64,000 nt of DNA from Candidatus Saccharimonadales bacterium (GTDB lineage Bacteria > Patescibacteriota > Saccharimonadia > Saccharimonadales > UBA4665). The stretch covers positions 1,563 through 65,562 of the forward strand of contig DASVXH010000083.1 of the NCBI GenBank assembly GCA_036392795.1, in the 5' to 3' direction. The position numbers were made by a program, and so were the translations under genes. The notes under the pieces were generated by a model. That model worked only from the letters and a program-made list of their open reading frames with translations. It was not told where the DNA came from and searched no databases. This document shows positions 1-64,000 of this stretch, piece by piece (within the stretch, counting starts at the first letter, position 1; the number at the start of each line of letters is the position of its first letter).

Positions 1-537
1 AACGAATCGGGCAAGGGGCTGGAGTTCATCAACTCGATCAAGGGTGGCGTGGTCCCAAGCGAATACATTAAGCCTGTTGAACAAGGTGTTATCGAGGCCA
101 TGAACAATGGTGTTATCGCCGGTTATCCAGTGGTTGATCTAAAGGTTGAGCTGTACGACGGTAGCTACCACGAAGTCGACTCCAACGAATTAGCCTTCAA
201 AATCGCTGGTTCGATGGGTCTGCAGGAAGGTGTCAAGAAAGCCAATCCTGTATTGATGGAGCCTGTCATGAAGGTCGTCGTCGTTACCCCAGAGGAATTC
301 ATGGGTGACGTTATTGGCGACCTGAACAGTAAGCGCGGCCGCATTGAAAGCATGGAAGACCTAAGCGCTGGCGTAAAAGAGATCACCGCCTACGTTCCCC
401 TTGGCGAAATGTTTGGCTACACCACCAACCTGCGCTCGATGACCCAGGGTCGTGCGAGTTCAAGCATGGAGTTGGACCACTACGCTGATGTTCCCGGTCA
501 TGTCGCAGAGGCGATTATTGCCAAGAACGCCAAGTAG
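1..537 (+). CDS. fusA: Elongation factor G, C-terminal fragment (5' end lies outside the window)
   Basis: Frame 1 is open from base 1. The translated domain IV/V sequence ([59 protein letters not shown]) is canonical EF-G. TAG stop at 535-537. Confidence 0.95.
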
Positions 538-556
538 TTTCGTTCTAAAAAGCATA

Positions 557-586
557 AAAACTGCCTGGGATTTCAGGCAGTTTTTA
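557..586 (+). terminator. Rho-independent terminator after fusA
   Basis: Hairpin CTGCCTG (561-567) / CAGGCAG (574-580) followed by TTTTT. Confidence 0.7.
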
Positions 587-609
587 TTATTGGTCGGTAT
601 CATGTCACG

Positions 610-930
610 ATGGAAGACAGTAAAAAGCTAACCGAATTACGCAAAAAGATCGATGATGTCGATGACCAAATTGTAGACCTATTGAACCAGCGCGCACAGC
701 TGGCACTCCAGGCACGCATCGCCAAAGGTGGCCGTACAGTGCATCGCCCACAGCGGGAGAATCAAATATTAGAGCGAGTCGCTAAGATAAATCAAGGACC
801 GCTTTCGGCAGAGGCCATTCAGACGCTGTTTCATTCTGTTATTTTTGTTTGTCGCAGTATCCAAGAGGTAGAAAACGAGCCAGAGCCGCTAGTCGGCCTG
901 GACCGAAACTTCGTCACCGAACAAGCTTAG
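610..930 (+). CDS. Chorismate mutase, AroQ (CM_2) type, 106 aa
   Basis: Helical AroQ pattern: LTELRKKIDDVDDQIVDLLNQRAQLA ... RPQRENQILERV. ATG at 610. Confidence 0.7.
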   Translation: MEDSKKLTELRKKIDDVDDQIVDLLNQRAQLALQARIAKGGRTVHRPQRENQILERVAKINQGPLSAEAIQTLFHSVIFVCRSIQEVENEPEPLVGLDRNFVTEQA

Positions 931-977
931 TGTTTGCTCATGGGCTATAAAAGACCAGAATGTGATATTGTTTGGGT

Positions 978-1670
978 ATGAAAGCTTGGCTGGAACAGCT
1001 ACATAGTGGGGCAGAGTGGTATCACATTTCACCTGCCGCCCGAACACCATTGCAAAGGCTTGCCGCCCGAACGCTTGGCGTCGCCACTCCGGGTAATGTA
1101 ATTACGCTGGCTGGCCTGGGGCTTACGCTCTACGGATTGGCCGCACTCATTCAGCAAAACAACTTGGGAGTGCTATGGATACTCATTGGCCGGCTTTTAG
1201 ATGTTCTGGATGGTTTGCTGGCGCGTCTAACTCGAACTTCCAGTCCTTTTGGCGAAGGCCTTGATGCGACATGCGACAAAGTCGCCATAATCATTACTGC
1301 TTCTATGCTAATGGTAGCGTCGGTTGCTTCCATATTGCTCTTGCCACTAGCCTTGATACTCGCTGCTATTCTTCTCGAAGAGGCTTGTACGGCTTTGATT
1401 ATATTACAGGCTCGCCGTAAGGACATTCAAATTCACCCAACACGGTTAGGGAAATACACTACTTTTGCACTCTGGTTTTTTGTTATCGCCTATCTGTCGT
1501 CGTATATTTTAAATCCTCTCGATGGTGCCAATGCCGGACAGAGCGCTGCGGTGCTGGTAGCTATTATCGCACTCGGCTTTGTCGTCTTGGCGCTGCGCTG
1601 GTTGAACTTTATTCGCATCACTGGTGTAATACAAAAAGAACGAAAGAAACGAGAAACTCTTTTATCTTAA
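978..1670 (+). CDS. CDP-alcohol phosphatidyltransferase family membrane protein
   Basis: DVLDGLLARLTRTSSPFGEGLDATCD matches D-x2-DG-x2-AR-x8-G-x3-D-x3-D. Multiple hydrophobic helices. Start is ambiguous (TTG 972 or ATG 978). Confidence 0.8.
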   Translation: MKAWLEQLHSGAEWYHISPAARTPLQRLAARTLGVATPGNVITLAGLGLTLYGLAALIQQNNLGVLWILIGRLLDVLDGLLARLTRTSSPFGEGLDATCDKVAIIITASMLMVASVASILLLPLALILAAILLEEACTALIILQARRKDIQIHPTRLGKYTTFALWFFVIAYLSSYILNPLDGANAGQSAAVLVAIIALGFVVLALRWLNFIRITGVIQKERKKRETLLS

Positions 1671-1680
1671 AGGCTCCGTT

Positions 1681-2640
1681 ATGTCACCATTTGATTACCT
1701 TATTACGCTTCGCAATCCCCACAGCACACATACGATAACCGCCAAAAATCGGATCGAGCAGATAAAGCACACGCTTCATGTCAAAGAGGTGATTGACTTG
1801 GAGTTGCATGCGGGCGAGGGTAAAACCACCGATGTTCTATTGGACTCTTGTCGCAATAAATTGGGGCCCAGAACGCTATTGTGTATTGCTGGTGGCGACG
1901 GCACCGTCAACTCGGTATTGAAGTATCTGATGACAGAAAAAACATCTAAAACAGTACAGCAAACCGTACTTTTGCCACTTTGGGGCGGCAATGCCAACGA
2001 TTTAGCGCACATGTTGAATGGTGCAGCCTACAAGACGGCGATGGCAGACGTTTTGGATAAAGGACAGCGCGTTGCGATTCGTCCATTATGCTGTGAGCTG
2101 ACTGCGCTTTCTGGCGAAAGGACTACGTATATCGCCTCTAGTTATATCGGATTTGGCGCTTCGGCAATGGCAGCGCGACGTTTCAATACCTTACTGCACC
2201 GTAATAGTAAGTGGCACAAGGTGCCTGGCGGACGGACGATCCGTGAGACATTTACCGTTCTCGAAGCATTTGTGCGGATATCGGCCTTTCATATAACAGA
2301 AAATGGAAAAACAACTGGCATTTACGAGCGTATCTATATCAACGGTTCTCGTATTGCCAAGGTACGACCGCTGCCGCTGAAACTAACCGACGACGCATTT
2401 TACCGATTAACCATCAAAGAAAAACGTCTTCGTGCAGTGGTGATGTATCTACGTGAACTCTTCCGTCGTCCAGAGGCCGAACAAGCCTCCCAGGAGGTGT
2501 CATTTGTGTGTGAAGATCGTGCGTGGGGACAGGCAGACGGCGAGACGTTCCGGGTGTCAGCAGGGACAAAAGTACGCATTTACCGTCGGAAAACACCTTT
2601 CTATGCATTGAGTACGCGACTACCAAAAACGTCTTCTTGA
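1681..2640 (+). CDS. Diacylglycerol/lipid kinase family protein (DAGK_cat, YegS/BmrU-like)
   Basis: LLCIAGGDGTVNSVL contains the GGDGT motif of the lipid-kinase catalytic domain. 319 aa, TGA stop. Confidence 0.7.
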   Translation: MSPFDYLITLRNPHSTHTITAKNRIEQIKHTLHVKEVIDLELHAGEGKTTDVLLDSCRNKLGPRTLLCIAGGDGTVNSVLKYLMTEKTSKTVQQTVLLPLWGGNANDLAHMLNGAAYKTAMADVLDKGQRVAIRPLCCELTALSGERTTYIASSYIGFGASAMAARRFNTLLHRNSKWHKVPGGRTIRETFTVLEAFVRISAFHITENGKTTGIYERIYINGSRIAKVRPLPLKLTDDAFYRLTIKEKRLRAVVMYLRELFRRPEAEQASQEVSFVCEDRAWGQADGETFRVSAGTKVRIYRRKTPFYALSTRLPKTSS

Positions 2641-2656
2641 CAGTCTGCTTTTACTC

Positions 2657-2685
2657 TTTACATCGGTAGGGCTTTCCGTTACAAT
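2657..2685 (+). promoter_or_regulatory. Candidate sigma70-type promoter for tuf
   Basis: TTTACA (2657-2662), 17-nt spacer, TACAAT (2680-2685), about 65 nt upstream of the tuf ATG. Confidence 0.45.
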
Positions 2686-2752
2686 ACCCAGGTCACTCGT
2701 GTGATTTTTTATATTCTCACGCGGTAATACTAATAATAAGGAGTCATCTTTA

Positions 2753-3931
2753 ATGGCAGACACATTTGACCGTAGCAAGCCGCACGTTAACGTTGGTACC
2801 ATGGGCCACGTTGACCACGGTAAGACTACTCTGACCGCAGCAATTACTGCTGTGCTCGCTAAAAAGCTTCCAAGCGCAACTAACAAGCCGATCGCTTACG
2901 ATCAGATCGACAACGCTCCCGAAGAGCGTCAGCGTGGTATTACCATTGCTACCTCTCACCAGGAATACGAATCAGAAAAGCGCCACTACGCGCACGTCGA
3001 CATGCCTGGTCACGCCGACTACGTCAAGAACATGATTACCGGTGCTGCTCAGGTTGATGGTGCCATCCTCGTGGTGTCTGCCGCCGATGGTCCTATGCCT
3101 CAAACCCGCGAGCACGTTCTGCTTGCCAAGCAGGTGGGTGTGCCAAAGATCGTGGTCTTCCTCAACAAGATGGACCTTGCCGACGCAGACCTCGTGGACC
3201 TCATCGAAGAAGAAATCAAGGAACTGCTCGAAAAGAACGGTTTCGATGCAAACTGTCCTATTATCCGCGGTTCTGCCGCCAAGGCTCTCGAAGGCGACGC
3301 TGCCAACGAAGACGCTATCATGGAACTCGTTAAGGCTATGGACGACTACATTCCAGAACCACAGCGCGACCTTGACAAGCCATTCCTAATGCCAATCGAA
3401 GACGTATTCTCGATCAAGGGTCGTGGTACCGTTGCCACTGGTCGTATCGAACAAGGTGTCGTAAAGATTAACGACGAAGTTGAAATCGTTGGTATCCGCG
3501 ACAGCCGCAAGTCTGTTGTAACCGGCATCGAAGCTTTCAAGAAGAATCTTGACCAGGGTCAAGCTGGCGACAACGCCGGTATCCTGCTCCGCGGCATCGA
3601 GCGCGACGACATCGAGCGTGGTCAGGTTATTGCCAAGCCAGGTTCTGTGACTCCTCACACCGAGTTCGAGGCAGAGGTGTACATCCTTTCCAAAGAAGAA
3701 GGTGGTCGTCACACACCATTCTTCCCCGGTTACAAGCCACAGTTCTACTTCCGCACCACCGACGTTACCGGTGAAGTGAAATTTGACAAGGAAATGATCA
3801 TGCCAGGTGACACCGTTACCTTCAAGGTTACTCTCCTTGCCCCTATCGCCATGGACGAAGGTCTACGCTTCGCTATCCGCGAAGGTGGCCGCACCGTTGG
3901 TGCTGGTGTTGTTACCAAGATCGTTAAATAA
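2753..3931 (+). CDS. tuf: Elongation factor Tu
   Basis: 392 aa with [18 protein letters not shown] and NKMD GTPase motifs. AAGGAG lies upstream. Confidence 0.98.
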
Positions 3932-3950
3932 TCGATCTAAATACAACATT

Positions 3951-3986
3951 AAAAGAGCGCTGGGATATCCGGCGCTCTTTGTTTTT
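3951..3986 (+). terminator. Rho-independent terminator after tuf
   Basis: AGAGCGC (3954-3960) / GCGCTCT (3972-3978) hairpin followed by a T-rich tract. Confidence 0.75.
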
Positions 3987-4028
3987 ACATCTTGTATTCT
4001 ATATAAGTTTGTTATACAGTAACATCTT

Positions 4029-7000
4029 ATGCCAACCCCAGAGTCACCCCCGTTTTCGCATGAACGTATTCCTACGCATGAACGCATCAATATAACACCG
4101 GATGCCATTTCGTATTTAGAGAAGGTCGATGTTTACGATCCATCAGCTCCAGCGACCCAGCTATTACGACGCTATGTCGGCGAGGAATCGCATAAGGATC
4201 CGAACACCCCGATTCCAGTAGTTTATTTGGTCAAGGCAAAAGGCATCGGAGGCTACACTGTAGGTGATGCGATATTTATTCACGACGGTATCTTTGATAG
4301 TTTAAAATATGCCGAGGAATGCAGGGCATTGCTGGAGCATGAAAAGGACCACTATAAGCAAGGCGAGACTTGTGAAATCGCACCTAGCACACTTAAAAAG
4401 ATCATTGGAGCGGGCAGGGTAGCGGAAATCGAAGCTGATATCCGGGGCTTAAAGGCACTGGACGAAAACGGCATAAATCCGCTTGGCATGATCAGTCTGA
4501 CAGAAAGAGCGGTAGAGCAGGAAGCGCAAGAGTCGCCTAGTAAGGGGCCACATATTGAATCGGAAGTTCACGGCGGCATGCTTGAGCGAAAGGTAATGCT
4601 TGAGCAGGTGCTGACCGTGATGGATGTCAAGCATCTGTCACCCGGTATGGAGCCCCTGGAAAGACCTGAGTTGGGAAAGTTGGTCAAGTTGGATGACGAA
4701 GCGTTTTGGAGTTTGGCGCCAACCCTTCAGCAGGCACAACTAAACCGGGTTATAAATCGGGATCACCCTAGCCAACGTCATATCGATATTCAAAAGCGAA
4801 TTCTGGAAAGTATTGCCGATCAGCCCGAAGACGAACAGTCTTTGCGGGCGAAATCAGAGCTTATGCATCGGAAATATACTGAATCACTACAGGACTACGA
4901 CATTGATCAACTGACCCGCGACCTGCAAATACTACAGTCGCAAAATGTCAGAGCCCTTATGCCCAGGCTCAAGCGGAGGAGGGCTATCGAATCTGCAACG
5001 CTACCCCATTTGCGTAGGGCAATCCTGGACTCATCAGATAACCATGAAGATTTGATACGGTTAGCTGACCTGATAAAGGAGACTGCCGCTGCAGAGGCTC
5101 GGTTTATAGGCCAGGCACACTCGCCCTTATTCATAAGGATGCCTTTGAATCAACTTCTTAAAGATGTCGACTTCAGCAAACTCTCTACAGCTCAGAGCGA
5201 CTCGCTGGCCCGAAAACTAATCTATTATGGAAGCCAGGTCGGCTATTATGAATCATATCTGAGCAGCGACAAACCAAAAGATGAGCACAGCATGGAGGTG
5301 CCGGATACTGCGCGGAATCATTTCCTTTTACGAGTCATTCGGGAAATTGATGCCCGGATAATTGCCGACATCCAAGCGCAGCCCGCAGGGCTAGATAAAC
5401 TCCACTATCTGACAAAGAGGTTTCCGGGCGAAGCTGGAGATATGCTTGCCCATATAGGCACTAATCTTCTAAACCCGCAGATAGTTGGCAATACGCTGCA
5501 TAACGGAATTACTGATGTCATTCGAAAAATGCCGCCAGGCAAACTTTTTAATAATTTTATAAATAAGGTACGATCGGGCGACGTAGATGACATGCGCGAG
5601 CTAGCATCACTCGTTCTGGCACAGATAGAAACAAACCTAACGCAAGGACGTAAGGACAGGGCCTTGACTACAAAACAGCTCAAAGCTTACTTGCCGTTTA
5701 TTCTACTCGCCTATGGCGGCGACGAAGGGCCTTCTGAACCATACGTAATCACCTCCGTGGAGGAAATTGTCTTTGACACCCGGGATGCGATAGCCAATTA
5801 TGCAAAACGCTTAAAGATAGTTATCGAAGGTGCGGCCAAGCTGCAGCAAGAGTACCCGGACATACCATGGCAGGATCCGAGCGTCGAGATTCGCCAAAGC
5901 AGGCAATTAACTGGTACGCTGCTGCGGGACGCACTCAAGACATATCAAGCCGACCAAGAGGAAGGCATTGCAAAGCTTATAGCACTTATGCAGCATTATT
6001 CCGTACCCCGTCTAGAACAAGATGTTGCAATATATAAAAGCAATCAATCTTACTTGGACGTCGTTAAGATCTGGCGTAATATGGCTGAATCCTTAATATC
6101 CCGGCCCGACCTGGAGACGGATGAAAACGCTCTACTAACACTGGCTGCTTTAGGCATGTCGGCTCCTGAGGTTGAGCTGAATCTAACGGTTGCCGACTAT
6201 GCCTTTAACCAGGTAGCGCGGCTTCGCGATTTTGAGGGCGGATTACGTTTGTTGCAGGAATTTCCCAATGCCCGCACTGTGCATCGCTCGATATTGGAGG
6301 TTTTGATTGAAGAAAAAGCGCATACTCCTGCAGAGTTCGAGCAACTGAATGGCATCATAGAAACATTATACATAGATACATTAGCCGATAACTACGGGCT
6401 GATAAGCGCCGCCAGCCTAGCCGACAGTATTGCTATTCCGGTCTATAGTCACCACGAAAATATCGAAAGAGACGTCGCCCTTCGGACTGATGTCATCGAA
6501 GGAATGGAGAGTTCCGATCTCTTGGCAGGTTTGCTCAGTAGCGGCCAAGACGACACCAGGCTAAAACGTTATCTGGCAGGCAGGTGGTGGTTGGAAAAAA
6601 GAGCAGGACTACGATCAGGACTACGGGCGGGGCTACGAGCATGGGACGATGATGGGCAGGATATTCAGGACCACTTCAAGATAGAAAACTTCATTGTGTA
6701 TCGAGGTCCCAATAAACGCGCCCATTTACAGCATTGGATTGAGAATGACTATCCAGAGGCCGGCTCTTACGCCCCCTTCGATGACAGCCTGGGCGGCATA
6801 TATCTGTTGACCGATCCGGCTCGCTTTTTTGCCGTTCGCAAGCTGCTATTGCAAAAACCTGACGGTGTTCTTATGAACGAGCAGGGCGGCCGCGACCTGG
6901 TTGACTCCCTGATGAATTCCTGGCTTTCTGCCGAGCGGGACACCGAGGAGGGTGAAATTCTTCGTGAGCTGTTACATGAATTGGTGACAAAAAATGATGC

Positions 7001-8531
7001 GGGAACCGCATATCTACATATCGGCCCCATGCTGCAGGATATGATTTTAAAACCGCCAAAATCTTTCTCTGATCTACGACCGATTACTGACAGCATTGCA
7101 GACAGTGCGGTAGACGCTATGGTGGCGCGCGGACGATTACGGAATCCTACTCCACAAGATTATGATGCGGTACGCCGTCGGGTCGCTAAGCTTTTTGAGG
7201 GCGATAGCAAAGGAAAAGCTCGCGACAGCATACAAGAAGTCAAGGTTCGTATATTGCAAAGAATCGGCGCCGAAGACAGCGTTTCGTCCGCGACCAAACT
7301 AAGCACGTTGGCCTTCGCCGCTCTCGCCGGCAAAAAAGCGGGCGGAATCGGAGTAAAAATGTTGCAGCTGGCCGGACAATATTTTGAGCTGTCAGAGGAA
7401 GACCGTACGGAATTTGAAGACGTGTACGATGACATGAAGGGTCAGACGCGTCTTCAGGCGTATATCACCCTTAAGCGCGAGGCGGCACAAAATCCGGCAA
7501 CTGCCGAGCTGCTTGATAATATTAAATCGTTTGGCGGCCGCATTGGCGGCGGTTCGTTATTTACCGTGTATAAAGTTCATCTAAAAGACGGCCGAGAGAT
7601 GGCACTGGGCGTTAAGAATCCTAATGCCGAATTCAGGGTGCGCCGTCTGGTCGAATTTGCATCTACGGGTATTCAGGGGACAAGCGAGAAACATCCTAAA
7701 AACACGACATTACAACTTATGTCGTCGCTAATGGACGATGCCGTGCAGTGGGTGGCAAATGAGCTGGACGATCCCGAATTTCCTCAGAAGGACGCGGTTT
7801 ACGCTCAGGAAAACGACACGATTCGCGGTAAGGGCTTTAAAAAAGGCAAAACCAGGTACGATGTCATTACCCCAAAAACCATGGAAACTGGCACGTCGTG
7901 GGTGCGCTGTGAAGAGTTTATTGGCGGCACTAACCTGAATAGCTTGCATATTACCGAGGACGGTCAGACCAACATCCCCTCCGGTGTTATTAGTCGCAGC
8001 GACTACAAAGAAGCCGCCTCCGTACTGGTACGCAACTATGTGCATCAGGTTATGTCCGGCAGCTATGCACATTCGGATGTGCATCCGGGACAATTCCGTA
8101 TAACCGAGGACAATACGCGCATCGCTATCTTTGATCGCCGCAACCTTTTGCCAGTACACCCAAAACTTCGCAGCACTTTGCGTACAGCCTTTAGCGCCTT
8201 GATGGATGATGACGTTAGCGCAGCAGCGCTGGCAATTGCCATGCACGGCGCCCCCGCCGACACCGACCCTGATAAACTGGCTGCAACGATACGTGATATT
8301 TCTCAAAAGACCCAAGAACCCGCTCGGCTGGTGGCCGACACGATTCTAGCCTTGAAGCGCGCGGGCATAAAGGTACCTCTGGATCTCAGTCTTATGCTGC
8401 GCAATTTTATGAGCGTCAACGAATTTAGCAAAAAAGCCGGCTTTGACAACCTGGCCGAGGCGTTTTTGCATACCTCTTCCGGAATGGATGAACTACTTCG
8501 TCTGGCGCAGACAGATGAGACTGTGATATAA
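4029..8531 (+). CDS. 1500-aa multidomain protein: N-terminal HExxH zinc-peptidase-like module, long helical middle, C-terminal UbiB/ABC1 atypical-kinase-like domain
   Basis: Uninterrupted 4.5-kb ORF. HEKDH at nt 4338-4352, with EIEAD about 30 aa downstream. Kinase-like motifs: LQLAGQ, GGGSLFTVYKVHLKDGREMALGVKNPN (about nt 7545-7625), HSDVHPGQF (8069-8095) and IAIFDRR. No signal peptide. Confidence 0.85.
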   Translation: MPTPESPPFSHERIPTHERINITPDAISYLEKVDVYDPSAPATQLLRRYVGEESHKDPNTPIPVVYLVKAKGIGGYTVGDAIFIHDGIFDSLKYAEECRALLEHEKDHYKQGETCEIAPSTLKKIIGAGRVAEIEADIRGLKALDENGINPLGMISLTERAVEQEAQESPSKGPHIESEVHGGMLERKVMLEQVLTVMDVKHLSPGMEPLERPELGKLVKLDDEAFWSLAPTLQQAQLNRVINRDHPSQRHIDIQKRILESIADQPEDEQSLRAKSELMHRKYTESLQDYDIDQLTRDLQILQSQNVRALMPRLKRRRAIESATLPHLRRAILDSSDNHEDLIRLADLIKETAAAEARFIGQAHSPLFIRMPLNQLLKDVDFSKLSTAQSDSLARKLIYYGSQVGYYESYLSSDKPKDEHSMEVPDTARNHFLLRVIREIDARIIADIQAQPAGLDKLHYLTKRFPGEAGDMLAHIGTNLLNPQIVGNTLHNGITDVIRKMPPGKLFNNFINKVRSGDVDDMRELASLVLAQIETNLTQGRKDRALTTKQLKAYLPFILLAYGGDEGPSEPYVITSVEEIVFDTRDAIANYAKRLKIVIEGAAKLQQEYPDIPWQDPSVEIRQSRQLTGTLLRDALKTYQADQEEGIAKLIALMQHYSVPRLEQDVAIYKSNQSYLDVVKIWRNMAESLISRPDLETDENALLTLAALGMSAPEVELNLTVADYAFNQVARLRDFEGGLRLLQEFPNARTVHRSILEVLIEEKAHTPAEFEQLNGIIETLYIDTLADNYGLISAASLADSIAIPVYSHHENIERDVALRTDVIEGMESSDLLAGLLSSGQDDTRLKRYLAGRWWLEKRAGLRSGLRAGLRAWDDDGQDIQDHFKIENFIVYRGPNKRAHLQHWIENDYPEAGSYAPFDDSLGGIYLLTDPARFFAVRKLLLQKPDGVLMNEQGGRDLVDSLMNSWLSAERDTEEGEILRELLHELVTKNDAGTAYLHIGPMLQDMILKPPKSFSDLRPITDSIADSAVDAMVARGRLRNPTPQDYDAVRRRVAKLFEGDSKGKARDSIQEVKVRILQRIGAEDSVSSATKLSTLAFAALAGKKAGGIGVKMLQLAGQYFELSEEDRTEFEDVYDDMKGQTRLQAYITLKREAAQNPATAELLDNIKSFGGRIGGGSLFTVYKVHLKDGREMALGVKNPNAEFRVRRLVEFASTGIQGTSEKHPKNTTLQLMSSLMDDAVQWVANELDDPEFPQKDAVYAQENDTIRGKGFKKGKTRYDVITPKTMETGTSWVRCEEFIGGTNLNSLHITEDGQTNIPSGVISRSDYKEAASVLVRNYVHQVMSGSYAHSDVHPGQFRITEDNTRIAIFDRRNLLPVHPKLRSTLRTAFSALMDDDVSAAALAIAMHGAPADTDPDKLAATIRDISQKTQEPARLVADTILALKRAGIKVPLDLSLMLRNFMSVNEFSKKAGFDNLAEAFLHTSSGMDELLRLAQTDETVI
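6606..6641 (+). repeat. Imperfect 3 x 12-nt tandem repeat inside the 1500-aa gene
   Basis: ggactacgatca / ggactacgggcg / gggctacgagca, encoding GLRS-GLRA-GLRA. Confidence 0.6.
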
Positions 8532-8616
8532 TTGATCACGTTATTAATAATTATGCCGAGAACTTGACGGTAATCACTCACGATCAAGATTACGGCATCG
8601 CACAAAGGACAATAGA

Positions 8617-8943
8617 ATGGTAGAACCAAAAAAAGATCAGAAGCAGCGTATTCGGATTCGCCTGAAGGCCTACGACCACAAGGTCATCGACCAGGCCGCA
8701 AAGCAGATTGTTGACACTGCTCTGCGCACGGGCGCCACCATCGCTGGCCCCATCCCACTGCCTACTGACCGCAGCACTTTTACGGTCATCAAGGCTCCTC
8801 ATGTTTACAAAAAAGGTCGTGAACAGTTTGAAATGCGGGTTCACAAACGTCTTATCGACGTGACCGAGCCGACGCCAAAGACGATCGACTCGCTCATGAA
8901 CTTGAGTCTGCCAGCTGGCTGTGACGTTGAAATCAAAATGTAA
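8617..8943 (+). CDS. rpsJ: 30S ribosomal protein S10
   Basis: [41 protein letters not shown] is canonical S10. Confidence 0.97.
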
Positions 8944-8954
8944 TCAAAAGAAAG

Positions 8955-8983
8955 GACCGCCGGAATTAAACCGGCGGTTTTTA
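8955..8983 (+). terminator. Rho-independent terminator directly after rpsJ
   Basis: ACCGCCGG (8956-8963) / CCGGCGGT (8971-8978) followed by a T run. Confidence 0.8.
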
Positions 8984-8990
8984 TATAACT

Positions 8991-9557
8991 ATGATACTAC
9001 GAGAATACGAAGTCCAAGTTGATAGGGAAGATGCAACCGTCCGGAGGGCTGCAGCTAATTTAGTTACTCCCACAGTAGAGCTTTTGCTTGCGCATGAATT
9101 ACCAGCCGATCTCACGCTCGCCTGTACGCCGCGGGAAACTGGTGTGCGCGATGGGCTGCGTCACCCACGAGCCGGCAGGACCCCGGAGTTCACGGCGATG
9201 CAAACCGATGACGATGAGTATACGATTTCGGCTGCCTTGCCATTTGATGTGTCACGAATGGGCGCGGGAATCAATGTCGTAAAATACTGCCTTACCCTTC
9301 CGCCAAATGGAAGATTCGGCGGAGTGATAGCCATAGATAGTCCCGTTAAGCGTATATTTGAACTTACACCCATGGACCCGCGGCGGCAGGACATGAAGCA
9401 GCGGCTCTCTGCCAGCGCAGCCGTTAATGGGTTGGCACTGTCACTAAACGCACTACAGGCAGGCAAGGGGATTAACGGCTTTAGGACCAATTTTGAACCT
9501 AATCTTTTGCACCGCGGACCCTCTATTGTGCCGATGCCCCGTAGTCGAACCAATTAA
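8991..9557 (+). CDS. Hypothetical protein, 188 aa
   Basis: Long ORF with plausible composition. The antisense ORF 9161-9553 looks less protein-like. No Shine-Dalgarno sequence; the ATG lies about 8 nt after the terminator. Confidence 0.45.
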   Translation: MILREYEVQVDREDATVRRAAANLVTPTVELLLAHELPADLTLACTPRETGVRDGLRHPRAGRTPEFTAMQTDDDEYTISAALPFDVSRMGAGINVVKYCLTLPPNGRFGGVIAIDSPVKRIFELTPMDPRRQDMKQRLSASAAVNGLALSLNALQAGKGINGFRTNFEPNLLHRGPSIVPMPRSRTN

Positions 9558-9600
9558 CTGGGATTGTCGAACTATACCGCTTCTGCTTTAATATAAGCTA

Positions 9601-9882
9601 ATGGCAAAAATCAAAACCAAAAAACGTGCCGCCCGTACCAGTGATTCTTTTGATGGCGTCTATCTGTTCAAGATGGTTTTATATCTGTTACTGGGATCAA
9701 TGTGGGTCAAAATTAGCCATGGGGACTGGCTGCAGCTACCTATTCCGGTGGGACTAATAATCGGTCTGATTTTTGCGACACATGAACACTTTCGTATCGA
9801 CCGCAAGATAGAGTATGCGGTCTTGCTTGTAGCCATGCTATTCGGCTACTTTGCGCCGTACGGCTTGTATATCAATTTTTAG
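9601..9882 (+). CDS. Small membrane protein, 93 aa, about 3 TM helices
   Basis: Basic N-terminus (KIKTKKRAAR) followed by hydrophobic segments. Confidence 0.5.
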   Translation: MAKIKTKKRAARTSDSFDGVYLFKMVLYLLLGSMWVKISHGDWLQLPIPVGLIIGLIFATHEHFRIDRKIEYAVLLVAMLFGYFAPYGLYINF

Positions 9883-11236
9883 GACCGTCGAAGTCTTTAT
9901 AGCTGGACAATTGCGTTTCGCCAATGTGCCACAGAACGGTTTCGCCCTTTGGCCGACCGCCGATCAAATCAACCTGCTTGCTTTTGACTACCAGCCCGCC
10001 ACGGATCGTTCGGAACGGCTTAGCGGTGCAATAAGAACTCCACCCAAGATTTTGTCTTACGATCATATGCAGGACGTCAAGTATCTCTACTAGTTCCTGA
10101 TGCGATGTCGCGCCCTGTACAACGCGCAGTGCCTGTTTCGTGCGGTCATCCGTAATCTGACCAAGCAGTCTGACGGCTTGTTCATGATCCAGCTTGGGGC
10201 ATCTACCCGGGGCCATGGCCATACTTAGCAACTTTTCCGCACTCGCGATTTCCTGTTCGGTTAGCGCTCCAAGTCTTCTGGATCTTGCCAAGTCTTTATC
10301 GACCCCAAACGGGTAAATACACCTTACAACCGCTGGGTCGTATGGCTCGTCGGGCGGGAGTGGAACCAGGTGAATTGTCAGCGGTTCAGGGTTGACATCA
10401 ATCAGGCTGCCGGCACGCCGGTTACGAATTACACCCATTCCAAACAGTAATTTTCGGACGATTTGCTCAACGGGTGCCGCCAGTATATGACAGGTATTTT
10501 CAAAGATCTGGCTTTCTTTATCTGTAAAAAGCATTCTTTCGGCAATGGTCATTGATCTCCATGTCTCCAGATACAAGTCTTTGTGGCCCAGGACAGTCTT
10601 GGGATGTTGAGCAACCAATTGCATAACCCTGGTGGCAAGAATCGATTCAGGACTATCCAAGTCAAGAGAAAATTGTTTGCCATCAAATTCGATAAGCACA
10701 TGGTCGACGGTGGCTAGCTGTGTCTTTTCTTGTTCTTGTTCATAGAGGGCGTTTTTCTTGTACATAAGTTTTTCGCCCCCGGCCGCATCTACTCGGCACT
10801 TAAAATCTGCTAGCTCTTCTGCGGTTGCGTGCCGCTCGGCTAATGCGATACGTCCAAAACCAATATGGGACTTACCGTCGGGTGATTCAGTTTTTACGAC
10901 AGCGGAGACAAGTTCTGGCACGAGAGCTTGAATACGTAAGCCGTACGCAACCAGTTGGCCCGCATGTCTAGAAGGCTTATCCTCTGCCTGCGTAAGGTCG
11001 ACCAAATCCTGGCAGATATGATCGCCCGGTCCAGCCGTTAGGTAAAGTTCGCTCATCCGGGCCATATATGTTGACGACTGGTCTACGCCCCGCATTTCAA
11101 CGATACGACCATCTGACGCCAAGGCGGTATGTCCACGAAGATGCCACTGATTAATCTCAGGGACATTTGTTATCAACGTTGCATCTGATTCAAGAATTTC
11201 GTGGCGAGGTAAATGATGAGATAACATGGGAGTCAT
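9872..11236 (-). CDS. Hypothetical protein, 454 aa
   Basis: Clean 1.36-kb ORF antisense to the ribosomal operon direction. No motif recognised. Confidence 0.7.
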   Translation of the reverse strand: MTPMLSHHLPRHEILESDATLITNVPEINQWHLRGHTALASDGRIVEMRGVDQSSTYMARMSELYLTAGPGDHICQDLVDLTQAEDKPSRHAGQLVAYGLRIQALVPELVSAVVKTESPDGKSHIGFGRIALAERHATAEELADFKCRVDAAGGEKLMYKKNALYEQEQEKTQLATVDHVLIEFDGKQFSLDLDSPESILATRVMQLVAQHPKTVLGHKDLYLETWRSMTIAERMLFTDKESQIFENTCHILAAPVEQIVRKLLFGMGVIRNRRAGSLIDVNPEPLTIHLVPLPPDEPYDPAVVRCIYPFGVDKDLARSRRLGALTEQEIASAEKLLSMAMAPGRCPKLDHEQAVRLLGQITDDRTKQALRVVQGATSHQELVEILDVLHMIVRQNLGWSSYCTAKPFRTIRGGLVVKSKQVDLIGGRPKGETVLWHIGETQLSSYKDFDGPKN

Positions 11237-11324
11237 TTATAGCATGGTGCCGCCTAAGTGCAAAGTTATTTAGCAGCCAAGCTGGAAAAAGAATTTACAA
11301 AGAGCCGTTTGCGGAGTAGGATTA

Positions 11325-11915
11325 TTGGCTGATATGCCTGTAAATACCGAAGCGAGTAGGTTTTATGCCTACCATGTTGAATTTTGCCCTGAAGATCCTG
11401 CGCACTGTATAAACCCTGTACTTTTAGGCAGGGCCAGTATGGAGCTGCTTGACTCCTATAATGCCGACTTCCGATTCAATTCGACGAGACCAGTGGACCC
11501 TTTGCGGCTACCCGACGTCGACACGCGCAATGTGAAAGAAAAAATTACTGCCGAGCGAAGTTTTGATGGCTGGCTATTTGATATAGAATTTGCAGAAAAT
11601 CGAACATTGAAGTTTTTAGACGACTATCCGAATTCTATGATGAGTAAACTACAGTTCATGGTGCCAAAATGCGGAGTCGTAGCGACTGATATGGTATGCA
11701 AGAGATTGCTTCTTGAGGGGCATAATGCTCCGCGAATCCCATTACCTGCGCGACCGAAGCGAGGTTTTTTATCCATTCCAAAGCAAATCGACAAGCGTCG
11801 ATTTATAGGTGGTAATTATTCCGCGCAGCTAGCACTTACGCTTATTCGGCAAACATTGGATCGCAACCATGCCCAAAAATCCGGCACCAAAGTCGTCAAA
11901 GATCTTATTGGCTAG
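11325..11915 (+). CDS. Hypothetical protein, 196 aa
   Basis: ORF with GGAG 9 nt upstream of TTG 11325 (alternative ATG at 11334). No motif recognised. Confidence 0.6.
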   Translation: MADMPVNTEASRFYAYHVEFCPEDPAHCINPVLLGRASMELLDSYNADFRFNSTRPVDPLRLPDVDTRNVKEKITAERSFDGWLFDIEFAENRTLKFLDDYPNSMMSKLQFMVPKCGVVATDMVCKRLLLEGHNAPRIPLPARPKRGFLSIPKQIDKRRFIGGNYSAQLALTLIRQTLDRNHAQKSGTKVVKDLIG

Positions 11916-11932
11916 GTAGAATATACAACATA

Positions 11933-11962
11933 TTGACAGGAGTTACGGTTTCTTGCTACACT
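11933..11962 (+). promoter_or_regulatory. Candidate promoter for the rplC-rplO operon
   Basis: TTGACA (11933-11938), 18-nt spacer, TACACT (11957-11962). Followed by a hairpin-rich leader of about 160 nt. Confidence 0.4.
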
Positions 11963-12123
11963 GTACAGGTATAACAAATTTCTGTACTTGGTGATTTGGG
12001 AAAGTCCGCGTCCTCAACAGGGGTGGAAACTGTCCGGAGCCGAGCATTTTTATTCTCACGTAAAAGTGCGGCAACAGATAAAAATAGCTACAGACTGTCC
12101 AAGTGTCTGCGAGCGGAGAAACT

Positions 12124-12741
12124 ATGAAAGCACTCATCACTCGAAAGGTTGGCATGACCAGTACCATCGCTGAAGACGGTACGGTTCAGGCTATTACCTT
12201 GCTTTCCGCTAGTCCTTGCGTCATCACGCAAGTCAAAACCGATGAGACTGACGGCTACACCGCTGTACAGATCGGTTTTGAAGAAGCGAAACAGCAAAAT
12301 GTTGCCAAGGCGCAGCAAGGCCATTTCAAGGCCGCCGGTTCCATGCCGAAGATTATTCGCGAGTTCCGCGTAGACGAAGTTACTGAAGACCTCAAGGTTG
12401 GCGAAACAGTTAGCCCCGAGGTCTTTTCAGTTGGCGACGAAATCGACGTCACCGGTACTTCAAAAGGTAAGGGTTGGGCCGGTACTATCAAGCGCCACAA
12501 TTTCCACCGCGGTCGCAAGACTCACGGTGGTCGCTCGTACCGCCGCCCAGGTTCGATCGGTTCGATGTACCCTCAAAAGATTTTTAAGGGTAAAAAGATG
12601 GCCGGTCAGATGGGTTACGAGCAAGTAACCGTCAAAAACCTGAAAATTGCCTTGGTTGACACCGAACTTGGTGTTATCGGTGTTACCGGCGCTGTTCCTG
12701 GCCCACGCAAGGGTATCGTCATCATCAAGGAGGCGAAATAA
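12124..12741 (+). CDS. rplC: 50S ribosomal protein L3
   Basis: MKALITRKVGMTS..., with GAGCGGAG upstream of ATG 12124. The track ORF starts at 12103. Confidence 0.95.
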   Translation: MKALITRKVGMTSTIAEDGTVQAITLLSASPCVITQVKTDETDGYTAVQIGFEEAKQQNVAKAQQGHFKAAGSMPKIIREFRVDEVTEDLKVGETVSPEVFSVGDEIDVTGTSKGKGWAGTIKRHNFHRGRKTHGGRSYRRPGSIGSMYPQKIFKGKKMAGQMGYEQVTVKNLKIALVDTELGVIGVTGAVPGPRKGIVIIKEAK

Positions 12742-13385
12742 TGGCTACTCCAACCGTTCCTACATTCACTAAAAGTGGCAGCAAGGCTACTACGGCCGCC
12801 AAATTGGACGCCAACGTTTTTAGCGTCATGCCCGAAAACCACGAATTACTAAAGCTGGCTTACACCGCCTATCTGGCTAATGGCCGCGAAAACCTCGCCG
12901 TCGTAAAGACCCGTGGTCTTGTTCGCGGTGGTGGTAAAAAGCCCTGGAAACAAAAAGGTACCGGTCGCGCACGTTTTGGTTCGTCCCGTAACCCAATTTG
13001 GCGCGGTGGTGGTATCGTTTTCGGTCCAACCGGCCAGGAAAACTACACCAAAAAAGTAGATGTTAACGCTAAACGTCTGGCTATCCGCCAAGCACTCAGC
13101 CTGGCTGCCAGTGAAAACCGTATCCGCAGCATCGAAACTTTTGAAACTAAAGGTAAAGTCGCTGACACTGCCAAACTCCTGCAAAAAATTGAAGCAACCG
13201 GTTCGGTACTGCTGGTCGTTGACCACAAAGACGAAGTAGTTGTGCGCGCAACCCGCAACCTACCAAAGGTTAAGCTGGTCAACGCTAACTACCTGAACGT
13301 CTATGACATTCTAAATGCTGACACTATTGTAGTAAGCAGCAAGTCGCTCGACATTATCAGCGAGTGGCTGGGAGGCAAGAAGTAA
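12741..13385 (+). CDS. rplD: 50S ribosomal protein L4
   Basis: KPWKQKGTGRARFGSSRNPIWRGGG motif. TAATG overlap with rplC. Confidence 0.95.
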   Translation: MATPTVPTFTKSGSKATTAAKLDANVFSVMPENHELLKLAYTAYLANGRENLAVVKTRGLVRGGGKKPWKQKGTGRARFGSSRNPIWRGGGIVFGPTGQENYTKKVDVNAKRLAIRQALSLAASENRIRSIETFETKGKVADTAKLLQKIEATGSVLLVVDHKDEVVVRATRNLPKVKLVNANYLNVYDILNADTIVVSSKSLDIISEWLGGKK

Positions 13386-13735
13386 TGGAAAACCACATTG
13401 TTCTTATTCCTCGCATCAGCGAAAAAACATATATGCTAAGCGAAACCCGAAACACCTACGTTGTTGAAGTTCCTGCCGGCACCAGCCGCGACCTTGTCGC
13501 CAAAGCTGTTGCAGCGCAGTTCAAGGTAACCGTTACCAATGTCAACATCGTAAACGTTAAAGGTAAAGCCAAGCGCACTGTTCGCAAGGGCGGTCGTCAG
13601 ATTATGGGCCAGCGCTCCGACATCAAAAAAGCATATGTCACCCTAAAAGAAGGCGATAAACTGCCATTCTTCGCTGATCCAGAGGACGAAAAGAAAGCCG
13701 ACAAAAAGGCTAAGTCCCAGAAAGAGGAGAAATAA
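13385..13735 (+). CDS. rplW: 50S ribosomal protein L23
   Basis: L23-like sequence in the expected position. TAATG overlap with rplD (the track ORF starts at 13364). Lys-rich C-terminal tail. Confidence 0.9.
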   Translation: MENHIVLIPRISEKTYMLSETRNTYVVEVPAGTSRDLVAKAVAAQFKVTVTNVNIVNVKGKAKRTVRKGGRQIMGQRSDIKKAYVTLKEGDKLPFFADPEDEKKADKKAKSQKEEK

Positions 13736-13737
13736 TC

Positions 13738-14574
13738 ATGGCCATTCAAGCATACAAGCCAACTACTCCTGCTCGCCGCGGCATGACCTCTCAGGACACC
13801 AGCGATATTACAACCAGAAAGCCACTGCGCTCTTTGATTGTTACAAAGCGCCGCACCAATGGCCGCAATAACCAAGGTCGCATTACCACTCGTCACCGTG
13901 GTGGTGGTGCCCGCCGTCACTATCGCATGGTTAACTTTGGCCTCGAAGCCGGTCTGACCGCGACTATCGAACACATCGAATACGATCCAAACCGCTCAGC
14001 CCGCATTGCCCGTATCAAGGACAACAAAGGCGCCTATCACTACATCCTTGCCGCTAAAGAAATGACCGTTGGTCAAACTATAACTACTGGCGAAGAAGCT
14101 CCTATCGAAAACGGTAACCGCTTGCCCCTGCGTAACATTCCTGTCGGTAGCACTATCCACGCCATCGAATTACAGCCTGGCCGCGGCGCACAGATTGTGC
14201 GTTCCGCCGGTAACAGCGCCCAGCTGATGGCCAAAGAAGGTGCTTACGCTCAGGTTCGTTTGCCCTCGGGTGAAGTTCGCCTGATCAATCAGGACTGTAC
14301 TGCATCCTTGGGTGTCATTGGTAACGAACAGCATCAAAACATCAAGATCGGTAAGGCTGGTCGCAACCGCCACAAAGGCAAGCGCCCAACCGTTCGCGGT
14401 GTTGTTATGAACGCTGTTGACCACCCACACGGTGGTGGTGATGGTGGTCGTCACCGTATGGCTAAGGCTCCTCGTACGCCTTGGGGTCAAAAGACCCTAG
14501 GCTTCAAGACCCGCCGTCGCAAGAACACCAGTCAGTTCATCGTTAAGAGCCGTCACGCGGCCAAGAGAAAGTAA
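13738..14574 (+). CDS. rplB: 50S ribosomal protein L2
   Basis: GRNNQGRITTRHRGGG and DHPHGGGDG motifs. Confidence 0.97.
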   Translation: MAIQAYKPTTPARRGMTSQDTSDITTRKPLRSLIVTKRRTNGRNNQGRITTRHRGGGARRHYRMVNFGLEAGLTATIEHIEYDPNRSARIARIKDNKGAYHYILAAKEMTVGQTITTGEEAPIENGNRLPLRNIPVGSTIHAIELQPGRGAQIVRSAGNSAQLMAKEGAYAQVRLPSGEVRLINQDCTASLGVIGNEQHQNIKIGKAGRNRHKGKRPTVRGVVMNAVDHPHGGGDGGRHRMAKAPRTPWGQKTLGFKTRRRKNTSQFIVKSRHAAKRK

Positions 14575-14586
14575 GGTAGGTAAGAT

Positions 14587-14862
14587 ATGAGTCGTTCACT
14601 GAAAAAAGGACCATTTATCGACCCTAAGCTTGCCAAAAAAGTGGCCGCACTAGGCAATGAAGATCGTACGATCATTAAAACCTGGGCACGCGCAAGCGTT
14701 ATCGCTCCAGAATTCGTCGGTCGCACCTTTGCGGTTCACAATGGCAAGGTCCACGTTCCGGTATTCGTTACCGAAAACATGGTCGGTCACAAACTTGGTG
14801 AATTTTCACCAACCCGCAAATTCCGTTCACACGGTGGTAAATTAGCGAAGGGTAAGAAGTAG
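14587..14862 (+). CDS. rpsS: 30S ribosomal protein S19
   Basis: [12 protein letters not shown] ... [23 protein letters not shown]. Confidence 0.97.
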
Positions 14863-14869
14863 GTAGATT

Positions 14870-15256
14870 ATGGCAGTAAAAGCAATCGCAAAAGGAGTCC
14901 GCATCAGCCCACGTAAGGTGAGTGTTGTTGCCGCCTTGGTTCGCGGTCGTACGGTAGAAGACGCCGTAACAATCCTCGAACACACCCCGCGCCGCGCCGC
15001 TCTGGCCGTCAAAAAAGCCATCCAGAGCGCCGCTGCAAATGCAGACCACAACCACAACCTGAAGCCGGGTACGCTCAGCATTGTAGAGATCAGCGTTCAG
15101 TCTGGTCCTCGCCTCAAGCGTTACCGTCCTGCTTCGCACGGTCGTGCGTTGCCATTCCAGCGCCGCACTTCGCACATCTTTGTTGTTGTAGATGGTGAAG
15201 CCCGTCCAGCGCGCAAGCCTGCCGCTGAAAAGACCGCCAAAAAGGAGGCTAAATAA
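14870..15256 (+). CDS. rplV: 50S ribosomal protein L22
   Basis: VRISPRKVSVVAALVRGRTVEDAVTIL, in the conserved position. Confidence 0.95.
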   Translation: MAVKAIAKGVRISPRKVSVVAALVRGRTVEDAVTILEHTPRRAALAVKKAIQSAAANADHNHNLKPGTLSIVEISVQSGPRLKRYRPASHGRALPFQRRTSHIFVVVDGEARPARKPAAEKTAKKEAK

Positions 15257-15257
15257 T

Positions 15258-15887
15258 ATGGGACAGAAAGTTAATCCGATTAGCATGCGCCTCCAGGTCA
15301 ACAAAGACTGGCGCAGCAAATGGTTTGTTGGCAAGCGCGAGTATGCAAAATACTTGGCCGACGACCTGAAGGTACGCCGCATGATTTCCGACAAACTCGG
15401 TTCGCGTGCTGCAATCAACAAAGTTGATATCGAGCGTTCACCGAACCTCGTAACCGTTACCATCTCTACCGCCAAAGCCGGTGTTGTAATTGGTCGTGGT
15501 GGTGCTGGTGCCCAAGAGCTAAAGGCTACCATCGAAAAAATTTATGGCACCCAGACGCGCGTTAATATCGAAGAAATTAAAAAGCCCGAAATGTACGCCA
15601 AGCTGGTTGCTGAAAATATCGCTCACCAGTTGGAGCGCCGCATGAGCTTCCGCCGCGCGATTAAAAGCTCGGCTGCCGCAACCATGCGCGGTGGTGCAAA
15701 GGGTATCCGCATCGAGGTAGCCGGTCGTCTAAACGGTGCCGAAATGTCCCGCCGCGAAAAGGAAGTAGCCGGTTCGGTGCCTCTACACACCCTTCGCGCT
15801 GACATCGACTACGCTCAGGTTGGTGCCCGCACCGCAGCTGGCGTTATCGGTGTTAAAGTGTGGATCTATAAAGGGGAGGTAGCGTAG
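15258..15887 (+). CDS. rpsC: 30S ribosomal protein S3
   Basis: [12 protein letters not shown] at ATG 15258, with AAGGAGG upstream. The track ORF starts at 15192 inside rplV. Confidence 0.96.
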
Positions 15888-15888
15888 T

Positions 15889-16302
15889 ATGCTCGTTCCT
15901 AACCGTACCAAGTTCCGCAAGGTTCGCAAAGGCCGCATCAACGGCCCCGCAACCAAGGGACACTACATCGCCTTTGGCGAATACGCGCTACAGGCCCAGG
16001 GCCACGAGCGTATCACTTCCCGCCAGATCGAGTCTGCCCGTCAGGCTATGACTCGCTACATCAAGCGTGGCGGTAAAATCTGGATCCGCATTTTCCCACA
16101 CCTGCCTGTGACCAAAAAACCACAGGATGTAAAGATGGGCAGCGGTAAGGGTAGCCCTGAATATTTCGCAGCTAAGGTTAAGCCCGGCACTATCATGTTT
16201 GAAATGCAGGGCGTTAGCGAAGAAGTAGCCCGCGAAGCTATGCGCCTCGCGGCACACAAACTCCCAGTAAAAACTAAATTCTTGGTGAAGGAGGACGCGT
16301 AA
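15889..16302 (+). CDS. rplP: 50S ribosomal protein L16
   Basis: [16 protein letters not shown] ... canonical L16. Confidence 0.97.
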
Positions 16303-16502
16303 TGAAAATCGCTGATATCCGCAAGCTGTCAACTGCCGAGTTGACCACCGAGAGCACCAAACTACGTGTGGAGATTGCTGAACTTAAACGTCGTCTTTCC
16401 ACCGGTGAAGTCCAAAACGTTCGCGTCATTCGCGGTAAGCGCAAGGACCTCGCACGGGTGCTGACGGTACTGGGTGAGCAGCTCGCAAAGGAGAACATGT
16501 AA
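16302..16502 (+). CDS. rpmC: 50S ribosomal protein L29
   Basis: 66 aa; [32 protein letters not shown] coupling. Confidence 0.93.
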
Positions 16503-16852
16503 TGGCAAAAATGATTTACGGTATCGTGTCTTCAAAAAAGACCGACAAGACCATCGTCGTGACCGAACATGTCCGCCAGACTCATCCGCTGTACCGCAAG
16601 CAGTACACGGTGACAAAGCGGTTTATGGCGCACGATGAGAATAACGAGGCACAAGAAGGCGACAAAGTCGTTATTGTAGAAACTCGCCCGATTAGCGCTC
16701 GTAAGCATTTCAAGCTGGACCGCATCACTGAAAAGGCAGGCGTCAAGCATGTCGAATCAGAGAAGGATGTTCCAGAAGTGCTTAAAAAGGCCGCAAAGCC
16801 AGCCAAAGAAGAGGCAGCCGCTGACACAGAGGCAAGCGAGGAGGACAAGTAA
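16502..16852 (+). CDS. rpsQ: 30S ribosomal protein S17, with a charged C-terminal extension
   Basis: [19 protein letters not shown] ... [17 protein letters not shown] core, plus a tail of about 35 aa rich in K/A/E. Confidence 0.93.
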
Positions 16853-17220
16853 TGATTCAACAAGAATCCCGCCTCGTCGTTTGCGACAACAGTGGTGCCA
16901 AAGAAATTTTGTGTATCCGTGTCCTTGGTGGCACCCGCCGCCGCTACGCTCGCGTTGGTGACATTATCGTCGCCACCGTCAAAGAAGCCAATCCACAAGG
17001 CAATGTCAAAAAAAAGAGCGTAGTAAAAGCAGTCGTTGTTCGTACGCAGGATGTTATTCGCCGTAAAGATGGCAGCACCATCAAATTCGACGACAATGCG
17101 GCTGTGATTATTGGTGACGATAAGGCCCCTAAAGCTACCCGTATCTTCGGGCCCGTCCCCCGCGAACTGCGCGACCTCGGCTATGCAAAGATCATTAGCT
17201 TAGCACCGGAGGTACTCTAA
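16852..17220 (+). CDS. rplN: 50S ribosomal protein L14
   Basis: [27 protein letters not shown]. Confidence 0.97.
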
Positions 17221-17561
17221 TGAAGACCGTAGAAAACAAGATCTATAAGATTCGCCTGAAAAAAGGTGATACCGTTGTGGTTACCACAGGTAAATACAAG
17301 GGAAAGACCGGCAAAATTACCGCTACTCACCCAAGCGAGAACAAAGTAACCGTCGAAGGCATTAACATCGTTAAAAAACACGTTAAGCCTAACCGCGCCA
17401 ACCCGCAAGGCGGCATCATCGAAGTTACCAAACCCATTTGGGTTAGCAAGGTCGCCATCGTCGACCCTTCAACCAAAAAAGCCAGCCGCATTGGCTATAA
17501 GCTTGACGACAAGGGCAACAAAACCCGCGTTTACAAGGCAAGCGGCAAGGAGATTAAATAA
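17220..17561 (+). CDS. rplX: 50S ribosomal protein L24
   Basis: KOW motif KKGDTVVVTTGKYKGKTGKI. Confidence 0.95.
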   Translation: MKTVENKIYKIRLKKGDTVVVTTGKYKGKTGKITATHPSENKVTVEGINIVKKHVKPNRANPQGGIIEVTKPIWVSKVAIVDPSTKKASRIGYKLDDKGNKTRVYKASGKEIK

Positions 17562-18142
17562 TGGCCGACAAGAAAGCAACTCCCGCTACAACTACAGCTC
17601 GCCTTCGCGAACAGTACAACAGCAAAATTGCTGCTGAATTGTTGAAAGAGCTTGGTCTTGCCAACGCGCACCAGGTGCCCAAACTGGAAAAAATCACACT
17701 GAATGTTGGTCTTGGCAAGGCAAAAGATGACAAAAAAGTCATCGCTGCCGCCGAAAACACGCTGACCAAGATCACCGGCCAAAAGCCCGTAGAAACCATC
17801 GCCAAAAAGTCCATCGCCAACTTCAAGCTGCGCGAAGGCAATAAAATTGGCTTGAAGGTAACGCTCCGCGGCGATAAAATGTACGAATTTTTGGATCGCC
17901 TGGTAACCATCGTGCTACCTCGTCTGCGCGACTTCCACGGTGTTAGTAAAAAAGCATTTGACCGCCAAGGCAACTTTAGCTTCGGCATGACCGACCAATC
18001 GGTATTTCCCGAACTGACCTTTGATGAAACAACTACCGCACACGGTTTGCAGGCAGTGTTTACTATCAAAGCTCACGATCCAGCTCACTCCCGTGCGTTG
18101 CTTGAAAAATTCGGAATGCCTTTTGAAAAGGAGAATAAGTAA
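17561..18142 (+). CDS. rplE: 50S ribosomal protein L5
   Basis: PKLEKITLNVGLG ... RGDKMYEFLDRLV. Confidence 0.96.
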   Translation: MADKKATPATTTARLREQYNSKIAAELLKELGLANAHQVPKLEKITLNVGLGKAKDDKKVIAAAENTLTKITGQKPVETIAKKSIANFKLREGNKIGLKVTLRGDKMYEFLDRLVTIVLPRLRDFHGVSKKAFDRQGNFSFGMTDQSVFPELTFDETTTAHGLQAVFTIKAHDPAHSRALLEKFGMPFEKENK

Positions 18143-18412
18143 ATGGCTAAGAAATCAATCATTGCCCGCGACCTCAAGCGCCAGAAGATGATCAAAAAGT
18201 ATGCCGCTAAGCGCGCCGAGCTAAAAGCTTTGGGCGACCATGAAGGTTTGGCCAAACTGCCTCGCAACTCTTCTCCCACTCGTTGGAAGAACCGTTGTGT
18301 TGAAACCGGCCGCCCCCATGGCTACATGCGTCAGTTTGGTCTGAGTCGTATCGCTTTCCGCGAACATGCAAGCAAGGGTGAAATCCCCGGCGTAACAAAG
18401 GCCAGCTGGTAA
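18143..18412 (+). CDS. rpsN: 30S ribosomal protein S14, long non-zinc (C-) form
   Basis: 89 aa ending GVTKASW. Only one Cys, so no CxxC pairs. Confidence 0.93.
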
Positions 18413-18427
18413 AAGGAGAATATGCAT

Positions 18428-18826
18428 ATGATGGTATCTACAGACCCAATCGCAGACATGCTCACCCGCATCCGCAACGCTATCGCTGTACAAAAGAGTG
18501 AAGTCACTATGCCCCATTCCAAGGTTAAGGAATCGGTTGCTCGTCTTTTGAAAGACAGCGGCTTCATCTCTGATGTATCTGTGGCTGACGCAACTATTGG
18601 CAAATCCATGAAGATCGTTATCAACGAAGCCGGCGAAAACGCTCGCATCACCGAGATCGTTCGCATGAGCAAGCCAGGTCGCCGCTATTACACGGGAAGC
18701 GACAAAATCCCTGTTGTTAAGCGTGGTCGTGGTGTCGTTATCATCTCTACCTCAAAAGGTATGATGACCGGTGCCCAGGCCAAAAAGCAAGGCGTTGGCG
18801 GCGAGTTAATTTGTAAAGTGTACTAA
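18428..18826 (+). CDS. rpsH: 30S ribosomal protein S8
   Basis: DPIADMLTRIRNA motif. ATGs at 18422, 18428 and 18431; AAGGAG at 18413-18418 favours 18428. Confidence 0.93.
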   Translation: MMVSTDPIADMLTRIRNAIAVQKSEVTMPHSKVKESVARLLKDSGFISDVSVADATIGKSMKIVINEAGENARITEIVRMSKPGRRYYTGSDKIPVVKRGRGVVIISTSKGMMTGAQAKKQGVGGELICKVY

Positions 18827-18844
18827 TAGAGTAAAGGAAAATCG

Positions 18845-19384
18845 ATGAGTCGAATAGGAAAACTGCCTATCCAAATCCCCAGCGGTGTGACAATCACTGT
18901 CGACCCCGATTTCGTTACTGTGACCGGTGCCAAGGGCACACTGAAGCAGTTTACGATGCCGGGCGTTGCAGTAGCTGTTGCCGACGGCGTAGCTACGGTT
19001 ACGCGCGTCGATGACGAACCGGTCAATCGCGCCAAGCATGGCCTGATGCGTGCTCTGATCAACAATATGGTTGTCGGCGTCACCCAAGGCTTCAGTAAAC
19101 AGCTAGAGATTAACGGTGTTGGTTACCGTGTCGCAGCACAAGGTGCCGACCTCAAGTTTAATCTCGGCTTTTCGCATGATGTAATTTATAAAATGCCACA
19201 GGGCGTATCCGCTACTATCGAGCAGAACAAAATTACCGTTTCTGGCATCGACAAACAGCAGGTTGGCCAGGTTGCTGCCGAAATCCGCGCACTTAAGAAG
19301 CCTGAACCTTACAAGGGTAAGGGCATCAAGTACGCCGACGAACGTATCCTCCGCAAGAGTGGTAAATCAGGTAAGGACAAATAG
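18845..19384 (+). CDS. rplF: 50S ribosomal protein L6
   Basis: [19 protein letters not shown] ... Confidence 0.96.
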
Positions 19385-19392
19385 GTAGAAGT

Positions 19393-19749
19393 ATGGACAA
19401 ACTAGCACACAAGCTTCTCAACAAAAGCCTCCGCAAGAACCGCGTTCGTGCGACCGTTTCCGGTACTACCGAACGCCCACGCCTGAGCGTATCTGTTTCT
19501 AATCGTCACATCATCGCCCAAGTTATCGATGATACCACCCACAAAACGCTCGCCTACGTTTCAACTGTCGGCACCAAAGCCGCCAAAGGTTCGATGAAAG
19601 AGCGTGCCGAATGGGTTGGCACCGAAATCGCTAAAAAAGCTAAAGCTGCAAAGGTTTCCGCAGTCGTATTCGACCGCGGTGGTCGCATTTACCATGGCCG
19701 CGTACAAGCGCTGGCAGACGCAGCCCGTAAAGCAGGATTGGAGTTCTAA
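19393..19749 (+). CDS. rplR: 50S ribosomal protein L18
   Basis: [20 protein letters not shown] ... [28 protein letters not shown]. Confidence 0.96.
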
Positions 19750-19751
19750 TC

Positions 19752-20480
19752 ATGGCTGAAAATACAACAGCCCCAGCACAAGCCGCCGCTGAAGCAGCAG
19801 CTGCTGCACAGCACCAGGGTCAAGGTCACGGTGGCCGTGGTCCTCGTGGCGGTCAAGGTCGGCCCGGTGGCCGTCGTGACGGTCGCCGTCCAGATGTTGC
19901 ACCAGAAGAAAAACAATTTGATGAACGCGTACTGCACATTGACCGTGTGGCCCGCGTCGTAAAGGGTGGTCGCCGCTTCCGTTTCCGTGCACTCGTCGTG
20001 GTTGGTGACCGCAAAAATCGCGTTGGTATCGGTATTGCTAAAGGCGCAGATGTTACCGCTGCCGTTTCCAAGGCTACTGAAGTCGCCAAGAAGCATTTTG
20101 TTACCGTCAGCACCGACAAAAATGGTTCGATTCATCACGAATACGAAGCTAAAGTTGGTGGTGCACGCATCCTCATCAAGCCAGCCAGCGCTGGTACCGG
20201 TCTGATCGCCGGTGGCGTGGTCCGCACTATTTTGGAAGTAGCCGGCATCAAGAATATCTTGAGCAAGTCATTGGGCTCTACCAATAAGGCAAACACTGCC
20301 TACGCAACCATCGAAGCATTGCGTAGCATTGTACCCGCCGACAAATGGGTAACGGCTGCTGCTCTAAAAGCCGCCAAAAACGAAAGGGCCAAGGCGCCCA
20401 AGGCAGAGGCAAAGAGCGAAAAGCCTGTCGTTGCCAAGACTGCTCCAAAAAAGGTCGCCGCTAAAAAGGAGGCCAAATAA
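19752..20480 (+). CDS. rpsE: 30S ribosomal protein S5, with long low-complexity N- and C-terminal extensions (242 aa)
   Basis: Core IDRVARVVKGGRRFRFRALVVVGD. N-terminal Ala/Gly/Arg-rich stretch of about 55 aa and C-terminal K/A-rich stretch of about 45 aa. Confidence 0.95.
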   Translation: MAENTTAPAQAAAEAAAAAQHQGQGHGGRGPRGGQGRPGGRRDGRRPDVAPEEKQFDERVLHIDRVARVVKGGRRFRFRALVVVGDRKNRVGIGIAKGADVTAAVSKATEVAKKHFVTVSTDKNGSIHHEYEAKVGGARILIKPASAGTGLIAGGVVRTILEVAGIKNILSKSLGSTNKANTAYATIEALRSIVPADKWVTAAALKAAKNERAKAPKAEAKSEKPVVAKTAPKKVAAKKEAK

Positions 20481-20950
20481 TGAAATATCACGAACTACAG
20501 GTTTCCAGCAGTAAAAGTGCCAAGCGTGTTGGTCGCGGTATTGCCGCCGGCCAAGGCAAGACCGCCGGTCGTGGTACTAAAGGCCAGATGGCCCGTACTG
20601 GTGCTAAGCGTAAGCCAGGCTTCGAAGGTGGCCAAAATCCTTTGATGCAACGCTTGCCTAAGCTGCCTGGATTTAAATCCAAGCGCGTGCCCGCCGAGGT
20701 CGTCTACACGGGTCAGCTGGACAGCGTATCCGCAAAGACTATCGATGCAGCCGCATTGGCCGAAGCCGGCCTGATTAGCAGTGCCTACGTTGTAGTCAAG
20801 TTGCTAGTAAAGGGTGATGTCACCAAAAAGCACAGTGTAAAATTGCAATCAGCCTCGGCCGCTGCAATCGAAGCTGTTCAAAAAGCTGGTGGCGAGTTCG
20901 AAAAAGTTGCCCGTAGCCCTCGACCCGCAACCCGCAAAAAAGAAGATTAG
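20480..20950 (+). CDS. rplO: 50S ribosomal protein L15
   Basis: GRGIAAGQGKTAGRGTKGQ motif. Starts at the TAATG overlap with rpsE, so no rpmD lies between them. Confidence 0.95.
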   Translation: MKYHELQVSSSKSAKRVGRGIAAGQGKTAGRGTKGQMARTGAKRKPGFEGGQNPLMQRLPKLPGFKSKRVPAEVVYTGQLDSVSAKTIDAAALAEAGLISSAYVVVKLLVKGDVTKKHSVKLQSASAAAIEAVQKAGGEFEKVARSPRPATRKKED

Positions 20951-20965
20951 TCTTCCTAAAAATAT

Positions 20966-21007
20966 GTAAAGAAGCTTACTCTGTTTGAGTAGGCTTCTTT
21001 ACTTTTG
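20966..21007 (+). terminator. Strong rho-independent terminator after rplO
   Basis: 16-bp stem (20966-20981 / 20987-21002, one G-U pair) followed by TTTT. Confidence 0.8.
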
Positions 21008-21033
21008 TTAATTTTAATGATATAATTTGAAAA

Positions 21034-21564
21034 ATGCGTTACCCTGACTCAGAAACTATTGTCTTTGATGAGCCCGTCAAAAGGGCGCGAGGCGGTGCCG
21101 AAATCAAAATAGACGAGCAGCGCGTTATTTTTCGGGCGGGCATCGCCAGAAAAGCAGATATCGTATTGACGCACCCGGCACCCTTCGTTCGGGTCTTTCA
21201 TGGCATCGGCGCAAAGGCGATGCTAGACCTGCGATCAGAGGTGGGCTGGGCGGAAGTACACGATATGGACAGTCGGTCTTACCTGCGAATGGGAGCGGGC
21301 GCAGTCAGTCTTTCGGGGGAAATCGAGCGAGGCAGCGAGCTTGTCCACGCAGCCGAATTCTATAGGGCCAAAGACATAAAGGGACTACAGCATCTAAACG
21401 TCACATTTAAGAGTTACGCCGGATCCCCTGATTATCGTGCACGTGGTCTTGATAGCGAGCCTATATACAAGCCCAATGAAAACGGCGTCATAGACTTTAC
21501 GGCTCTCTGGGATCAAGGTATTCGACCCGACACCTTCTATCTGCCACAGCGTCTAGATATATAA
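21034..21564 (+). CDS. Hypothetical protein, 176 aa
   Basis: ORF with ATG 7 nt after a TATAAT box (21021-21026) and no Shine-Dalgarno sequence. No motif recognised. Confidence 0.55.
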   Translation: MRYPDSETIVFDEPVKRARGGAEIKIDEQRVIFRAGIARKADIVLTHPAPFVRVFHGIGAKAMLDLRSEVGWAEVHDMDSRSYLRMGAGAVSLSGEIERGSELVHAAEFYRAKDIKGLQHLNVTFKSYAGSPDYRARGLDSEPIYKPNENGVIDFTALWDQGIRPDTFYLPQRLDI

Positions 21565-21683
21565 AAATCCAAAAACAATTAAAAACTTCTTTACAGAACC
21601 ATGATGAATGGTGTACATTTTAGCTGTCCTTATTGGACGTTGTAGACAGCCTCGTAATGCTATAAAAAGCAGTACAGGCAAAA

Positions 21684-21717
21684 ATAGGTACGATCTTCGG
21701 TTGTGCCTATTTTTTTA
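21684..21717 (+). terminator. Rho-independent terminator in the 290-nt spacer before the SGNH gene
   Basis: AUAGGUAC / GUGCCUAU stem (one G-U pair) with a cgatcttcggtt loop, followed by TTTTTTT. Confidence 0.6.
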
Positions 21718-21856
21718 GATACAGTCATACCAGTGGACCCTGTGGTCACTCAAAATCAAAATATAGAAGAGTGTGAGCCCGGCCAATGGCTGTAAATATT
21801 GGCAATGCGTAAGCTTTTTCATAGTCAGTCGCCAATAAACTCTCTAGTGTGGACCT

Positions 21857-22690
21857 ATGAAGAAATTAATATTTTATACCCTATCATCTTTATTGTTTTT
21901 GGTCGGAATTGTAATTGTCGCACCTAAAAATGCCTCAGCTGCAACCAACAATACCTATATGTCTCTTGGCGATTCGGTAGCCGCGGGCGCTGGTTTACCA
22001 TTAAGCAACGGATCACAGGCCGCGCTCTGTGCGAAATCGGGTCAAGCCTATCCATTCAAAGTGGCAGCAGAAACCGGATTGGCTCTTGAGCATCTGGCAT
22101 GTAGCGGCGCAAAGATAACTGATGGGATTTTGCAGTCTCAGGAGCGCAATGGCGTTACCCTTAGTCCGCAGATCGATCGGGCATTTGCAAATGGCACGCC
22201 AAAGCTCATAACCGTAACCGCCGGCACCAATGACATTAATTGGGCAGCCTACATTAACAAATGCTATCAATCGGAATGTGGCACCCTCACCGACACAGCC
22301 ACCTCTAGCTTGCTGATTTGGAAGGTACATCAAAATATGCGAAGCCTTTTGGATCAGATCAAAGCCCGCAATGGTGCCGATAAGCCAAAGGTAGTTGTGA
22401 CTGGTTATTATATGCCGCTTTCCAATGCACAGCCCGCCTGCACCGACACCACGGGCATTACCTCAAAAGAAGTTAACTGGGTCCGACAGCAGGCCACCTT
22501 GCTCAATATCGCCCTAAGTGCGGTGGTTTATCAATACGATTTTGTTAGCTTTGCCCCAGTTAATTTTAATGGCCATGAGCTTTGTTCGGCCGATTCCTGG
22601 ATTCAAGGCCTAGGGGCTCCGGCTTCTTATCATCCCACTGCTGCCGGTCAGAAGGCCATTGCTCAGTCTGTTTTAGATGTTCTTAGATAG
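21857..22690 (+). CDS. Secreted SGNH/GDSL-family hydrolase (esterase/lipase)
   Basis: Signal peptide MKKLIFYTLSSLLFLVGIVIVAPKNASA. Block I SLGDSVAAG, block III TAGTNDI, block V ADSW...YHPT. Confidence 0.8.
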   Translation: MKKLIFYTLSSLLFLVGIVIVAPKNASAATNNTYMSLGDSVAAGAGLPLSNGSQAALCAKSGQAYPFKVAAETGLALEHLACSGAKITDGILQSQERNGVTLSPQIDRAFANGTPKLITVTAGTNDINWAAYINKCYQSECGTLTDTATSSLLIWKVHQNMRSLLDQIKARNGADKPKVVVTGYYMPLSNAQPACTDTTGITSKEVNWVRQQATLLNIALSAVVYQYDFVSFAPVNFNGHELCSADSWIQGLGAPASYHPTAAGQKAIAQSVLDVLR

Positions 22691-22772
22691 TTCGTTACTC
22701 AAACTATTTCTACAGAGCAGATAACCATTACCGCGTTGTTTCATCTTAGTTTAAGTTTTATACTTAAAGAGG

Positions 22773-24125
22773 ATGATTCCGAACATCGAGTTGCCGTTTG
22801 CGTCAAACCCCGACCTTTACGAACCGGAAAAGTTTGCGGCGGAATGTGATAAATTATTTGCCCAAAGACATCAAACCTTTTTTGACACAGTGACGGGACG
22901 CTACGTTCTGTTTCACATGGACGATATCGAGTCCAACATAACGGACCGCGATAGCAGTGACACACTTGACGCCGAAACGTCACCCTTAATTATCGCCGCG
23001 CATATCGTAACTCTTCCGTCGGTCTACACTCTAATGCGCGGTGTCGTGCCGGTGACGGCTAATGCCGAAGGAGAGGTGCACGACCGAGTTCGACGAGCCC
23101 TACAAGCAAATCCCCACGGCTTATCTCCGCATGCGCCAACAATAACAGAACGCTACGGCAAATTGGTGGATGATGCGCTAAAGCCGCTCATTAAAAGCCT
23201 TGGTCATAAGGCTTTGAGTCGTGATGGCAATAAGGTAGACATCGTAAAGGATCTAGCCTCTCCGTTGGCATCGAGCGTAATCGCCCGCATCCAAGGCGCG
23301 TCATGTCATTTCGATGAGCAAATTCAGGCATTTGCCAATGGTCAAACCGATCTGTTGGGGCAGCAGCTTCGCGGAAACAAACTCATAAGTGCCGTTAGGT
23401 CACTAGCTGGTTTGCTGCGATTCAACAATAACCTGGCCAAAGACGCCGAAAAACAACTGATTTTCGAACCCCCTTCAGATCTTACGACCCAATTGGTCAG
23501 TGAATTAGGGCGTAAACTAACACGCAGCGCCGGCATGAACCTTACTGCCGCGGGATACTCCACCACCAGAGGGACGATTGCCAATGCCGTCCGTTTTGCA
23601 CTGGCAGATCCTAGTCGTGAACTTTGGCAGGCACTTTGCCAAAATGAGAACCCCTACCTTCAGGAGGTAGCCCTGTTTGAGGTCGAACGACTCTGTACCG
23701 CATTAGTTGCTTGGAAAGGAAGGCTCAACAAAGACACACTTCTCGCCGATAACGCAACAAAACTGCCCAAAGGCGCGCCCGTTCTATATGCCCTCGGTAT
23801 CGCCAATCGTGATCCGAAAATTTTCGGCTATCCCCACCATGCATTGCTGCAAAGACGCGTCATAGATAGAGAGAGACGAGGCAGGGCACGCCCACACATA
23901 ACGTATGGGCGTGGACCCCACGCCTGTGTGGGGCGAACACTGGCGCAGCTGGAAATCAAAGCCGCATTTACGGCTCTTGGTAATCTCGAGAAAGAGCACG
24001 GTGCGCATTTTATGCTGAATGAACCGGAAACAGGTTTTCAGTACGCTCCAGATTCGCTATTTCGAATGCCCGAAAATCTACCCGTAGTTCTGACCAAGAA
24101 TATCGCCACTGGCGAGGCCATTTAA
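22773..24125 (+). CDS. Cytochrome P450, 450 aa
   Basis: Heme-binding loop YGRGPHACVGRTLA (Cys codon 23925-23927), ExxR (EVER) and an I-helix-like AAGYSTT. AAAGAGG ribosome-binding site. Confidence 0.8.
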   Translation: MIPNIELPFASNPDLYEPEKFAAECDKLFAQRHQTFFDTVTGRYVLFHMDDIESNITDRDSSDTLDAETSPLIIAAHIVTLPSVYTLMRGVVPVTANAEGEVHDRVRRALQANPHGLSPHAPTITERYGKLVDDALKPLIKSLGHKALSRDGNKVDIVKDLASPLASSVIARIQGASCHFDEQIQAFANGQTDLLGQQLRGNKLISAVRSLAGLLRFNNNLAKDAEKQLIFEPPSDLTTQLVSELGRKLTRSAGMNLTAAGYSTTRGTIANAVRFALADPSRELWQALCQNENPYLQEVALFEVERLCTALVAWKGRLNKDTLLADNATKLPKGAPVLYALGIANRDPKIFGYPHHALLQRRVIDRERRGRARPHITYGRGPHACVGRTLAQLEIKAAFTALGNLEKEHGAHFMLNEPETGFQYAPDSLFRMPENLPVVLTKNIATGEAI

Positions 24126-24206
24126 TATTAGTTCGCTTTTAGGGTTACATTCGAGGCTTTATTATGTATACTTAACATGATTAGAGCCTAATGGGGTAAT
24201 AGAGAC

Positions 24207-25700
24207 ATGAATTGGAAAGTTATTGCGAAATCGTTGACGCATCAAGATATGCGCAAGCGTATTTTTTTGGTGCTAGGCATCCTGATTGTATTCCGTATCC
24301 TGGCACACATTCCTGTGCCTCTAGCCGACCCACAAACCCTTAAGCAGGTTTTAGAGAACGCATTTAATTCCCAGGCCACCGGATCTTCTTCATTGATGAA
24401 CTTTATTAATGTGTTGTCCGGGGGTGCGCTGGCGCAAGTTTCAATTATGATGGCCGGTCTTGGGCCTTACATTAACGCATCAATTATTATGCAGCTTTTG
24501 ACAAAAGCCATTCCAAAACTGGAAGCACTGCAAAAAGAGGGCGAGTATGGTCAAAAGAAGATAAATCAGATGACACGTACACTGACATTCCCGTTGGCAA
24601 TTTTGCAGTCCATTGGTGCAATTTACCTTTTGCGGCAGTTTGCTCAGCAGTATGGTGGGGTAGGGGATATTACGGCAGGCGCCTCGATCATGCAGTGGGT
24701 ACTCATGGTGGCCGCCCTCACTGGTGGTTCGATGCTATTGATGTGGCTGGGCGAGCAAATTACCGAACAAAGTGTCGGTAATGGTATCTCACTCCTTATA
24801 ACTGTTGGTATTGTCAGTAGTTTGCCTGGCGCCGTTGCAACTATTTGGAATGGCGTTTTTGATGGAAGTCATTGGGCGTTTTTGGGGTGGTGGCTACCAA
24901 TTAACAAAACCAGCTTACTCTACTCATTGCTAATCATAGGTGCCATTTTGCTTGTGACCTGGGTGGTAGTAATGCTCAACGAAGCAGCCCGGCGAGTAAC
25001 CATTAATTACGCCAAGCGCGTTCAAGGCAATCGTACGTATGGCGGCGTTACCACTATGCTCCCGATCAAACTCATCACTGCGGGCGTTGTGCCTATTATC
25101 TTTGCCGTCGCCTTCCTTAGTGTGCCGCCTTTTGTAGGTGAACTTCTGAAAGGGTCCGGAAGTGCCAGGATGCAAGAACTTGGCCTAAATCTTACTACTT
25201 GGTTCCAGGCACCAACTTCGCAGACGTTTTCTGTGGGAGGATTCGAACCGTATATTTACCCCATCGTATATTTCGTGCTGGTGTTCCTGTTTACGTTCTT
25301 TTACACCAGCATTACATTTAACAGCAAGGAAATTGCCGAGAATCTGCAAAAACAGGGCGGCTTTATTGAAGGTGTTCGTTCTGGTCACCAGACTGAAAAA
25401 CACCTAAGTAAGACGGTTAATCGTTTAACGTTATTTGGTGCGACAAGTCTAGGACTTTTGGCAATGACTCCGATCATCGCACAGGCTTTCATAAATAGCA
25501 GCATCGCCCTTGAGGGTACCAGTATCTTGATCTTGGTGGCCGTATCGCTAGAAACGCTGCGCGCCATCGAATCGCGTGCGCTAATGGTAACCTATGATCA
25601 ATACTCAGACCCCGAGTTCTTTGCCGATGTAGACAAAAACGACGAGTCGAGCGCAAAGAAGCGTCGCTTTAGTCTGATTCCATTCCGCAAACAAATCTAA
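24207..25700 (+). CDS. secY: Preprotein translocase subunit SecY
   Basis: 497 aa, 10-TM pattern; LGILIVFRILAHIPVP, GISLLITVGIV. Conserved position after rplO, though displaced here. Confidence 0.95.
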   Translation: MNWKVIAKSLTHQDMRKRIFLVLGILIVFRILAHIPVPLADPQTLKQVLENAFNSQATGSSSLMNFINVLSGGALAQVSIMMAGLGPYINASIIMQLLTKAIPKLEALQKEGEYGQKKINQMTRTLTFPLAILQSIGAIYLLRQFAQQYGGVGDITAGASIMQWVLMVAALTGGSMLLMWLGEQITEQSVGNGISLLITVGIVSSLPGAVATIWNGVFDGSHWAFLGWWLPINKTSLLYSLLIIGAILLVTWVVVMLNEAARRVTINYAKRVQGNRTYGGVTTMLPIKLITAGVVPIIFAVAFLSVPPFVGELLKGSGSARMQELGLNLTTWFQAPTSQTFSVGGFEPYIYPIVYFVLVFLFTFFYTSITFNSKEIAENLQKQGGFIEGVRSGHQTEKHLSKTVNRLTLFGATSLGLLAMTPIIAQAFINSSIALEGTSILILVAVSLETLRAIESRALMVTYDQYSDPEFFADVDKNDESSAKKRRFSLIPFRKQI

Positions 25701-25751
25701 AATCAAACAATTCTACTGCATCACTATTATATAGTTTGCTATGATAAGGGC

Positions 25752-26414
25752 ATGCACAAGCGATTCGGTTTAGCACTTTTTCGTCTAGTAATGGGCGCAA
25801 CTGTAGCAACTGCCATTGTCACGCAATACATGCAAGGTGCCACGCGCGCCACTTTTAATCCAGTTAATTTCTTTAGCTACTTTACGATTGAAAGCAATAT
25901 TTTGGCGGCGTTTATATTTATCGTCACTGGCGCGGCACTGATGACGGGGATAAAACTGCGCCGGCGATCACTAATTCGCGGTGCAGCCGTCCTTTATATG
26001 ACGATTACCGGCATAGTTTACGCCATTTTACTATCCGGCATTGATGCAGATCTTGGGCTAACTATGCCGTGGGTAAATATGGTTCTGCATTATCTAATGC
26101 CGGTCGCAGTCTTGATAGACTGGTTCGCAGATCCGCCCGAGCAAAAAGTACCTTTTAAAAGCGCTCTGATATGGACAATTTTTCCTGCCCTCTATCTCTT
26201 TTACAGCTTAATTCGTGGCTACGGAACGGGCTGGTATCCGTATCCGTTCCTAAATCCCGAACATTCTGGCTACGGAGGCATTATTACGATTTCAATTGGG
26301 ATTTTAGTTGTTTCGATTGGACTTATTTGGGTGATTACCAAGCTTTCCGGAAGGGCAAATAGTAGTCCAACACCAAAGAACAGACTAAAATCCCGTACTC
26401 GCCGCCAAAAATGA
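25752..26414 (+). CDS. Polytopic membrane protein, possibly Pr6Pr family
   Basis: 6 hydrophobic helices; YFTIESNIL, LHYLMPV, YPYPFLNP motifs recalled from the Pr6Pr family. Basic tail. Confidence 0.5.
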   Translation: MHKRFGLALFRLVMGATVATAIVTQYMQGATRATFNPVNFFSYFTIESNILAAFIFIVTGAALMTGIKLRRRSLIRGAAVLYMTITGIVYAILLSGIDADLGLTMPWVNMVLHYLMPVAVLIDWFADPPEQKVPFKSALIWTIFPALYLFYSLIRGYGTGWYPYPFLNPEHSGYGGIITISIGILVVSIGLIWVITKLSGRANSSPTPKNRLKSRTRRQK

Positions 26415-26474
26415 TCCGTAAAAGTGTTGTATTCTACAACAACTGTTGGTATAATCAGAACTTGTTATCTATTT

Positions 26475-26693
26475 ATGGCGAAAAAAGAAGTTATCGAGTT
26501 GACGGGAACGATTATCGAGACCCTACCGGGTACTCAATTTCGCGTTGAACTGGAAAACGGCCATCAAATAATAGCTCACGTCGCTGGAAAGATGCGAAAA
26601 CACTATATTCGTATCGTTCCTGGTGACAGCGTGACGGTTGAGTTGACCCCTTACGATCTGACTAAGGGAAGAATCACCTATCGCAAATCATAG
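26475..26693 (+). CDS. infA: Translation initiation factor IF-1
   Basis: [51 protein letters not shown]. The track ORF starts upstream at 26424. Confidence 0.95.
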
Positions 26694-26772
26694 AACTTAC
26701 ACGCGCGTTAAGTTCTATGACAATTTATTACCAAATAAGCAGTGAGTCATCGCTGGAAGGAGCATGATCCGC

Positions 26773-26922
26773 ATGAAAGTGCGTGCAAGTGTCAAAAAAA
26801 TCAGCCCCGGAGACAAACTCGTTTGGCGCAAGCCGAAACGTGGCAAAAGGGGACAAGGCCGTAAAGCACGTCTTTACGTCATTAATAAACTTAGGCCAAA
26901 GAATAAGCAGAGGCAGGGGTAA
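26773..26922 (+). CDS. rpmJ: 50S ribosomal protein L36, Cys-free extended variant (49 aa)
   Basis: Not in the ORF track because it is under 60 aa. [55 protein letters not shown] lies 10 nt upstream. Expected position between infA and rpsM. Confidence 0.8.
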
Positions 26923-26925
26923 TAT

Positions 26926-27312
26926 ATGGCTCGAATTTCTGGAGTAACTATTCCTAGCGAAAAGCAAGTTTGGGTTTCCTTGACTTATGTGTACGGAATC
27001 GGCCCAAAGACCAGTCACACCATTCTGGAAGCTGCAAAGGTTGATCCTACCGTTCGCGTAAAAGATCTGACTGATGCGGAAGTTTCCCGTATTCAAGAGT
27101 ACATCAACGAAAACTTTACCGTCGAAGGTGAATTGCAGCGTATCGTCAGTGGTAACATCAAGCGCCTGAAGGACATCAACGCGTACCGCGGCCTGCGTCA
27201 CAAAGCAAATCTGCCTTCTCGTGGTCAACGTACTAAAACTAACGCCCGCACCCGCCGTGGCAAAAAGACCACTGTCGGCGGCACTGCTAAGAAGGCTCCG
27301 TCAAAGACTTAG
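26926..27312 (+). CDS. rpsM: 30S ribosomal protein S13
   Basis: MARISGVTIPSEKQVWVSLTYVYGIG. Confidence 0.97.
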   Translation: MARISGVTIPSEKQVWVSLTYVYGIGPKTSHTILEAAKVDPTVRVKDLTDAEVSRIQEYINENFTVEGELQRIVSGNIKRLKDINAYRGLRHKANLPSRGQRTKTNARTRRGKKTTVGGTAKKAPSKT

Positions 27313-27329
27313 GATGAGGTTATAGAGAT

Positions 27330-27725
27330 ATGGCAGAAGCAACATCACAAGCAAAGAAGAAAAAAGCCAAGCGCTCTGTACCCGCCGGTCAGGTGCATAT
27401 TTTGGCGACCTTTAACAATACTATCGTTACCTTTACCGACGCTCAAGGCGGCGCTTTGACCGCTGCCAGCGCTGGTGGTTGCGGTTTCCGCGGCTCAAAA
27501 AAAGGCACCGCCTATGCAGCTCAGGTTGCAGCCGAAAAAGCCGGTCAGGCCGCCAAGCAGCAGTACGGCTTTGCCAAGGCAGAGGTTTATGTTAAAGGCG
27601 TAGGTTTGGGTCGCGACGCCGCTATCCGCGCGCTCGCAGGCCTCGACATTCAAGTAGAAAGCATTAAAGACGTGACTGGCGTGCCATTCGGTGGCGTTCG
27701 CCCGAAGAAAGCACGTCGCATCTAG
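27330..27725 (+). CDS. rpsK: 30S ribosomal protein S11
   Basis: HILATFNNTIVTFTD ... GFRGSKKGT. Confidence 0.97.
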   Translation: MAEATSQAKKKKAKRSVPAGQVHILATFNNTIVTFTDAQGGALTAASAGGCGFRGSKKGTAYAAQVAAEKAGQAAKQQYGFAKAEVYVKGVGLGRDAAIRALAGLDIQVESIKDVTGVPFGGVRPKKARRI

Positions 27726-27744
27726 GGTGAGGAGGTAGATACAT

Positions 27745-28368
27745 ATGGCACGAGATACCCGTTCAATCGTAAAGATGTCCCGCCGCGAAGGCTACGCCCT
27801 ACACCCTAAGGCGCACAAAGCCCTCGTTAAAAGGACTTCTCCCCCCGGTCAGCAAGGCAATGGCCGCGGTGGACGCCCAGCAAAGGCAAGTCAATACGCC
27901 TTACAGCTGCGCGAAAAGCAAAAAGTTAAGCGTCTGTATGGCTTACTCGAACGACAGTTCAGTAACCTAATGAAAGAAGCAACGCGACGCCAAGGTCAAT
28001 CAGGTGAAGTCCTGTTGCAGCTACTTGAGCAGCGCATGGACAATGCCGTTTACCGCGCTGGTTTTGCGTCATCACGCCGCGCTGCACGTCAGCTGGTGAC
28101 CCACGGTCACTTCATGCTGAACGGCCGCCGCGTTGATGTCCCATCCATCCGCCTTCGTCCTGGCGACGAATTGACTGTCCGCGACCACAGCAAACAGACT
28201 GAATACTTCAAGAAGATTGATGACGTTAGCCCAGCACCAAGCTCGACACCGGGCTGGTTAAAGGTTGACCGCAAGAAAACAACCGTTGTAGTAACTGGCG
28301 CTCCTGCTCGCAATGATGCCGAGCCGGACATTAATGAACAATTAATCGTTGAATACTACTCACGCTAA
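27745..28368 (+). CDS. rpsD: 30S ribosomal protein S4
   Basis: YALQLREKQKVKRLYG ... S4 domain RQLVTHGHFMLNGRRVDVPS. Confidence 0.96.
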   Translation: MARDTRSIVKMSRREGYALHPKAHKALVKRTSPPGQQGNGRGGRPAKASQYALQLREKQKVKRLYGLLERQFSNLMKEATRRQGQSGEVLLQLLEQRMDNAVYRAGFASSRRAARQLVTHGHFMLNGRRVDVPSIRLRPGDELTVRDHSKQTEYFKKIDDVSPAPSSTPGWLKVDRKKTTVVVTGAPARNDAEPDINEQLIVEYYSR

Positions 28369-28386
28369 GGGGAGGAAGCACTAAAT

Positions 28387-29337
28387 ATGTCAAAGATGAT
28401 TCACACACCGGGTCTCGTAAAGGTAGACGACCACAGTGCCTCAAGCGCAACCTTTGTTGTTGAGCCACTCCACAGCGGCTACGGTATGACCCTTGGGAAC
28501 AGCTTGCGACGCGTATTGCTTTCCAGCATTGCCGGCGCTGCCGTTACCAGCTTCAAGATCGAAGGCGTAACTCATGAATTTACCGTAGTGAAGGGCGTTA
28601 AAGAAGATGTCGTCGACATCATGCTTAAACTCAAAGGCGTTCGTTTCCGCGTATATGGCGACGAACCCCAAACATTGCGCATCGTAAAGGAAGGTCGTGG
28701 ACCAGTAACCGCCAAAGACATTCAGGTTAACGCTGATGTCGAGGTAGTTAACCCCGACCACGTAATCGCCACTATCGATGAAGACAAAGCCAAATTTGTT
28801 ATGGACTTGGTTGTCGAGACCGGTCGCGGCTACCGCACCGTAGAAGAAGGTTCGGCAAAGAAAGCCAGCGACATGATCGCCGTAGACGCTATCTTTAGCC
28901 CCGTTCTTCGCGTACGCTACAAAGTCGAAAACACCCGCGTCGGCCAAATGACCGACCTGGACAAACTGTTGCTTACAATCGAAACCGACGGCTCAATCAC
29001 TCCGCGCGACGCTTTCGAAGAAGCTTCAGCCATTCTGGTAAATCAGTACACAGCTCTTGCAGGCAAGACCCGTGTTGAAACCGGCGAACAATTGGTTCCA
29101 TCAGGTGTTACCGCCACTACCGGCGCCACTACCGACAGTGACGAACCAGCAGCCCTCAACACCCCAATCGAAGACCTAAACCTTTCGGCTCGCACCACCA
29201 ACGCACTCATCAATAACGACATCCACACCATCAAGGATTTGTTTAGCTTGAGTGATGCGGAACTGCGTGACCTGAAGGGCTTCGGCAGCAAGGCTTTGGA
29301 CGAAGTTAAGGAAAAACTAGCGGAGTTGGAGCTTTAA
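28387..29337 (+). CDS. rpoA: DNA-directed RNA polymerase subunit alpha
   Basis: GYGMTLGNSLRRVLLSSI; C-terminal domain LNLSARTTNALINNDIHTIKDL. Confidence 0.96.
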   Translation: MSKMIHTPGLVKVDDHSASSATFVVEPLHSGYGMTLGNSLRRVLLSSIAGAAVTSFKIEGVTHEFTVVKGVKEDVVDIMLKLKGVRFRVYGDEPQTLRIVKEGRGPVTAKDIQVNADVEVVNPDHVIATIDEDKAKFVMDLVVETGRGYRTVEEGSAKKASDMIAVDAIFSPVLRVRYKVENTRVGQMTDLDKLLLTIETDGSITPRDAFEEASAILVNQYTALAGKTRVETGEQLVPSGVTATTGATTDSDEPAALNTPIEDLNLSARTTNALINNDIHTIKDLFSLSDAELRDLKGFGSKALDEVKEKLAELEL

Positions 29338-29339
29338 GC

Positions 29340-29798
29340 ATGCATCGTCACGGATACAAAGGCCGAAAACTGCACCGCGAGCGCGACCAACGTGAAGCGC
29401 TGATCAAGGGTTTGGCGGACTCCCTCATCAAATATGAGTCGATTGAAACCACCCTTCCTAAGGCCAAAGAAGTGGTGCCTTATGTAGAAAAATTAATCAC
29501 CAAGGCAAAAAAGGGCGACCTGCACTCTCGTCGCCAGGTCATAAGCAGCTTGCACACCGTTGCGACTGCTCATAAACTGGTCGACGAAGTCGCTCCCAAG
29601 CTAGCCGGTCGTACTAGCGGCCACCTACGCATCGAGAAAACTCGTTTGCGTCGTGGTGACAACGCTCAGTTGGCTCGCGTTAGCTTTGTAGACGACCTAA
29701 AGGAGGCCCCCGTAGCAAAGGCCGCCAAGAAGCCCGCTGCCGCCAAGGTAGAAAAAACTCCTGCCAAAAAGGCTGATGCCAAGAAAGAGGAGAAGTAA
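29340..29798 (+). CDS. rplQ: 50S ribosomal protein L17, with a K/A-rich C-terminal tail
   Basis: MHRHGYKGRKLHRERDQREALIKGLADSLI. Confidence 0.95.
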   Translation: MHRHGYKGRKLHRERDQREALIKGLADSLIKYESIETTLPKAKEVVPYVEKLITKAKKGDLHSRRQVISSLHTVATAHKLVDEVAPKLAGRTSGHLRIEKTRLRRGDNAQLARVSFVDDLKEAPVAKAAKKPAAAKVEKTPAKKADAKKEEK

Positions 29799-30238
29799 TG
29801 AAGACCTATAGCGCAAAACCGTCCGACGTAACCCGCAAATGGTACGTCATCGACGCCTCCGAGGCTCCTTTGGGCCGCGTCGCAACCCAAATCGCCAAGC
29901 TATTGACTGGCAAGGAAAAGCCAATGTTCACTCACCACATCGACGTAGGTGACTATGTGGTGGTCATTAACGCTGGCAACATCAAGGTAACTGGCGAAAA
30001 GCTGGATTCAAAGATGTACTACCGCCACAGTCAACATCCCGGTGGCCTCAAAGAACTGACTCTTCGAGAGAAAATGGAAAAAGATCCTACACATGCCTTG
30101 ACTCACGCAGTCCGCGGCATGCTTCCGGTCAACAAATTGCGCGACGCACGACTGGACCGCCTCAAGGTCTATGCCGGTGCCGAGCACAACCACGAAGCTC
30201 AAAAGCCTGAATCAATATCTGTAAAGGAGGCTAAATAA
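29798..30238 (+). CDS. rplM: 50S ribosomal protein L13
   Basis: RKWYVIDASEAPLGRVATQIAKLLTGK. Confidence 0.96.
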   Translation: MKTYSAKPSDVTRKWYVIDASEAPLGRVATQIAKLLTGKEKPMFTHHIDVGDYVVVINAGNIKVTGEKLDSKMYYRHSQHPGGLKELTLREKMEKDPTHALTHAVRGMLPVNKLRDARLDRLKVYAGAEHNHEAQKPESISVKEAK

Positions 30239-30642
30239 TGGCTGCAAACGCAAACCAATATTTTTACGCCTTGGGTCGCCGCAAAAGTTCGACTGCTCGC
30301 GTTCGCCTACAAGGCGGCAAGGGTTCGATCACCGTTAACGGCAAAGCTGCCGAGGAATACTTCGCTGGCAGCGAATACCTAATGAGCGAACTCAACAAGC
30401 CTTTTGTCGCCCTGCAGCAAGAGAATAAGTTCGACATTAGTGCCCGTGTAACCGGTGGCGGTCATGCAAGTCAGATCGACGCCATTCGTCTGGGCATCTC
30501 TAAGGCCCTTGCTCTTATGAACGAGGATCTGAAGGGTACCCTGAAGCGTGCCGACTTGCTTGGTCGCGACTCCCGCGAGAAAGAGCGCAAAAAGTTCGGT
30601 CTCAAAGGCGCCCGCAAGCAACGCCAGTTCACAAAACGTTAG
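30238..30642 (+). CDS. rpsI: 30S ribosomal protein S9
   Basis: GRRKSSTARVRL ... ending KQRQFTKR. Confidence 0.96.
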   Translation: MAANANQYFYALGRRKSSTARVRLQGGKGSITVNGKAAEEYFAGSEYLMSELNKPFVALQQENKFDISARVTGGGHASQIDAIRLGISKALALMNEDLKGTLKRADLLGRDSREKERKKFGLKGARKQRQFTKR

Positions 30643-30661
30643 TTTCTATAGAACAGCAAAC

Positions 30662-30692
30662 AACAATGGCCTCCATATCGGGGGCCATTGTT
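30662..30692. terminator. Hairpin between convergent rpsI and the 179-aa gene (possibly a bidirectional terminator)
   Basis: AACAATGGCC (30662-30671) / GGCCATTGTT (30683-30692). The U tract is weak on the + strand. Confidence 0.5.
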
Positions 30693-30720
30693 CTAAGTAC
30701 GGCTACTCTTAATATAATCG

Positions 30721-31260
30721 CTAAATAGGAGAGTTGTCCCAGTGAAACTTGCCCCCAAATTCAGTCCGAGCTACCTGCGAAAGAAAATCCTGATGATCTC
30801 GCGTGTAGTGACCGTATTTTAATATTTCCGCAGACGACACTACTTGGAGGCCGTGCCGGATATTTACTCCAACCCCTGCATTTGTATCTGCCAAAATAAG
30901 CTCTTCTCCGTACTGCCCGTCGGTTCGAATCTTCAGCGCGTCACCGGACATCATATGAACCTGCACACGGAGCAATTGATTGCCCAGAAAACGAAATCCG
31001 GCTGCAATCTGCGCCGTACAGAATGGCTCATAACTGGCGTCAGTAGCATTAGAGTTCTCTATGCACTTAAACACAAGTGTTCTATGGATGTGCGTAGCAA
31101 GCACCCCGTCGTTAAGACGCTCATTGATGTCCTCAATCATGTTATCCGCAGCACGAAAACGCTCCGCCTGATCCTTTTGCCCGCCATAATCGCACAAAAC
31201 ATCCCGATAATAATTAACCATCTCGGCAGCGCCGAGGAATTTTTCATTTTCTACACTCAT
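30721..31260 (-). CDS. Hypothetical protein, 179 aa
   Basis: More protein-like composition than the overlapping + strand ORF 30844-31353. No motif recognised. Confidence 0.55.
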   Translation of the reverse strand: MSVENEKFLGAAEMVNYYRDVLCDYGGQKDQAERFRAADNMIEDINERLNDGVLATHIHRTLVFKCIENSNATDASYEPFCTAQIAAGFRFLGNQLLRVQVHMMSGDALKIRTDGQYGEELILADTNAGVGVNIRHGLQVVSSAEILKYGHYTRDHQDFLSQVARTEFGGKFHWDNSPI

Positions 31261-31349
31261 ATTCTCCCCTATCTACGCGAACAGTATCGCATTCGTAAAT
31301 TTATTGATACCATATTAGTCAAGGAACTGCAATATCTCACAAATCAGCC

Positions 31350-32294
31350 ATGAGTAAAACACCACAAGAAAAACGCATTATAAAACGCCAGCAACTTATC
31401 GAGCGCACGTCGGTTGCTTTAGGTATCTCTAATGACGAAGCTGCGGCATTGCTACGGACCGAACGCCACCAGAGCGTGCGGATAAATACGCTTAGTCCAC
31501 CCGCAGAGATGCCTGGTTGGCTTGGTAAAAATCTTGTCTGGTCTACTGAAGGCTACGAATTGAAGCTACCCGTGGCAGATATTCGCGATAGCGAACCAGT
31601 TATGTCAGGACAGGTTTTCATCCAAAACGCAGCCAGCTGGCTGCCGATCATCGCCCTCGATCCCCGACCGGAAGAAGTAATTTTGGATGTCTGCGCCGCA
31701 CCGGGCGGTAAAACAAGCCACGTTGCTGCTCGAACCAATAATCGGGCTGTTATTTGGGCGAACGATAATTCACGCGCTCGACTAGCAAAACTGCAAGCAA
31801 ATATGGCCCGACTAACTGCAAAAGTGACAAATTACACGCTCTTCGACGCCACACAGCTGGCACGCAAGCTGGACGGACAGCAATTCGATAAAATTCTATT
31901 GGACGCACCTTGTAGCGGCGAGGGTATGATGAATTTAAAAAACGACAAAGATTTTAATACCTGGTCTGTCGCCCATATTAAGCGTTTGCAGCAACTCCAA
32001 AAACGCATTTTGTCACAGGCTTGGCAGCTTTTAAGACCAGGCGGTACCCTAGTCTACAGTACCTGCACTATAGCACCAGAAGAAAACGAGGCCGTTATCG
32101 ACTACCTTCTGCGCTCACGCGAAGACGTTCGGATTCAGCCGTTCGACTTAGACCTTCCCAATAGGGTACCTCCTGTACAAGAATGGAATGGCCGCAAGTT
32201 TAGCGCCGAAACACAAAAATGCATGCGTCTTAAGCCCAGTCAAACCATCGAAGCGTTTTTCGTATGCAAATTAAAGAAAAACGGTACACTGTAG
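31350..32294 (+). CDS. rRNA cytosine-C5 methyltransferase, RsmB/RsmF (NOL1/NOP2/Sun) family
   Basis: SAM motif ILDVCAAPGGKTSH; catalytic Cys motifs LLDAPCSGEG and LVYSTCTIAPEENE. Confidence 0.85.
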   Translation: MSKTPQEKRIIKRQQLIERTSVALGISNDEAAALLRTERHQSVRINTLSPPAEMPGWLGKNLVWSTEGYELKLPVADIRDSEPVMSGQVFIQNAASWLPIIALDPRPEEVILDVCAAPGGKTSHVAARTNNRAVIWANDNSRARLAKLQANMARLTAKVTNYTLFDATQLARKLDGQQFDKILLDAPCSGEGMMNLKNDKDFNTWSVAHIKRLQQLQKRILSQAWQLLRPGGTLVYSTCTIAPEENEAVIDYLLRSREDVRIQPFDLDLPNRVPPVQEWNGRKFSAETQKCMRLKPSQTIEAFFVCKLKKNGTL

Positions 32295-32324
32295 TATTTA
32301 TTCTAGCGAATTATTAAAGAGTCA

Positions 32325-32333
32325 TGGTATTAT
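32325..32333 (+). promoter_or_regulatory. Extended -10 element (TGgTATTAT) at the head of the trpS leader
   Basis: TG at 32325-32326 and TATTAT at 32328-32333. The -35 is poor (TAGCGA). Confidence 0.35.
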
Positions 32334-32460
32334 GCAGTTTGTGAAACAAATTCGTCCACTCATAGCATCTTATTTCTTTTGGTTTACCACCCGATGCAGT
32401 GGCGGTTTGTTCCGTGTGTTTGCCTAAAGAAACAAGCCAGGAAAAGCGAAAATACCGAAG

Positions 32461-32489
32461 AAACCGCCACCCAAAAAAGGCGGTTTTTT
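32461..32489 (+). terminator. Intrinsic terminator inside the leader upstream of ORF95-trpS
   Basis: AAACCGCC (32461-32468) / GGCGGTTT (32479-32486) within an A-tract / stem / TTTTTT layout. Confidence 0.65.
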
Positions 32490-32521
32490 ACATGCTTAAC
32501 GATGTTGAAAAGGAGACAAAT

Positions 32522-32809
32522 ATGAACACCGAAGTGATTAACGATCAAAAAATGCAAGAGACAGTAGAAATTTCTCTGGCCCTTCCACCGCAATACCCGC
32601 CACCTGAGCAACAGCCAGCACCCAAAAGGGCGGAAGTACTTTCGCCAGAGCAAATGCGCCTCTTAGCGCGGACAGCTACAGCCCAGGCGATTGCGGCCGT
32701 AAAGGCCGGAGAATGTTTTGATGTCCGGGCACTCGATCCGCGGGACATTGGGCCCGAAACCTGTACCCTTATAAGACAAATAATCAAGTATGGATGTATA
32801 ATAGAGTAA
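32522..32809 (+). CDS. Hypothetical protein, 95 aa, co-transcribed with trpS
   Basis: AAAGGAG lies 7 nt upstream of ATG 32522. The track ORF (32399) would read through the terminator. Pro/Gln-rich N-terminal half. Confidence 0.55.
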   Translation: MNTEVINDQKMQETVEISLALPPQYPPPEQQPAPKRAEVLSPEQMRLLARTATAQAIAAVKAGECFDVRALDPRDIGPETCTLIRQIIKYGCIIE

Positions 32810-32810
32810 T

Positions 32811-33842
32811 ATGAATAAACCAGTAGTTTTAACTGGCCTGCGGGCCAATAACGATTTGCATATTGGCAATTATTTTGGTGCCTTGCTGCCGATGATAGAT
32901 ATGGCGCGGTCACGATCAGCCGAATATCAGATCAATCTGTTTGTACCCGACCTGCATAGCTTTACCACCCCAATCGATCATTCGCAGTTTCATGAGCAAA
33001 TTAAACAAAATGTGCGCGTATATGTCGCGGCCGGCTTGCCCTTGGACAATAAAAATATCCACGTATATCGGCAAAGCTATATTTCGCCACACAGCGAGCT
33101 AACCTGGATTCTCGACTGTTTTACCGGTTTCGGCGAGATGAGCCGTATGACCCAGTTCAAAGATAAATCTGCAAAGTTAGGCGATGAGCGCATTAGTGTA
33201 GGCCTCTTTAATTATCCCGTCTTAATGGCTGCTGACATTTTGCTATACAATGCCAGCTATATACCTGTCGGCGACGACCAAACCCAGCATCTAGAGTTTA
33301 CGCGCGACATCGCAGAGCGCTTCAATAATCAGTTTGGCGACATCTTTACCGTTCCAGTATCCGTTCCAAAACAACACGCCTTCTTTGGCAAAGATCAAGG
33401 CCTGCGAATACGCGACCTGGTAGATCCTAGCAAAAAAATGAGCAAGAGTGATGACACCGGCAAAGGAGTGATTTTTCTGAGTGACGAGCCGGTTGTAGCT
33501 GCCAAAAAAATTATGAGCGCTACGACGGATAGTTACGGGGAAATTAAATACGATTTAGTGAATCGTCCGGGCATAACCAATTTACTGCAGATTCTGGCAC
33601 TTCTATCGGCACGTCCACAAGAAAAAGTAAATGCCGAGTGGGAAGGCAAATCCAGTTACGGCGATCTGAAAAAAGCAGTTGCCGAGATCGTGTCGAGCTT
33701 TTTGACCGAATTTCAATCACGCTTGGCAGCGGTAGACGATGACATTCTGAACAAAAAACTACAAGACAGCGAATCCGCGATGCGCGAAATCGCAGGCGCC
33801 ACTCTGCTTCGTGCCCAAAAAGCCGTGGGCCTACGCAGGTAG
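32811..33842 (+). CDS. trpS: Tryptophan--tRNA ligase
   Basis: HIGH-type LHIGNYFG, KMSKS, and VGDDQTQHLEFTRDIAERFN. Confidence 0.93.
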   Translation: MNKPVVLTGLRANNDLHIGNYFGALLPMIDMARSRSAEYQINLFVPDLHSFTTPIDHSQFHEQIKQNVRVYVAAGLPLDNKNIHVYRQSYISPHSELTWILDCFTGFGEMSRMTQFKDKSAKLGDERISVGLFNYPVLMAADILLYNASYIPVGDDQTQHLEFTRDIAERFNNQFGDIFTVPVSVPKQHAFFGKDQGLRIRDLVDPSKKMSKSDDTGKGVIFLSDEPVVAAKKIMSATTDSYGEIKYDLVNRPGITNLLQILALLSARPQEKVNAEWEGKSSYGDLKKAVAEIVSSFLTEFQSRLAAVDDDILNKKLQDSESAMREIAGATLLRAQKAVGLRR

Positions 33843-33847
33843 AAATC

Positions 33848-35311
33848 ATGAAAAAAGTTCCATTTTATGGCAATCGTGAGGACAATTTGCATTGCGCGGT
33901 AGCCATTTACCGCATGCTATTTGATTACTTTTTGGATCGCAAAATCAGCTGGGAAGACATGGAAAAAATGTCGGGATTCAAACCCGGAAAAGCCGCCTGG
34001 ACCGTCACCATTTGGGAGCGGATGAGCAAACAGGGTTTTGATATTCGGATGATCGAGCCTTTTGACTATGCGCGTTACGAAAAAGAGGGGAAGCCCTATC
34101 TGCAAACCTACCTCAGCAAGGCCGAATATGAGTGGCAGACTAAAAACAGCAACATTCTAGAAATCCGGCAGTACATCAGCTCATTCCTAGAAGTACAAAC
34201 GGTCGAACATCGGCGGGCCACTTTACAGGATGTTGACGACATGCTAAACGATGGGCGATTGGTTTTTATGACGCTTAATTCTAAAATTCTAAATGATAAA
34301 CCCGGTTTTGCGTCGCACGCAGTGCTGGTCATCGACAAGGACGACGATAATTACATTATGCACGATCCGGGTCTACCGCCTGCGCCATACCGCCGTGTCT
34401 CTGCCGAAAAACTATGGCAAGCCATGGGTGCAGAGCAGACAACATCCGAAGTAACGGGTATCAAATTCAGGCCTCGACCCTTACGCGCAGACCAAGTTCT
34501 AGCCAATCAATATCCCTTGTATTCACGTGCGGCATTGGCAAAGCTTTTCGAAAAGGGATTAGTCAAGCATGATGGTAAAACACTAAAACCGGGAGCCAGG
34601 GTTCTATCAAATGTCGTTCTGGATGCCGATCTGAGTTCATTGCAGGTCTCGGACAAAACCATCGATTTACCCGTGTTGTACGAAGACGACAATATTCTGG
34701 TCATCAACAAACCGGCCGGCGTATTAGCACACACCCAAGGCGCTTTTAATCCCGAAGCAACGGTTGCCACCTTTTTGCGTAAGCACGTCACCGAGCTGAC
34801 GGGAGAACGCGCAGGCATCGTACATAGGCTGGATCGTCCCACGAGCGGTGTAATGGTGTGTGCCAAAAACCCTAAGGCCATGGCTTTTTTACAAAAACAA
34901 TTCGCCGACCGCACGGTGCAAAAAACCTACGGCGCCATCGTAGAAGGGCACCTGAAACAGCTTGAAGCTGTAATTGATATGCCCATCGAACGCAATCCCA
35001 AGGCTCCGGCCACGTTCCGAGTCGGCCCCAATGGCAAATCAGCCACGACACACTACAAAGTTATAGAACAAAACGACCACGCCAGCTTGCTGGAACTCAA
35101 GCCAAAAACCGGCCGCACCCACCAGCTGCGCGTGCATTTGCATCAGCTTGGTCATCCTATAATTGGCGACCCCCTGTACGGCAAAGGCAAATACGGTGAC
35201 CGGCTATATCTGCATGCCCACACCCTGGAGATAGTATTGCCCGAAACTGGTGAGCGTAAAATATTTACTGCGCCATTGCCTACAGAATTTAGTGACTATA
35301 TGGAGCATTAA
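33848..35311 (+). CDS. Fusion protein: N-terminal papain/C39-like cysteine-peptidase-like domain + S4 domain + RluA/RluD-family pseudouridine synthase
   Basis: N-terminal 200 aa with Cys16 (NLHCAVA; codon 33893-33895), His157 (FASHAVLVID) and Asp173 (IMHDPG). C-terminal part has an S4-like segment and the HRLDRPTSG catalytic motif (about 34823-34849). Confidence 0.8.
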   Translation: MKKVPFYGNREDNLHCAVAIYRMLFDYFLDRKISWEDMEKMSGFKPGKAAWTVTIWERMSKQGFDIRMIEPFDYARYEKEGKPYLQTYLSKAEYEWQTKNSNILEIRQYISSFLEVQTVEHRRATLQDVDDMLNDGRLVFMTLNSKILNDKPGFASHAVLVIDKDDDNYIMHDPGLPPAPYRRVSAEKLWQAMGAEQTTSEVTGIKFRPRPLRADQVLANQYPLYSRAALAKLFEKGLVKHDGKTLKPGARVLSNVVLDADLSSLQVSDKTIDLPVLYEDDNILVINKPAGVLAHTQGAFNPEATVATFLRKHVTELTGERAGIVHRLDRPTSGVMVCAKNPKAMAFLQKQFADRTVQKTYGAIVEGHLKQLEAVIDMPIERNPKAPATFRVGPNGKSATTHYKVIEQNDHASLLELKPKTGRTHQLRVHLHQLGHPIIGDPLYGKGKYGDRLYLHAHTLEIVLPETGERKIFTAPLPTEFSDYMEH

Positions 35312-36189
35312 TGGACAGTCGTCTTGTAGTACATCCGCTCACAAAACAGCATGTCGCACAATTTCTAAAGACACCCGTGCACGCTTTGATGATCGTTGGT
35401 TCGGACGGTATAGGTAAGGGCGCCATTGCGGCTGCAATAGCTGCTGCCGTACTGCAGGTTGATCCGGAGAAGCTAGATCAATACCCCTACTTTAAGCGAT
35501 CGCTGCCTGACGAAAAAGCAACGACATCCATAGAGACTATCCGGGGTTTGCAACGCTTTTTACAACTACGCACAACTGGGCAAGGGAGAATACGCCGCAT
35601 CATCATCTTGGAACATGCCGGAACAATGACAACCGAAGCACAAAATGCCTTCTTGAAAGTGCTAGAAGAGCCGCCAACCGATACCCTCATTATCCTGACG
35701 GCCGATAGTCAGCGCGCCGTTTTGCCTACAATTTTGTCGAGAGTCCAGATCATGACTATCGCGACGCCTACCGAAGAAGCCATCCGCGCACACTTTTCCT
35801 CACTCGGCAGGGAAGCGGCAGCCATTACACAAAGTTATTTTTTGAGCGGCGGCCTTCCCGGCCTAATGCACGCGCTTTTGCATGAAGAATCCGATCACCC
35901 ATTACTGGCCGGCGTCGCCCAGGCAAAGGCGCTACTACAGAACCCACTGTTTGAACGTTTGGCGCTTGTAGAAAGTATGGTCAAGCAAAAAGGCCAAGTC
36001 ATCTCGACGCTCGAAGCATTACAGCATATTGCCCAAACCGGCCTCAACCAAGCAACAGACAAACAGGATCAGGCCAAAATAAAACAATGGCACCATGTGC
36101 TGAAACTGGCAACTGAAGCCCTCCAGGCACTTGCGGCCAATGCTAATACCAAGTTGACTTTGTCAAATTTGGCCCTACGCCTTAATTAA
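35311..36189 (+). CDS. holB: DNA polymerase III delta-prime subunit-like clamp-loader protein
   Basis: GSDGIGKG P-loop-like motif, AQNAFLKVLEEPP, ILSRVQ (SRC-like). Confidence 0.8.
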   Translation: MDSRLVVHPLTKQHVAQFLKTPVHALMIVGSDGIGKGAIAAAIAAAVLQVDPEKLDQYPYFKRSLPDEKATTSIETIRGLQRFLQLRTTGQGRIRRIIILEHAGTMTTEAQNAFLKVLEEPPTDTLIILTADSQRAVLPTILSRVQIMTIATPTEEAIRAHFSSLGREAAAITQSYFLSGGLPGLMHALLHEESDHPLLAGVAQAKALLQNPLFERLALVESMVKQKGQVISTLEALQHIAQTGLNQATDKQDQAKIKQWHHVLKLATEALQALAANANTKLTLSNLALRLN

Positions 36190-36309
36190 CCTAGCCATAG
36201 AGGCTCATCAAAGAAACAGTCATAATTTTTCTTAACTTTACCAATTTTGTTTTGGCTTGAACATTTAAAGCTAGGGATTCAACAATCTCTGCTATAATGT
36301 TTGAAGCAT

Positions 36310-36963
36310 ATGTTTGAGCTAGTAATTGTTGCCGCCTTTGGTCTACTCGCGTTCCATAACACCAAGATTCACGAAGATGAATTCGCCACCGCATCGCGCA
36401 AGATCGGCGATCGTCTGGGTAAGTTGTGGGATATCGCGCATCAAGGCATGCGTGAAAATCGCTTTTTACGTGCTGAAAAAGCCTTGCTAACTATTCTAAA
36501 AATAGACGAACGAAACGCTGCCGCCTACAACCGTCTGGGCATTTTGTATGCCAAACAAAAAGAATACCGCGATGCTATAGATTGTTTTGAAATCGCCAGT
36601 AGCATCGAAGCCACGCCGTCCAGCTTGCACAACCTTGGCCTTATATACTACGAAACCGAAAACTACCAAAAGGCCGGCATTGCCTTTGAGCAGGCACTGA
36701 AATTGGAAGATTCCTTGGCGGCCCGTCACGTTGCTTACGCAAAAGTTCAAGAAAAACTAGGCAACGAAAAGCTCATGTTCCAAGCACTAGAAAAAGCCGT
36801 AGAATTAGAACCCAATAAGGAAACTCTATCACTACTACACAAGGCCTACATTGACCGCAGTATGCAAGAGGATGCCGATAAAATCGAACAGCGCCTAAAA
36901 AAACTCATTATCCCGGCCGGCAAACCAAAACGCATGATGCGTCCAAAACGAGTAGTTGTCTAA
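36310..36963 (+). CDS. TPR-repeat protein with an N-terminal membrane anchor
   Basis: Repeated AxxxLGxxYxxxxxYxxAIxxFExAL units. TATAAT at 36293-36298 favours ATG 36310 over TTG 36301. Confidence 0.7.
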   Translation: MFELVIVAAFGLLAFHNTKIHEDEFATASRKIGDRLGKLWDIAHQGMRENRFLRAEKALLTILKIDERNAAAYNRLGILYAKQKEYRDAIDCFEIASSIEATPSSLHNLGLIYYETENYQKAGIAFEQALKLEDSLAARHVAYAKVQEKLGNEKLMFQALEKAVELEPNKETLSLLHKAYIDRSMQEDADKIEQRLKKLIIPAGKPKRMMRPKRVVV

Positions 36964-36987
36964 AACCGTTTATGGTATCATCCCTTA

Positions 36988-37479
36988 ATGCCATTAATTC
37001 ACATTCGCAACATTAATCAGGACCTTAGCGTTCCTTATCCACTTCTTGATGAAAAATATCGTGTAATGAACACCCTTGCTGATCAGTTGCACGGTGTAAA
37101 AGCAGAAATGCGCATTTTGCCGCCCGGCTTTGATGGCGATGTTACGCCCCATTACTGGCGAACCCTCGGCAATATGAGTTGTTTCATGGTAAAGGTTGCT
37201 CCTGAGGGCGAGCCAGAGAGAGCCGACGTTCGTATTTTAAGTGACTACAAATGGATTACCGATGAATTACCGCCCAATCAGCCCATCCCCGGCGTCGAGA
37301 GCCCTTTTGATGCGACAAAATTACCCGAAGTGGGTTCTATCGACGAAGAGGATCCAATTTTGATAATAGGCAGCATCACCATTGATCAGCGAATCTTGCG
37401 GATAGGCGGCGTCGTAGTACTTGGGGCCCCCGATCTTGTTCCAGCACTCACACACAAACTCCCCCTCGTTAGCCAATAA
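36988..37479 (+). CDS. Hypothetical protein, 163 aa
   Basis: Clean ORF; no motif recognised. Confidence 0.5.
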   Translation: MPLIHIRNINQDLSVPYPLLDEKYRVMNTLADQLHGVKAEMRILPPGFDGDVTPHYWRTLGNMSCFMVKVAPEGEPERADVRILSDYKWITDELPPNQPIPGVESPFDATKLPEVGSIDEEDPILIIGSITIDQRILRIGGVVVLGAPDLVPALTHKLPLVSQ

Positions 37480-37547
37480 AGCACCAAAAAGATTGCCCAA
37501 AACGCTGTATTCTGATAGAATTACATCTGTTACAGAGTCGTAGCGTT

Positions 37548-37623
37548 GCCGACATAGCTCAGTGGCTAGAGCGGCTGTTTTGTAAACAGCGGGTCGTGGG
37601 TTCGAATCCCTCTGTCGGCTCCA
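37548..37623 (+). tRNA. tRNA-Thr (anticodon UGU), CCA encoded
   Basis: Manual cloverleaf: acceptor GCCGACA/TGTCGGC, D arm GCTC/GAGC, anticodon stem GCTGT/ACAGC with loop TTTGTAA, T loop TTCGAAT. One U-U mismatch in the T stem. Confidence 0.85.
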
Positions 37624-37678
37624 TATATCACCACCTTCGGCTAGTCCGGACGGGAAATGATATAATAACAAATACCGC

Positions 37679-37763
37679 GCAGGGTTAGTGAAGCGGTCAA
37701 ACACAGCTGACTGTAAATCAGCCCTCTCCGAGTTCGGGGGTTCGAATCCCTCACCCTGCACCA
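37679..37763 (+). tRNA. tRNA-Tyr (anticodon GUA), class II with long variable arm, CCA encoded
   Basis: Acceptor GCAGGGT/ACCCTGC, anticodon loop CTGTAAA, 13-nt variable arm, T loop TTCGAAT, discriminator A. Confidence 0.9.
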
Positions 37764-37769
37764 CGTAAA

Positions 37770-37797
37770 AACACTCATCAAATGATGGGTGTTTTTG
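37770..37797 (+). terminator. Terminator after the tRNA pair
   Basis: ACACTCATC / GATGGGTGT stem followed by TTTT. Confidence 0.65.
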
Positions 37798-37810
37798 TTA
37801 TAGTGAAGAT

Positions 37811-38203
37811 ATGCCTAGGTTCAAACTCTCTAAATTGGTTCGGGATAAAATTGTCGATCATCAAATAAAATCAGGTGCAAAGCCATCGTTTCGTAAACTC
37901 GATCCGCTAGAGCATAAGCAAGAGCTCATAAACAAAATCATCGAAGAAGCACAGGAAATTCTACACTCCGATAGCGGACAAGTAGCCGCCGAAATTGCAG
38001 ATGTTCAGCAAGCACTCGACGACCTGAAAGAGCTTTGCGGGCTGACAGATGATGAAATCATGGCGGCACAAAAAGAAAAGAACGATAAAAATGGCGCTTT
38101 TAAACAGGGATATTTTATTGATCACATCGAAATCGATGAAAAGGACAAGTGGACTGCATACTACCGCGAAAATGCCGATCGCTATCCAGAGGTAATGCCA
38201 TAG
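37811..38203 (+). CDS. MazG-like all-alpha nucleoside triphosphate pyrophosphohydrolase (HisE/PRA-PH-like fold)
   Basis: N-terminal KLVRDKIVD and EEAQE ... AAEIADVQQALDDL pattern typical of the family. Confidence 0.6.
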   Translation: MPRFKLSKLVRDKIVDHQIKSGAKPSFRKLDPLEHKQELINKIIEEAQEILHSDSGQVAAEIADVQQALDDLKELCGLTDDEIMAAQKEKNDKNGAFKQGYFIDHIEIDEKDKWTAYYRENADRYPEVMP

Positions 38204-38277
38204 ATTCACATTAAGCAGGAACGGCAACAAGTGGCAGGCCGATTGACAATCAAATACATCTATTTTATTATTGTCCG

Positions 38278-38565
38278 ATGAGCAAAAAATTACTGGTGCC
38301 TATTTTGACCAATGATTATCCGGGAGAGGCAGCGACGCTAAGCGTGATCTGTTTCTCTGACGGCACCGTGTTTAAGGAAGTTCGGTGCGATACAGATATA
38401 CTAGTAGCACCTGCGCGCGTTATTACCGACATGACCGGGCAAAACTTTCCGGAATCAACTCCGAGCAGTGATAGTCCTTTTTCGGATTTTGTGGGCAGGG
38501 TGGTGCTCGCTTATTATCACGAGCATGGCGCCTTTCCTTCGTTCTTTGGTGACCGGGCCAGCTAG
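38278..38565 (+). CDS. Hypothetical protein, 95 aa
   Basis: ORF only; no motif recognised. Confidence 0.4.
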   Translation: MSKKLLVPILTNDYPGEAATLSVICFSDGTVFKEVRCDTDILVAPARVITDMTGQNFPESTPSSDSPFSDFVGRVVLAYYHEHGAFPSFFGDRAS

Positions 38566-38571
38566 CCAGAC

Positions 38572-39204
38572 ATGAACGAATTCGTTCTGTACGTAGATTT
38601 CGACTCGACATTATACGATGCCAAACGATTCGGACAGGATCTATTTGAAGTAATTGCAAAGCAGGCCGACGTGTCCAGCCGGAACGTGGCAGCCACGGTA
38701 GAGTCGTTTTTTACCCATCCGCAGCTTGGCGGTTATGACTTTGTGGGGCATATTACTTCTTTTGGACTGGACGCCAAAATAATGTGGAGGCAATTGGAAG
38801 AGCTTCTGGCGAAAAACAACTATCTCTACCAAGATAGCAGCGACTTCATTCGGACTGTTCGGCATTACGGCTATCGCCCAAAGATTTTATCTTTCGGCGA
38901 TGAGCGCTTCCAGAAACTTAAAATCCTTAGCGTTATACCCCTTTTAACCGGTGCCAATTCATCATCACTCGATGTTATTGTTATCGACCACAAAAAAGCC
39001 GATTATATCCGCGCTCATACCCCCGGCCAAGTCGGCGTGCTCATAGATGACGTACCGAATCAGAAATTACCTGCCGGGTTCACTGAAATTAACATAGACC
39101 GTCGTTTAAAACTTTCCAATCCCGTCAAAAATAAAGATGGCTATCAGATCAGCACTCTTGCGCAAGCGCATCACATTCTTGCTCAACTCACCAAATCTTT
39201 TTAA
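38572..39204 (+). CDS. HAD-superfamily hydrolase-like protein
   Basis: Motif I VDFDSTLYD and a late VLIDDVP acidic motif. Confidence 0.55.
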   Translation: MNEFVLYVDFDSTLYDAKRFGQDLFEVIAKQADVSSRNVAATVESFFTHPQLGGYDFVGHITSFGLDAKIMWRQLEELLAKNNYLYQDSSDFIRTVRHYGYRPKILSFGDERFQKLKILSVIPLLTGANSSSLDVIVIDHKKADYIRAHTPGQVGVLIDDVPNQKLPAGFTEINIDRRLKLSNPVKNKDGYQISTLAQAHHILAQLTKSF

Positions 39205-39290
39205 TCTAATACAGAAGTGCCTTCAGCACGTTAGATCGTATTACATCTGGTCAAAATGACATTTATTTGTTACAATCACTACTGATTTAC

Positions 39291-39365
<75 letters not shown>

Positions 39366-39418
39366 TGAATGAAAATACGGGTCCGCTGGCAGCGGGCCAT
39401 TTATATTAGAATCAAAGT

Positions 39419-39910
39419 ATGCAGACATCAGGTTATCTTCACGAACGGCTTAACCTCATAACTAATGTGCCTGGTCGGCCGCTTGACAAGGTCGTACAGG
39501 AAACATACGAACGCCTCACCCTGGAAAGAGACGATGTCCTGCGCAATCTACAGCGAATGGCATTGCGATACGTTTTACGCACCAGCACCAGTTGCAAAGC
39601 CTCAGAAGACATGTTTGGAGCGCCTTTTTTATTTGACCCTTTTTGGGGAGGCGCTTTGTCGGTTAACAGGCTGGACTATGCGGTTTATCAGGATGATACC
39701 GAGGTTACTCTGCAGGTTATGGGCCCTCGCGGCAATGACCCGCTGGTGAGTAGTAGCGTCAGCCAAGAATACAGGATCACCCCTGAATCGGTCACACTTG
39801 ACGATGATATTGTGTTATATCCGTATCAAATCGTAGGACTGAGCATAGACCTTTTGGCAGCCACAAATACACCAGCCCTCGCTGAAGTAAATAAGACACT
39901 ACGAGGCTAG
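39419..39910 (+). CDS. Hypothetical protein, 163 aa
   Basis: ORF only. Confidence 0.5.
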   Translation: MQTSGYLHERLNLITNVPGRPLDKVVQETYERLTLERDDVLRNLQRMALRYVLRTSTSCKASEDMFGAPFLFDPFWGGALSVNRLDYAVYQDDTEVTLQVMGPRGNDPLVSSSVSQEYRITPESVTLDDDIVLYPYQIVGLSIDLLAATNTPALAEVNKTLRG

Positions 39911-39912
39911 CA

Positions 39913-40410
39913 GTGGTAGCGGAAATGTCAGAAGGCTACTTTGAGCGCGCCATTCGGGAAACCGAGGGATGGATTCGCGAAAACCAAGACTGGTGTGCGG
40001 CAGAAAAAGCCATGCAAGAATTGGGGATTTTTCTTGCAGCGGCCATCAGAATTTTAGGCAGACCTTTGAGCGCGGACAACAACGATCGAGCGATCGAGCT
40101 GCCCGTTGATAAGGAGGGGCTCTGGACCCTCATGGTCACCACTGACGAGCAACATCGCCAAGAGCATCCCGCAGAAGAGGCCATTGATCTATTTCTCCTA
40201 TACGAGGGCGAAGACGACCCAAACAACGGTATAGCTGCCACCGAACTATACTTGTTCAAAAGAGAAGGCAAATGGCTCACCGGCCAGCCGGACGTAGATC
40301 AATCGTATGATGAAATCGCCAGAATATCGCGTTTTGTCGTAGCCTGTGTAAAAAATTACGAGCAGCAACATGGAATCACGGCACCACTAGAGCAAAAAGG
40401 CGACGCCTGA
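39913..40410 (+). CDS. Hypothetical acidic protein, 165 aa
   Basis: ORF starting 3 nt after the previous stop (GTG 39913, or ATG 39925). Confidence 0.5.
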   Translation: MVAEMSEGYFERAIRETEGWIRENQDWCAAEKAMQELGIFLAAAIRILGRPLSADNNDRAIELPVDKEGLWTLMVTTDEQHRQEHPAEEAIDLFLLYEGEDDPNNGIAATELYLFKREGKWLTGQPDVDQSYDEIARISRFVVACVKNYEQQHGITAPLEQKGDA

Positions 40411-40480
40411 CGTACATCAACCTACAGAATCCAGTCACAAGTTACAAAAAAGCTCGGCACCAAACAAGCGTCAATAACCA

Positions 40481-40509
40481 TTTACAAAAATAGCCGTATC
40501 TGTTAAAAT
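40481..40509 (+). promoter_or_regulatory. Candidate promoter for rpmG
   Basis: TTTACA (40481-40486), 17-nt spacer, TAAAAT (40504-40509), preceded by TG at 40501-40502 (extended -10). Confidence 0.45.
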
Positions 40510-40541
40510 TTGATGAGACTAATTTATAAAGGTTAAGAATT

Positions 40542-40742
40542 ATGGCTAAAAAGAGCGATAAGCGTAAAATTGTTGGTTTGGTCAGCGAAGAGTCTGGCGA
40601 GCGTATTTATTACACAAGCAAAAATTCCATGAACACTCCCGAAAAGTTGCAGCTGCGCAAATACAGCAAAAAACTGCGCAAGCACGTGTTGTTCGTTGAA
40701 ACCAAGAAAAACCTGGGCCGCAACGAAGCCCCCAAGCGTTAA
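40542..40742 (+). CDS. rpmG: 50S ribosomal protein L33, Cys-free (C-) form
   Basis: [33 protein letters not shown] matches the L33 core. No Cys residues. Confidence 0.85.
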
Positions 40743-40769
40743 TGCTACGTCACATTGCATAGTAGAGAA

Positions 40770-40799
40770 ATAACCGCCATCACCCCGGCGGTTATTTTA
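40770..40799. terminator. Terminator between convergent rpmG and the GH15 gene
   Basis: ATAACCGCC (40770-40778) / GGCGGTTAT (40787-40795) followed by TTT. Confidence 0.7.
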
Positions 40800-40826
40800 T
40801 GTGTTTTGGCGGCAGCACCCACACCA

Positions 40827-42770
40827 CTATGACTTAATTTTATGCAAGTCCAGCACCGTATTAATCAACTCGGCGTGGCTCCAGACAAGCGGCGTAACCG
40901 ATACGGTCTCTCCGGTAATAGGATTGATCTGTTCAGACAACATACCACTCGGTAAAGCGTGCGCCATGCACCAGCTAATATAATTCTTCGCTCGATCTAG
41001 CTGCCCAATCCGTATATAATACTGAGCCATCCATAACGTCGTAACGTGCCAGGGATTTCCGGGATAGTCATCATACGCCCGAAAATAATAATCGTTTTCG
41101 TAGCGCGGCGATCCGCCTGAAGGCGATTTATCAAGCAGAATATCCTCAATCGCTCTGGCTGTTTGTTTGATGTAGTCCGACCCCATATCCGTCGCAAACA
41201 TTAATGGACCATAAAAGCTAGAGACGTCCAGAGTGTTGTCGAACGTCAGCGAGCCGTCCTCTTGCAGCAAAAATCCCTTACGAAAAGCACCGCGCTCAGC
41301 ATTAAAGAATACTTTGCTGTTTTCCAGAATTTCGGCCGCAACCGCACGCCAGCGTACGGCGTCGTCGGGATATTCAAATATCTCGGCAAAATCGGCAGCG
41401 GTCAAAAGCGCCTGGTATACGACAGCCGTCGTATACGTACTGGTCAAAAATCGCTCTTCCCATAAATCATAACTAGCGTGCGGCAATTTAGTATGATCGT
41501 CGATGAAATCGGCAATAAAATGAGCGCCGGGCTGAATAAACGTATTATAAAGACTAAACACAAAATCATGATCGTCGCTGTAGTCGTAATATTCGCCCAG
41601 CATATAGATAACAATGGCCGTTTCATCTTCTTGGATTGCCAACTCTTTGCGTTTACCGTGCAGCAACGGATGCCAGGTACTGCCAATGGCGCGGTCCGGC
41701 TGATATTTGTGCATCAGGTAACCTTGGTTGGTCATAATATCCCGACAAAATTCGAATAATTTACGCGGCTCTTCGCGGTAGCCCAGCCGGATAAGCGGCC
41801 ATACGGCATAGGCGCCATCGCGCGGCCAAACGTAGCTATAGTAGTCGCGGCCAAAATTGTATATCGATGAATCGCAGCTGGCCACCACACCACCGCGCTT
41901 GTCGCAGTGTACTTTTATGACCATCAGCGACTTTTTGACCATGTCCACATATTCATCTTCAATACCATGCAGCTTGCCGGAAGCTGTTGATAGCCAGGTT
42001 TGCCAGTATTGACGGGTCATTTCCTGGCGCCGCTCAATACCTTCGGATAGGAACTGATGATGAATTTTTTCGGCACTAAACTGGGAGTCGGCGGCGATAA
42101 TCCAATAGTCGATTCGCGTTTTTTCACCGCCAGCCAGCCCACAAGGAAAACGCATGACTGAATCGACGCCGCCGTGCTCAACTGCATTTCCTGACAATTC
42201 GCCGTCTTCGGCATCGCGGTATGTACCTTCTTTGCCTTCGATGGCGTAGTTGCCTACGGCGAACTGATCATACACGGTGCCGTTTTCGTTTTGACCGTAG
42301 ATTAGAAGTGCACAGCGCCCTTTGTAATCTAAAATGTAATTTTCGTCAGGCACAAACATCGCCGTATCGGCGCGACCACCCCTGGAAATCTGGAATACTT
42401 GGTGCGTAAACAGGCGAATATCATGATATTGTTCCGAGGTATTTTTAACACTAATACGACGACAAAACGCATTAACCTCGCTGTCCACAAAATCATTAAA
42501 GACCAGCTCCACTCCGGTGGCTTCGTGGCGGGCAGTTATGTCGCTAATCAATGCATTGGAATCGAAATCAATCGACATTTTCCAACTACCGTCATCCATC
42601 CAGGTAAACAACCCGTCCACCCAAACGCCAATTTTATGGCGCATACTGCGAGCATTAGTAAGATTATCCAGCCCAACATACGGATAGTAAAAATCATGGA
42701 CCAATCCGTAACTACCCAAGCCCACGGTCAAGCTGCCGTTGCCCAGCATTACAGGCCGGCCAATACTCAT
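40827..42770 (-). CDS. Glycoside hydrolase family 15 (glucoamylase/glucodextranase-like)
   Basis: 647 aa; YSYVWPRDGAY and DLWEERF regions typical of the GH15 catalytic domain. Confidence 0.8.
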   Translation of the reverse strand: MSIGRPVMLGNGSLTVGLGSYGLVHDFYYPYVGLDNLTNARSMRHKIGVWVDGLFTWMDDGSWKMSIDFDSNALISDITARHEATGVELVFNDFVDSEVNAFCRRISVKNTSEQYHDIRLFTHQVFQISRGGRADTAMFVPDENYILDYKGRCALLIYGQNENGTVYDQFAVGNYAIEGKEGTYRDAEDGELSGNAVEHGGVDSVMRFPCGLAGGEKTRIDYWIIAADSQFSAEKIHHQFLSEGIERRQEMTRQYWQTWLSTASGKLHGIEDEYVDMVKKSLMVIKVHCDKRGGVVASCDSSIYNFGRDYYSYVWPRDGAYAVWPLIRLGYREEPRKLFEFCRDIMTNQGYLMHKYQPDRAIGSTWHPLLHGKRKELAIQEDETAIVIYMLGEYYDYSDDHDFVFSLYNTFIQPGAHFIADFIDDHTKLPHASYDLWEERFLTSTYTTAVVYQALLTAADFAEIFEYPDDAVRWRAVAAEILENSKVFFNAERGAFRKGFLLQEDGSLTFDNTLDVSSFYGPLMFATDMGSDYIKQTARAIEDILLDKSPSGGSPRYENDYYFRAYDDYPGNPWHVTTLWMAQYYIRIGQLDRAKNYISWCMAHALPSGMLSEQINPITGETVSVTPLVWSHAELINTVLDLHKIKS

Positions 42771-43975
42771 AGCCGCACTCCCTTTTGATGAATTCGCGAA
42801 CGCATGTCATGATAGGCGTTCATAAAGGCGATGTAAGCATCGTACGGGTTTTCGTAGGGGCTAAAATAGGCATGAATATCGCCGTCGTTAAACCATTTAG
42901 TACACATATAGTAAAAGTGATCCGACGTCTGCAGGCGACGCCAATCTTCGATCAAGGCCAGATCGCTCGTCTGATGAACTGCGGATTCCAGTTCGTACAA
43001 GCCCGTAATAGCCGCGGACTGCATACTGTTGCCTAGCCACGCACTCAAATCACGCTCGGTGTCTGCCCAAGTGATGGTCTGAGGGACATCAACGGTATCT
43101 ACCGGGTCGAATAAATCAATAGATTCACTCACCGTTGCAAAACGGTTGCCCGGCGTACGTAGCCATTCGCCGGGCAAATGTTCGAGAAAGTCAAAAATAC
43201 CAGACGCTTCCCATTGGTGTTCGCCAAAGGTCTCGTAGTCCATAAATAGATTGAAAACCTGCGCGTCGTGCATGTCATTTAGCCAGCCGCTGAATTTATC
43301 AGCCGTCAGTGGCCAGCCGCTCCAGTCGCGGTCGCCAAATCGAAATGCAATATCATCGCTCAATCGGTAGTTTTTTGTTAACAGCCGAATGTCATCGGTG
43401 TAGGCGGGACGATATACATAGTTGGCGCTGCGCCAGCCCAAAACCTTGTCCCAGCCTTCGGCGAGGATTCCCTTGTAGCCAGCTTTGTCCGCCCAATACG
43501 CCAGGTCGTTATTGTAAGCCAGCTCTGTATTGCGGAAGACCTTTGGCGTTTGGCCAAAGACAGCTTGCACTTTCTCGCGGTGCATCCGTACTTGTGCCTC
43601 AAACTCAGTACGCGAATAAAAGAATGCCAGACTATGATGGTATGTCTCTCCCACAATTTCGACACGGCCGGTATTTACCAGGTCGACAAAGGATTGCAGG
43701 ACGTGTGGGGCCCAGCGCTCCAGTTGTTCGATTACTGTGCCCGTTATTGACATGCTAAGGCGAAAGTCGGGATACTCTTGCAATAGTTTGAGCAGACGCT
43801 GATTCGTAGGCAGGTATGACTTTTCGGCGACCTTGTGTACGATACGTTCGTTACTGGTGCGATCGTCGTAGTCGGCATCAAAATAGTCATGCCGATTGGC
43901 AATATCAAATATGGTGTAGTAACGTACGCGAAACGGCTGGTGTACATGCAGATAGAGCGAGATTGCTTTTGTCAT
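42767..43975 (-). CDS. Glycoside hydrolase family 57 (alpha-amylase-like)
   Basis: N-terminal LYLHVHQPFR motif. 4-nt ATGA overlaps with both neighbours. Confidence 0.7.
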   Translation of the reverse strand: MTKAISLYLHVHQPFRVRYYTIFDIANRHDYFDADYDDRTSNERIVHKVAEKSYLPTNQRLLKLLQEYPDFRLSMSITGTVIEQLERWAPHVLQSFVDLVNTGRVEIVGETYHHSLAFFYSRTEFEAQVRMHREKVQAVFGQTPKVFRNTELAYNNDLAYWADKAGYKGILAEGWDKVLGWRSANYVYRPAYTDDIRLLTKNYRLSDDIAFRFGDRDWSGWPLTADKFSGWLNDMHDAQVFNLFMDYETFGEHQWEASGIFDFLEHLPGEWLRTPGNRFATVSESIDLFDPVDTVDVPQTITWADTERDLSAWLGNSMQSAAITGLYELESAVHQTSDLALIEDWRRLQTSDHFYYMCTKWFNDGDIHAYFSPYENPYDAYIAFMNAYHDMRSRIHQKGVRL

Positions 43976-45198
43976 ACTGCCATCCCTTGGGGCACAGGCT
44001 GCACCTGACCATCATAAATTCCTAGTAGTTTATCGGCCGAATGTTCCCAGGTATGTCGCAAATATTCGCGCAGCGAATTGGCGTGCAGTTCATCGCGCAG
44101 CGCGTCATTTTGCACCAACGACACCATCTTGTTTGCCATTTCGTCAATATCCCAAAAGTCTACTTTGAGCGCGTTTTTGATCATCTCAGATACACCAGTC
44201 TGGCGGCTAAGCAATACTGGCGTGCCGTAACCAATTGACTCTAGGGCAGTCAGCCCAAACGGTTCTGATATTGACGGCATTACGAACAGATCGGCGATCG
44301 TATAGGCATCGCGGTAACCCTTGCCGCGCTGAAAATCAGCAAACAGTACATTCCGTCCAATTCCCAGCTCGGCCGAGAGTGCTACCAGTTCGTTGCGTTG
44401 GTCACCCGATCCAACAAACAGTAGTAACGTCTTGGGCGCGAAACGCACCACTTTTTGAAAAGCATGCAGCAGATTGGGTAGACCCTTTTGAATAGTCAGC
44501 CGACCAATACTAGCCACCACTTTATACCCTTGGCGTTTCATTTCTTCCAGGTAGGTGTACATGTTTTCGGTACCGATCGGAGCAATCAAATCTCTTGGAT
44601 CGAAATGATTGTGCACCACGTCAATTTTGTCAGCCGGAATGTGGTATTCGCGGACGATGGCGTCTTTGGTATGCTGACTAACGGCTACAATGCGATCGGC
44701 CAGCAGTAGCGCCAGGTTTTCGATTTCGCGCACCAACGGATTTCCGCCGTGCTCTTTGCCGGCGCGGTCCGACTCTATGGAATGTAAATGCACCACCAAG
44801 GGCTTGCCAGTCATAGTTTTGGCACGAATTGCGGCACGGCAAGTAAGCCAGTCGTGCGCATGAATAACATCAAATGACGCCCCAGCAACCACGCGCTCGA
44901 TAGCTTGCTCATAAATAGCCACCTGACCAAATAGGTCAACATGCTGAACCTCACCGGATGATTTAACATACTTAAAACTATCGTAAGCAATGCCGGCCTT
45001 CAATACCGCTTCGACATCCTGAGGGTGCGCTGCCGAAACGCGCATAAAATCGATGTCCGAATGATCGGCAGTGTAGGGAACTACGAATTCGATGTCAGCG
45101 CCTTTTTTTGCGAGAGCATTACACAGCTGGTAGCAAGCGACCCCCAGTCCACCACTATTATGAGGCGGTAATTCCCACCCAAGCATCAGTATCCTCAT
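43972..45198 (-). CDS. Glycogen/alpha-glucan synthase-like GT-B glycosyltransferase (GT4/GT5)
   Basis: MRILMLGWELPPHNSGGLGV N-terminus and EPFGLTALE (E-x7-E) motif. Confidence 0.8.
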   Translation of the reverse strand: MRILMLGWELPPHNSGGLGVACYQLCNALAKKGADIEFVVPYTADHSDIDFMRVSAAHPQDVEAVLKAGIAYDSFKYVKSSGEVQHVDLFGQVAIYEQAIERVVAGASFDVIHAHDWLTCRAAIRAKTMTGKPLVVHLHSIESDRAGKEHGGNPLVREIENLALLLADRIVAVSQHTKDAIVREYHIPADKIDVVHNHFDPRDLIAPIGTENMYTYLEEMKRQGYKVVASIGRLTIQKGLPNLLHAFQKVVRFAPKTLLLFVGSGDQRNELVALSAELGIGRNVLFADFQRGKGYRDAYTIADLFVMPSISEPFGLTALESIGYGTPVLLSRQTGVSEMIKNALKVDFWDIDEMANKMVSLVQNDALRDELHANSLREYLRHTWEHSADKLLGIYDGQVQPVPQGMAV

Positions 45199-45230
45199 TG
45201 CTCTTTGCCGGTGCTTTCGTTTATAGATGT

Positions 45231-45260
45231 ATTATAAGCTCAAGTACCTAGCAAGCACAA
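45231..45260 (-). promoter_or_regulatory. Candidate promoter for the GT-GH57-GH15 operon
   Basis: On the minus strand: TTGTGC (45260-45255), 18-nt spacer, TATAAT (45236-45231). Confidence 0.4.
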
Positions 45261-45287
45261 CCTTTTTAACTAGTTTTAAGAACTTTT

Positions 45288-46505
45288 TCAGTCTTTCATC
45301 AGGCGTTCCAGAGCAATCTCGAACGCAGCCTGCTTGAGCGATAATTTACGCGCAGCAGCCCGATCCAGCATGTCATTGGCAGCTTGCACCAAAATCTCGG
45401 TCAATTTGTCGTTAACTTCTTGCTCGGACCAGTGTTTGTCCTCTTTGTTTTGCAGCCACTCCAGATACGACACGATCACGCCGCCAGCATTAGCCACCAC
45501 ATCGGGCAATATTATGACACCACGGGAATTCAACGTATTTTCAGCCAGTGCACTTACCGGTCCATTAGCCAATTCGACGATGATATCCGCCTTGACATTA
45601 TCTACATTATGTTCGGTTACTGCGTCTTCTAGCGCGGCCAAAACTAAAATATCGACCCTCATAGAGGTAAGCAGACTACTCGGCTGAGGCGTCACCAGCT
45701 GCAGGTCATGCAGCGCTTCGGGGCGAGGCGTGCCCCCCGGGACGTGAACGGCATTCGTAACATCGATACCGTCCGGCTGAACCCAGGTATGCTTGCTATT
45801 AGAAATGGCGATGAGCTTTAGATTAGGGTAGTCACGCAGCACTTTTGCAAAAAAGTAGCCGACATTGCCGAATCCTTGCATAGCAATCGTCAGTGGTTTA
45901 TCCCGCATATTCTGCCGTTTTAATAATTCGACTAGTGCAAGTACGCCGCCCCGGCCAGTTGCCGCTTCGCGCCCCTCGCTGCCGCCGTTTTGCATGGACT
46001 TGCCAGTAAACGATGCTTTGTCCGATTTTCCAACCGTTTGTTCATACTCATCAACCATCCAGTCGATTATTTCTGCATTAGTGTTAACGTCCGGGGCGGG
46101 GATGTCTTTTTGGGAGCCGATATGCGGGGACAAGTGATTGGCGTAGCGGCGCGCCAGCAGCTCGACATCTTTTTTACTGAGACCGCGTGGGTCAACGGCG
46201 ATACCGCCTTTGCCGCCACCAAGCGGCAAGCCCACGGCTGCAGTTTTGAAGCTCATTAGCGTAGCTAGCGCTCGTACCTCTTCGATAGTGACATGTGGAT
46301 GGAATCGGATACCACCCTTATAAGGTCCGCGCTTACTGTTATGCTGTACACGAAAGGCCGGATACCGTCTGCCGTTTACCTCGATGGCAAAGATATGCTC
46401 GGCTTCCGCCTCCAAAACGGAATGGATAGTTTTTTGATCGTACCCCAAGCGCTCGGCAGCTTCACGGATGGCAGACTGGGCGGTTTCTAACATAGTTTTG
46501 CTCAT
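45288..46505 (-). CDS. gdhA: Glutamate (Glu/Leu/Phe/Val-family) dehydrogenase
   Basis: KGGIRFHP ... GLPLGGGKGG active-site motif. Start is either ATG 46505 or TTG 46541, which overlaps the upstream stop. Confidence 0.9.
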   Translation of the reverse strand: MSKTMLETAQSAIREAAERLGYDQKTIHSVLEAEAEHIFAIEVNGRRYPAFRVQHNSKRGPYKGGIRFHPHVTIEEVRALATLMSFKTAAVGLPLGGGKGGIAVDPRGLSKKDVELLARRYANHLSPHIGSQKDIPAPDVNTNAEIIDWMVDEYEQTVGKSDKASFTGKSMQNGGSEGREAATGRGGVLALVELLKRQNMRDKPLTIAMQGFGNVGYFFAKVLRDYPNLKLIAISNSKHTWVQPDGIDVTNAVHVPGGTPRPEALHDLQLVTPQPSSLLTSMRVDILVLAALEDAVTEHNVDNVKADIIVELANGPVSALAENTLNSRGVIILPDVVANAGGVIVSYLEWLQNKEDKHWSEQEVNDKLTEILVQAANDMLDRAAARKLSLKQAAFEIALERLMKD

Positions 46506-46537
46506 ACAGGCAGTATGCGCCTGGACAGGGCAATTAT

Positions 46538-47011
46538 TCAAGCCTGTCGGTGTCTGCCTTGATACCGGCGCCTTGGGATGGGCGGCATGCTAAACCCCGT
46601 ATAGGAATCGGCAAGACTGGAGTCGAACAATGCGCCCAGTCGGTGACGGACGCTTCCTATAACTTCAGCAGCGAGCTGCCATGAATCAATACGGTTCGAA
46701 CCGTCATTATCCCCAGTCATGACCCGTGCCAGTCCAAAATATGCCACCTGTTTTAGTGACCCTCCTGCTTGCTTTATTGCGGCCTGGTCGGTCAGAGGAC
46801 GTACCACATTCCAACTCTTATAACGCACTGTGTCGGCGATTATTAAATCAGCGATTGCAGTTGCAGCCACGTTCGGATTATTTCCTTCTACGAGCCAAAA
46901 ATGCTCAGGCAGCAGCAAACACTCCCAGTCTTTTAGCTGTTGATTCATCCGTGATTGTGCTTCTGGCCAATCGGCAAATGTATGCAAGCCCACTTCAATC
47001 ATGGGAGCCAT
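46538..47011 (-). CDS. Hypothetical protein, 157 aa
   Basis: ORF between the alkA-like gene and gdh on the same strand. Confidence 0.55.
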   Translation of the reverse strand: MAPMIEVGLHTFADWPEAQSRMNQQLKDWECLLLPEHFWLVEGNNPNVAATAIADLIIADTVRYKSWNVVRPLTDQAAIKQAGGSLKQVAYFGLARVMTGDNDGSNRIDSWQLAAEVIGSVRHRLGALFDSSLADSYTGFSMPPIPRRRYQGRHRQA

Positions 47012-47019
47012 TCTAGATA

Positions 47020-47634
47020 TTATTTGGGTTCATTGTCAAGCATATGCCACAAATACAAGGCAGCGACCGTGCGATAGGGCCGCCAGCGTTCGGCAAAGCG
47101 AATTAATTCGGCCCGCGAAGGTAATGCGTCCCAGCCATAAAGTCGCTTCATGGCGTTTTGCAGCCCCACATCATCCGGTGCAAACACGTCCGGACGGCCA
47201 AGCGTAAACATCAAAAACATTTGCGCCGTCCATACGCCAATACCCTTAACCTTTGTCAATTCAGCAATCACCGCATCGTCATTGAGCGCTTCCAAGTGGT
47301 TAAATACCGCTGAATCGCGCACAAAATGGTCGGCAAGGTCTTTGACGTAGCGAGCCTTTGATGCCGACAAACCAATCTGTTTGCATGTCTCTTCGTCCAG
47401 TACAACCACTTTATGCGGGTCAAGGTCGGTAGCCCGTTCTAGACGGCCAAAAATACTCGCTGCCGCTTTGACCGAAATCTGCTGGCCAACAATAGATCTT
47501 GCCAGCGAGACAAAATAGTCTTCTGGGCGACGCGGCGCGGAGTGGATGGACGCATGGCGGTCAATAATCACGCCAAGCGTCGGATCCAAATGTTTTAACT
47601 CTTTTTCTGCCTTTAGCATATCATCGCTCGTCAT
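47020..47634 (-). CDS. DNA-3-methyladenine glycosylase II-like HhH-GPD base-excision enzyme
   Basis: VKGIGVWTAQMFLMFTLGRPDVFAPDDVGL (helix-hairpin-helix, Gly/Pro loop and catalytic Asp). Confidence 0.85.
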   Translation of the reverse strand: MTSDDMLKAEKELKHLDPTLGVIIDRHASIHSAPRRPEDYFVSLARSIVGQQISVKAAASIFGRLERATDLDPHKVVVLDEETCKQIGLSASKARYVKDLADHFVRDSAVFNHLEALNDDAVIAELTKVKGIGVWTAQMFLMFTLGRPDVFAPDDVGLQNAMKRLYGWDALPSRAELIRFAERWRPYRTVAALYLWHMLDNEPK

Positions 47635-47685
47635 AGTCGCTATTGTACCAGGTTGGGGTCTATTAACCTCTCGGCTAAATTCTTA

Positions 47686-47715
47686 TTGAGAAAATCGCGG
47701 TTTTGGGTCTATAAT
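47686..47715 (+). promoter_or_regulatory. Candidate promoter for the HisG-like gene
   Basis: TTGAGA (47686-47691), 18-nt spacer, consensus TATAAT (47710-47715). Confidence 0.45.
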
Positions 47716-47784
47716 ATGGCCGTATTATCACTTTCAAGGCACGTCGGATATTACCGATGTGCTTTCTTTAAGAGAGGGACATCA

Positions 47785-48438
47785 ATGATATCTACGCGAG
47801 AGTTTATACATCCCGCCGCCCTAAGCAGCGCATTTGAAGACGCTACAGAGATACTCGTGCCAAAAGGACGCTGGCAGGAGGACTATCTTGGTCTTTTAAA
47901 ATTGGCGGGAGTGGACATTCTGTGGCTCGACGACATTGGCGGCGTAGCGCACGATTATGTTAATAAACACAACTTACGCGTCACTATTCAACGCGACGAG
48001 GCGATACCCTGGTGCGTAGACAACATCGAGGGGGTGGTTGGTTTTGGCTGTCATCATCATTACGAGGCATACCGCTACAATCACCCTGACACTAACATCC
48101 ACTATAGGCCTCTGGGACACGTTGAAGGAGCGCGCTTTGCACTGGCAGCCCACAGGGGACGAGTAGACGCCACCAAACAGATTTGGCAGGATGGCGGAGT
48201 TATAGTCATTGGCACCGAAAACGAAGGAATGGCTCACACCCTCTTTAGTTCGCGCCAGTTTAAGCCAATATGCCAAGCATTACCCCCCGGAAGCGTTGAA
48301 TTAGGAGGTCGAGCTCTGGCAGGACTTGATGCAGTATTGTTGATTAAACAATGGGGAGCCACCTCTGACCATCATCAATTAGAGGTCTTCGAAGATGATT
48401 TAAGCCCGATCTTCCATAATTTTTATTGGAGAGAATAG
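47785..48438 (+). CDS. Divergent ATP-phosphoribosyltransferase (HisG short-form)-like protein
   Basis: ILVPKGRWQEDYLGLLKLAGV resembles the HisG N-terminus (I-A-x-PKGRL-x-E...L-x-AG). The later LPPGSVELGGRALAGLDAV segment is also HisG-like. The PRPP-loop region is not conserved. Start moved to ATG 47785. Confidence 0.45.
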   Translation: MISTREFIHPAALSSAFEDATEILVPKGRWQEDYLGLLKLAGVDILWLDDIGGVAHDYVNKHNLRVTIQRDEAIPWCVDNIEGVVGFGCHHHYEAYRYNHPDTNIHYRPLGHVEGARFALAAHRGRVDATKQIWQDGGVIVIGTENEGMAHTLFSSRQFKPICQALPPGSVELGGRALAGLDAVLLIKQWGATSDHHQLEVFEDDLSPIFHNFYWRE

Positions 48439-48589
48439 CCGGCGATCGCCAGGGGTAAGTTCCGAAATTTGACAGGAACATTTATTTTTTTGTAATCTTG
48501 TTTACAGAACAACCTAGAAATCGCGATACGATTAAGGTTAAAAGCGGAGCAGTATATGCTCCTTAATTATTACCACGAGGAGCACTACG

Positions 48590-49492
48590 GTGGCAGCAGC
48601 AGGGGTCTATAATTCACTATATCCGACGGAATACCTCTTGGAAACACCGGTCTGGGACCTACCCACCAACACAGAAGATCCAGACTTATTGACCAGCATG
48701 CTAAAAGCACGCCTTGATGCCCAGCTAGCCGTTGCGGGGCTGACGGGCAATCCGCAAATCGCTTTTGCCCTCGATTTGGCATTTGCTGCCCACAAGGGCA
48801 GAAAGCGTACCAATGGTAATTACATCGACCATCCGATGCGCGCGACGATATATTTATTGGATAGCCTGGGAGTCCACGACCCGGACATCGTAGCGGCAGA
48901 CATCATACACGACGTTGGCGAGGACGAATACAAGCGCGTCATCAACTGGTACGGTGACGGCAACTTGATCCTTAACGAAGCCGGCGAGCCCGACATTAAT
49001 GCCAATGTCGCAAAAGCATTTGATGCCCTGCATAGTACCCGCAAACTAAGCGAACGAACACTCGATATTGCAAATCGAGTAACGGTTCCTTCATTTGAAG
49101 AGCATCTGGCAGTGATAGAAGAGGATCGAAAATGGGCGGTAAAGACCGGCCTTTTTTTGTCTCATATTGCACTAGAGGTCATAACTTGTCCGGCAGCAGT
49201 CGTCGTTAAACGCTCCGACCTTAAAGACAATGCAGTAGACAACCATCACACCCACGGCCCCGCTAAAATGATTAGATCCGATAAAAAATATTACGCCCTT
49301 TGGAAGCCCATGGATGCGGCCCTTGACGATCCGGATTGTATTATCAAGAATCCAGCTATTCGGGCCGAAACTCGTCTGGAGTTTTGGGAAGGCAAGGGCC
49401 GCGCTGAGGCTCGGTTGGTAGAGGCCGGGGTCTCCTTGCACGGTTTAGCCAAAGAGATCGGTATAGATCCCAAACTCTTATTGGACATGTAG
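48590..49492 (+). CDS. RelA/SpoT-type HD-domain protein (small alarmone hydrolase-like) with an unknown C-terminal half
   Basis: AFAAHKGRKRTNGNYIDHPMRATIYLL ... AADIIHDVGED matches the SpoT/Mesh1 hydrolase pattern. GAGGAG lies before GTG 48590. Confidence 0.6.
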   Translation: MAAAGVYNSLYPTEYLLETPVWDLPTNTEDPDLLTSMLKARLDAQLAVAGLTGNPQIAFALDLAFAAHKGRKRTNGNYIDHPMRATIYLLDSLGVHDPDIVAADIIHDVGEDEYKRVINWYGDGNLILNEAGEPDINANVAKAFDALHSTRKLSERTLDIANRVTVPSFEEHLAVIEEDRKWAVKTGLFLSHIALEVITCPAAVVVKRSDLKDNAVDNHHTHGPAKMIRSDKKYYALWKPMDAALDDPDCIIKNPAIRAETRLEFWEGKGRAEARLVEAGVSLHGLAKEIGIDPKLLLDM

Positions 49493-49573
49493 AGCCAAGC
49501 CAATTAAAACGGGTGGTAAAAGGCGGAGAATTTCTGTTGTGGTTTTATGACGCTTGGTATTTAATGGACGGAT

Positions 49574-50245
49574 ATGATAAACCCCGATCGAAGATCCGCT
49601 ACCGGTTACATCACTACCGATCTTAAGGGCAACCGCCAAGATATGTTTGGCGTGAATGTCGTACAGGCTCTTTACGGTGACGATCAGCTTATTGGAGTCA
49701 AAAATATTTTCGGCTCCAGTTGGCTACAGAATAATCGCTGCCCCATCGTTTATCCCACTCCGGAGTCATGCAATACGGCATCCTGGCCCAGTCGGCTTTT
49801 TAGACTGACCATACCGCCGGGCGTCAACAGTATAGAGAAGGATGGCGGCCAAAGGGTTAGCGCCGCATTTGTTGATCAAGAGGAAAATCCGTCCCTAATA
49901 CTAGGGAAGCAGCACGATGGTCTATTTGCCATGGCTGAAAAGATCATCGCCATTGTCCAAGAAGAGCAGTATGCGATAGAATCCCGCGCAGCGAATCTTG
50001 GCATCGATACGGCACAAGCTGCAACACGAATCCTGGCCGTCGCCAATAACGAAGGCCGCCAAAATACTAAGGCTTGCCTAGAAATGGTGCGGCTGGCCAA
50101 TCCTGACGGGTGGTCGCACGCCACTATTGGTAACGCAGTTCTCGCCGTTGCCCACTACGATTTACTGACAGAGAAAGACCTCTGGAATAATCTGGGCAGC
50201 CTTCTTTACGCACCTTGGCGCGAAGTCATGGGTGACGACCTATAG
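49574..50245 (+). CDS. Hypothetical protein, 223 aa
   Basis: ORF only. Confidence 0.5.
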   Translation: MINPDRRSATGYITTDLKGNRQDMFGVNVVQALYGDDQLIGVKNIFGSSWLQNNRCPIVYPTPESCNTASWPSRLFRLTIPPGVNSIEKDGGQRVSAAFVDQEENPSLILGKQHDGLFAMAEKIIAIVQEEQYAIESRAANLGIDTAQAATRILAVANNEGRQNTKACLEMVRLANPDGWSHATIGNAVLAVAHYDLLTEKDLWNNLGSLLYAPWREVMGDDL

Positions 50246-50438
50246 TCAAAAATGCTTATTCTTATTGCATAAAAACGGCAACAGGACTAGTATAGCCTAC
50301 GTGTCACAATAAAATCCGAAACGTCGCCGTTTCATTTGATCGGCGATATCTTAATTTTATCCGCTAAGATAGGAGCAATTATTACCCCTGCGGCGCCCGC
50401 AGCGTCGTTAGTATGACCTTGAACAGGAGTTGTTAGTT

Positions 50439-51167
50439 ATGGCCAAAAACACCAAAGATCTATCCGCAGAGCTACAAGATCTCAATCAGTCAAAAAAGGT
50501 AGATGCTTCAGCGAGGGAAGAGAAGTCTTCCTCCACGGCAATGTTCTGGAGGAAAGTCGCTGCATGGATTGGAGGGATTAGCGTCATTGGCACTGCCGCC
50601 GCAACCCCCGTAGCTGGGTACGGAAACGCCCGAATGAATTCCAACGATCAACTACTGGAAAGGCAAATCGCAGACGGAATTCGCGACATAACCGGCAAGG
50701 AGGTTCCTGTTGTTTGCCATGATAAGCCGTTTGAAGTGACGCCCTTTATATACGCACCCTCATCTTTGACGGCGGTACTAAAATTAAACCACCAAACTTG
50801 CGATGAAATCGCTAATCTAAAAACCGTTAAAAAACCGACCGAATCCCTGGTGCATAGCACATTGGGCGTCGTCTTCGCAGCCGTAAACATAGCAAAACCA
50901 CACCAGATCGAGACAAAGGGCCAGGCCAACTGCGTGGCCGTACAGCTGGTCGGTCGTTTTGCGGCCAATATGGGCATGGCAAACGAGGCGGCTACAACTC
51001 TTCAGCACAATGCCGCCCATAGTTTCATCTATACCGCGGTCACACCGGCCGAACACGAAATAGCCATTCCGGAAAACGTCTGTCGCTCAGGCGGAGCGCT
51101 TGACGTTCATGCCCCCGGCAACGATATTCGCTTTCCTCTTGCCGGCAATGTACGCCGGATTAAATAA
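50439..51167 (+). CDS. Membrane-anchored protein with a Cys-containing extracytoplasmic domain
   Basis: AGGAG lies 9 nt before ATG 50439. One TM helix (VAAWIGGISVIGTAAATPVAG), then a domain of about 175 aa with 4 Cys. Confidence 0.55.
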   Translation: MAKNTKDLSAELQDLNQSKKVDASAREEKSSSTAMFWRKVAAWIGGISVIGTAAATPVAGYGNARMNSNDQLLERQIADGIRDITGKEVPVVCHDKPFEVTPFIYAPSSLTAVLKLNHQTCDEIANLKTVKKPTESLVHSTLGVVFAAVNIAKPHQIETKGQANCVAVQLVGRFAANMGMANEAATTLQHNAAHSFIYTAVTPAEHEIAIPENVCRSGGALDVHAPGNDIRFPLAGNVRRIK

Positions 51168-51339
51168 GCCAAACTATAAGACTTGCATTTTACCATCGCC
51201 CCGGTCTTACCTATATAAACATAATTATGTTTCACCCCTAACTTTTCTGAAGATTTTTAAGGCAAGTTTCCATTTTTCCATGCTACCGTATGGATCCCTG
51301 GTCAATAAGATGATATGATTATTAAAAGGAAATTAAATT

Positions 51340-51798
51340 ATGTCGCTTGAACGTGCTATCAAAAAACTAAACTCTTATGAACTTGGGATTACCCATACTC
51401 TGGTGACACGCTACACCAATAATTTCCGCAATCGTATCCTGCGCCCTTATGATCTGAACTCCGCCGAATGGTTTGTACTTGGACTCGTCTACAGCAAAAC
51501 ATCCAAAGGTGGTATTCGCGTAACCGACCTGGCAGCTATATTAGATGTTAAAACCACCTACATCACCGCCATCCTGGGCACCCTACGCATAAAACAGTAT
51601 GTCGACACAAATTCGGACAGCAGCGATGCTCGCGTCCGCCTGATAGTAGCCACCAACAAGGGCGAAACAGCCGCCAAACAAATTGAGACCACCCTTCGCA
51701 AAGAGACCGAAAAACTCCTGCGAAACCAGGTAAGCGGCGAGGAATACGCTAGCTACCTAAAAGTCATGCGCAAGATTGCACAATTGCCACAAAGTTAG
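51340..51798 (+). CDS. MarR-family transcriptional regulator
   Basis: Winged-helix pattern LNSAEWFVLGLV ... IRVTDLAAILDVKTTYITAILGTLRIKQYV ... DARVRLI. Confidence 0.8.
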   Translation: MSLERAIKKLNSYELGITHTLVTRYTNNFRNRILRPYDLNSAEWFVLGLVYSKTSKGGIRVTDLAAILDVKTTYITAILGTLRIKQYVDTNSDSSDARVRLIVATNKGETAAKQIETTLRKETEKLLRNQVSGEEYASYLKVMRKIAQLPQS

Positions 51799-51813
51799 TA
51801 TTCTGTACAGTCT

Positions 51814-52572
51814 ATGGGATTATTCGATCGCTTCCGGAGAAAGCCGGACAACCTCGCTCATTTTGCCGAACTCGCCGAAGAGTCCGGTGATATTTCGTCG
51901 GCAGTATCTATGGCCATGAGCGGTCTGGAACCCAGTCAGCAGATAGAAATCGCACTACGGCTCGCCAGCCTCATGCCGGCCAAGGCCCGCGTAGCGCTTT
52001 TTGGTAATACCCTGGCAAAAGCCGATGAAGCGCTATGGCAGAAAACCATGCAGACGCTGGATTCACGTGAACGCCGCATCCTGACCGTAGACGCGCTTCG
52101 CGAAGAAAGCCACCACACGCATGCCGTCGACCTGGGACAACTGGTTATGGGTACGCAAGTAACCATTAGGCTTAAGTACACTGGATCAGGCGGCCTAACA
52201 CCATTCCCGACTGTCGAACTATATCGCGCAGGCACACAGCTGTACGATGGCGGTGAGGTACACCTTGAATCACTCGGTGGTAATGAATTCGTTACACTGC
52301 GGCCTCTTTCTTTTTATCAGCCCGATAGCTACCCTTACGACTGCATAAGGTACCCGGAAAATTCTGTCGTCCTGCTACAGAGCAGTCATGCGCGCAAAGA
52401 GCCGGCAAGCAATGTTCGTTTTGGTGATCAAGTCCAAATTACATCGGCCGAGAATGACCCTGATTGGCAACACATAACCAACCTAACGTACAATCACAAA
52501 GATGTTGCCAAATATAATGGCATGGTCAAAGTGGGCGGAATGATGCTAGACGGCGTCAGCATGTTCTACTAA
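51814..52572 (+). CDS. Hypothetical protein, 252 aa
   Basis: ORF 15 nt after marR; no motif recognised. Confidence 0.55.
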   Translation: MGLFDRFRRKPDNLAHFAELAEESGDISSAVSMAMSGLEPSQQIEIALRLASLMPAKARVALFGNTLAKADEALWQKTMQTLDSRERRILTVDALREESHHTHAVDLGQLVMGTQVTIRLKYTGSGGLTPFPTVELYRAGTQLYDGGEVHLESLGGNEFVTLRPLSFYQPDSYPYDCIRYPENSVVLLQSSHARKEPASNVRFGDQVQITSAENDPDWQHITNLTYNHKDVAKYNGMVKVGGMMLDGVSMFY

Positions 52573-52627
52573 ATACCGTCCAAAATCCGCTGCAATACAA
52601 CGTATCATACCAAAGAAATTCCGATGG

Positions 52628-54139
52628 CTAGCAGTCCTTTGGCGACCGAACGCGGGATATTACCCAGCCCAGCGACGCATCACCCCTGGTGTGCGCCTTT
52701 ACGCACGTTTCGCCGACACCCAATATGATGCCGTGTCTTTCGGCCAACTCCAGTGCCTGGGCACTTGGCTTGTAGCCAGCTGGCAATCGGCGTTTCTGTA
52801 CTGCACGATCGTGTGCGCGCTGACGAATCTTAGATCCGCTTTCATCCCCATTACTCAACTCCGCTTCTTCATATTCCTGTAGCTCGGCGGCATTTTTCAC
52901 TTTTCGTAGGCGTAGTATGCGTGGCAATAATAGATCATGAACAATAACGTCAGGCTCACGCCCTTCCCATCGCGGTGATCGCAATAGTTTATCGGTTTCG
53001 CTCTCAGCTTCTTCCACCATCTCTATCCGAACGGTCAGATCGAAATATTTTCTTATCAAAAATTGACGTAAGACCTCATAATTGCCCGGCTTTCCGGCTG
53101 CTTTATAGAATTCCCAGTACGGCATGGCGCCATGAGGGTCGGCAAAAAGCTCACCCTTGTGATCCATATGTATAAATTTCCTGAACTGATCGTAGCCGGG
53201 CCGAATGTTAAGATCGAAATTATGAGCAGGCGTGATCATGTAACCATCCATATCAGGATGCTCAATAACGGTCATTGCCATCAAAGGCCAGAGATCGGGC
53301 CTAATATCAGAGTTACGCTCTTCGACCTGTGTGGCAACTTCGGCCTGAGCATTAAACACATCATGGATACTCCAGTGCGAGTCTCCGGCCTCGTGGACCG
53401 CCGACTTAATGCTAAAGTATTTTAGTCGACGTAGTTCTTGAAATAATTCATTATTGTGACGTCGTAGTGTCTTTACGTCGGCGATCTTGGCCACTGGCTC
53501 TTTCTCTACCTGACTGATCGTATGCTGGCGCAGCAAAAGGCGATCGGCAAGTATCCTGTATTTGGCCAGTAGCCACTCAGGGTCTTCGCAGATAGCAGCC
53601 GACAATAGAGAGGCAGTCTTGCCGCTGATCTGTTTTTGAAAATCATAAGGATCCGGTCCTTTGGACAAAACATCTTTCGGAACCTGCATAGCAAGAGCAG
53701 CAGCAAATTGTGTCAGAAAATAGGTCGTACGATCATCTGTGTGCAGTACCTCTTCGGCTGGAGGCCTAAAAACATTGGCATAGACAGACATCAGGGCATG
53801 AGTTGCAAAAGCCCGTGGAATGGTAACCTCGTGGTCATTCATTAATTCTTGCGAAAGTTTTTGCGCCCGCGTTAACAGTTCGGGATAGCGCCCTCGTTTA
53901 ATAAGAGGGGCGAATACGTGCTCTTCTCCCACGCGCATAGCCCCGATACATCCCGCGTGCAGTCCTGCATCGCTACGCGGCAACGTACGCATGACAGCAC
54001 TAGTCCGCTCCGGATTTTCCAAAAAAATAAGCGGCTTTACTATGCCGTTAAATTCTACCACCGGCGATACAGCCTTGGGCGGTGGCGGGGTGTAATTTTC
54101 ATCGAGACGAAAGTGAGATAAATCTTCTGGTCCTGGCAC
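52628..54139 (-). CDS. Hypothetical protein, 503 aa
   Basis: 1.5-kb ORF with a GTG start; no motif recognised. Confidence 0.65.
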   Translation of the reverse strand: MPGPEDLSHFRLDENYTPPPPKAVSPVVEFNGIVKPLIFLENPERTSAVMRTLPRSDAGLHAGCIGAMRVGEEHVFAPLIKRGRYPELLTRAQKLSQELMNDHEVTIPRAFATHALMSVYANVFRPPAEEVLHTDDRTTYFLTQFAAALAMQVPKDVLSKGPDPYDFQKQISGKTASLLSAAICEDPEWLLAKYRILADRLLLRQHTISQVEKEPVAKIADVKTLRRHNNELFQELRRLKYFSIKSAVHEAGDSHWSIHDVFNAQAEVATQVEERNSDIRPDLWPLMAMTVIEHPDMDGYMITPAHNFDLNIRPGYDQFRKFIHMDHKGELFADPHGAMPYWEFYKAAGKPGNYEVLRQFLIRKYFDLTVRIEMVEEAESETDKLLRSPRWEGREPDVIVHDLLLPRILRLRKVKNAAELQEYEEAELSNGDESGSKIRQRAHDRAVQKRRLPAGYKPSAQALELAERHGIILGVGETCVKAHTRGDASLGWVISRVRSPKDC

Positions 54140-54197
54140 AGTTTTCCATTAAAACATATCAACAATAAATCGCAAGCTCTAAAATGCAGTTGGTATT

Positions 54198-54770
54198 TTA
54201 CTTAATAACGTTATCGCGACAGTAGATGCCGGCACGTTCCAGTTTGGTCCAAATAACGTAGCGCCGCACATTGCTGTCGGTAGGGCTACTACCACTGGTG
54301 ATGGGATGACCGTCGTCCGCAGGCCAAGGGTTAGGATCGGGCGTACACCAATGACCCAACTGAATAGAAACCTCATCCTCCGGCCCCACATAGGCATGCG
54401 AAGAAGTTGGTCGCTGGTGATAACAGATAGTGAAGCGACTTGCTTCATACAATACACAATCCTTTGACGGTATAAATGATGGCGCGCACGTACCATCACC
54501 ACCTGCATTTTTTGCGAGATAGCCGGTAATAAACGAGCAAATTTGAGTGGGTGTATCGGCGAAGCCAGTGCCACTGTTGGCAAGCAAGTACTCCTCCATT
54601 GATGCGGCAGTAAAGTCAACAAATTGCCGGCGCTCATGGTTTCGTTCTGTACGGCGCGTCGAGGGAACCGCCAAAAAGATAATAAGTAGAATTACGGCTG
54701 CCAACACCAATACAATAAGCACTTCAATAATCGTAAAGCCGCGAGCGGTAAGAGCGGGTCTGCGCGTCAT
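54198..54770 (-). CDS. Type IV pilin / pseudopilin with prepilin-type N-terminal cleavage-methylation motif
   Basis: MTRRPALTARG|FTIIEVLIVLVLAAVILLII, with Glu at +5. 6 Cys in the globular domain. Confidence 0.85.
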   Translation of the reverse strand: MTRRPALTARGFTIIEVLIVLVLAAVILLIIFLAVPSTRRTERNHERRQFVDFTAASMEEYLLANSGTGFADTPTQICSFITGYLAKNAGGDGTCAPSFIPSKDCVLYEASRFTICYHQRPTSSHAYVGPEDEVSIQLGHWCTPDPNPWPADDGHPITSGSSPTDSNVRRYVIWTKLERAGIYCRDNVIK

Positions 54771-54878
54771 TTCCTTTAGCTTATCATAAGCATAAGCGAC
54801 AATGAAAGCGTGTTGTTACGCAACAAAATCGCATTTTCTATTCGCAACCCGTATGAGCACCTGATACTATAAGCGCTT

Positions 54879-55466
54879 ATGAGTACAGAATATAAAGAGA
54901 ACGGTCTATATGCCGCAGACACATTATTACAACTATACCACGGACCGCTAAACAGAATCGAATATCGAAACATTCTACTAAGCAGCAGCGAGCCGCATAT
55001 TAATGACGCTTACGATCCCAATAGGGAGCTAGTCCCCCATTTCGCCACCGTCTATTGGCCTGGCGGCAGCCCGGAGCACGGAGACGAGCTGGAGACCGTT
55101 GCACTAACCATAACCCCTGAACCTTCAGATACGGCAGCAGAGATGACCATTGTTCGACGATCGATATTAGGAGCAAGCATTGGCCAGGCTGCGATGGACC
55201 GGATTCCCGCCGAACTTCAGGAACGTTGGAGCGGCGCCAGAGAACGACCAGGTGATATAGTGAACCATATCATCGAAGGCATGTTCAATATTGGCCGCCG
55301 ACCACTTGCCATCTGCAGGACAAGCGATGTCGTAGGCAGTGATCCGATAATGCGCACCATGCATCTTTACTACCCCCGGACAATTCCCCCAGAAGTGTCT
55401 TTAGCCGCCCTCCAAAGAAGCATGCAACGTCTAATAGATCGAGAACAGCAACTTGACACAGCTTAG
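54879..55466 (+). CDS. Hypothetical protein, 195 aa
   Basis: ORF divergent from the pilin gene. Confidence 0.5.
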   Translation: MSTEYKENGLYAADTLLQLYHGPLNRIEYRNILLSSSEPHINDAYDPNRELVPHFATVYWPGGSPEHGDELETVALTITPEPSDTAAEMTIVRRSILGASIGQAAMDRIPAELQERWSGARERPGDIVNHIIEGMFNIGRRPLAICRTSDVVGSDPIMRTMHLYYPRTIPPEVSLAALQRSMQRLIDREQQLDTA

Positions 55467-55472
55467 CGTAGA

Positions 55473-56966
55473 TTAATATCTAAGACGCATTAGAATATTT
55501 CGCACCCTATTCGGAAGCGTGCCCGGTAGTTCGCGGTTCATCTCGTGAATAAAGCCTTCTAGTGTTTCGCGCCGCAAAACAAAATCCGCCAATAACTCTT
55601 CAAGGGCAGGAATGACCGCCTGAGCTTTTTCGTAGTCAGCTACTACTTTACCGGGGGACTGATCGTTCGGCTTTAGTACGGCTCGTGCCAAGGCCAAAGC
55701 ACCGGCAAACCCATCTATCGCCTCATTGAGCAAAGGGCGCGACTCTCTCAATCTAAGCAAAACGGAGTCTCCTGCCTCGACACCATCCAATTTGGCAAGT
55801 GCAGGGTGAAGGTCAGCAATTACCTGGGCGATACTAACGGCGTCCACCCCGGACGAAGAATATCCCTGCGTCCGACCGACCTCAGATTCTGCGCCTTGGC
55901 TTCCCTTGTTTGAATCAGTAGCTTGACGTCCCCGTCCTATGGAAACGAGCGCGCCAACATATTCCTTATCATCTAAAATATTCTTGCCCTGACGGTTGGC
56001 CCGCTCCGCCTCCTGCGAACTGTTAATAACACCCCTGACACCTTCCACGAGATCACGCACCACCGTCTCGTGCACGGGGTTAAACCGGAGACCTCCGTGG
56101 CTTTCACTTAATTGCAAATAAGACAAGCGGCCTTGCACCGTCGACTTCATAATTTGCGACCATACTTCCTTGCGATCTAAGGTGGGATTAAATTCGATAA
56201 CCTTATCCAACAATGCTTCTTTTGTAAGAGTTGTAGTATTTTGATCTATAAGCCGTTGGGCGGCAGCCTGGGTAGCCAAAAGTTCTGGGGTTTCGCTGCG
56301 ACCTTTTTGTCTATATTCACCCATACTAATTCCACTGATTTTGATCGTTTCGCCGCGTGCTGCGGGCTTAGAATTAAGCAAAATGCCATCTTGCACAAGC
56401 TTGCGAGCCGCCTGAGTTACGCGATCGGGATTTTCGTTAATACTATGGGCTATAGCCTGGAGGGTGGTGTGAGGATTATTAATAATACCCTCGACCACAT
56501 TAAATCGAACCTGAGCACTGTTATAAGGACTATTTTCACCCTCTTGAACTGTAGCGCCGAAAACCTGTTGCAGCGGCAGGTTTTTGTTATTCAGCTGCCA
56601 ACCGCCGACAACTCCCGCCAGGGAAATGCCGAGCTCTTTGCCGTTTTCGGTTACCTGGGTAACCTTTTTTCCAGCATATTCAAATTCAGTGGCTAGTCCA
56701 GCCGCGCGCAGTGCACCAGTATGACGGTCGATCATATTATTGGCATTTTTAGGCAAGCGCTCAGGCGAACCTTCGCCCAACATAGAATTAATTCCGTTCA
56801 CAATTCCGGTGGAGGTAACCGCCCCATTAGCCTTGGCCAGAGCCCCAAGCGCCACAATTTTTAAAGCACTATTAATAAGAGCACCCACCGCGCGTTCTCT
56901 GGTGAATTCCGGTTGTATGGGCACTTCGCCCGTAGCGCTCGGCGGCGCCTGGTTAGGATTGGTCAT
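55473..56966 (-). CDS. Hypothetical protein, 497 aa, with possible winged-helix segments
   Basis: ORF. TLQAIAHSINENPDRVTQAARKLVQDGILL resembles a wHTH recognition unit. Confidence 0.6.
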   Translation of the reverse strand: MTNPNQAPPSATGEVPIQPEFTRERAVGALINSALKIVALGALAKANGAVTSTGIVNGINSMLGEGSPERLPKNANNMIDRHTGALRAAGLATEFEYAGKKVTQVTENGKELGISLAGVVGGWQLNNKNLPLQQVFGATVQEGENSPYNSAQVRFNVVEGIINNPHTTLQAIAHSINENPDRVTQAARKLVQDGILLNSKPAARGETIKISGISMGEYRQKGRSETPELLATQAAAQRLIDQNTTTLTKEALLDKVIEFNPTLDRKEVWSQIMKSTVQGRLSYLQLSESHGGLRFNPVHETVVRDLVEGVRGVINSSQEAERANRQGKNILDDKEYVGALVSIGRGRQATDSNKGSQGAESEVGRTQGYSSSGVDAVSIAQVIADLHPALAKLDGVEAGDSVLLRLRESRPLLNEAIDGFAGALALARAVLKPNDQSPGKVVADYEKAQAVIPALEELLADFVLRRETLEGFIHEMNRELPGTLPNRVRNILMRLRY

Positions 56967-57126
56967 AGCTTTCTATCATAAGAGATTATGGTTTTGTTAT
57001 ATAACAATAATATATTCTAAAGAATATGTCAACACCTCGCAGTCTTCACCCGATCACTGCGACATATTCTGTCGTAGCTTTGCCAAGTCTGCTACTATAA
57101 AAAGGAATTTCAAAAAAGGAGATACT

Positions 57127-57759
57127 ATGGATCCACAGCAGCCAAGCGTAAATCAACAATACCCAACGCCGGAAAACACTCAGAGCCCACAGGGCCAGTT
57201 TACTCCGAATACCCCAAGCGAGCCCCCAAAGAGTAAAAAAACCGGCGTGTTGGCGATTATTATTATAGCCGTCGTGTTGGCATTGGGCTTTGTTGTCTTT
57301 GCCATCATAGGACCGGACAAAAAAGACAACACCGATAGCACCAATAACAATAGCAGTAGTAGCACCGAATCGGACAACAAAACCACCGATTCAAGCAAGT
57401 ATCAAAAATATGACGTCACCGATAAAGTCACGGGGCAAAAATTCTCCGTATCCTTCTACAAAAATGCCGCCGCAGAAGAAAAGAACGGTCGCACATACTT
57501 GACCGCTAATGATGGCGGTACGCTATATAGCGTTTACCTGGGTGCCGCAACTGGCGACAAGATCGACTGTGGCAATAGCAAGACCACGACCATGTCGCTC
57601 ACCGACGAATCAACAACCGTCTGCTACCTTGAGGACAACACTCAGTACGCCGGTTACGCCACCAGCAAGAGCGGCAAAGTTAAAATAAATCTGGCCGGCC
57701 AAAAAGCCATTAGCCTGGACGAGGCCAAAGCCATCATGGAAAGCGTCAGCTTTAACTAG
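57127..57759 (+). CDS. Single-pass membrane protein: Pro/Gln-rich N-terminus, Ser/Asn/Thr linker, extracellular domain
   Basis: AAGGAG lies 7 nt before ATG 57127. TM helix GVLAIIIIAVVLALGFVVFAIIG. The track ORF's upstream extension overlaps the antisense 497-aa gene. Confidence 0.65.
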   Translation: MDPQQPSVNQQYPTPENTQSPQGQFTPNTPSEPPKSKKTGVLAIIIIAVVLALGFVVFAIIGPDKKDNTDSTNNNSSSSTESDNKTTDSSKYQKYDVTDKVTGQKFSVSFYKNAAAEEKNGRTYLTANDGGTLYSVYLGAATGDKIDCGNSKTTTMSLTDESTTVCYLEDNTQYAGYATSKSGKVKINLAGQKAISLDEAKAIMESVSFN

Positions 57760-57783
57760 ACCCTCCGACAATGCTAGCCGAAC

Positions 57784-57815
57784 AATAAACCGCGATCTTC
57801 GCGGTTTATTGTATT
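57784..57815. terminator. Bidirectional terminator between convergent genes
   Basis: AATAAACCGC (57784-57793) / GCGGTTTATT (57801-57810), 10-bp stem flanked by A/T tracts. Confidence 0.7.
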
Positions 57816-57913
57816 TATATCTAGCCTGAGTTAAAGCGTGAAACCGATGACCCATCCCAAATCCGTGTTGCCGAATGGCTTTTAAAGCATATTCAATTGT
57901 CTGCGCTCAGAAG

Positions 57914-58123
57914 CTAGGGTTTGGGATCGAAATTCTCGGCCTCATAACTACTTCTTTCGAGCCACGTCCGCTGCGCTTCTTCGCGTGCTGCTGACCTTCC
58001 TGGGGCACCGGGCTCAATATTGTTGTACACCTCTAATGCGGCAAGCTCCTCTCTTCTCTTTGCCACCCACACCGGATCTTGCTCTTCGGGGGAGGGCTGT
58101 CCGCCGTCAATTTTTTCTGCCAT
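57914..58123 (-). CDS. Small acidic hypothetical protein, 69 aa
   Basis: AGGAG lies 5 nt before ATG 58123. The track ORF extends to 58198. Confidence 0.45.
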   Translation of the reverse strand: MAEKIDGGQPSPEEQDPVWVAKRREELAALEVYNNIEPGAPGRSAAREEAQRTWLERSSYEAENFDPKP

Positions 58124-58223
58124 AATTTCTCCTGTGATGTATAGGTTACTTCCTTTTTTATAAGGAATAATTAAACTTTGCAAACTTCTTGTGGGCAAGG
58201 TAGAACCCTAACAAAGCCAAACA

Positions 58224-59030
58224 CTAACTCCGCCAGCCTTGTTTGACTGCCCGTAGCTCTGAAATATCCAGCTCTCCGCAGTCTACCTTGGACTGTATCT
58301 TGTCCAAAATAAGCTGCTTCTGTTCCGACGTCAGCACCTGCGAAACCTGGCCATACCGATCAATAATCATACTGCGAGCGATTACGCTGCGACCGGGACT
58401 GTGATAGAACGTGCCATGGGCTACGTCTACCCGCAAAAAACGGTTGTCATCATAAGGAAAATCATACGTAACAAGCCGGTTCCTACCTGAATCATCATGC
58501 ACAATTATCCTGGCCGTAGCGGGTGGGGAGGAGGGCATTACCACAATAGTCACCACAGGCAAATCATGAGCCTGCGCCAATTGAATAAGTGCCGCATTGC
58601 GCTCCGAATTACCCAACGCCCGGCCAGCCGCAGTCGTTTTGAGCATCACGCCAGCTACCCTTACACCTTCAAAGGTCAGGTCAACTTGATTATATTCACT
58701 CGTTTTAGCCGGGCGCAGGAGATCTTGTAAATAATCCTTTCGGCCGTTCTTAATCTCGCCTCCACAATCCACACGCGACATTCCTCGTATGGACTGGGTT
58801 TTGGGGCTGCTCAAAATCAGACCGCCTTCGCCGCAAAATGTACCCTGATGACGGTTCGTCACCAGGCTCGTAGCAAGCACGCCCTCTCGTTTTGACCCTA
58901 TCTCTGCGAATCTTTTCTCAACATTCCCCAAAGAAACGTGAACCAAAAAGCGATAATCTTCCGTAGGCTGATACACCCGTTCCAGGGGCTTAGATACCGC
59001 TAAGTTTGTGAACGAGTATTTGGCCTTCAT
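58224..59030 (-). CDS. Hypothetical protein, 268 aa
   Basis: The ATG directly abuts the stop of the upstream lytic transglycosylase gene (TAGATG). Confidence 0.6.
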   Translation of the reverse strand: MKAKYSFTNLAVSKPLERVYQPTEDYRFLVHVSLGNVEKRFAEIGSKREGVLATSLVTNRHQGTFCGEGGLILSSPKTQSIRGMSRVDCGGEIKNGRKDYLQDLLRPAKTSEYNQVDLTFEGVRVAGVMLKTTAAGRALGNSERNAALIQLAQAHDLPVVTIVVMPSSPPATARIIVHDDSGRNRLVTYDFPYDDNRFLRVDVAHGTFYHSPGRSVIARSMIIDRYGQVSQVLTSEQKQLILDKIQSKVDCGELDISELRAVKQGWRS

Positions 59031-59753
59031 CTACTGGTGTCCGGCATTGGCTGCATCCAGCAAACGGGAGCCACCGCGTTCTGCCCAGCGCTCGAATGTC
59101 GGGCTTTTTTGCGCACGACGTTCGCGCCACATATTAAAAGCGTCACGGGAATAGATAACGGGCTGCGGGTCGCGCAGGCCTTCGCCCTTTTCCAGAGCAC
59201 TGGCCGTTCCCGGACCGCCATTATAGCCCGCAGCAATTAGCTCAACCGTCGCTGTCCATTCCGGACCCTGCTTGGCAGTGCCAAATTCGTCGCGCAAATA
59301 GGCCAAATAGGCTGTACCAAATTCAATGTTAGTACGTGGATTCATCAGGTCGTAGCTGGTACGCGGTTCTTTTAGGAATTTTGCCGCGATGTCCTGGCTG
59401 GTCGGGCCAGTCACTTGCATCAGACCCTTAGCACCAGCTTCGCTTTCGGCCCGTGCATAACCGCCGGATTCCATCGTTATAATGATAGCTATCAGGTTGG
59501 GATCAACATTATATTTTTTGCCCATCTCGGCTATTATACCGTCCCATCGGCGCACCGAAGGCGGAATCCACCGCGCCGTAACACCTTCTGGCCGATAAGG
59601 AAGAGGCGTTTGTGTATCGTGAATAAAACTTGCAGTCGCCATGCCTGCCAGCGTAACTATTACACCCAGCGCCAACATAATGCAGTCCCGCCAGGAAACG
59701 GATCGTACACCCAACCGCCTCTTAAGTTGTGACATATTCATACGAATAATCAT
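59031..59753 (-). CDS. Membrane-anchored lytic transglycosylase (SLT / GH23 domain)
   Basis: IITMESGGYARAESEAGAKGLMQV signature. N-terminal TM helix. GAGGG lies before ATG 59753 (the track start is 59786). Confidence 0.8.
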   Translation of the reverse strand: MIIRMNMSQLKRRLGVRSVSWRDCIMLALGVIVTLAGMATASFIHDTQTPLPYRPEGVTARWIPPSVRRWDGIIAEMGKKYNVDPNLIAIIITMESGGYARAESEAGAKGLMQVTGPTSQDIAAKFLKEPRTSYDLMNPRTNIEFGTAYLAYLRDEFGTAKQGPEWTATVELIAAGYNGGPGTASALEKGEGLRDPQPVIYSRDAFNMWRERRAQKSPTFERWAERGGSRLLDAANAGHQ

Positions 59754-59862
59754 ATCACCCTCTGCAACGAATAGCAGGTAAAACATGTACCCAGTACTAC
59801 AATTTCGAAATTAATCATAATAAGTGATATAGTTTATTTTATAAAATAAAGGAACTTCCCAA

Positions 59863-60519
59863 GTGTCCGAACAACGACCCAGTGATGATTTTGAAAGACA
59901 CCCCGATATCCGCACCCTGCAAGGTGTAGATGGCGGAGAGGACGCAGACCACCTGCACGAAACAGTATTAGGAAAGCTTGACCTCTTTTTAGATGCTCCA
60001 GTCCTTGCAAGGGTCGCCGACATTCCCATTGATCACACCCTAACTATCCATTCACTCTCGATAGAAGGCAGGGAAGAAAGCGTAACCTTTCGCAGGCATC
60101 CCGACAACCAACAGACCGCCCAGCAGCAGTGGACGGTAATACGAAAAGAGGGCGACGAATATATTGAAGAGCCCGCCAACCTTGAAGGTTCATTCGCTAC
60201 TGTCTGGGGCCTAGGCGAAACCGACGACATCAGGGTGCGCCAACACGTTCACTTTGCCTATACGGTATCCTACCGGTTGCGTTTTCGTCATGGCAGCGAC
60301 GTACCGGGCACATCTTGCGAAGACTATGATTTTCCGGAAGAAATGATAGATCACTCAGTTATAGAGCAATACCTTGCCGGCGATGATCCAAACGCATACG
60401 TGTGTCGCGGCGCCGACGGGCTGTTATATTACAACGCACTCGATACTCGCAGATCATACCGGGCGGTTACGGGCCAAGTGACATCGGTCACCATCGAACC
60501 AGTTACACAGCCCCAGTAG
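59863..60519 (+). CDS. Hypothetical acidic protein, 218 aa
   Basis: ORF with a GTG start. Confidence 0.5.
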   Translation: MSEQRPSDDFERHPDIRTLQGVDGGEDADHLHETVLGKLDLFLDAPVLARVADIPIDHTLTIHSLSIEGREESVTFRRHPDNQQTAQQQWTVIRKEGDEYIEEPANLEGSFATVWGLGETDDIRVRQHVHFAYTVSYRLRFRHGSDVPGTSCEDYDFPEEMIDHSVIEQYLAGDDPNAYVCRGADGLLYYNALDTRRSYRAVTGQVTSVTIEPVTQPQ

Positions 60520-60576
60520 TTCCATAATTCTCAAAAGCCTATGCATGACCTCAAAATATGCTATGCTGGGCTGCAT

Positions 60577-61278
60577 ATGAAGAAAAAACAATTATCCATC
60601 TTTGACGTTGACCGGACACTCTTTAATGGTCCATCCACCGAATGGGCACTCAAAAGCCTGGCAAAAGGCGGACTGTTAAAACAGCACACAGCAACTCTAG
60701 CCAAACTGGACCGGATGAATAATCCAGATGGCGATCAAGTACCTTATATCAGCGCAGTCGGAAAGGTACTGGCCAGCGTTATTGGTGATGTGCCAATAGA
60801 TGCACTGCAGCGCAACGCCACAGAAGCCGCCAATGCATGGCGCAAGATGGTCTTTCGCGAAATGGAACAAGAGATTGGTGAGGCACAGCAAAGAGGACGA
60901 ATTCTGGTTATCTCACATGGCCCCGATGCATTTATTCGCCCCTTCGCCAAACTTATACGGGCCGACTACGCGATTGGCAGAAGTCCTGAAGACTTTACCG
61001 AACGTCGCAAACCAAAAAAGCTCGTCATGGCCGCAACTGCCTGCTTGAACGCGGGTATTGATTTTGCATGGTCCAACCCGGACTGGGAAACTACGGTGTA
61101 CGGCGATGACCCCAACGATGTTCCGCTGCTGCAGTTAGCCACGGCTCCCGTACTTGTCAATCCGATGACCGCCGAACTGCGCGAATACGGCAAAGCTGAG
61201 GGCTGGCGAATCCTTGATTGCGCAGGTATCAATCAGTACGGCGAATACGGGTATCTGGAAGGTAGATTTGTGGCATAG
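60577..61278 (+). CDS. HAD-IB (SerB-like) family phosphatase
   Basis: Motif I IFDVDRTLF and motif IV YGDDPNDVPLL. Start is ATG 60577 or 60541. Confidence 0.65.
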   Translation: MKKKQLSIFDVDRTLFNGPSTEWALKSLAKGGLLKQHTATLAKLDRMNNPDGDQVPYISAVGKVLASVIGDVPIDALQRNATEAANAWRKMVFREMEQEIGEAQQRGRILVISHGPDAFIRPFAKLIRADYAIGRSPEDFTERRKPKKLVMAATACLNAGIDFAWSNPDWETTVYGDDPNDVPLLQLATAPVLVNPMTAELREYGKAEGWRILDCAGINQYGEYGYLEGRFVA

Positions 61279-61351
61279 TCTGCGGAGTCATATTGCCCGT
61301 CAACCCTATCTACAGTATTATGGGGTCCATTAGAGTAAACAAAGAGGTCTT

Positions 61352-63790
61352 ATGCATATCGAGAGAACTGGATTTCTATATACTGCCGACACTGCCGGTA
61401 ACCACGTCTTAGCACCCTTGATCAATCCCGATTCGATACCAGCCGAACTCCAAATCGAACTGGCAGCATATGCCCAAGATCATCTAAGACACCAGGAGGT
61501 ACACGACGACGGCGAGTGGCGACTGCGCGAAGATGGCGAGCTGGCTCCCATTCTAGCGTACATTCAAGACGCCCCAGAATGGCGATACCTTATTGGCGGC
61601 GATGTCGAAGTCAGTCCGGAAGCCTATGAAGCAGGCAAGCAGGCAGTGCATAACGTCGTAGACAGTTCGACACTCGACAATCAATCCAACAGCATAGCCG
61701 AACGTGCAGCCTTATCCGAGCAAGCCATTGAAGTCTGGCGCACAACAAATGCAGTCGATTGCACGCTAGTATTGGGGCGCGGAGACCCCGAAGGCGCCGA
61801 TTGGTTTCGGGGCAGACGGGACCAAGAAGGTAACTTACCGCCAAACGCTCTCACCGACGAGCAATACGCCGAATTCTCGCACGATCTTCGAAAACTGGCC
61901 GGTGACAACGAGGGTTTTCTGGCCTTTATCATGGCGGAGTATGTACACGATCTAGCTAAAAGCGGCGCCTTGGTTCGCCTGGCAAACATGGCCGGCATAG
62001 ACACCGTTGGTCATACCCATGACGACATTCTTCACGACGTCATCGCGGATCAAAACATCTGCGATACCTTGCTACCGACACTAGCTAAAGTCAAAGAATT
62101 CAGCCCCAAAGCGTACGATCTGGCGGTCGAGATTCTAAGTATTAACGTCAATTACGCGCAACTGCTAACTGGTGAAGCTCCAGCTAGAGTTATCAACGAA
62201 CTCCGAGGTATTGACCCGCAGGTACTCGGACTTTTCTTTTTTAAGCATCGCTTGGATATCGCTGGGGCTTTGGGTCATCGGCAACACGCCGGATCGCTCA
62301 CCATGGACAAGGAAACGTATCAGGACATGGTTGATTTGGAGTGGGCCATAACCACAAATGAACTCCCCGATGATGCCACCGCTCGTTACAAGGCCTATAT
62401 TCGCAAACGCGGCCTACGCATGGGTAGCGAAGACATTTATGAGCTTCCCGCCCGAGACCAGGATGCACTGTATGCCCGTATCATGATAGCCATGCGACGA
62501 CGCGTTCATGAGGCAGAAATCTTTGAGCAGATTCTACAAGATTTTGATCACGCGCCGGAAATTGTCGACAACATTCTAACAACCCTCCTAAACAGACACG
62601 GCATCGACGACAAAACCGTACGTGCCGGCTACAGCCAGGCCATGCTCATGGGCATGGCGAAAGACCCGCAATTCGCCGACAATTATCTGACAATCTATGC
62701 CATGTTCCTGCACGAGGCATCTTTGTACGCGCGGTCGAAAAGCCCAAACGATACCGGCATCGCAGATGCCGACTTGGGGAGTATCGCCACGGCCATCAAC
62801 AAGAAAAGTACCGACCTGAGATCGGCCATTCGCTTTACTGTCAAAGCCTCGGATGATGAGGGGTCCATGCTTTATCCTGTGCTGCGCAAGCCCCCCGTCG
62901 AAACCCTGGAGATGCTGGATACCTTTGACGGCGAGTTTCTTCGGAACAAGCGTATCATGATGATTGGCATGTCCGGCGGCGCCGACAACGCACATGCCGG
63001 TGCCCTCGGCGGGGTAATTGCCCAAAAATATGGCGCCACCATTACCGGTATTATGACATTCCGCCGGCCGGACCAGACACTACGGGGCGGGCACCACTTC
63101 GGAGTCTCGGCCACCACCGTACATCCTGACAGCATCGCCCAGGGAAGCTGGAGCCGCGGTAACATCGAGCAGTCGCTCGTAAAAGCCCTACGGCCAGACA
63201 ATCAACTCAAAGTATCCATTAGTAATGCAGATAATCACGCAAAACGACTCGCTGACTTAGAGGCGTTTCGTAATCTCACGGACGCCGACATCATAATAGC
63301 TGTTGATCCCGGAGGCGATTCGTTCTCACATAGGGGAGACATTTCCGAAGATTCAGCTCATTTGGCCACCGAAAAAGATCACCAAGTCATAGCAGCACTG
63401 ACGGAATTTAGCAAAGATCAAGGTTTGCCCATCTACACTGCGGGCATTGGCCCAGCAAACTATGCCAAAGATTACTCCCTTTCTTTGATGCAGCAGGCTT
63501 CGACAAAAATACTCCCACTAAGCCGGAAAGACCGGGGGGCAATGGTAGAGGCATATGACATTCTCGAAATGCTTCATCGGGACGATATCAATTACTCAAC
63601 AACCGCCATGTTATTTCACAGAGCCACGTTAGGGCAGCTTGGCCTTCAGAGTATCGACCTGCCACCTGCGGTTGCGACCTCATCGCAAAATCCTTGGCGC
63701 GTCTTCTTTTATATAACCCAAGGCATGGGCGAAATCACCATGACCGAAATTGCCAGGCACCACGAAGTCATATCCAGTCCGATGCGGTAG
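61352..63790 (+). CDS. 812-aa multidomain hypothetical protein
   Basis: Uninterrupted 2.4-kb ORF. His/Asp-rich central segment (YVHDLAKSG, GHTHDDILHD, KHRLDIAGALGH). Gly-rich loops MIGMSGGADNAHAG and AVDPGGDSF in the C-terminal third. Confidence 0.75.
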   Translation: MHIERTGFLYTADTAGNHVLAPLINPDSIPAELQIELAAYAQDHLRHQEVHDDGEWRLREDGELAPILAYIQDAPEWRYLIGGDVEVSPEAYEAGKQAVHNVVDSSTLDNQSNSIAERAALSEQAIEVWRTTNAVDCTLVLGRGDPEGADWFRGRRDQEGNLPPNALTDEQYAEFSHDLRKLAGDNEGFLAFIMAEYVHDLAKSGALVRLANMAGIDTVGHTHDDILHDVIADQNICDTLLPTLAKVKEFSPKAYDLAVEILSINVNYAQLLTGEAPARVINELRGIDPQVLGLFFFKHRLDIAGALGHRQHAGSLTMDKETYQDMVDLEWAITTNELPDDATARYKAYIRKRGLRMGSEDIYELPARDQDALYARIMIAMRRRVHEAEIFEQILQDFDHAPEIVDNILTTLLNRHGIDDKTVRAGYSQAMLMGMAKDPQFADNYLTIYAMFLHEASLYARSKSPNDTGIADADLGSIATAINKKSTDLRSAIRFTVKASDDEGSMLYPVLRKPPVETLEMLDTFDGEFLRNKRIMMIGMSGGADNAHAGALGGVIAQKYGATITGIMTFRRPDQTLRGGHHFGVSATTVHPDSIAQGSWSRGNIEQSLVKALRPDNQLKVSISNADNHAKRLADLEAFRNLTDADIIIAVDPGGDSFSHRGDISEDSAHLATEKDHQVIAALTEFSKDQGLPIYTAGIGPANYAKDYSLSLMQQASTKILPLSRKDRGAMVEAYDILEMLHRDDINYSTTAMLFHRATLGQLGLQSIDLPPAVATSSQNPWRVFFYITQGMGEITMTEIARHHEVISSPMR

Positions 63791-63841
63791 TATGGTCTCG
63801 GTAAAACGGGCAGAATACAGGGACGGGGAAGACGATCAGGA

Positions 63842-64000
63842 TTAATTGTCTTGCAAGTTTACCGTTGCGCCGCCGATATGACGCGCAAAATAACTGTCGT
63901 GCGTAATGTATATAATGGCACCGTTGTAGTTGTGCAGCGCATTTTCCAGCTCTTCGATACTTGGAAGATCCAGATGATTGGTCGGCTCGTCCAATATCAA
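63842..64000 (-). CDS. ABC-type ATPase, C-terminal fragment (5' end outside the window)
   Basis: The reverse strand reads LILDEPTNHLD (Walker B / D-loop) ... IYITHDSYF (H-loop), then TAA at 63842-63844. Confidence 0.75.
   Translation of the reverse strand: MILDEPTNHLDLPSIEELENALHNYNGAIIYITHDSYFARHIGGATVNLQDN

Follow-up and report, generated by a model that had tools for sequence, protein, structure and literature searches.

A Family of M48 Peptidase–Solenoid–UbiB-Like Fusion Proteins, Viewed from a Candidatus Saccharimonadales Genome: Architecture, Conservation, and Possible ATPase Control

Is the 1500-residue reading frame that lies between tuf and rpsJ in a Candidatus Saccharimonadales MAG a single real gene, and if so, what could a protein do that has peptidase motifs at one end and those of an atypical kinase at the other? 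In the 64,000-nucleotide stretch of DNA analyzed here (the window), this open reading frame (ORF, 4029..8531; all features given here are on the + strand) runs from an ATG through 1500 codons to a stop, and is the longest ORF within the first 14 kb. As the earlier note had described, the ORF is intact, and Pfam confirms its flanks, which serve as context only: tuf (EF-Tu, 2753..3931) upstream and rpsJ (ribosomal protein S10, 8617..8943) downstream. Because an intrinsic terminator (3952..3980; 13-pair stem, 7 GC pairs, T-run) separates tuf from the fusion gene, the latter is a separate transcription unit. The note had also drawn attention to the tuf–rpsJ position, a junction almost always contiguous in bacteria, but the placement is common only to the window and one sister Saccharibacteria genome, the ribosomal gene cluster of the window genome holds further non-ribosomal insertions, and the position is lineage-specific and incidental, without family-wide meaning. 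No conserved neighbor gene or operon pointing to a pathway was found for the fusion family.

Nor is the protein a one-off. An exhaustive HMMER search with clustering at 50% identity gave 305 family representatives at E ≤ 1e-30, both domains being present, in the same order, in 129 of the 151 best-scoring ones, and the family profile recovers 1,127 proteins at E ≤ 1e-3 among 1.84 billion. The exact protein is present in NCBI, where it is named just “AarF/UbiB family protein”, and its two-domain architecture recurs in over 100 independent assemblies; the fusion ORF is therefore not a product of chance. The family is represented in Patescibacteria, Micrarchaeota, Omnitrophota, Elusimicrobia, and Planctomycetes (including Planctomycetia, on large contigs), and some members form part of giant proteins (3,000 to over 6,800 aa) that retain the two-domain spacing and also carry a helicase, a methyltransferase, or further kinase domains. 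Five GTDB representative genomes encode the halves as two ORFs that adjoin or overlap each other; barring frameshift errors in these genomes, the domains need not be covalently linked. In agreement with the earlier note, we found no paper describing an M48–UbiB fusion, and the family, whose hundreds of members are soluble proteins of about 1,500 residues, is apparently undescribed before.

The N-terminal domain (aa ~30–220, 4116..4688) is an M48-type zinc-metallopeptidase domain. Pfam M48 remains sub-threshold on the window protein itself (15.1 bits vs a cut-off of 20.3), but the assignment is secured by its relatives (59–61 bits), by matches of the family profiles to the M48 structures 3c37 (1.8e-23), BepA (4e-16), and MJ1213 in the PDB, and by an AF2 model of aa 1–720 (pLDDT 82.5) for which Foldseek gives BepA as the best match and also returns 3c37. 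The HEKDH motif is exactly where it had been reported (4338..4352, H104-E105-K-D-H108) and would supply two zinc ligands and the catalytic Glu; among the 119 full-length family representatives on which residue conservation was computed, H104 and H108 are conserved in 100% and E105 in 98%. The ExxAD motif that had been placed about 30 aa further on is indeed present (E133-I-E-A136-D137, 4425..4439), although it starts 25 aa past HEKDH, with an intervening segment of 24 residues; E133, the putative third zinc ligand, and D137 are both 100% conserved and correspond to E201 and D205 in the NEQEAD of BepA. R130 is conserved in at least 97% of the family, and the M48 NAFA motif reads GGYT in the fusion protein. 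Further downstream, H181-G-x4-R187 (4569..4589) aligns with BepA LTHPLPES..R (H246...R252), with H181, G182, and R187 each 99% conserved. In BepA, the His of this HPx4R plug is a fourth Zn ligand stabilized by the D205–R252 pair, a feature described as M48-wide (PMC13655028). Judged by its motifs, the N-terminus holds every element of an M48 zinc-peptidase core: HExxH, ExxAD, and an HPx4R-type plug (here HGx4R).

Between the two terminal domains lies an all-α solenoid (aa ~225–1085, 4701..7283) that AF2 models as helical throughout, and for which Foldseek returns weak HEAT/ARM/TPR-like matches at most. This linker has a median length of 881 aa across 129 members (5–95%, 781–959), and is poorly conserved at aa 350–700 and better conserved at aa 700–1010. 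The helical middle with a GLRx tandem repeat is thus as originally noted: GLRS-GLRA-GLRA (aa 860–871, 6606..6641) is made of three 12-nt units at the DNA level. The repeat lies in a low-confidence loop (pLDDT < 50 at model residues 163–172) that is an insertion relative to the relatives P0002 and P0003, and the loop is lineage-specific and predicted to be disordered.

The C-terminal domain (aa ~1090–1480, 7296..8468) is a UbiB/ABC1 (COQ8-like) atypical kinase/ATPase domain that includes the N-terminal KxGQ extension. Pfam ABC1 (PF03109) scores 37.5 bits on the fusion protein vs a cut-off of 22.9 (52–60 bits on relatives), alignment with E. coli UbiB by hhalign reaches a probability of 97.4%, and the AF2 model of aa 701–1500 (pLDDT 90.6, pTM 0.87) has its best Foldseek matches in COQ8A (E 2e-9, TMt 0.61–0.69), with MSMEG_1954 and Rv3197 also found. 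The profile searches that the note had proposed as its check therefore support both terminal domains, as do the fold comparisons. All four UbiB signatures that it had listed are present, two of them in need of adjustment. LQLAGQ stands at 1112–1117, but by hhalign the KxGQ equivalent is K1110-M-L-Q1113 (7356..7367; K70 and Q73 of E. coli UbiB) and not L-A-G-Q at 1114–1117; Q1113 is 100% and [RK]1110 99% conserved. The segment GGGSLFTVYKVHLKDGREMALGVKNPN (1173–1199), likened to ASIGQVH...VAVKVQxP, contains a GGGS nucleotide-binding loop (7545..7556, 97–100% conserved) that replaces the UbiB Ala-rich loop and aligns with ASASIAQVH, followed by the β3 strand G1194-V-K1196-N-P-N (7608..7625), in which Gly occupies the canonical Lys position (the lysine of E. 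coli UbiB VVIKV, K153 by count) and the basic residue has shifted to +2. HSDVHPGQF (1348–1356) and IAIFDRR (1365–1371) were read correctly. The former holds the catalytic loop H1348-S-D1350-V-H-P-G-Q1355 (8070..8093; UbiB HADMHPGN), where D1350 pairs with the UbiB HxD (97% conserved; G1354 100%, N1355 98%), and the latter holds D1369-R1370 (8133..8138; 100% and 98%), whose Asp, the DFG-equivalent metal-binding residue, matches the D in IDCG of UbiB. D1134, which pairs with the LQD Asp of E. coli UbiB, is invariant in the family, as are Q1139 and G1175, and the αC acidic residue falls within the 97–100% conserved set.

How far, then, does this architecture narrow the choice of explanations? An assembly or gene-calling artifact fusing two separate genes, the alternative that the note itself had raised, could find some comfort in the five genomes with split halves, yet we give it next to no credence: a single ORF with both domains at constant spacing recurs in 129 independent cluster representatives, GC content across the ORF shows no discontinuity (0.48–0.52), and the intact ortholog of the sister genome aligns over residues 3–1221 in one uninterrupted 1,256-aa HSP. 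We therefore regard a single real gene, with the architecture and family assignment given above, as almost certain. (The gene in the sister MAG contains a contig break.) It is also highly improbable that the protein is a canonical UbiB orthologue of quinone biosynthesis with extra N-terminal domains, despite its NCBI name and its partial matches to Pfam ABC1 and TIGR01982. The equivalog scores are far under their cut-offs (TIGR01982, 36.7 vs 487.55; PRK04750, 11.7 vs 667), identity to solved UbiB-family structures is 12–16%, the C-terminal membrane anchor is absent, and the family profile, at its 1,127 proteins, stays apart from canonical UbiB, itself a very large family; moreover, quinone biosynthesis is generally absent from Saccharibacteria and other CPR lineages. 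A subtler possibility is that the UbiB-like domain is, at least in the window genome, a pseudoenzyme, a nucleotide- or lipid-binding scaffold that forms the regulatory or substrate-binding tail of a large M48 protease, comparable to the TPR of BepA. The low TIGR01982 score fits this reading, as do the GGGS, DR, and NPN that stand for the Ala-rich loop, DFG, and QxPG of UbiB across the family, and, in the window protein, Gly at the canonical β3 Lys and Gln at the Mg-binding Asn. However, the basic β3 residue is at 1194 only in 54 of the 119 members, at 1196 only in 35, at both in 28, and at neither in 2, so that 117 retain it, and the complementary patterns (K-V-L vs G-V-[KR]) indicate that a lysine-like function is selected for. 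Conservation is likewise 97–100% for the catalytic Asp, its DFG-equivalent counterpart, the acidic residue of αC, and the Gln of KxGQ, and the window protein is one of only 2/119 with Gln at 1355, where the sister ortholog keeps Asn. We thus consider a pseudoenzyme quite unlikely, while noting that Gln1355 and the displaced Lys may weaken the ATPase of the window protein in particular.

The remaining alternative is that of an effector, which the note had set beside a cytoplasmic regulator, secreted or injected by symbiotic or predatory ultra-small cells through a non-Sec route (type IV secretion or pilus-associated), with protease and kinase acting on host proteins or lipids. Consistent with this are the enrichment in host-dependent lineages (Saccharibacteria, other Patescibacteria, Micrarchaeota, Omnitrophota, Elusimicrobia), the embedding of the module in giant multidomain proteins, an N-terminal hydrophobic segment in 8/151 members, the contig break within the sister gene, and divergence much faster than that of neighboring genes (43–58% identity to the sister ortholog, vs 96–100% for Tuf, S10, and L3). 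This divergence, however, resembles that of non-housekeeping neighbors (CDP-OH transferase, 42%), and the window protein, as already noted from its sequence, has neither signal peptide nor TM helix (maximum Kyte–Doolittle 19-residue mean 1.23), like ~90% of members. The loci with identifiable neighbors (the window and L002–L008) are chromosomal with mostly housekeeping flanks and no secretion-system genes nearby, the family extends to Planctomycetia with large contigs, and it was not found in IMG/VR viral contigs. Taken together, we find an effector role doubtful, although less so than a pseudoenzyme.

Strong purifying selection on both catalytic centers makes it probable that each domain keeps its activity. 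On balance, the whole is best explained as a new-family M48–solenoid–UbiB fusion, for which an autoinhibited protease under ATPase control is the favored reading; the coupling itself is a tentative proposal. The M48 domain would rest in the autoinhibited state that M48 peptidases typically adopt: the plug His (H-[PG]-x4-R) would serve as fourth zinc ligand, kept in position by the motif Arg and the Asp of ExxAD. The attached solenoid and UbiB module would act as a switch on this domain, such that ATP binding or hydrolysis, possibly triggered by membranes or lipids as for COQ8, frees the plug or brings in substrate. In the UbiB family, cardiolipin membranes activate the ATPase, and water is positioned by the Gln of KxGQ (bioRxiv 10.1101/149823). 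The protein would then be an intracellular, nucleotide-controlled protease serving quality control or processing, in a family spread over many ultra-small symbiotic bacteria and archaea. Weighing against this proposal are the GGYT in place of NAFA, the short HExxH–ExxAD segment, the Gln1355 and displaced β3 Lys of the window protein, the lack of a conserved neighbor gene, the five genomes with split halves, and the chance that the plug His has a catalytic role instead.

Among known systems, the M48 domain matches best, by profile and by fold, to BepA (YfgC), soluble M48 peptidases such as Geobacter 3c37, and minigluzincins (MJ1213). They share with the fusion the catalytic core and the motif order HExxH, ExxAD, G-x-N-P, H-[PG]-x4-R, and are likewise soluble rather than membrane-embedded, with a protease domain followed by a helical-repeat domain. 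BepA, however, is periplasmic and has a signal peptide, carries ~190 residues of TPR in place of a ~880-residue helical part ending in a UbiB domain, and has Pro rather than Gly in the plug. BepA is activated by insertion of its α6 lid at BAM, a mechanism that cannot apply as such here because the 24-residue HExxH–ExxAD segment leaves no α6 lid.

Similarly, the UbiB family (COQ8A/ADCK3, E. coli UbiB, Rv3197/MSMEG_1954, plant ABC1K) shares the protein-kinase-like fold and UbiB-specific KxGQ extension, with the KxGQ Lys/Gln, LQD Asp, αC acidic residue, HxDxHxGN loop, and DFG-equivalent Asp all alignable. The fusion differs in GGGS for the Ala-rich loop, NPN for (Q/R)xPG, and D-R for D-F/C-G, in a β3 Lys that is mobile between two positions, in having no membrane anchor, in the preceding M48–solenoid module, and in its occurrence in lineages for which quinone synthesis is not expected. 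For the relocated lysine there is precedent in WNK kinases, where the catalytic lysine has moved to the glycine-rich loop (β2) with activity kept, which allows a functional reading of G1194/K1196, although the fusion Lys shifts two residues along β3 instead. FtsH and Lon also combine a nucleotide-hydrolyzing module and a protease in one polypeptide, and provide an analogy for an ATP-controlled protease, but their folds are unrelated (AAA+ with M41 or Ser–Lys, vs PKL/UbiB with M48), and as they are hexameric unfoldases the likeness concerns module pairing alone, not oligomerization or unfolding.

Finally, the same two enzyme families meet on lipid droplets: the plastoglobules of Arabidopsis and the cyanoglobules of Synechocystis harbor an M48 peptidase together with ABC1K kinases, and the two are co-expressed, PGM48 with ABC1K7/ABC1K3 (PMC12223511, PMC8956952, bioRxiv 10.1101/2021.02.05.430006). 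These are separate polypeptides of photosynthetic organisms, engaged in prenyl-lipid metabolism, and are likened to the fusion by enzyme family and not by orthology. By this analogy, the fusion would be a “Rosetta-stone” form of the PGM48–ABC1K pairing, whose functional coupling in plants is itself unproven, and suggests that the M48 and UbiB families may be linked in an inherent way, a partnership for which the lipid droplets of plants and cyanobacteria have so far been the only known setting.

The open reading frame at positions 4029-8531 of the forward strand starts with ATG, runs uninterrupted for 1,500 codons, and is the longest ORF within the first 14 kb of the window, lying between the genes for EF-Tu (tuf, 2753-3931) and ribosomal protein S10 (rpsJ, 8617-8943). 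A strong intrinsic terminator with a 13-pair stem (3952-3980) follows tuf, and therefore the gene is not simply read through from its upstream neighbor. NCBI holds an identical protein, on a 65.8-kb contig, as [quoted passage not shown], and this record agrees with the assignment of the DNA to the CPR. We consider it almost certain that the protein belongs to a family in which an N-terminal M48 peptidase domain (here amino acids ~30-220) is joined through an α-helical solenoid to a C-terminal UbiB/ABC1 domain (amino acids ~1090-1480). An earlier note, made from the sequence alone, had called this fusion from motifs, all of which we recover: HEKDH at amino acids 104-108 (nt 4338-4352), EIEAD at 133-137, and LQLAGQ, GGGS..VKNPN, HSDVHPGQF and IAIFDRR in the C-terminal quarter. 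Its statement that the protein lacks a signal peptide and a transmembrane helix is likewise in agreement with our analysis, in which the highest 19-residue Kyte-Doolittle mean is 1.23.

A word-index homology search recovered two relatives only, P0002 and P0003 (1,496 and 1,501 aa), at about 25% identity and with the architecture of the window protein. At thresholds of E ≤ 1e-3, 1e-10 and 1e-30, an exhaustive HMMER search with a profile of amino acids 351-1500 against 1.84 billion cluster representatives yielded 1,127, 453 and 305 proteins, respectively. The UbiB-like module is found in all 151 of the best representatives (median length 1,503 aa), and an M48-like domain, always N-terminal to that module, in 129 of them, with HExxH in 127 of these 129 two-domain members and a median inter-domain envelope distance of 881 residues (5th-95th percentile 781-959). 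The remaining 22 representatives, most of which are short (410-1,320 aa), lack the N-domain and appear to be fragments. The window protein fits the proposed family layout, in which a single ORF encodes first the M48 and then the UbiB domain, with a linker of ~780-960 aa between them. Our searches of open-access papers and bioRxiv turned up neither an account of an M48-UbiB fusion nor one of UbiB-family proteins in Saccharibacteria or other CPR. Both kinds of domain are already known, as is the generic NCBI label of the window protein; what is new is a conserved, widespread and undescribed architecture, with its motif set ([RK]xLQ, GGGS, NPN, D-R and HGx4R) and a relocatable catalytic lysine.

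At the peptidase end, Pfam M48 (PF01435, MEROPS M48) gives the window protein by itself 15.1 bits, under the gathering cut-off of 20.3, and single-sequence phmmer searches of both protein ends against PDB sequences gave chance matches only, so that family profiles were needed. The homologous N-termini of P0002 and P0003 score 58.7 and 60.8 bits, respectively, against the same Pfam model. A three-member family profile matches the PDB entry 3c37 at 8.7e-12 and E. coli BepA at about 5e-6, values that become 1.8e-23 and 4e-16 with a 58-member profile, and the family profile also matches the minigluzincin MJ1213 and HtpX. The AF2 model of amino acids 1-720 (pLDDT 82.5, and >90 across most of amino acids 30-220) has BepA (6ait/6sar) and 3c37 as its top Foldseek PDB matches. 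Taken together, these data uphold the M48 call of the earlier note, with the predicted membership of the window protein holding by transitive and profile evidence and not by a single-sequence cut-off.

The catalytic residues can be followed across 119 full-length representatives. The zinc-binding HExxH motif (H104-E-K-D-H108, conserved at 100/98/100%) aligns with BepA HEISH, and the ExxAD motif that provides the third zinc ligand, Glu (E133-I-E-A-D137, with E and D both at 100%), aligns with BepA E201...D205; R130 is conserved at 99%. Just 24 residues separate HExxH from ExxAD, and the α6 "lid" of BepA therefore has no counterpart. In the upstream NAFA motif, the window protein deviates from the family consensus, with GGYT. 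A 2026 study describes HPx4R as common to M48 peptidases and as the core of an autoinhibitory plug, in which H246 of BepA is the fourth zinc ligand and is held by R252, itself hydrogen-bonded to D205 of ExxAD (PMC13655028). The counterpart in the fusion family, H181-G-G-M-L-E-R187, pairs with BepA LTHPLPES..R at the same spacing, with H, G and R each at 99%, such that the proline of the plug motif (BepA P247) is replaced by a glycine that is itself 99% conserved. The fusion family thus retains both the zinc-ligand catalytic triad and the entire plug triad (H181, R187 and D137).

The call of a C-terminal ABC1 domain is equally well borne out. Pfam ABC1 (PF03109) scores 37.5 bits (cut-off 22.9) over amino acids 1172-1398, and E. 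coli UbiB aligns with an hhalign probability of 97.4% (E 3.5e-11) and an HMM alignment E of 1.6e-12. The AF2 model of amino acids 701-1500, built with 58 family sequences (pLDDT 90.6, pTM 0.87), finds human COQ8A as its top Foldseek PDB matches (7udp, 5i35 and 4ped; E 2e-9 to 1e-8), followed by mycobacterial MSMEG_1954 and Rv3197, and then by RIO and ordinary protein kinases. The COQ8A matches have target TM-scores of 0.61-0.69 and 415-430 aligned columns over the whole 378-387-residue targets, and therefore include the UbiB-specific N-terminal (KxGQ) extension. The domain nevertheless scores far below the NCBIfam UbiB equivalogs (36.7 bits for TIGR01982, cut-off 487.55, and 11.7 for PRK04750, cut-off 667), and is thus a member of the UbiB/ABC1 family but no orthologue of the quinone-pathway UbiB.

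The alignment to E. coli UbiB also corrects one detail of the earlier note, which had taken LQLAGQ as the KxGQ-like motif: hhalign instead places KxGQ (K70-F-G-Q73 in UbiB) at K1110-M-L-Q1113, where [RK] is conserved at 99%, Q1113 at 100% and the glycine is Leu family-wide, and we reject LAGQ in favor of this site. In COQ8, the KxGQ glutamine has been proposed to position the hydrolytic water, and ATP hydrolysis, which both phenols and cardiolipin membranes stimulate, is the conserved activity (bioRxiv 10.1101/149823). Further along the domain, D1134, the Asp of UbiB LQD, is invariant (100%), and the Ala-rich nucleotide loop of the UbiB family is absent, its position being taken by G-G-G-S (1173-1176, 97-100% conserved). 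E1245 corresponds to the αC Glu of UbiB DELN ([DE] 99%), H-S-D1350-V-H-P-G-Q1355 to UbiB HADMHPGN (D1350 97%, G1354 100%, N1355 98%), and D1369 to the DFG-equivalent Asp of UbiB IDCG (100%). The metal-binding Asn is Gln (Q1355) in the window protein and in 2/119 members overall, with Asn present in the sister-genome ortholog; the change is private and possibly weakening.

The β3 strand of the window protein reads A-L-G-V-K-N-P-N, with Gly (G1194) at the position of the UbiB VVIKV lysine (K153 by count) and a lysine two residues later (K1196). Across the family, these two positions (nt 7608-7616) form a natural lysine-migration series: of the 119 members, 54 are basic at 1194 alone (K-V-[LMV]), 35 at 1196 alone ([GAS]-V-[KR]), 28 at both positions and 2 at neither. 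The displacement is a family-wide alternative and not decay, and the family provides a clean natural experiment in catalytic-lysine relocation. Because strand residues i and i+2 point to one side, we infer that the nucleotide remains within reach of the displaced Lys/Arg.

Between the two terminal domains, both AF2 models are purely α-helical, with only a weak Foldseek likeness to solenoids of the HEAT/ARM/TPR type, among them importins, CRM1 and β-catenin. The length of this long solenoid is fixed, and in the model of amino acids 701-1500 its last 380 residues are packed as a rigid unit against the UbiB domain (pTM 0.87). The GLRx tandem repeat pointed out in the earlier note is present in this region, as GLRS-GLRA-GLRA at amino acids 860-871; we reject it as a functional element, since these 36 nt are an insertion confined to the lineage and located in a disordered loop.

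Scanning GTDB species representatives with sequence patterns, which provides a lower bound only, found at least 23 loci when the patterns were drawn from a 12-sequence subfamily alignment; patterns from the three-sequence alignment found no loci in these representatives, and the 119-sequence alignment was too diverse for patterns. Going by depositors' record titles, which may contain binning errors, the loci are from CPR (Candidatus Saccharibacteria, "Patescibacteria group", Daviesbacteria, Kerfeldbacteria, Gottesmanbacteria and Peribacteria), other bacteria (three Omnitrophota, two Elusimicrobia, two Planctomycetia/Planctomycetales, Nitrospirales and three "uncultured Gammaproteobacteria" MAGs) and archaea (two Micrarchaeota and one unclassified archaeon). 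Inspection of the ORFs showed that the fusion is a single ORF in the CPR classes, in the gammaproteobacterial MAGs and in one of the Micrarchaeota genomes, and that the module is embedded in larger proteins, of at least 5,803 and at least 6,831 aa in the Planctomycetes, at least 3,517 aa in one Elusimicrobia genome and at least 4,300 aa in one Omnitrophota genome. Five GTDB representatives (loci L012, L015, L017, L021 and L029) carry two adjacent or overlapping ORFs, the peptidase half followed by the UbiB half, reflecting either genuine gene splits or frameshift errors.

Seven of the 129 two-domain members exceed 2,000 aa, with the whole M48-solenoid-UbiB unit placed inside a giant protein at unchanged internal spacing, alongside SF1-helicase, TPR, methyltransferase, CheR and APH domains. 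Carriers of 3,000 to >6,800 aa are found at loci L006 (10001-25501, protein P0038), L014, L016, L025 and L026 and as proteins P0079 and P0115; they come from Planctomycetes, Elusimicrobia and Omnitrophota as well as from unassigned metagenome contigs, and their additional domains include SAM-methyltransferase, APH-kinase and tRNA_edit (YbaK-like) domains besides SF1 helicase, TPR and CheR. At L006, the giant fusion is preceded by a β-propeller protein of >3,489 aa. An N-terminal hydrophobic segment (signal peptide or anchor) on an extended N-terminus is seen in a minority of members (P0035, P0050, P0071, P0086, P0102, P0107, P0132 and P0038), and localization may therefore differ between subfamilies.

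The position between tuf and rpsJ, which the earlier note had flagged, is real and is conserved within one lineage. In the sister genome, Candidatus Saccharibacteria CullarsAll.DT.09 (a GTDB representative MAG), the order fusA - chorismate mutase - ... - CDP-alcohol phosphatidyltransferase - DAG-kinase-like - tuf - fusion gene is as in the window; the contig ends within the fusion gene, and a second contig carries its last 265 codons followed by rpsJ - orf93 - rplC. This assembly break (end of L008, start of L013) falls around residues 1221-1229 and may reflect strain-level variation. Between the two genomes, Tuf, S10 and L3 are 96%, 100% and 97% identical, respectively, compared with 43% (amino acids 3-1221) and 58% (amino acids 1229-1493) for the fusion protein and 42-71% for the other inserted genes. 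Elsewhere, the fusion gene has other neighbors (alr and CYTH; RNA ligase and NUDIX; greA and aspS; obg), and an all-against-all comparison of ORFs from 29 loci found no recurrent neighbor except translational GTPases, at four loci, two of them from the same lineage; we therefore reject an operon-based function. The position thus carries no family-wide meaning: it is a lineage quirk of a repeatedly invaded str-S10-spc cluster, with no functional tie to translation. An anti-phage defense system is likewise rejected, with no match of the window protein to PADLOC models at E ≤ 0.01, as is a phage-borne or mobile gene, with no family member found in IMG/VR and no discontinuity in GC.

The other insertions in this cluster include, between fusA and tuf, a type II chorismate mutase (610-930), a CDP-alcohol phosphatidyltransferase (972-1670) and a diacylglycerol-kinase-like lipid kinase (1681-2640), with 71%, 42% and 71% identity, respectively, in L008. 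Between rpsJ and rplC lie ORFs of 188 aa (8991-9557), 93 aa (9601-9882), 453-454 aa (9872-11236, minus strand) and 196 aa (11325-11915), all without a Pfam or PADLOC match, of which only the 93-aa ORF has a match in the sister MAG contig L013 (84% identity). A further stretch (21034-26414) has three genes between rplO (20480-20950) and secY (24207-25700), namely a 176-aa ORF of unknown function, a lipase of the GDSL type (21857-22690) and a cytochrome P450 (22773-24125; PF00067, 38 bits), and secY is followed by a weak, below-cut-off FAR-17a/AIG1-like match (25752-26414). The lipid-related inserts (the phosphatidyltransferase, lipid kinase, lipase, P450 and weak AIG1-like gene) are mildly suggestive, as guilt by association only, because UbiB proteins are lipid-activated. 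We note that a P450 and several lipid-handling genes within a Saccharimonadales ribosomal superoperon are unusual. Farther away, the window encodes a 646-aa GH15 glucoamylase-family protein (40827-42770, minus strand) and an 812-aa protein with DUF6829 (55 bits) and a weak DUF1152 match (61352-63790).

Few protein-kinase-like families are as widespread as UbiB/ABC1/ADCK, whose biochemical output is still debated (ATPase, lipid extraction or protein kinase). To our knowledge, M48 peptidases have been recognized only lately as plug-autoinhibited, and the release signal is known for BepA alone. CPR bacteria and DPANN archaea, in turn, are not expected to make quinones. A fusion that is conserved across hundreds of clusters in such lineages, with a near-constant linker of ~880 residues and both sites under selection, invites the Rosetta-stone argument that the two activities are coupled. 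The family offers a single polypeptide with a complete M48 catalytic and plug apparatus and a complete, if idiosyncratic, UbiB nucleotide site, and the window protein has no export signal. Judging from residue conservation, both putative catalytic domains are probably active in the family. The M48 domain would be plugged at rest, as in BepA, and the signal for release of the plug would most plausibly come from the attached solenoid-UbiB module, because the BepA lid is missing and no partner gene is conserved. Following the precedent of UbiB domains, that module may undergo lipid- or ligand-stimulated ATP hydrolysis, and the protein could act as an intracellular, nucleotide-gated processing or quality-control protease, perhaps at a membrane surface. 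We put forward this specific model of an ATPase-gated protease tentatively, as possible rather than probable.

Of the other explanations, one would make the protein an effector exported by host-dependent cells. The distribution, the divergence of the fusion protein and the giant polyprotein versions would fit such a role, but the absence of export signals, the housekeeping gene surroundings and the presence of the family in Planctomycetes make it unlikely. We give still less credence to a UbiB domain that serves as a pseudoenzyme scaffold, against which stand the complementary Lys pattern at 1194/1196 and the invariant Asp and Gln residues. A canonical UbiB is effectively excluded by the equivalog scores (TIGR01982 and PRK04750) and by the recovery of only 1,127 proteins with the family profile, and we regard it as highly improbable. 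The least credible reading is an assembly artefact joining separate genes, also effectively excluded, as both domains occur at near-constant spacing in 129 of the 151 best representatives and the sister genome aligns over amino acids 3-1221 at 43%.

Returning to the model of an ATPase-gated protease, its boldest form, which we consider rather doubtful, is that of a novel protease class, self-contained and gated by ATP or lipid, in which the UbiB-fold ATPase would sense a membrane lipid or small hydrophobic ligand and mechanically unplug the M48 domain via a rigid α-solenoid lever. If true, gating of this kind would provide the first defined molecular output of a UbiB domain outside quinone metabolism, and the protease would act on membrane or lipid-acquisition proteins in lipid-auxotrophic CPR/DPANN cells. 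The fusion would surprise UbiB and M48 specialists alike and is a tractable system: it is a single soluble polypeptide, in which the coupling of both activities is directly testable. The family is also another of the conserved large "dark" proteins encoded by the genomes of CPR, DPANN and Omnitrophota. In plastoglobules and cyanoglobules, which are lipid droplets, the core components include ABC1K kinases as well as an M48 peptidase, namely PGM48 in Arabidopsis, where it is co-expressed with ABC1K7 and ABC1K3, and sll1280 in Synechocystis (PMC12223511, PMC8956952, bioRxiv 10.1101/2021.02.05.430006). Gating of the peptidase by the UbiB domain would, if true, explain why these peptidases and kinases travel together on such particles, and their pairing there is an independent echo of the pairing in the fusion.
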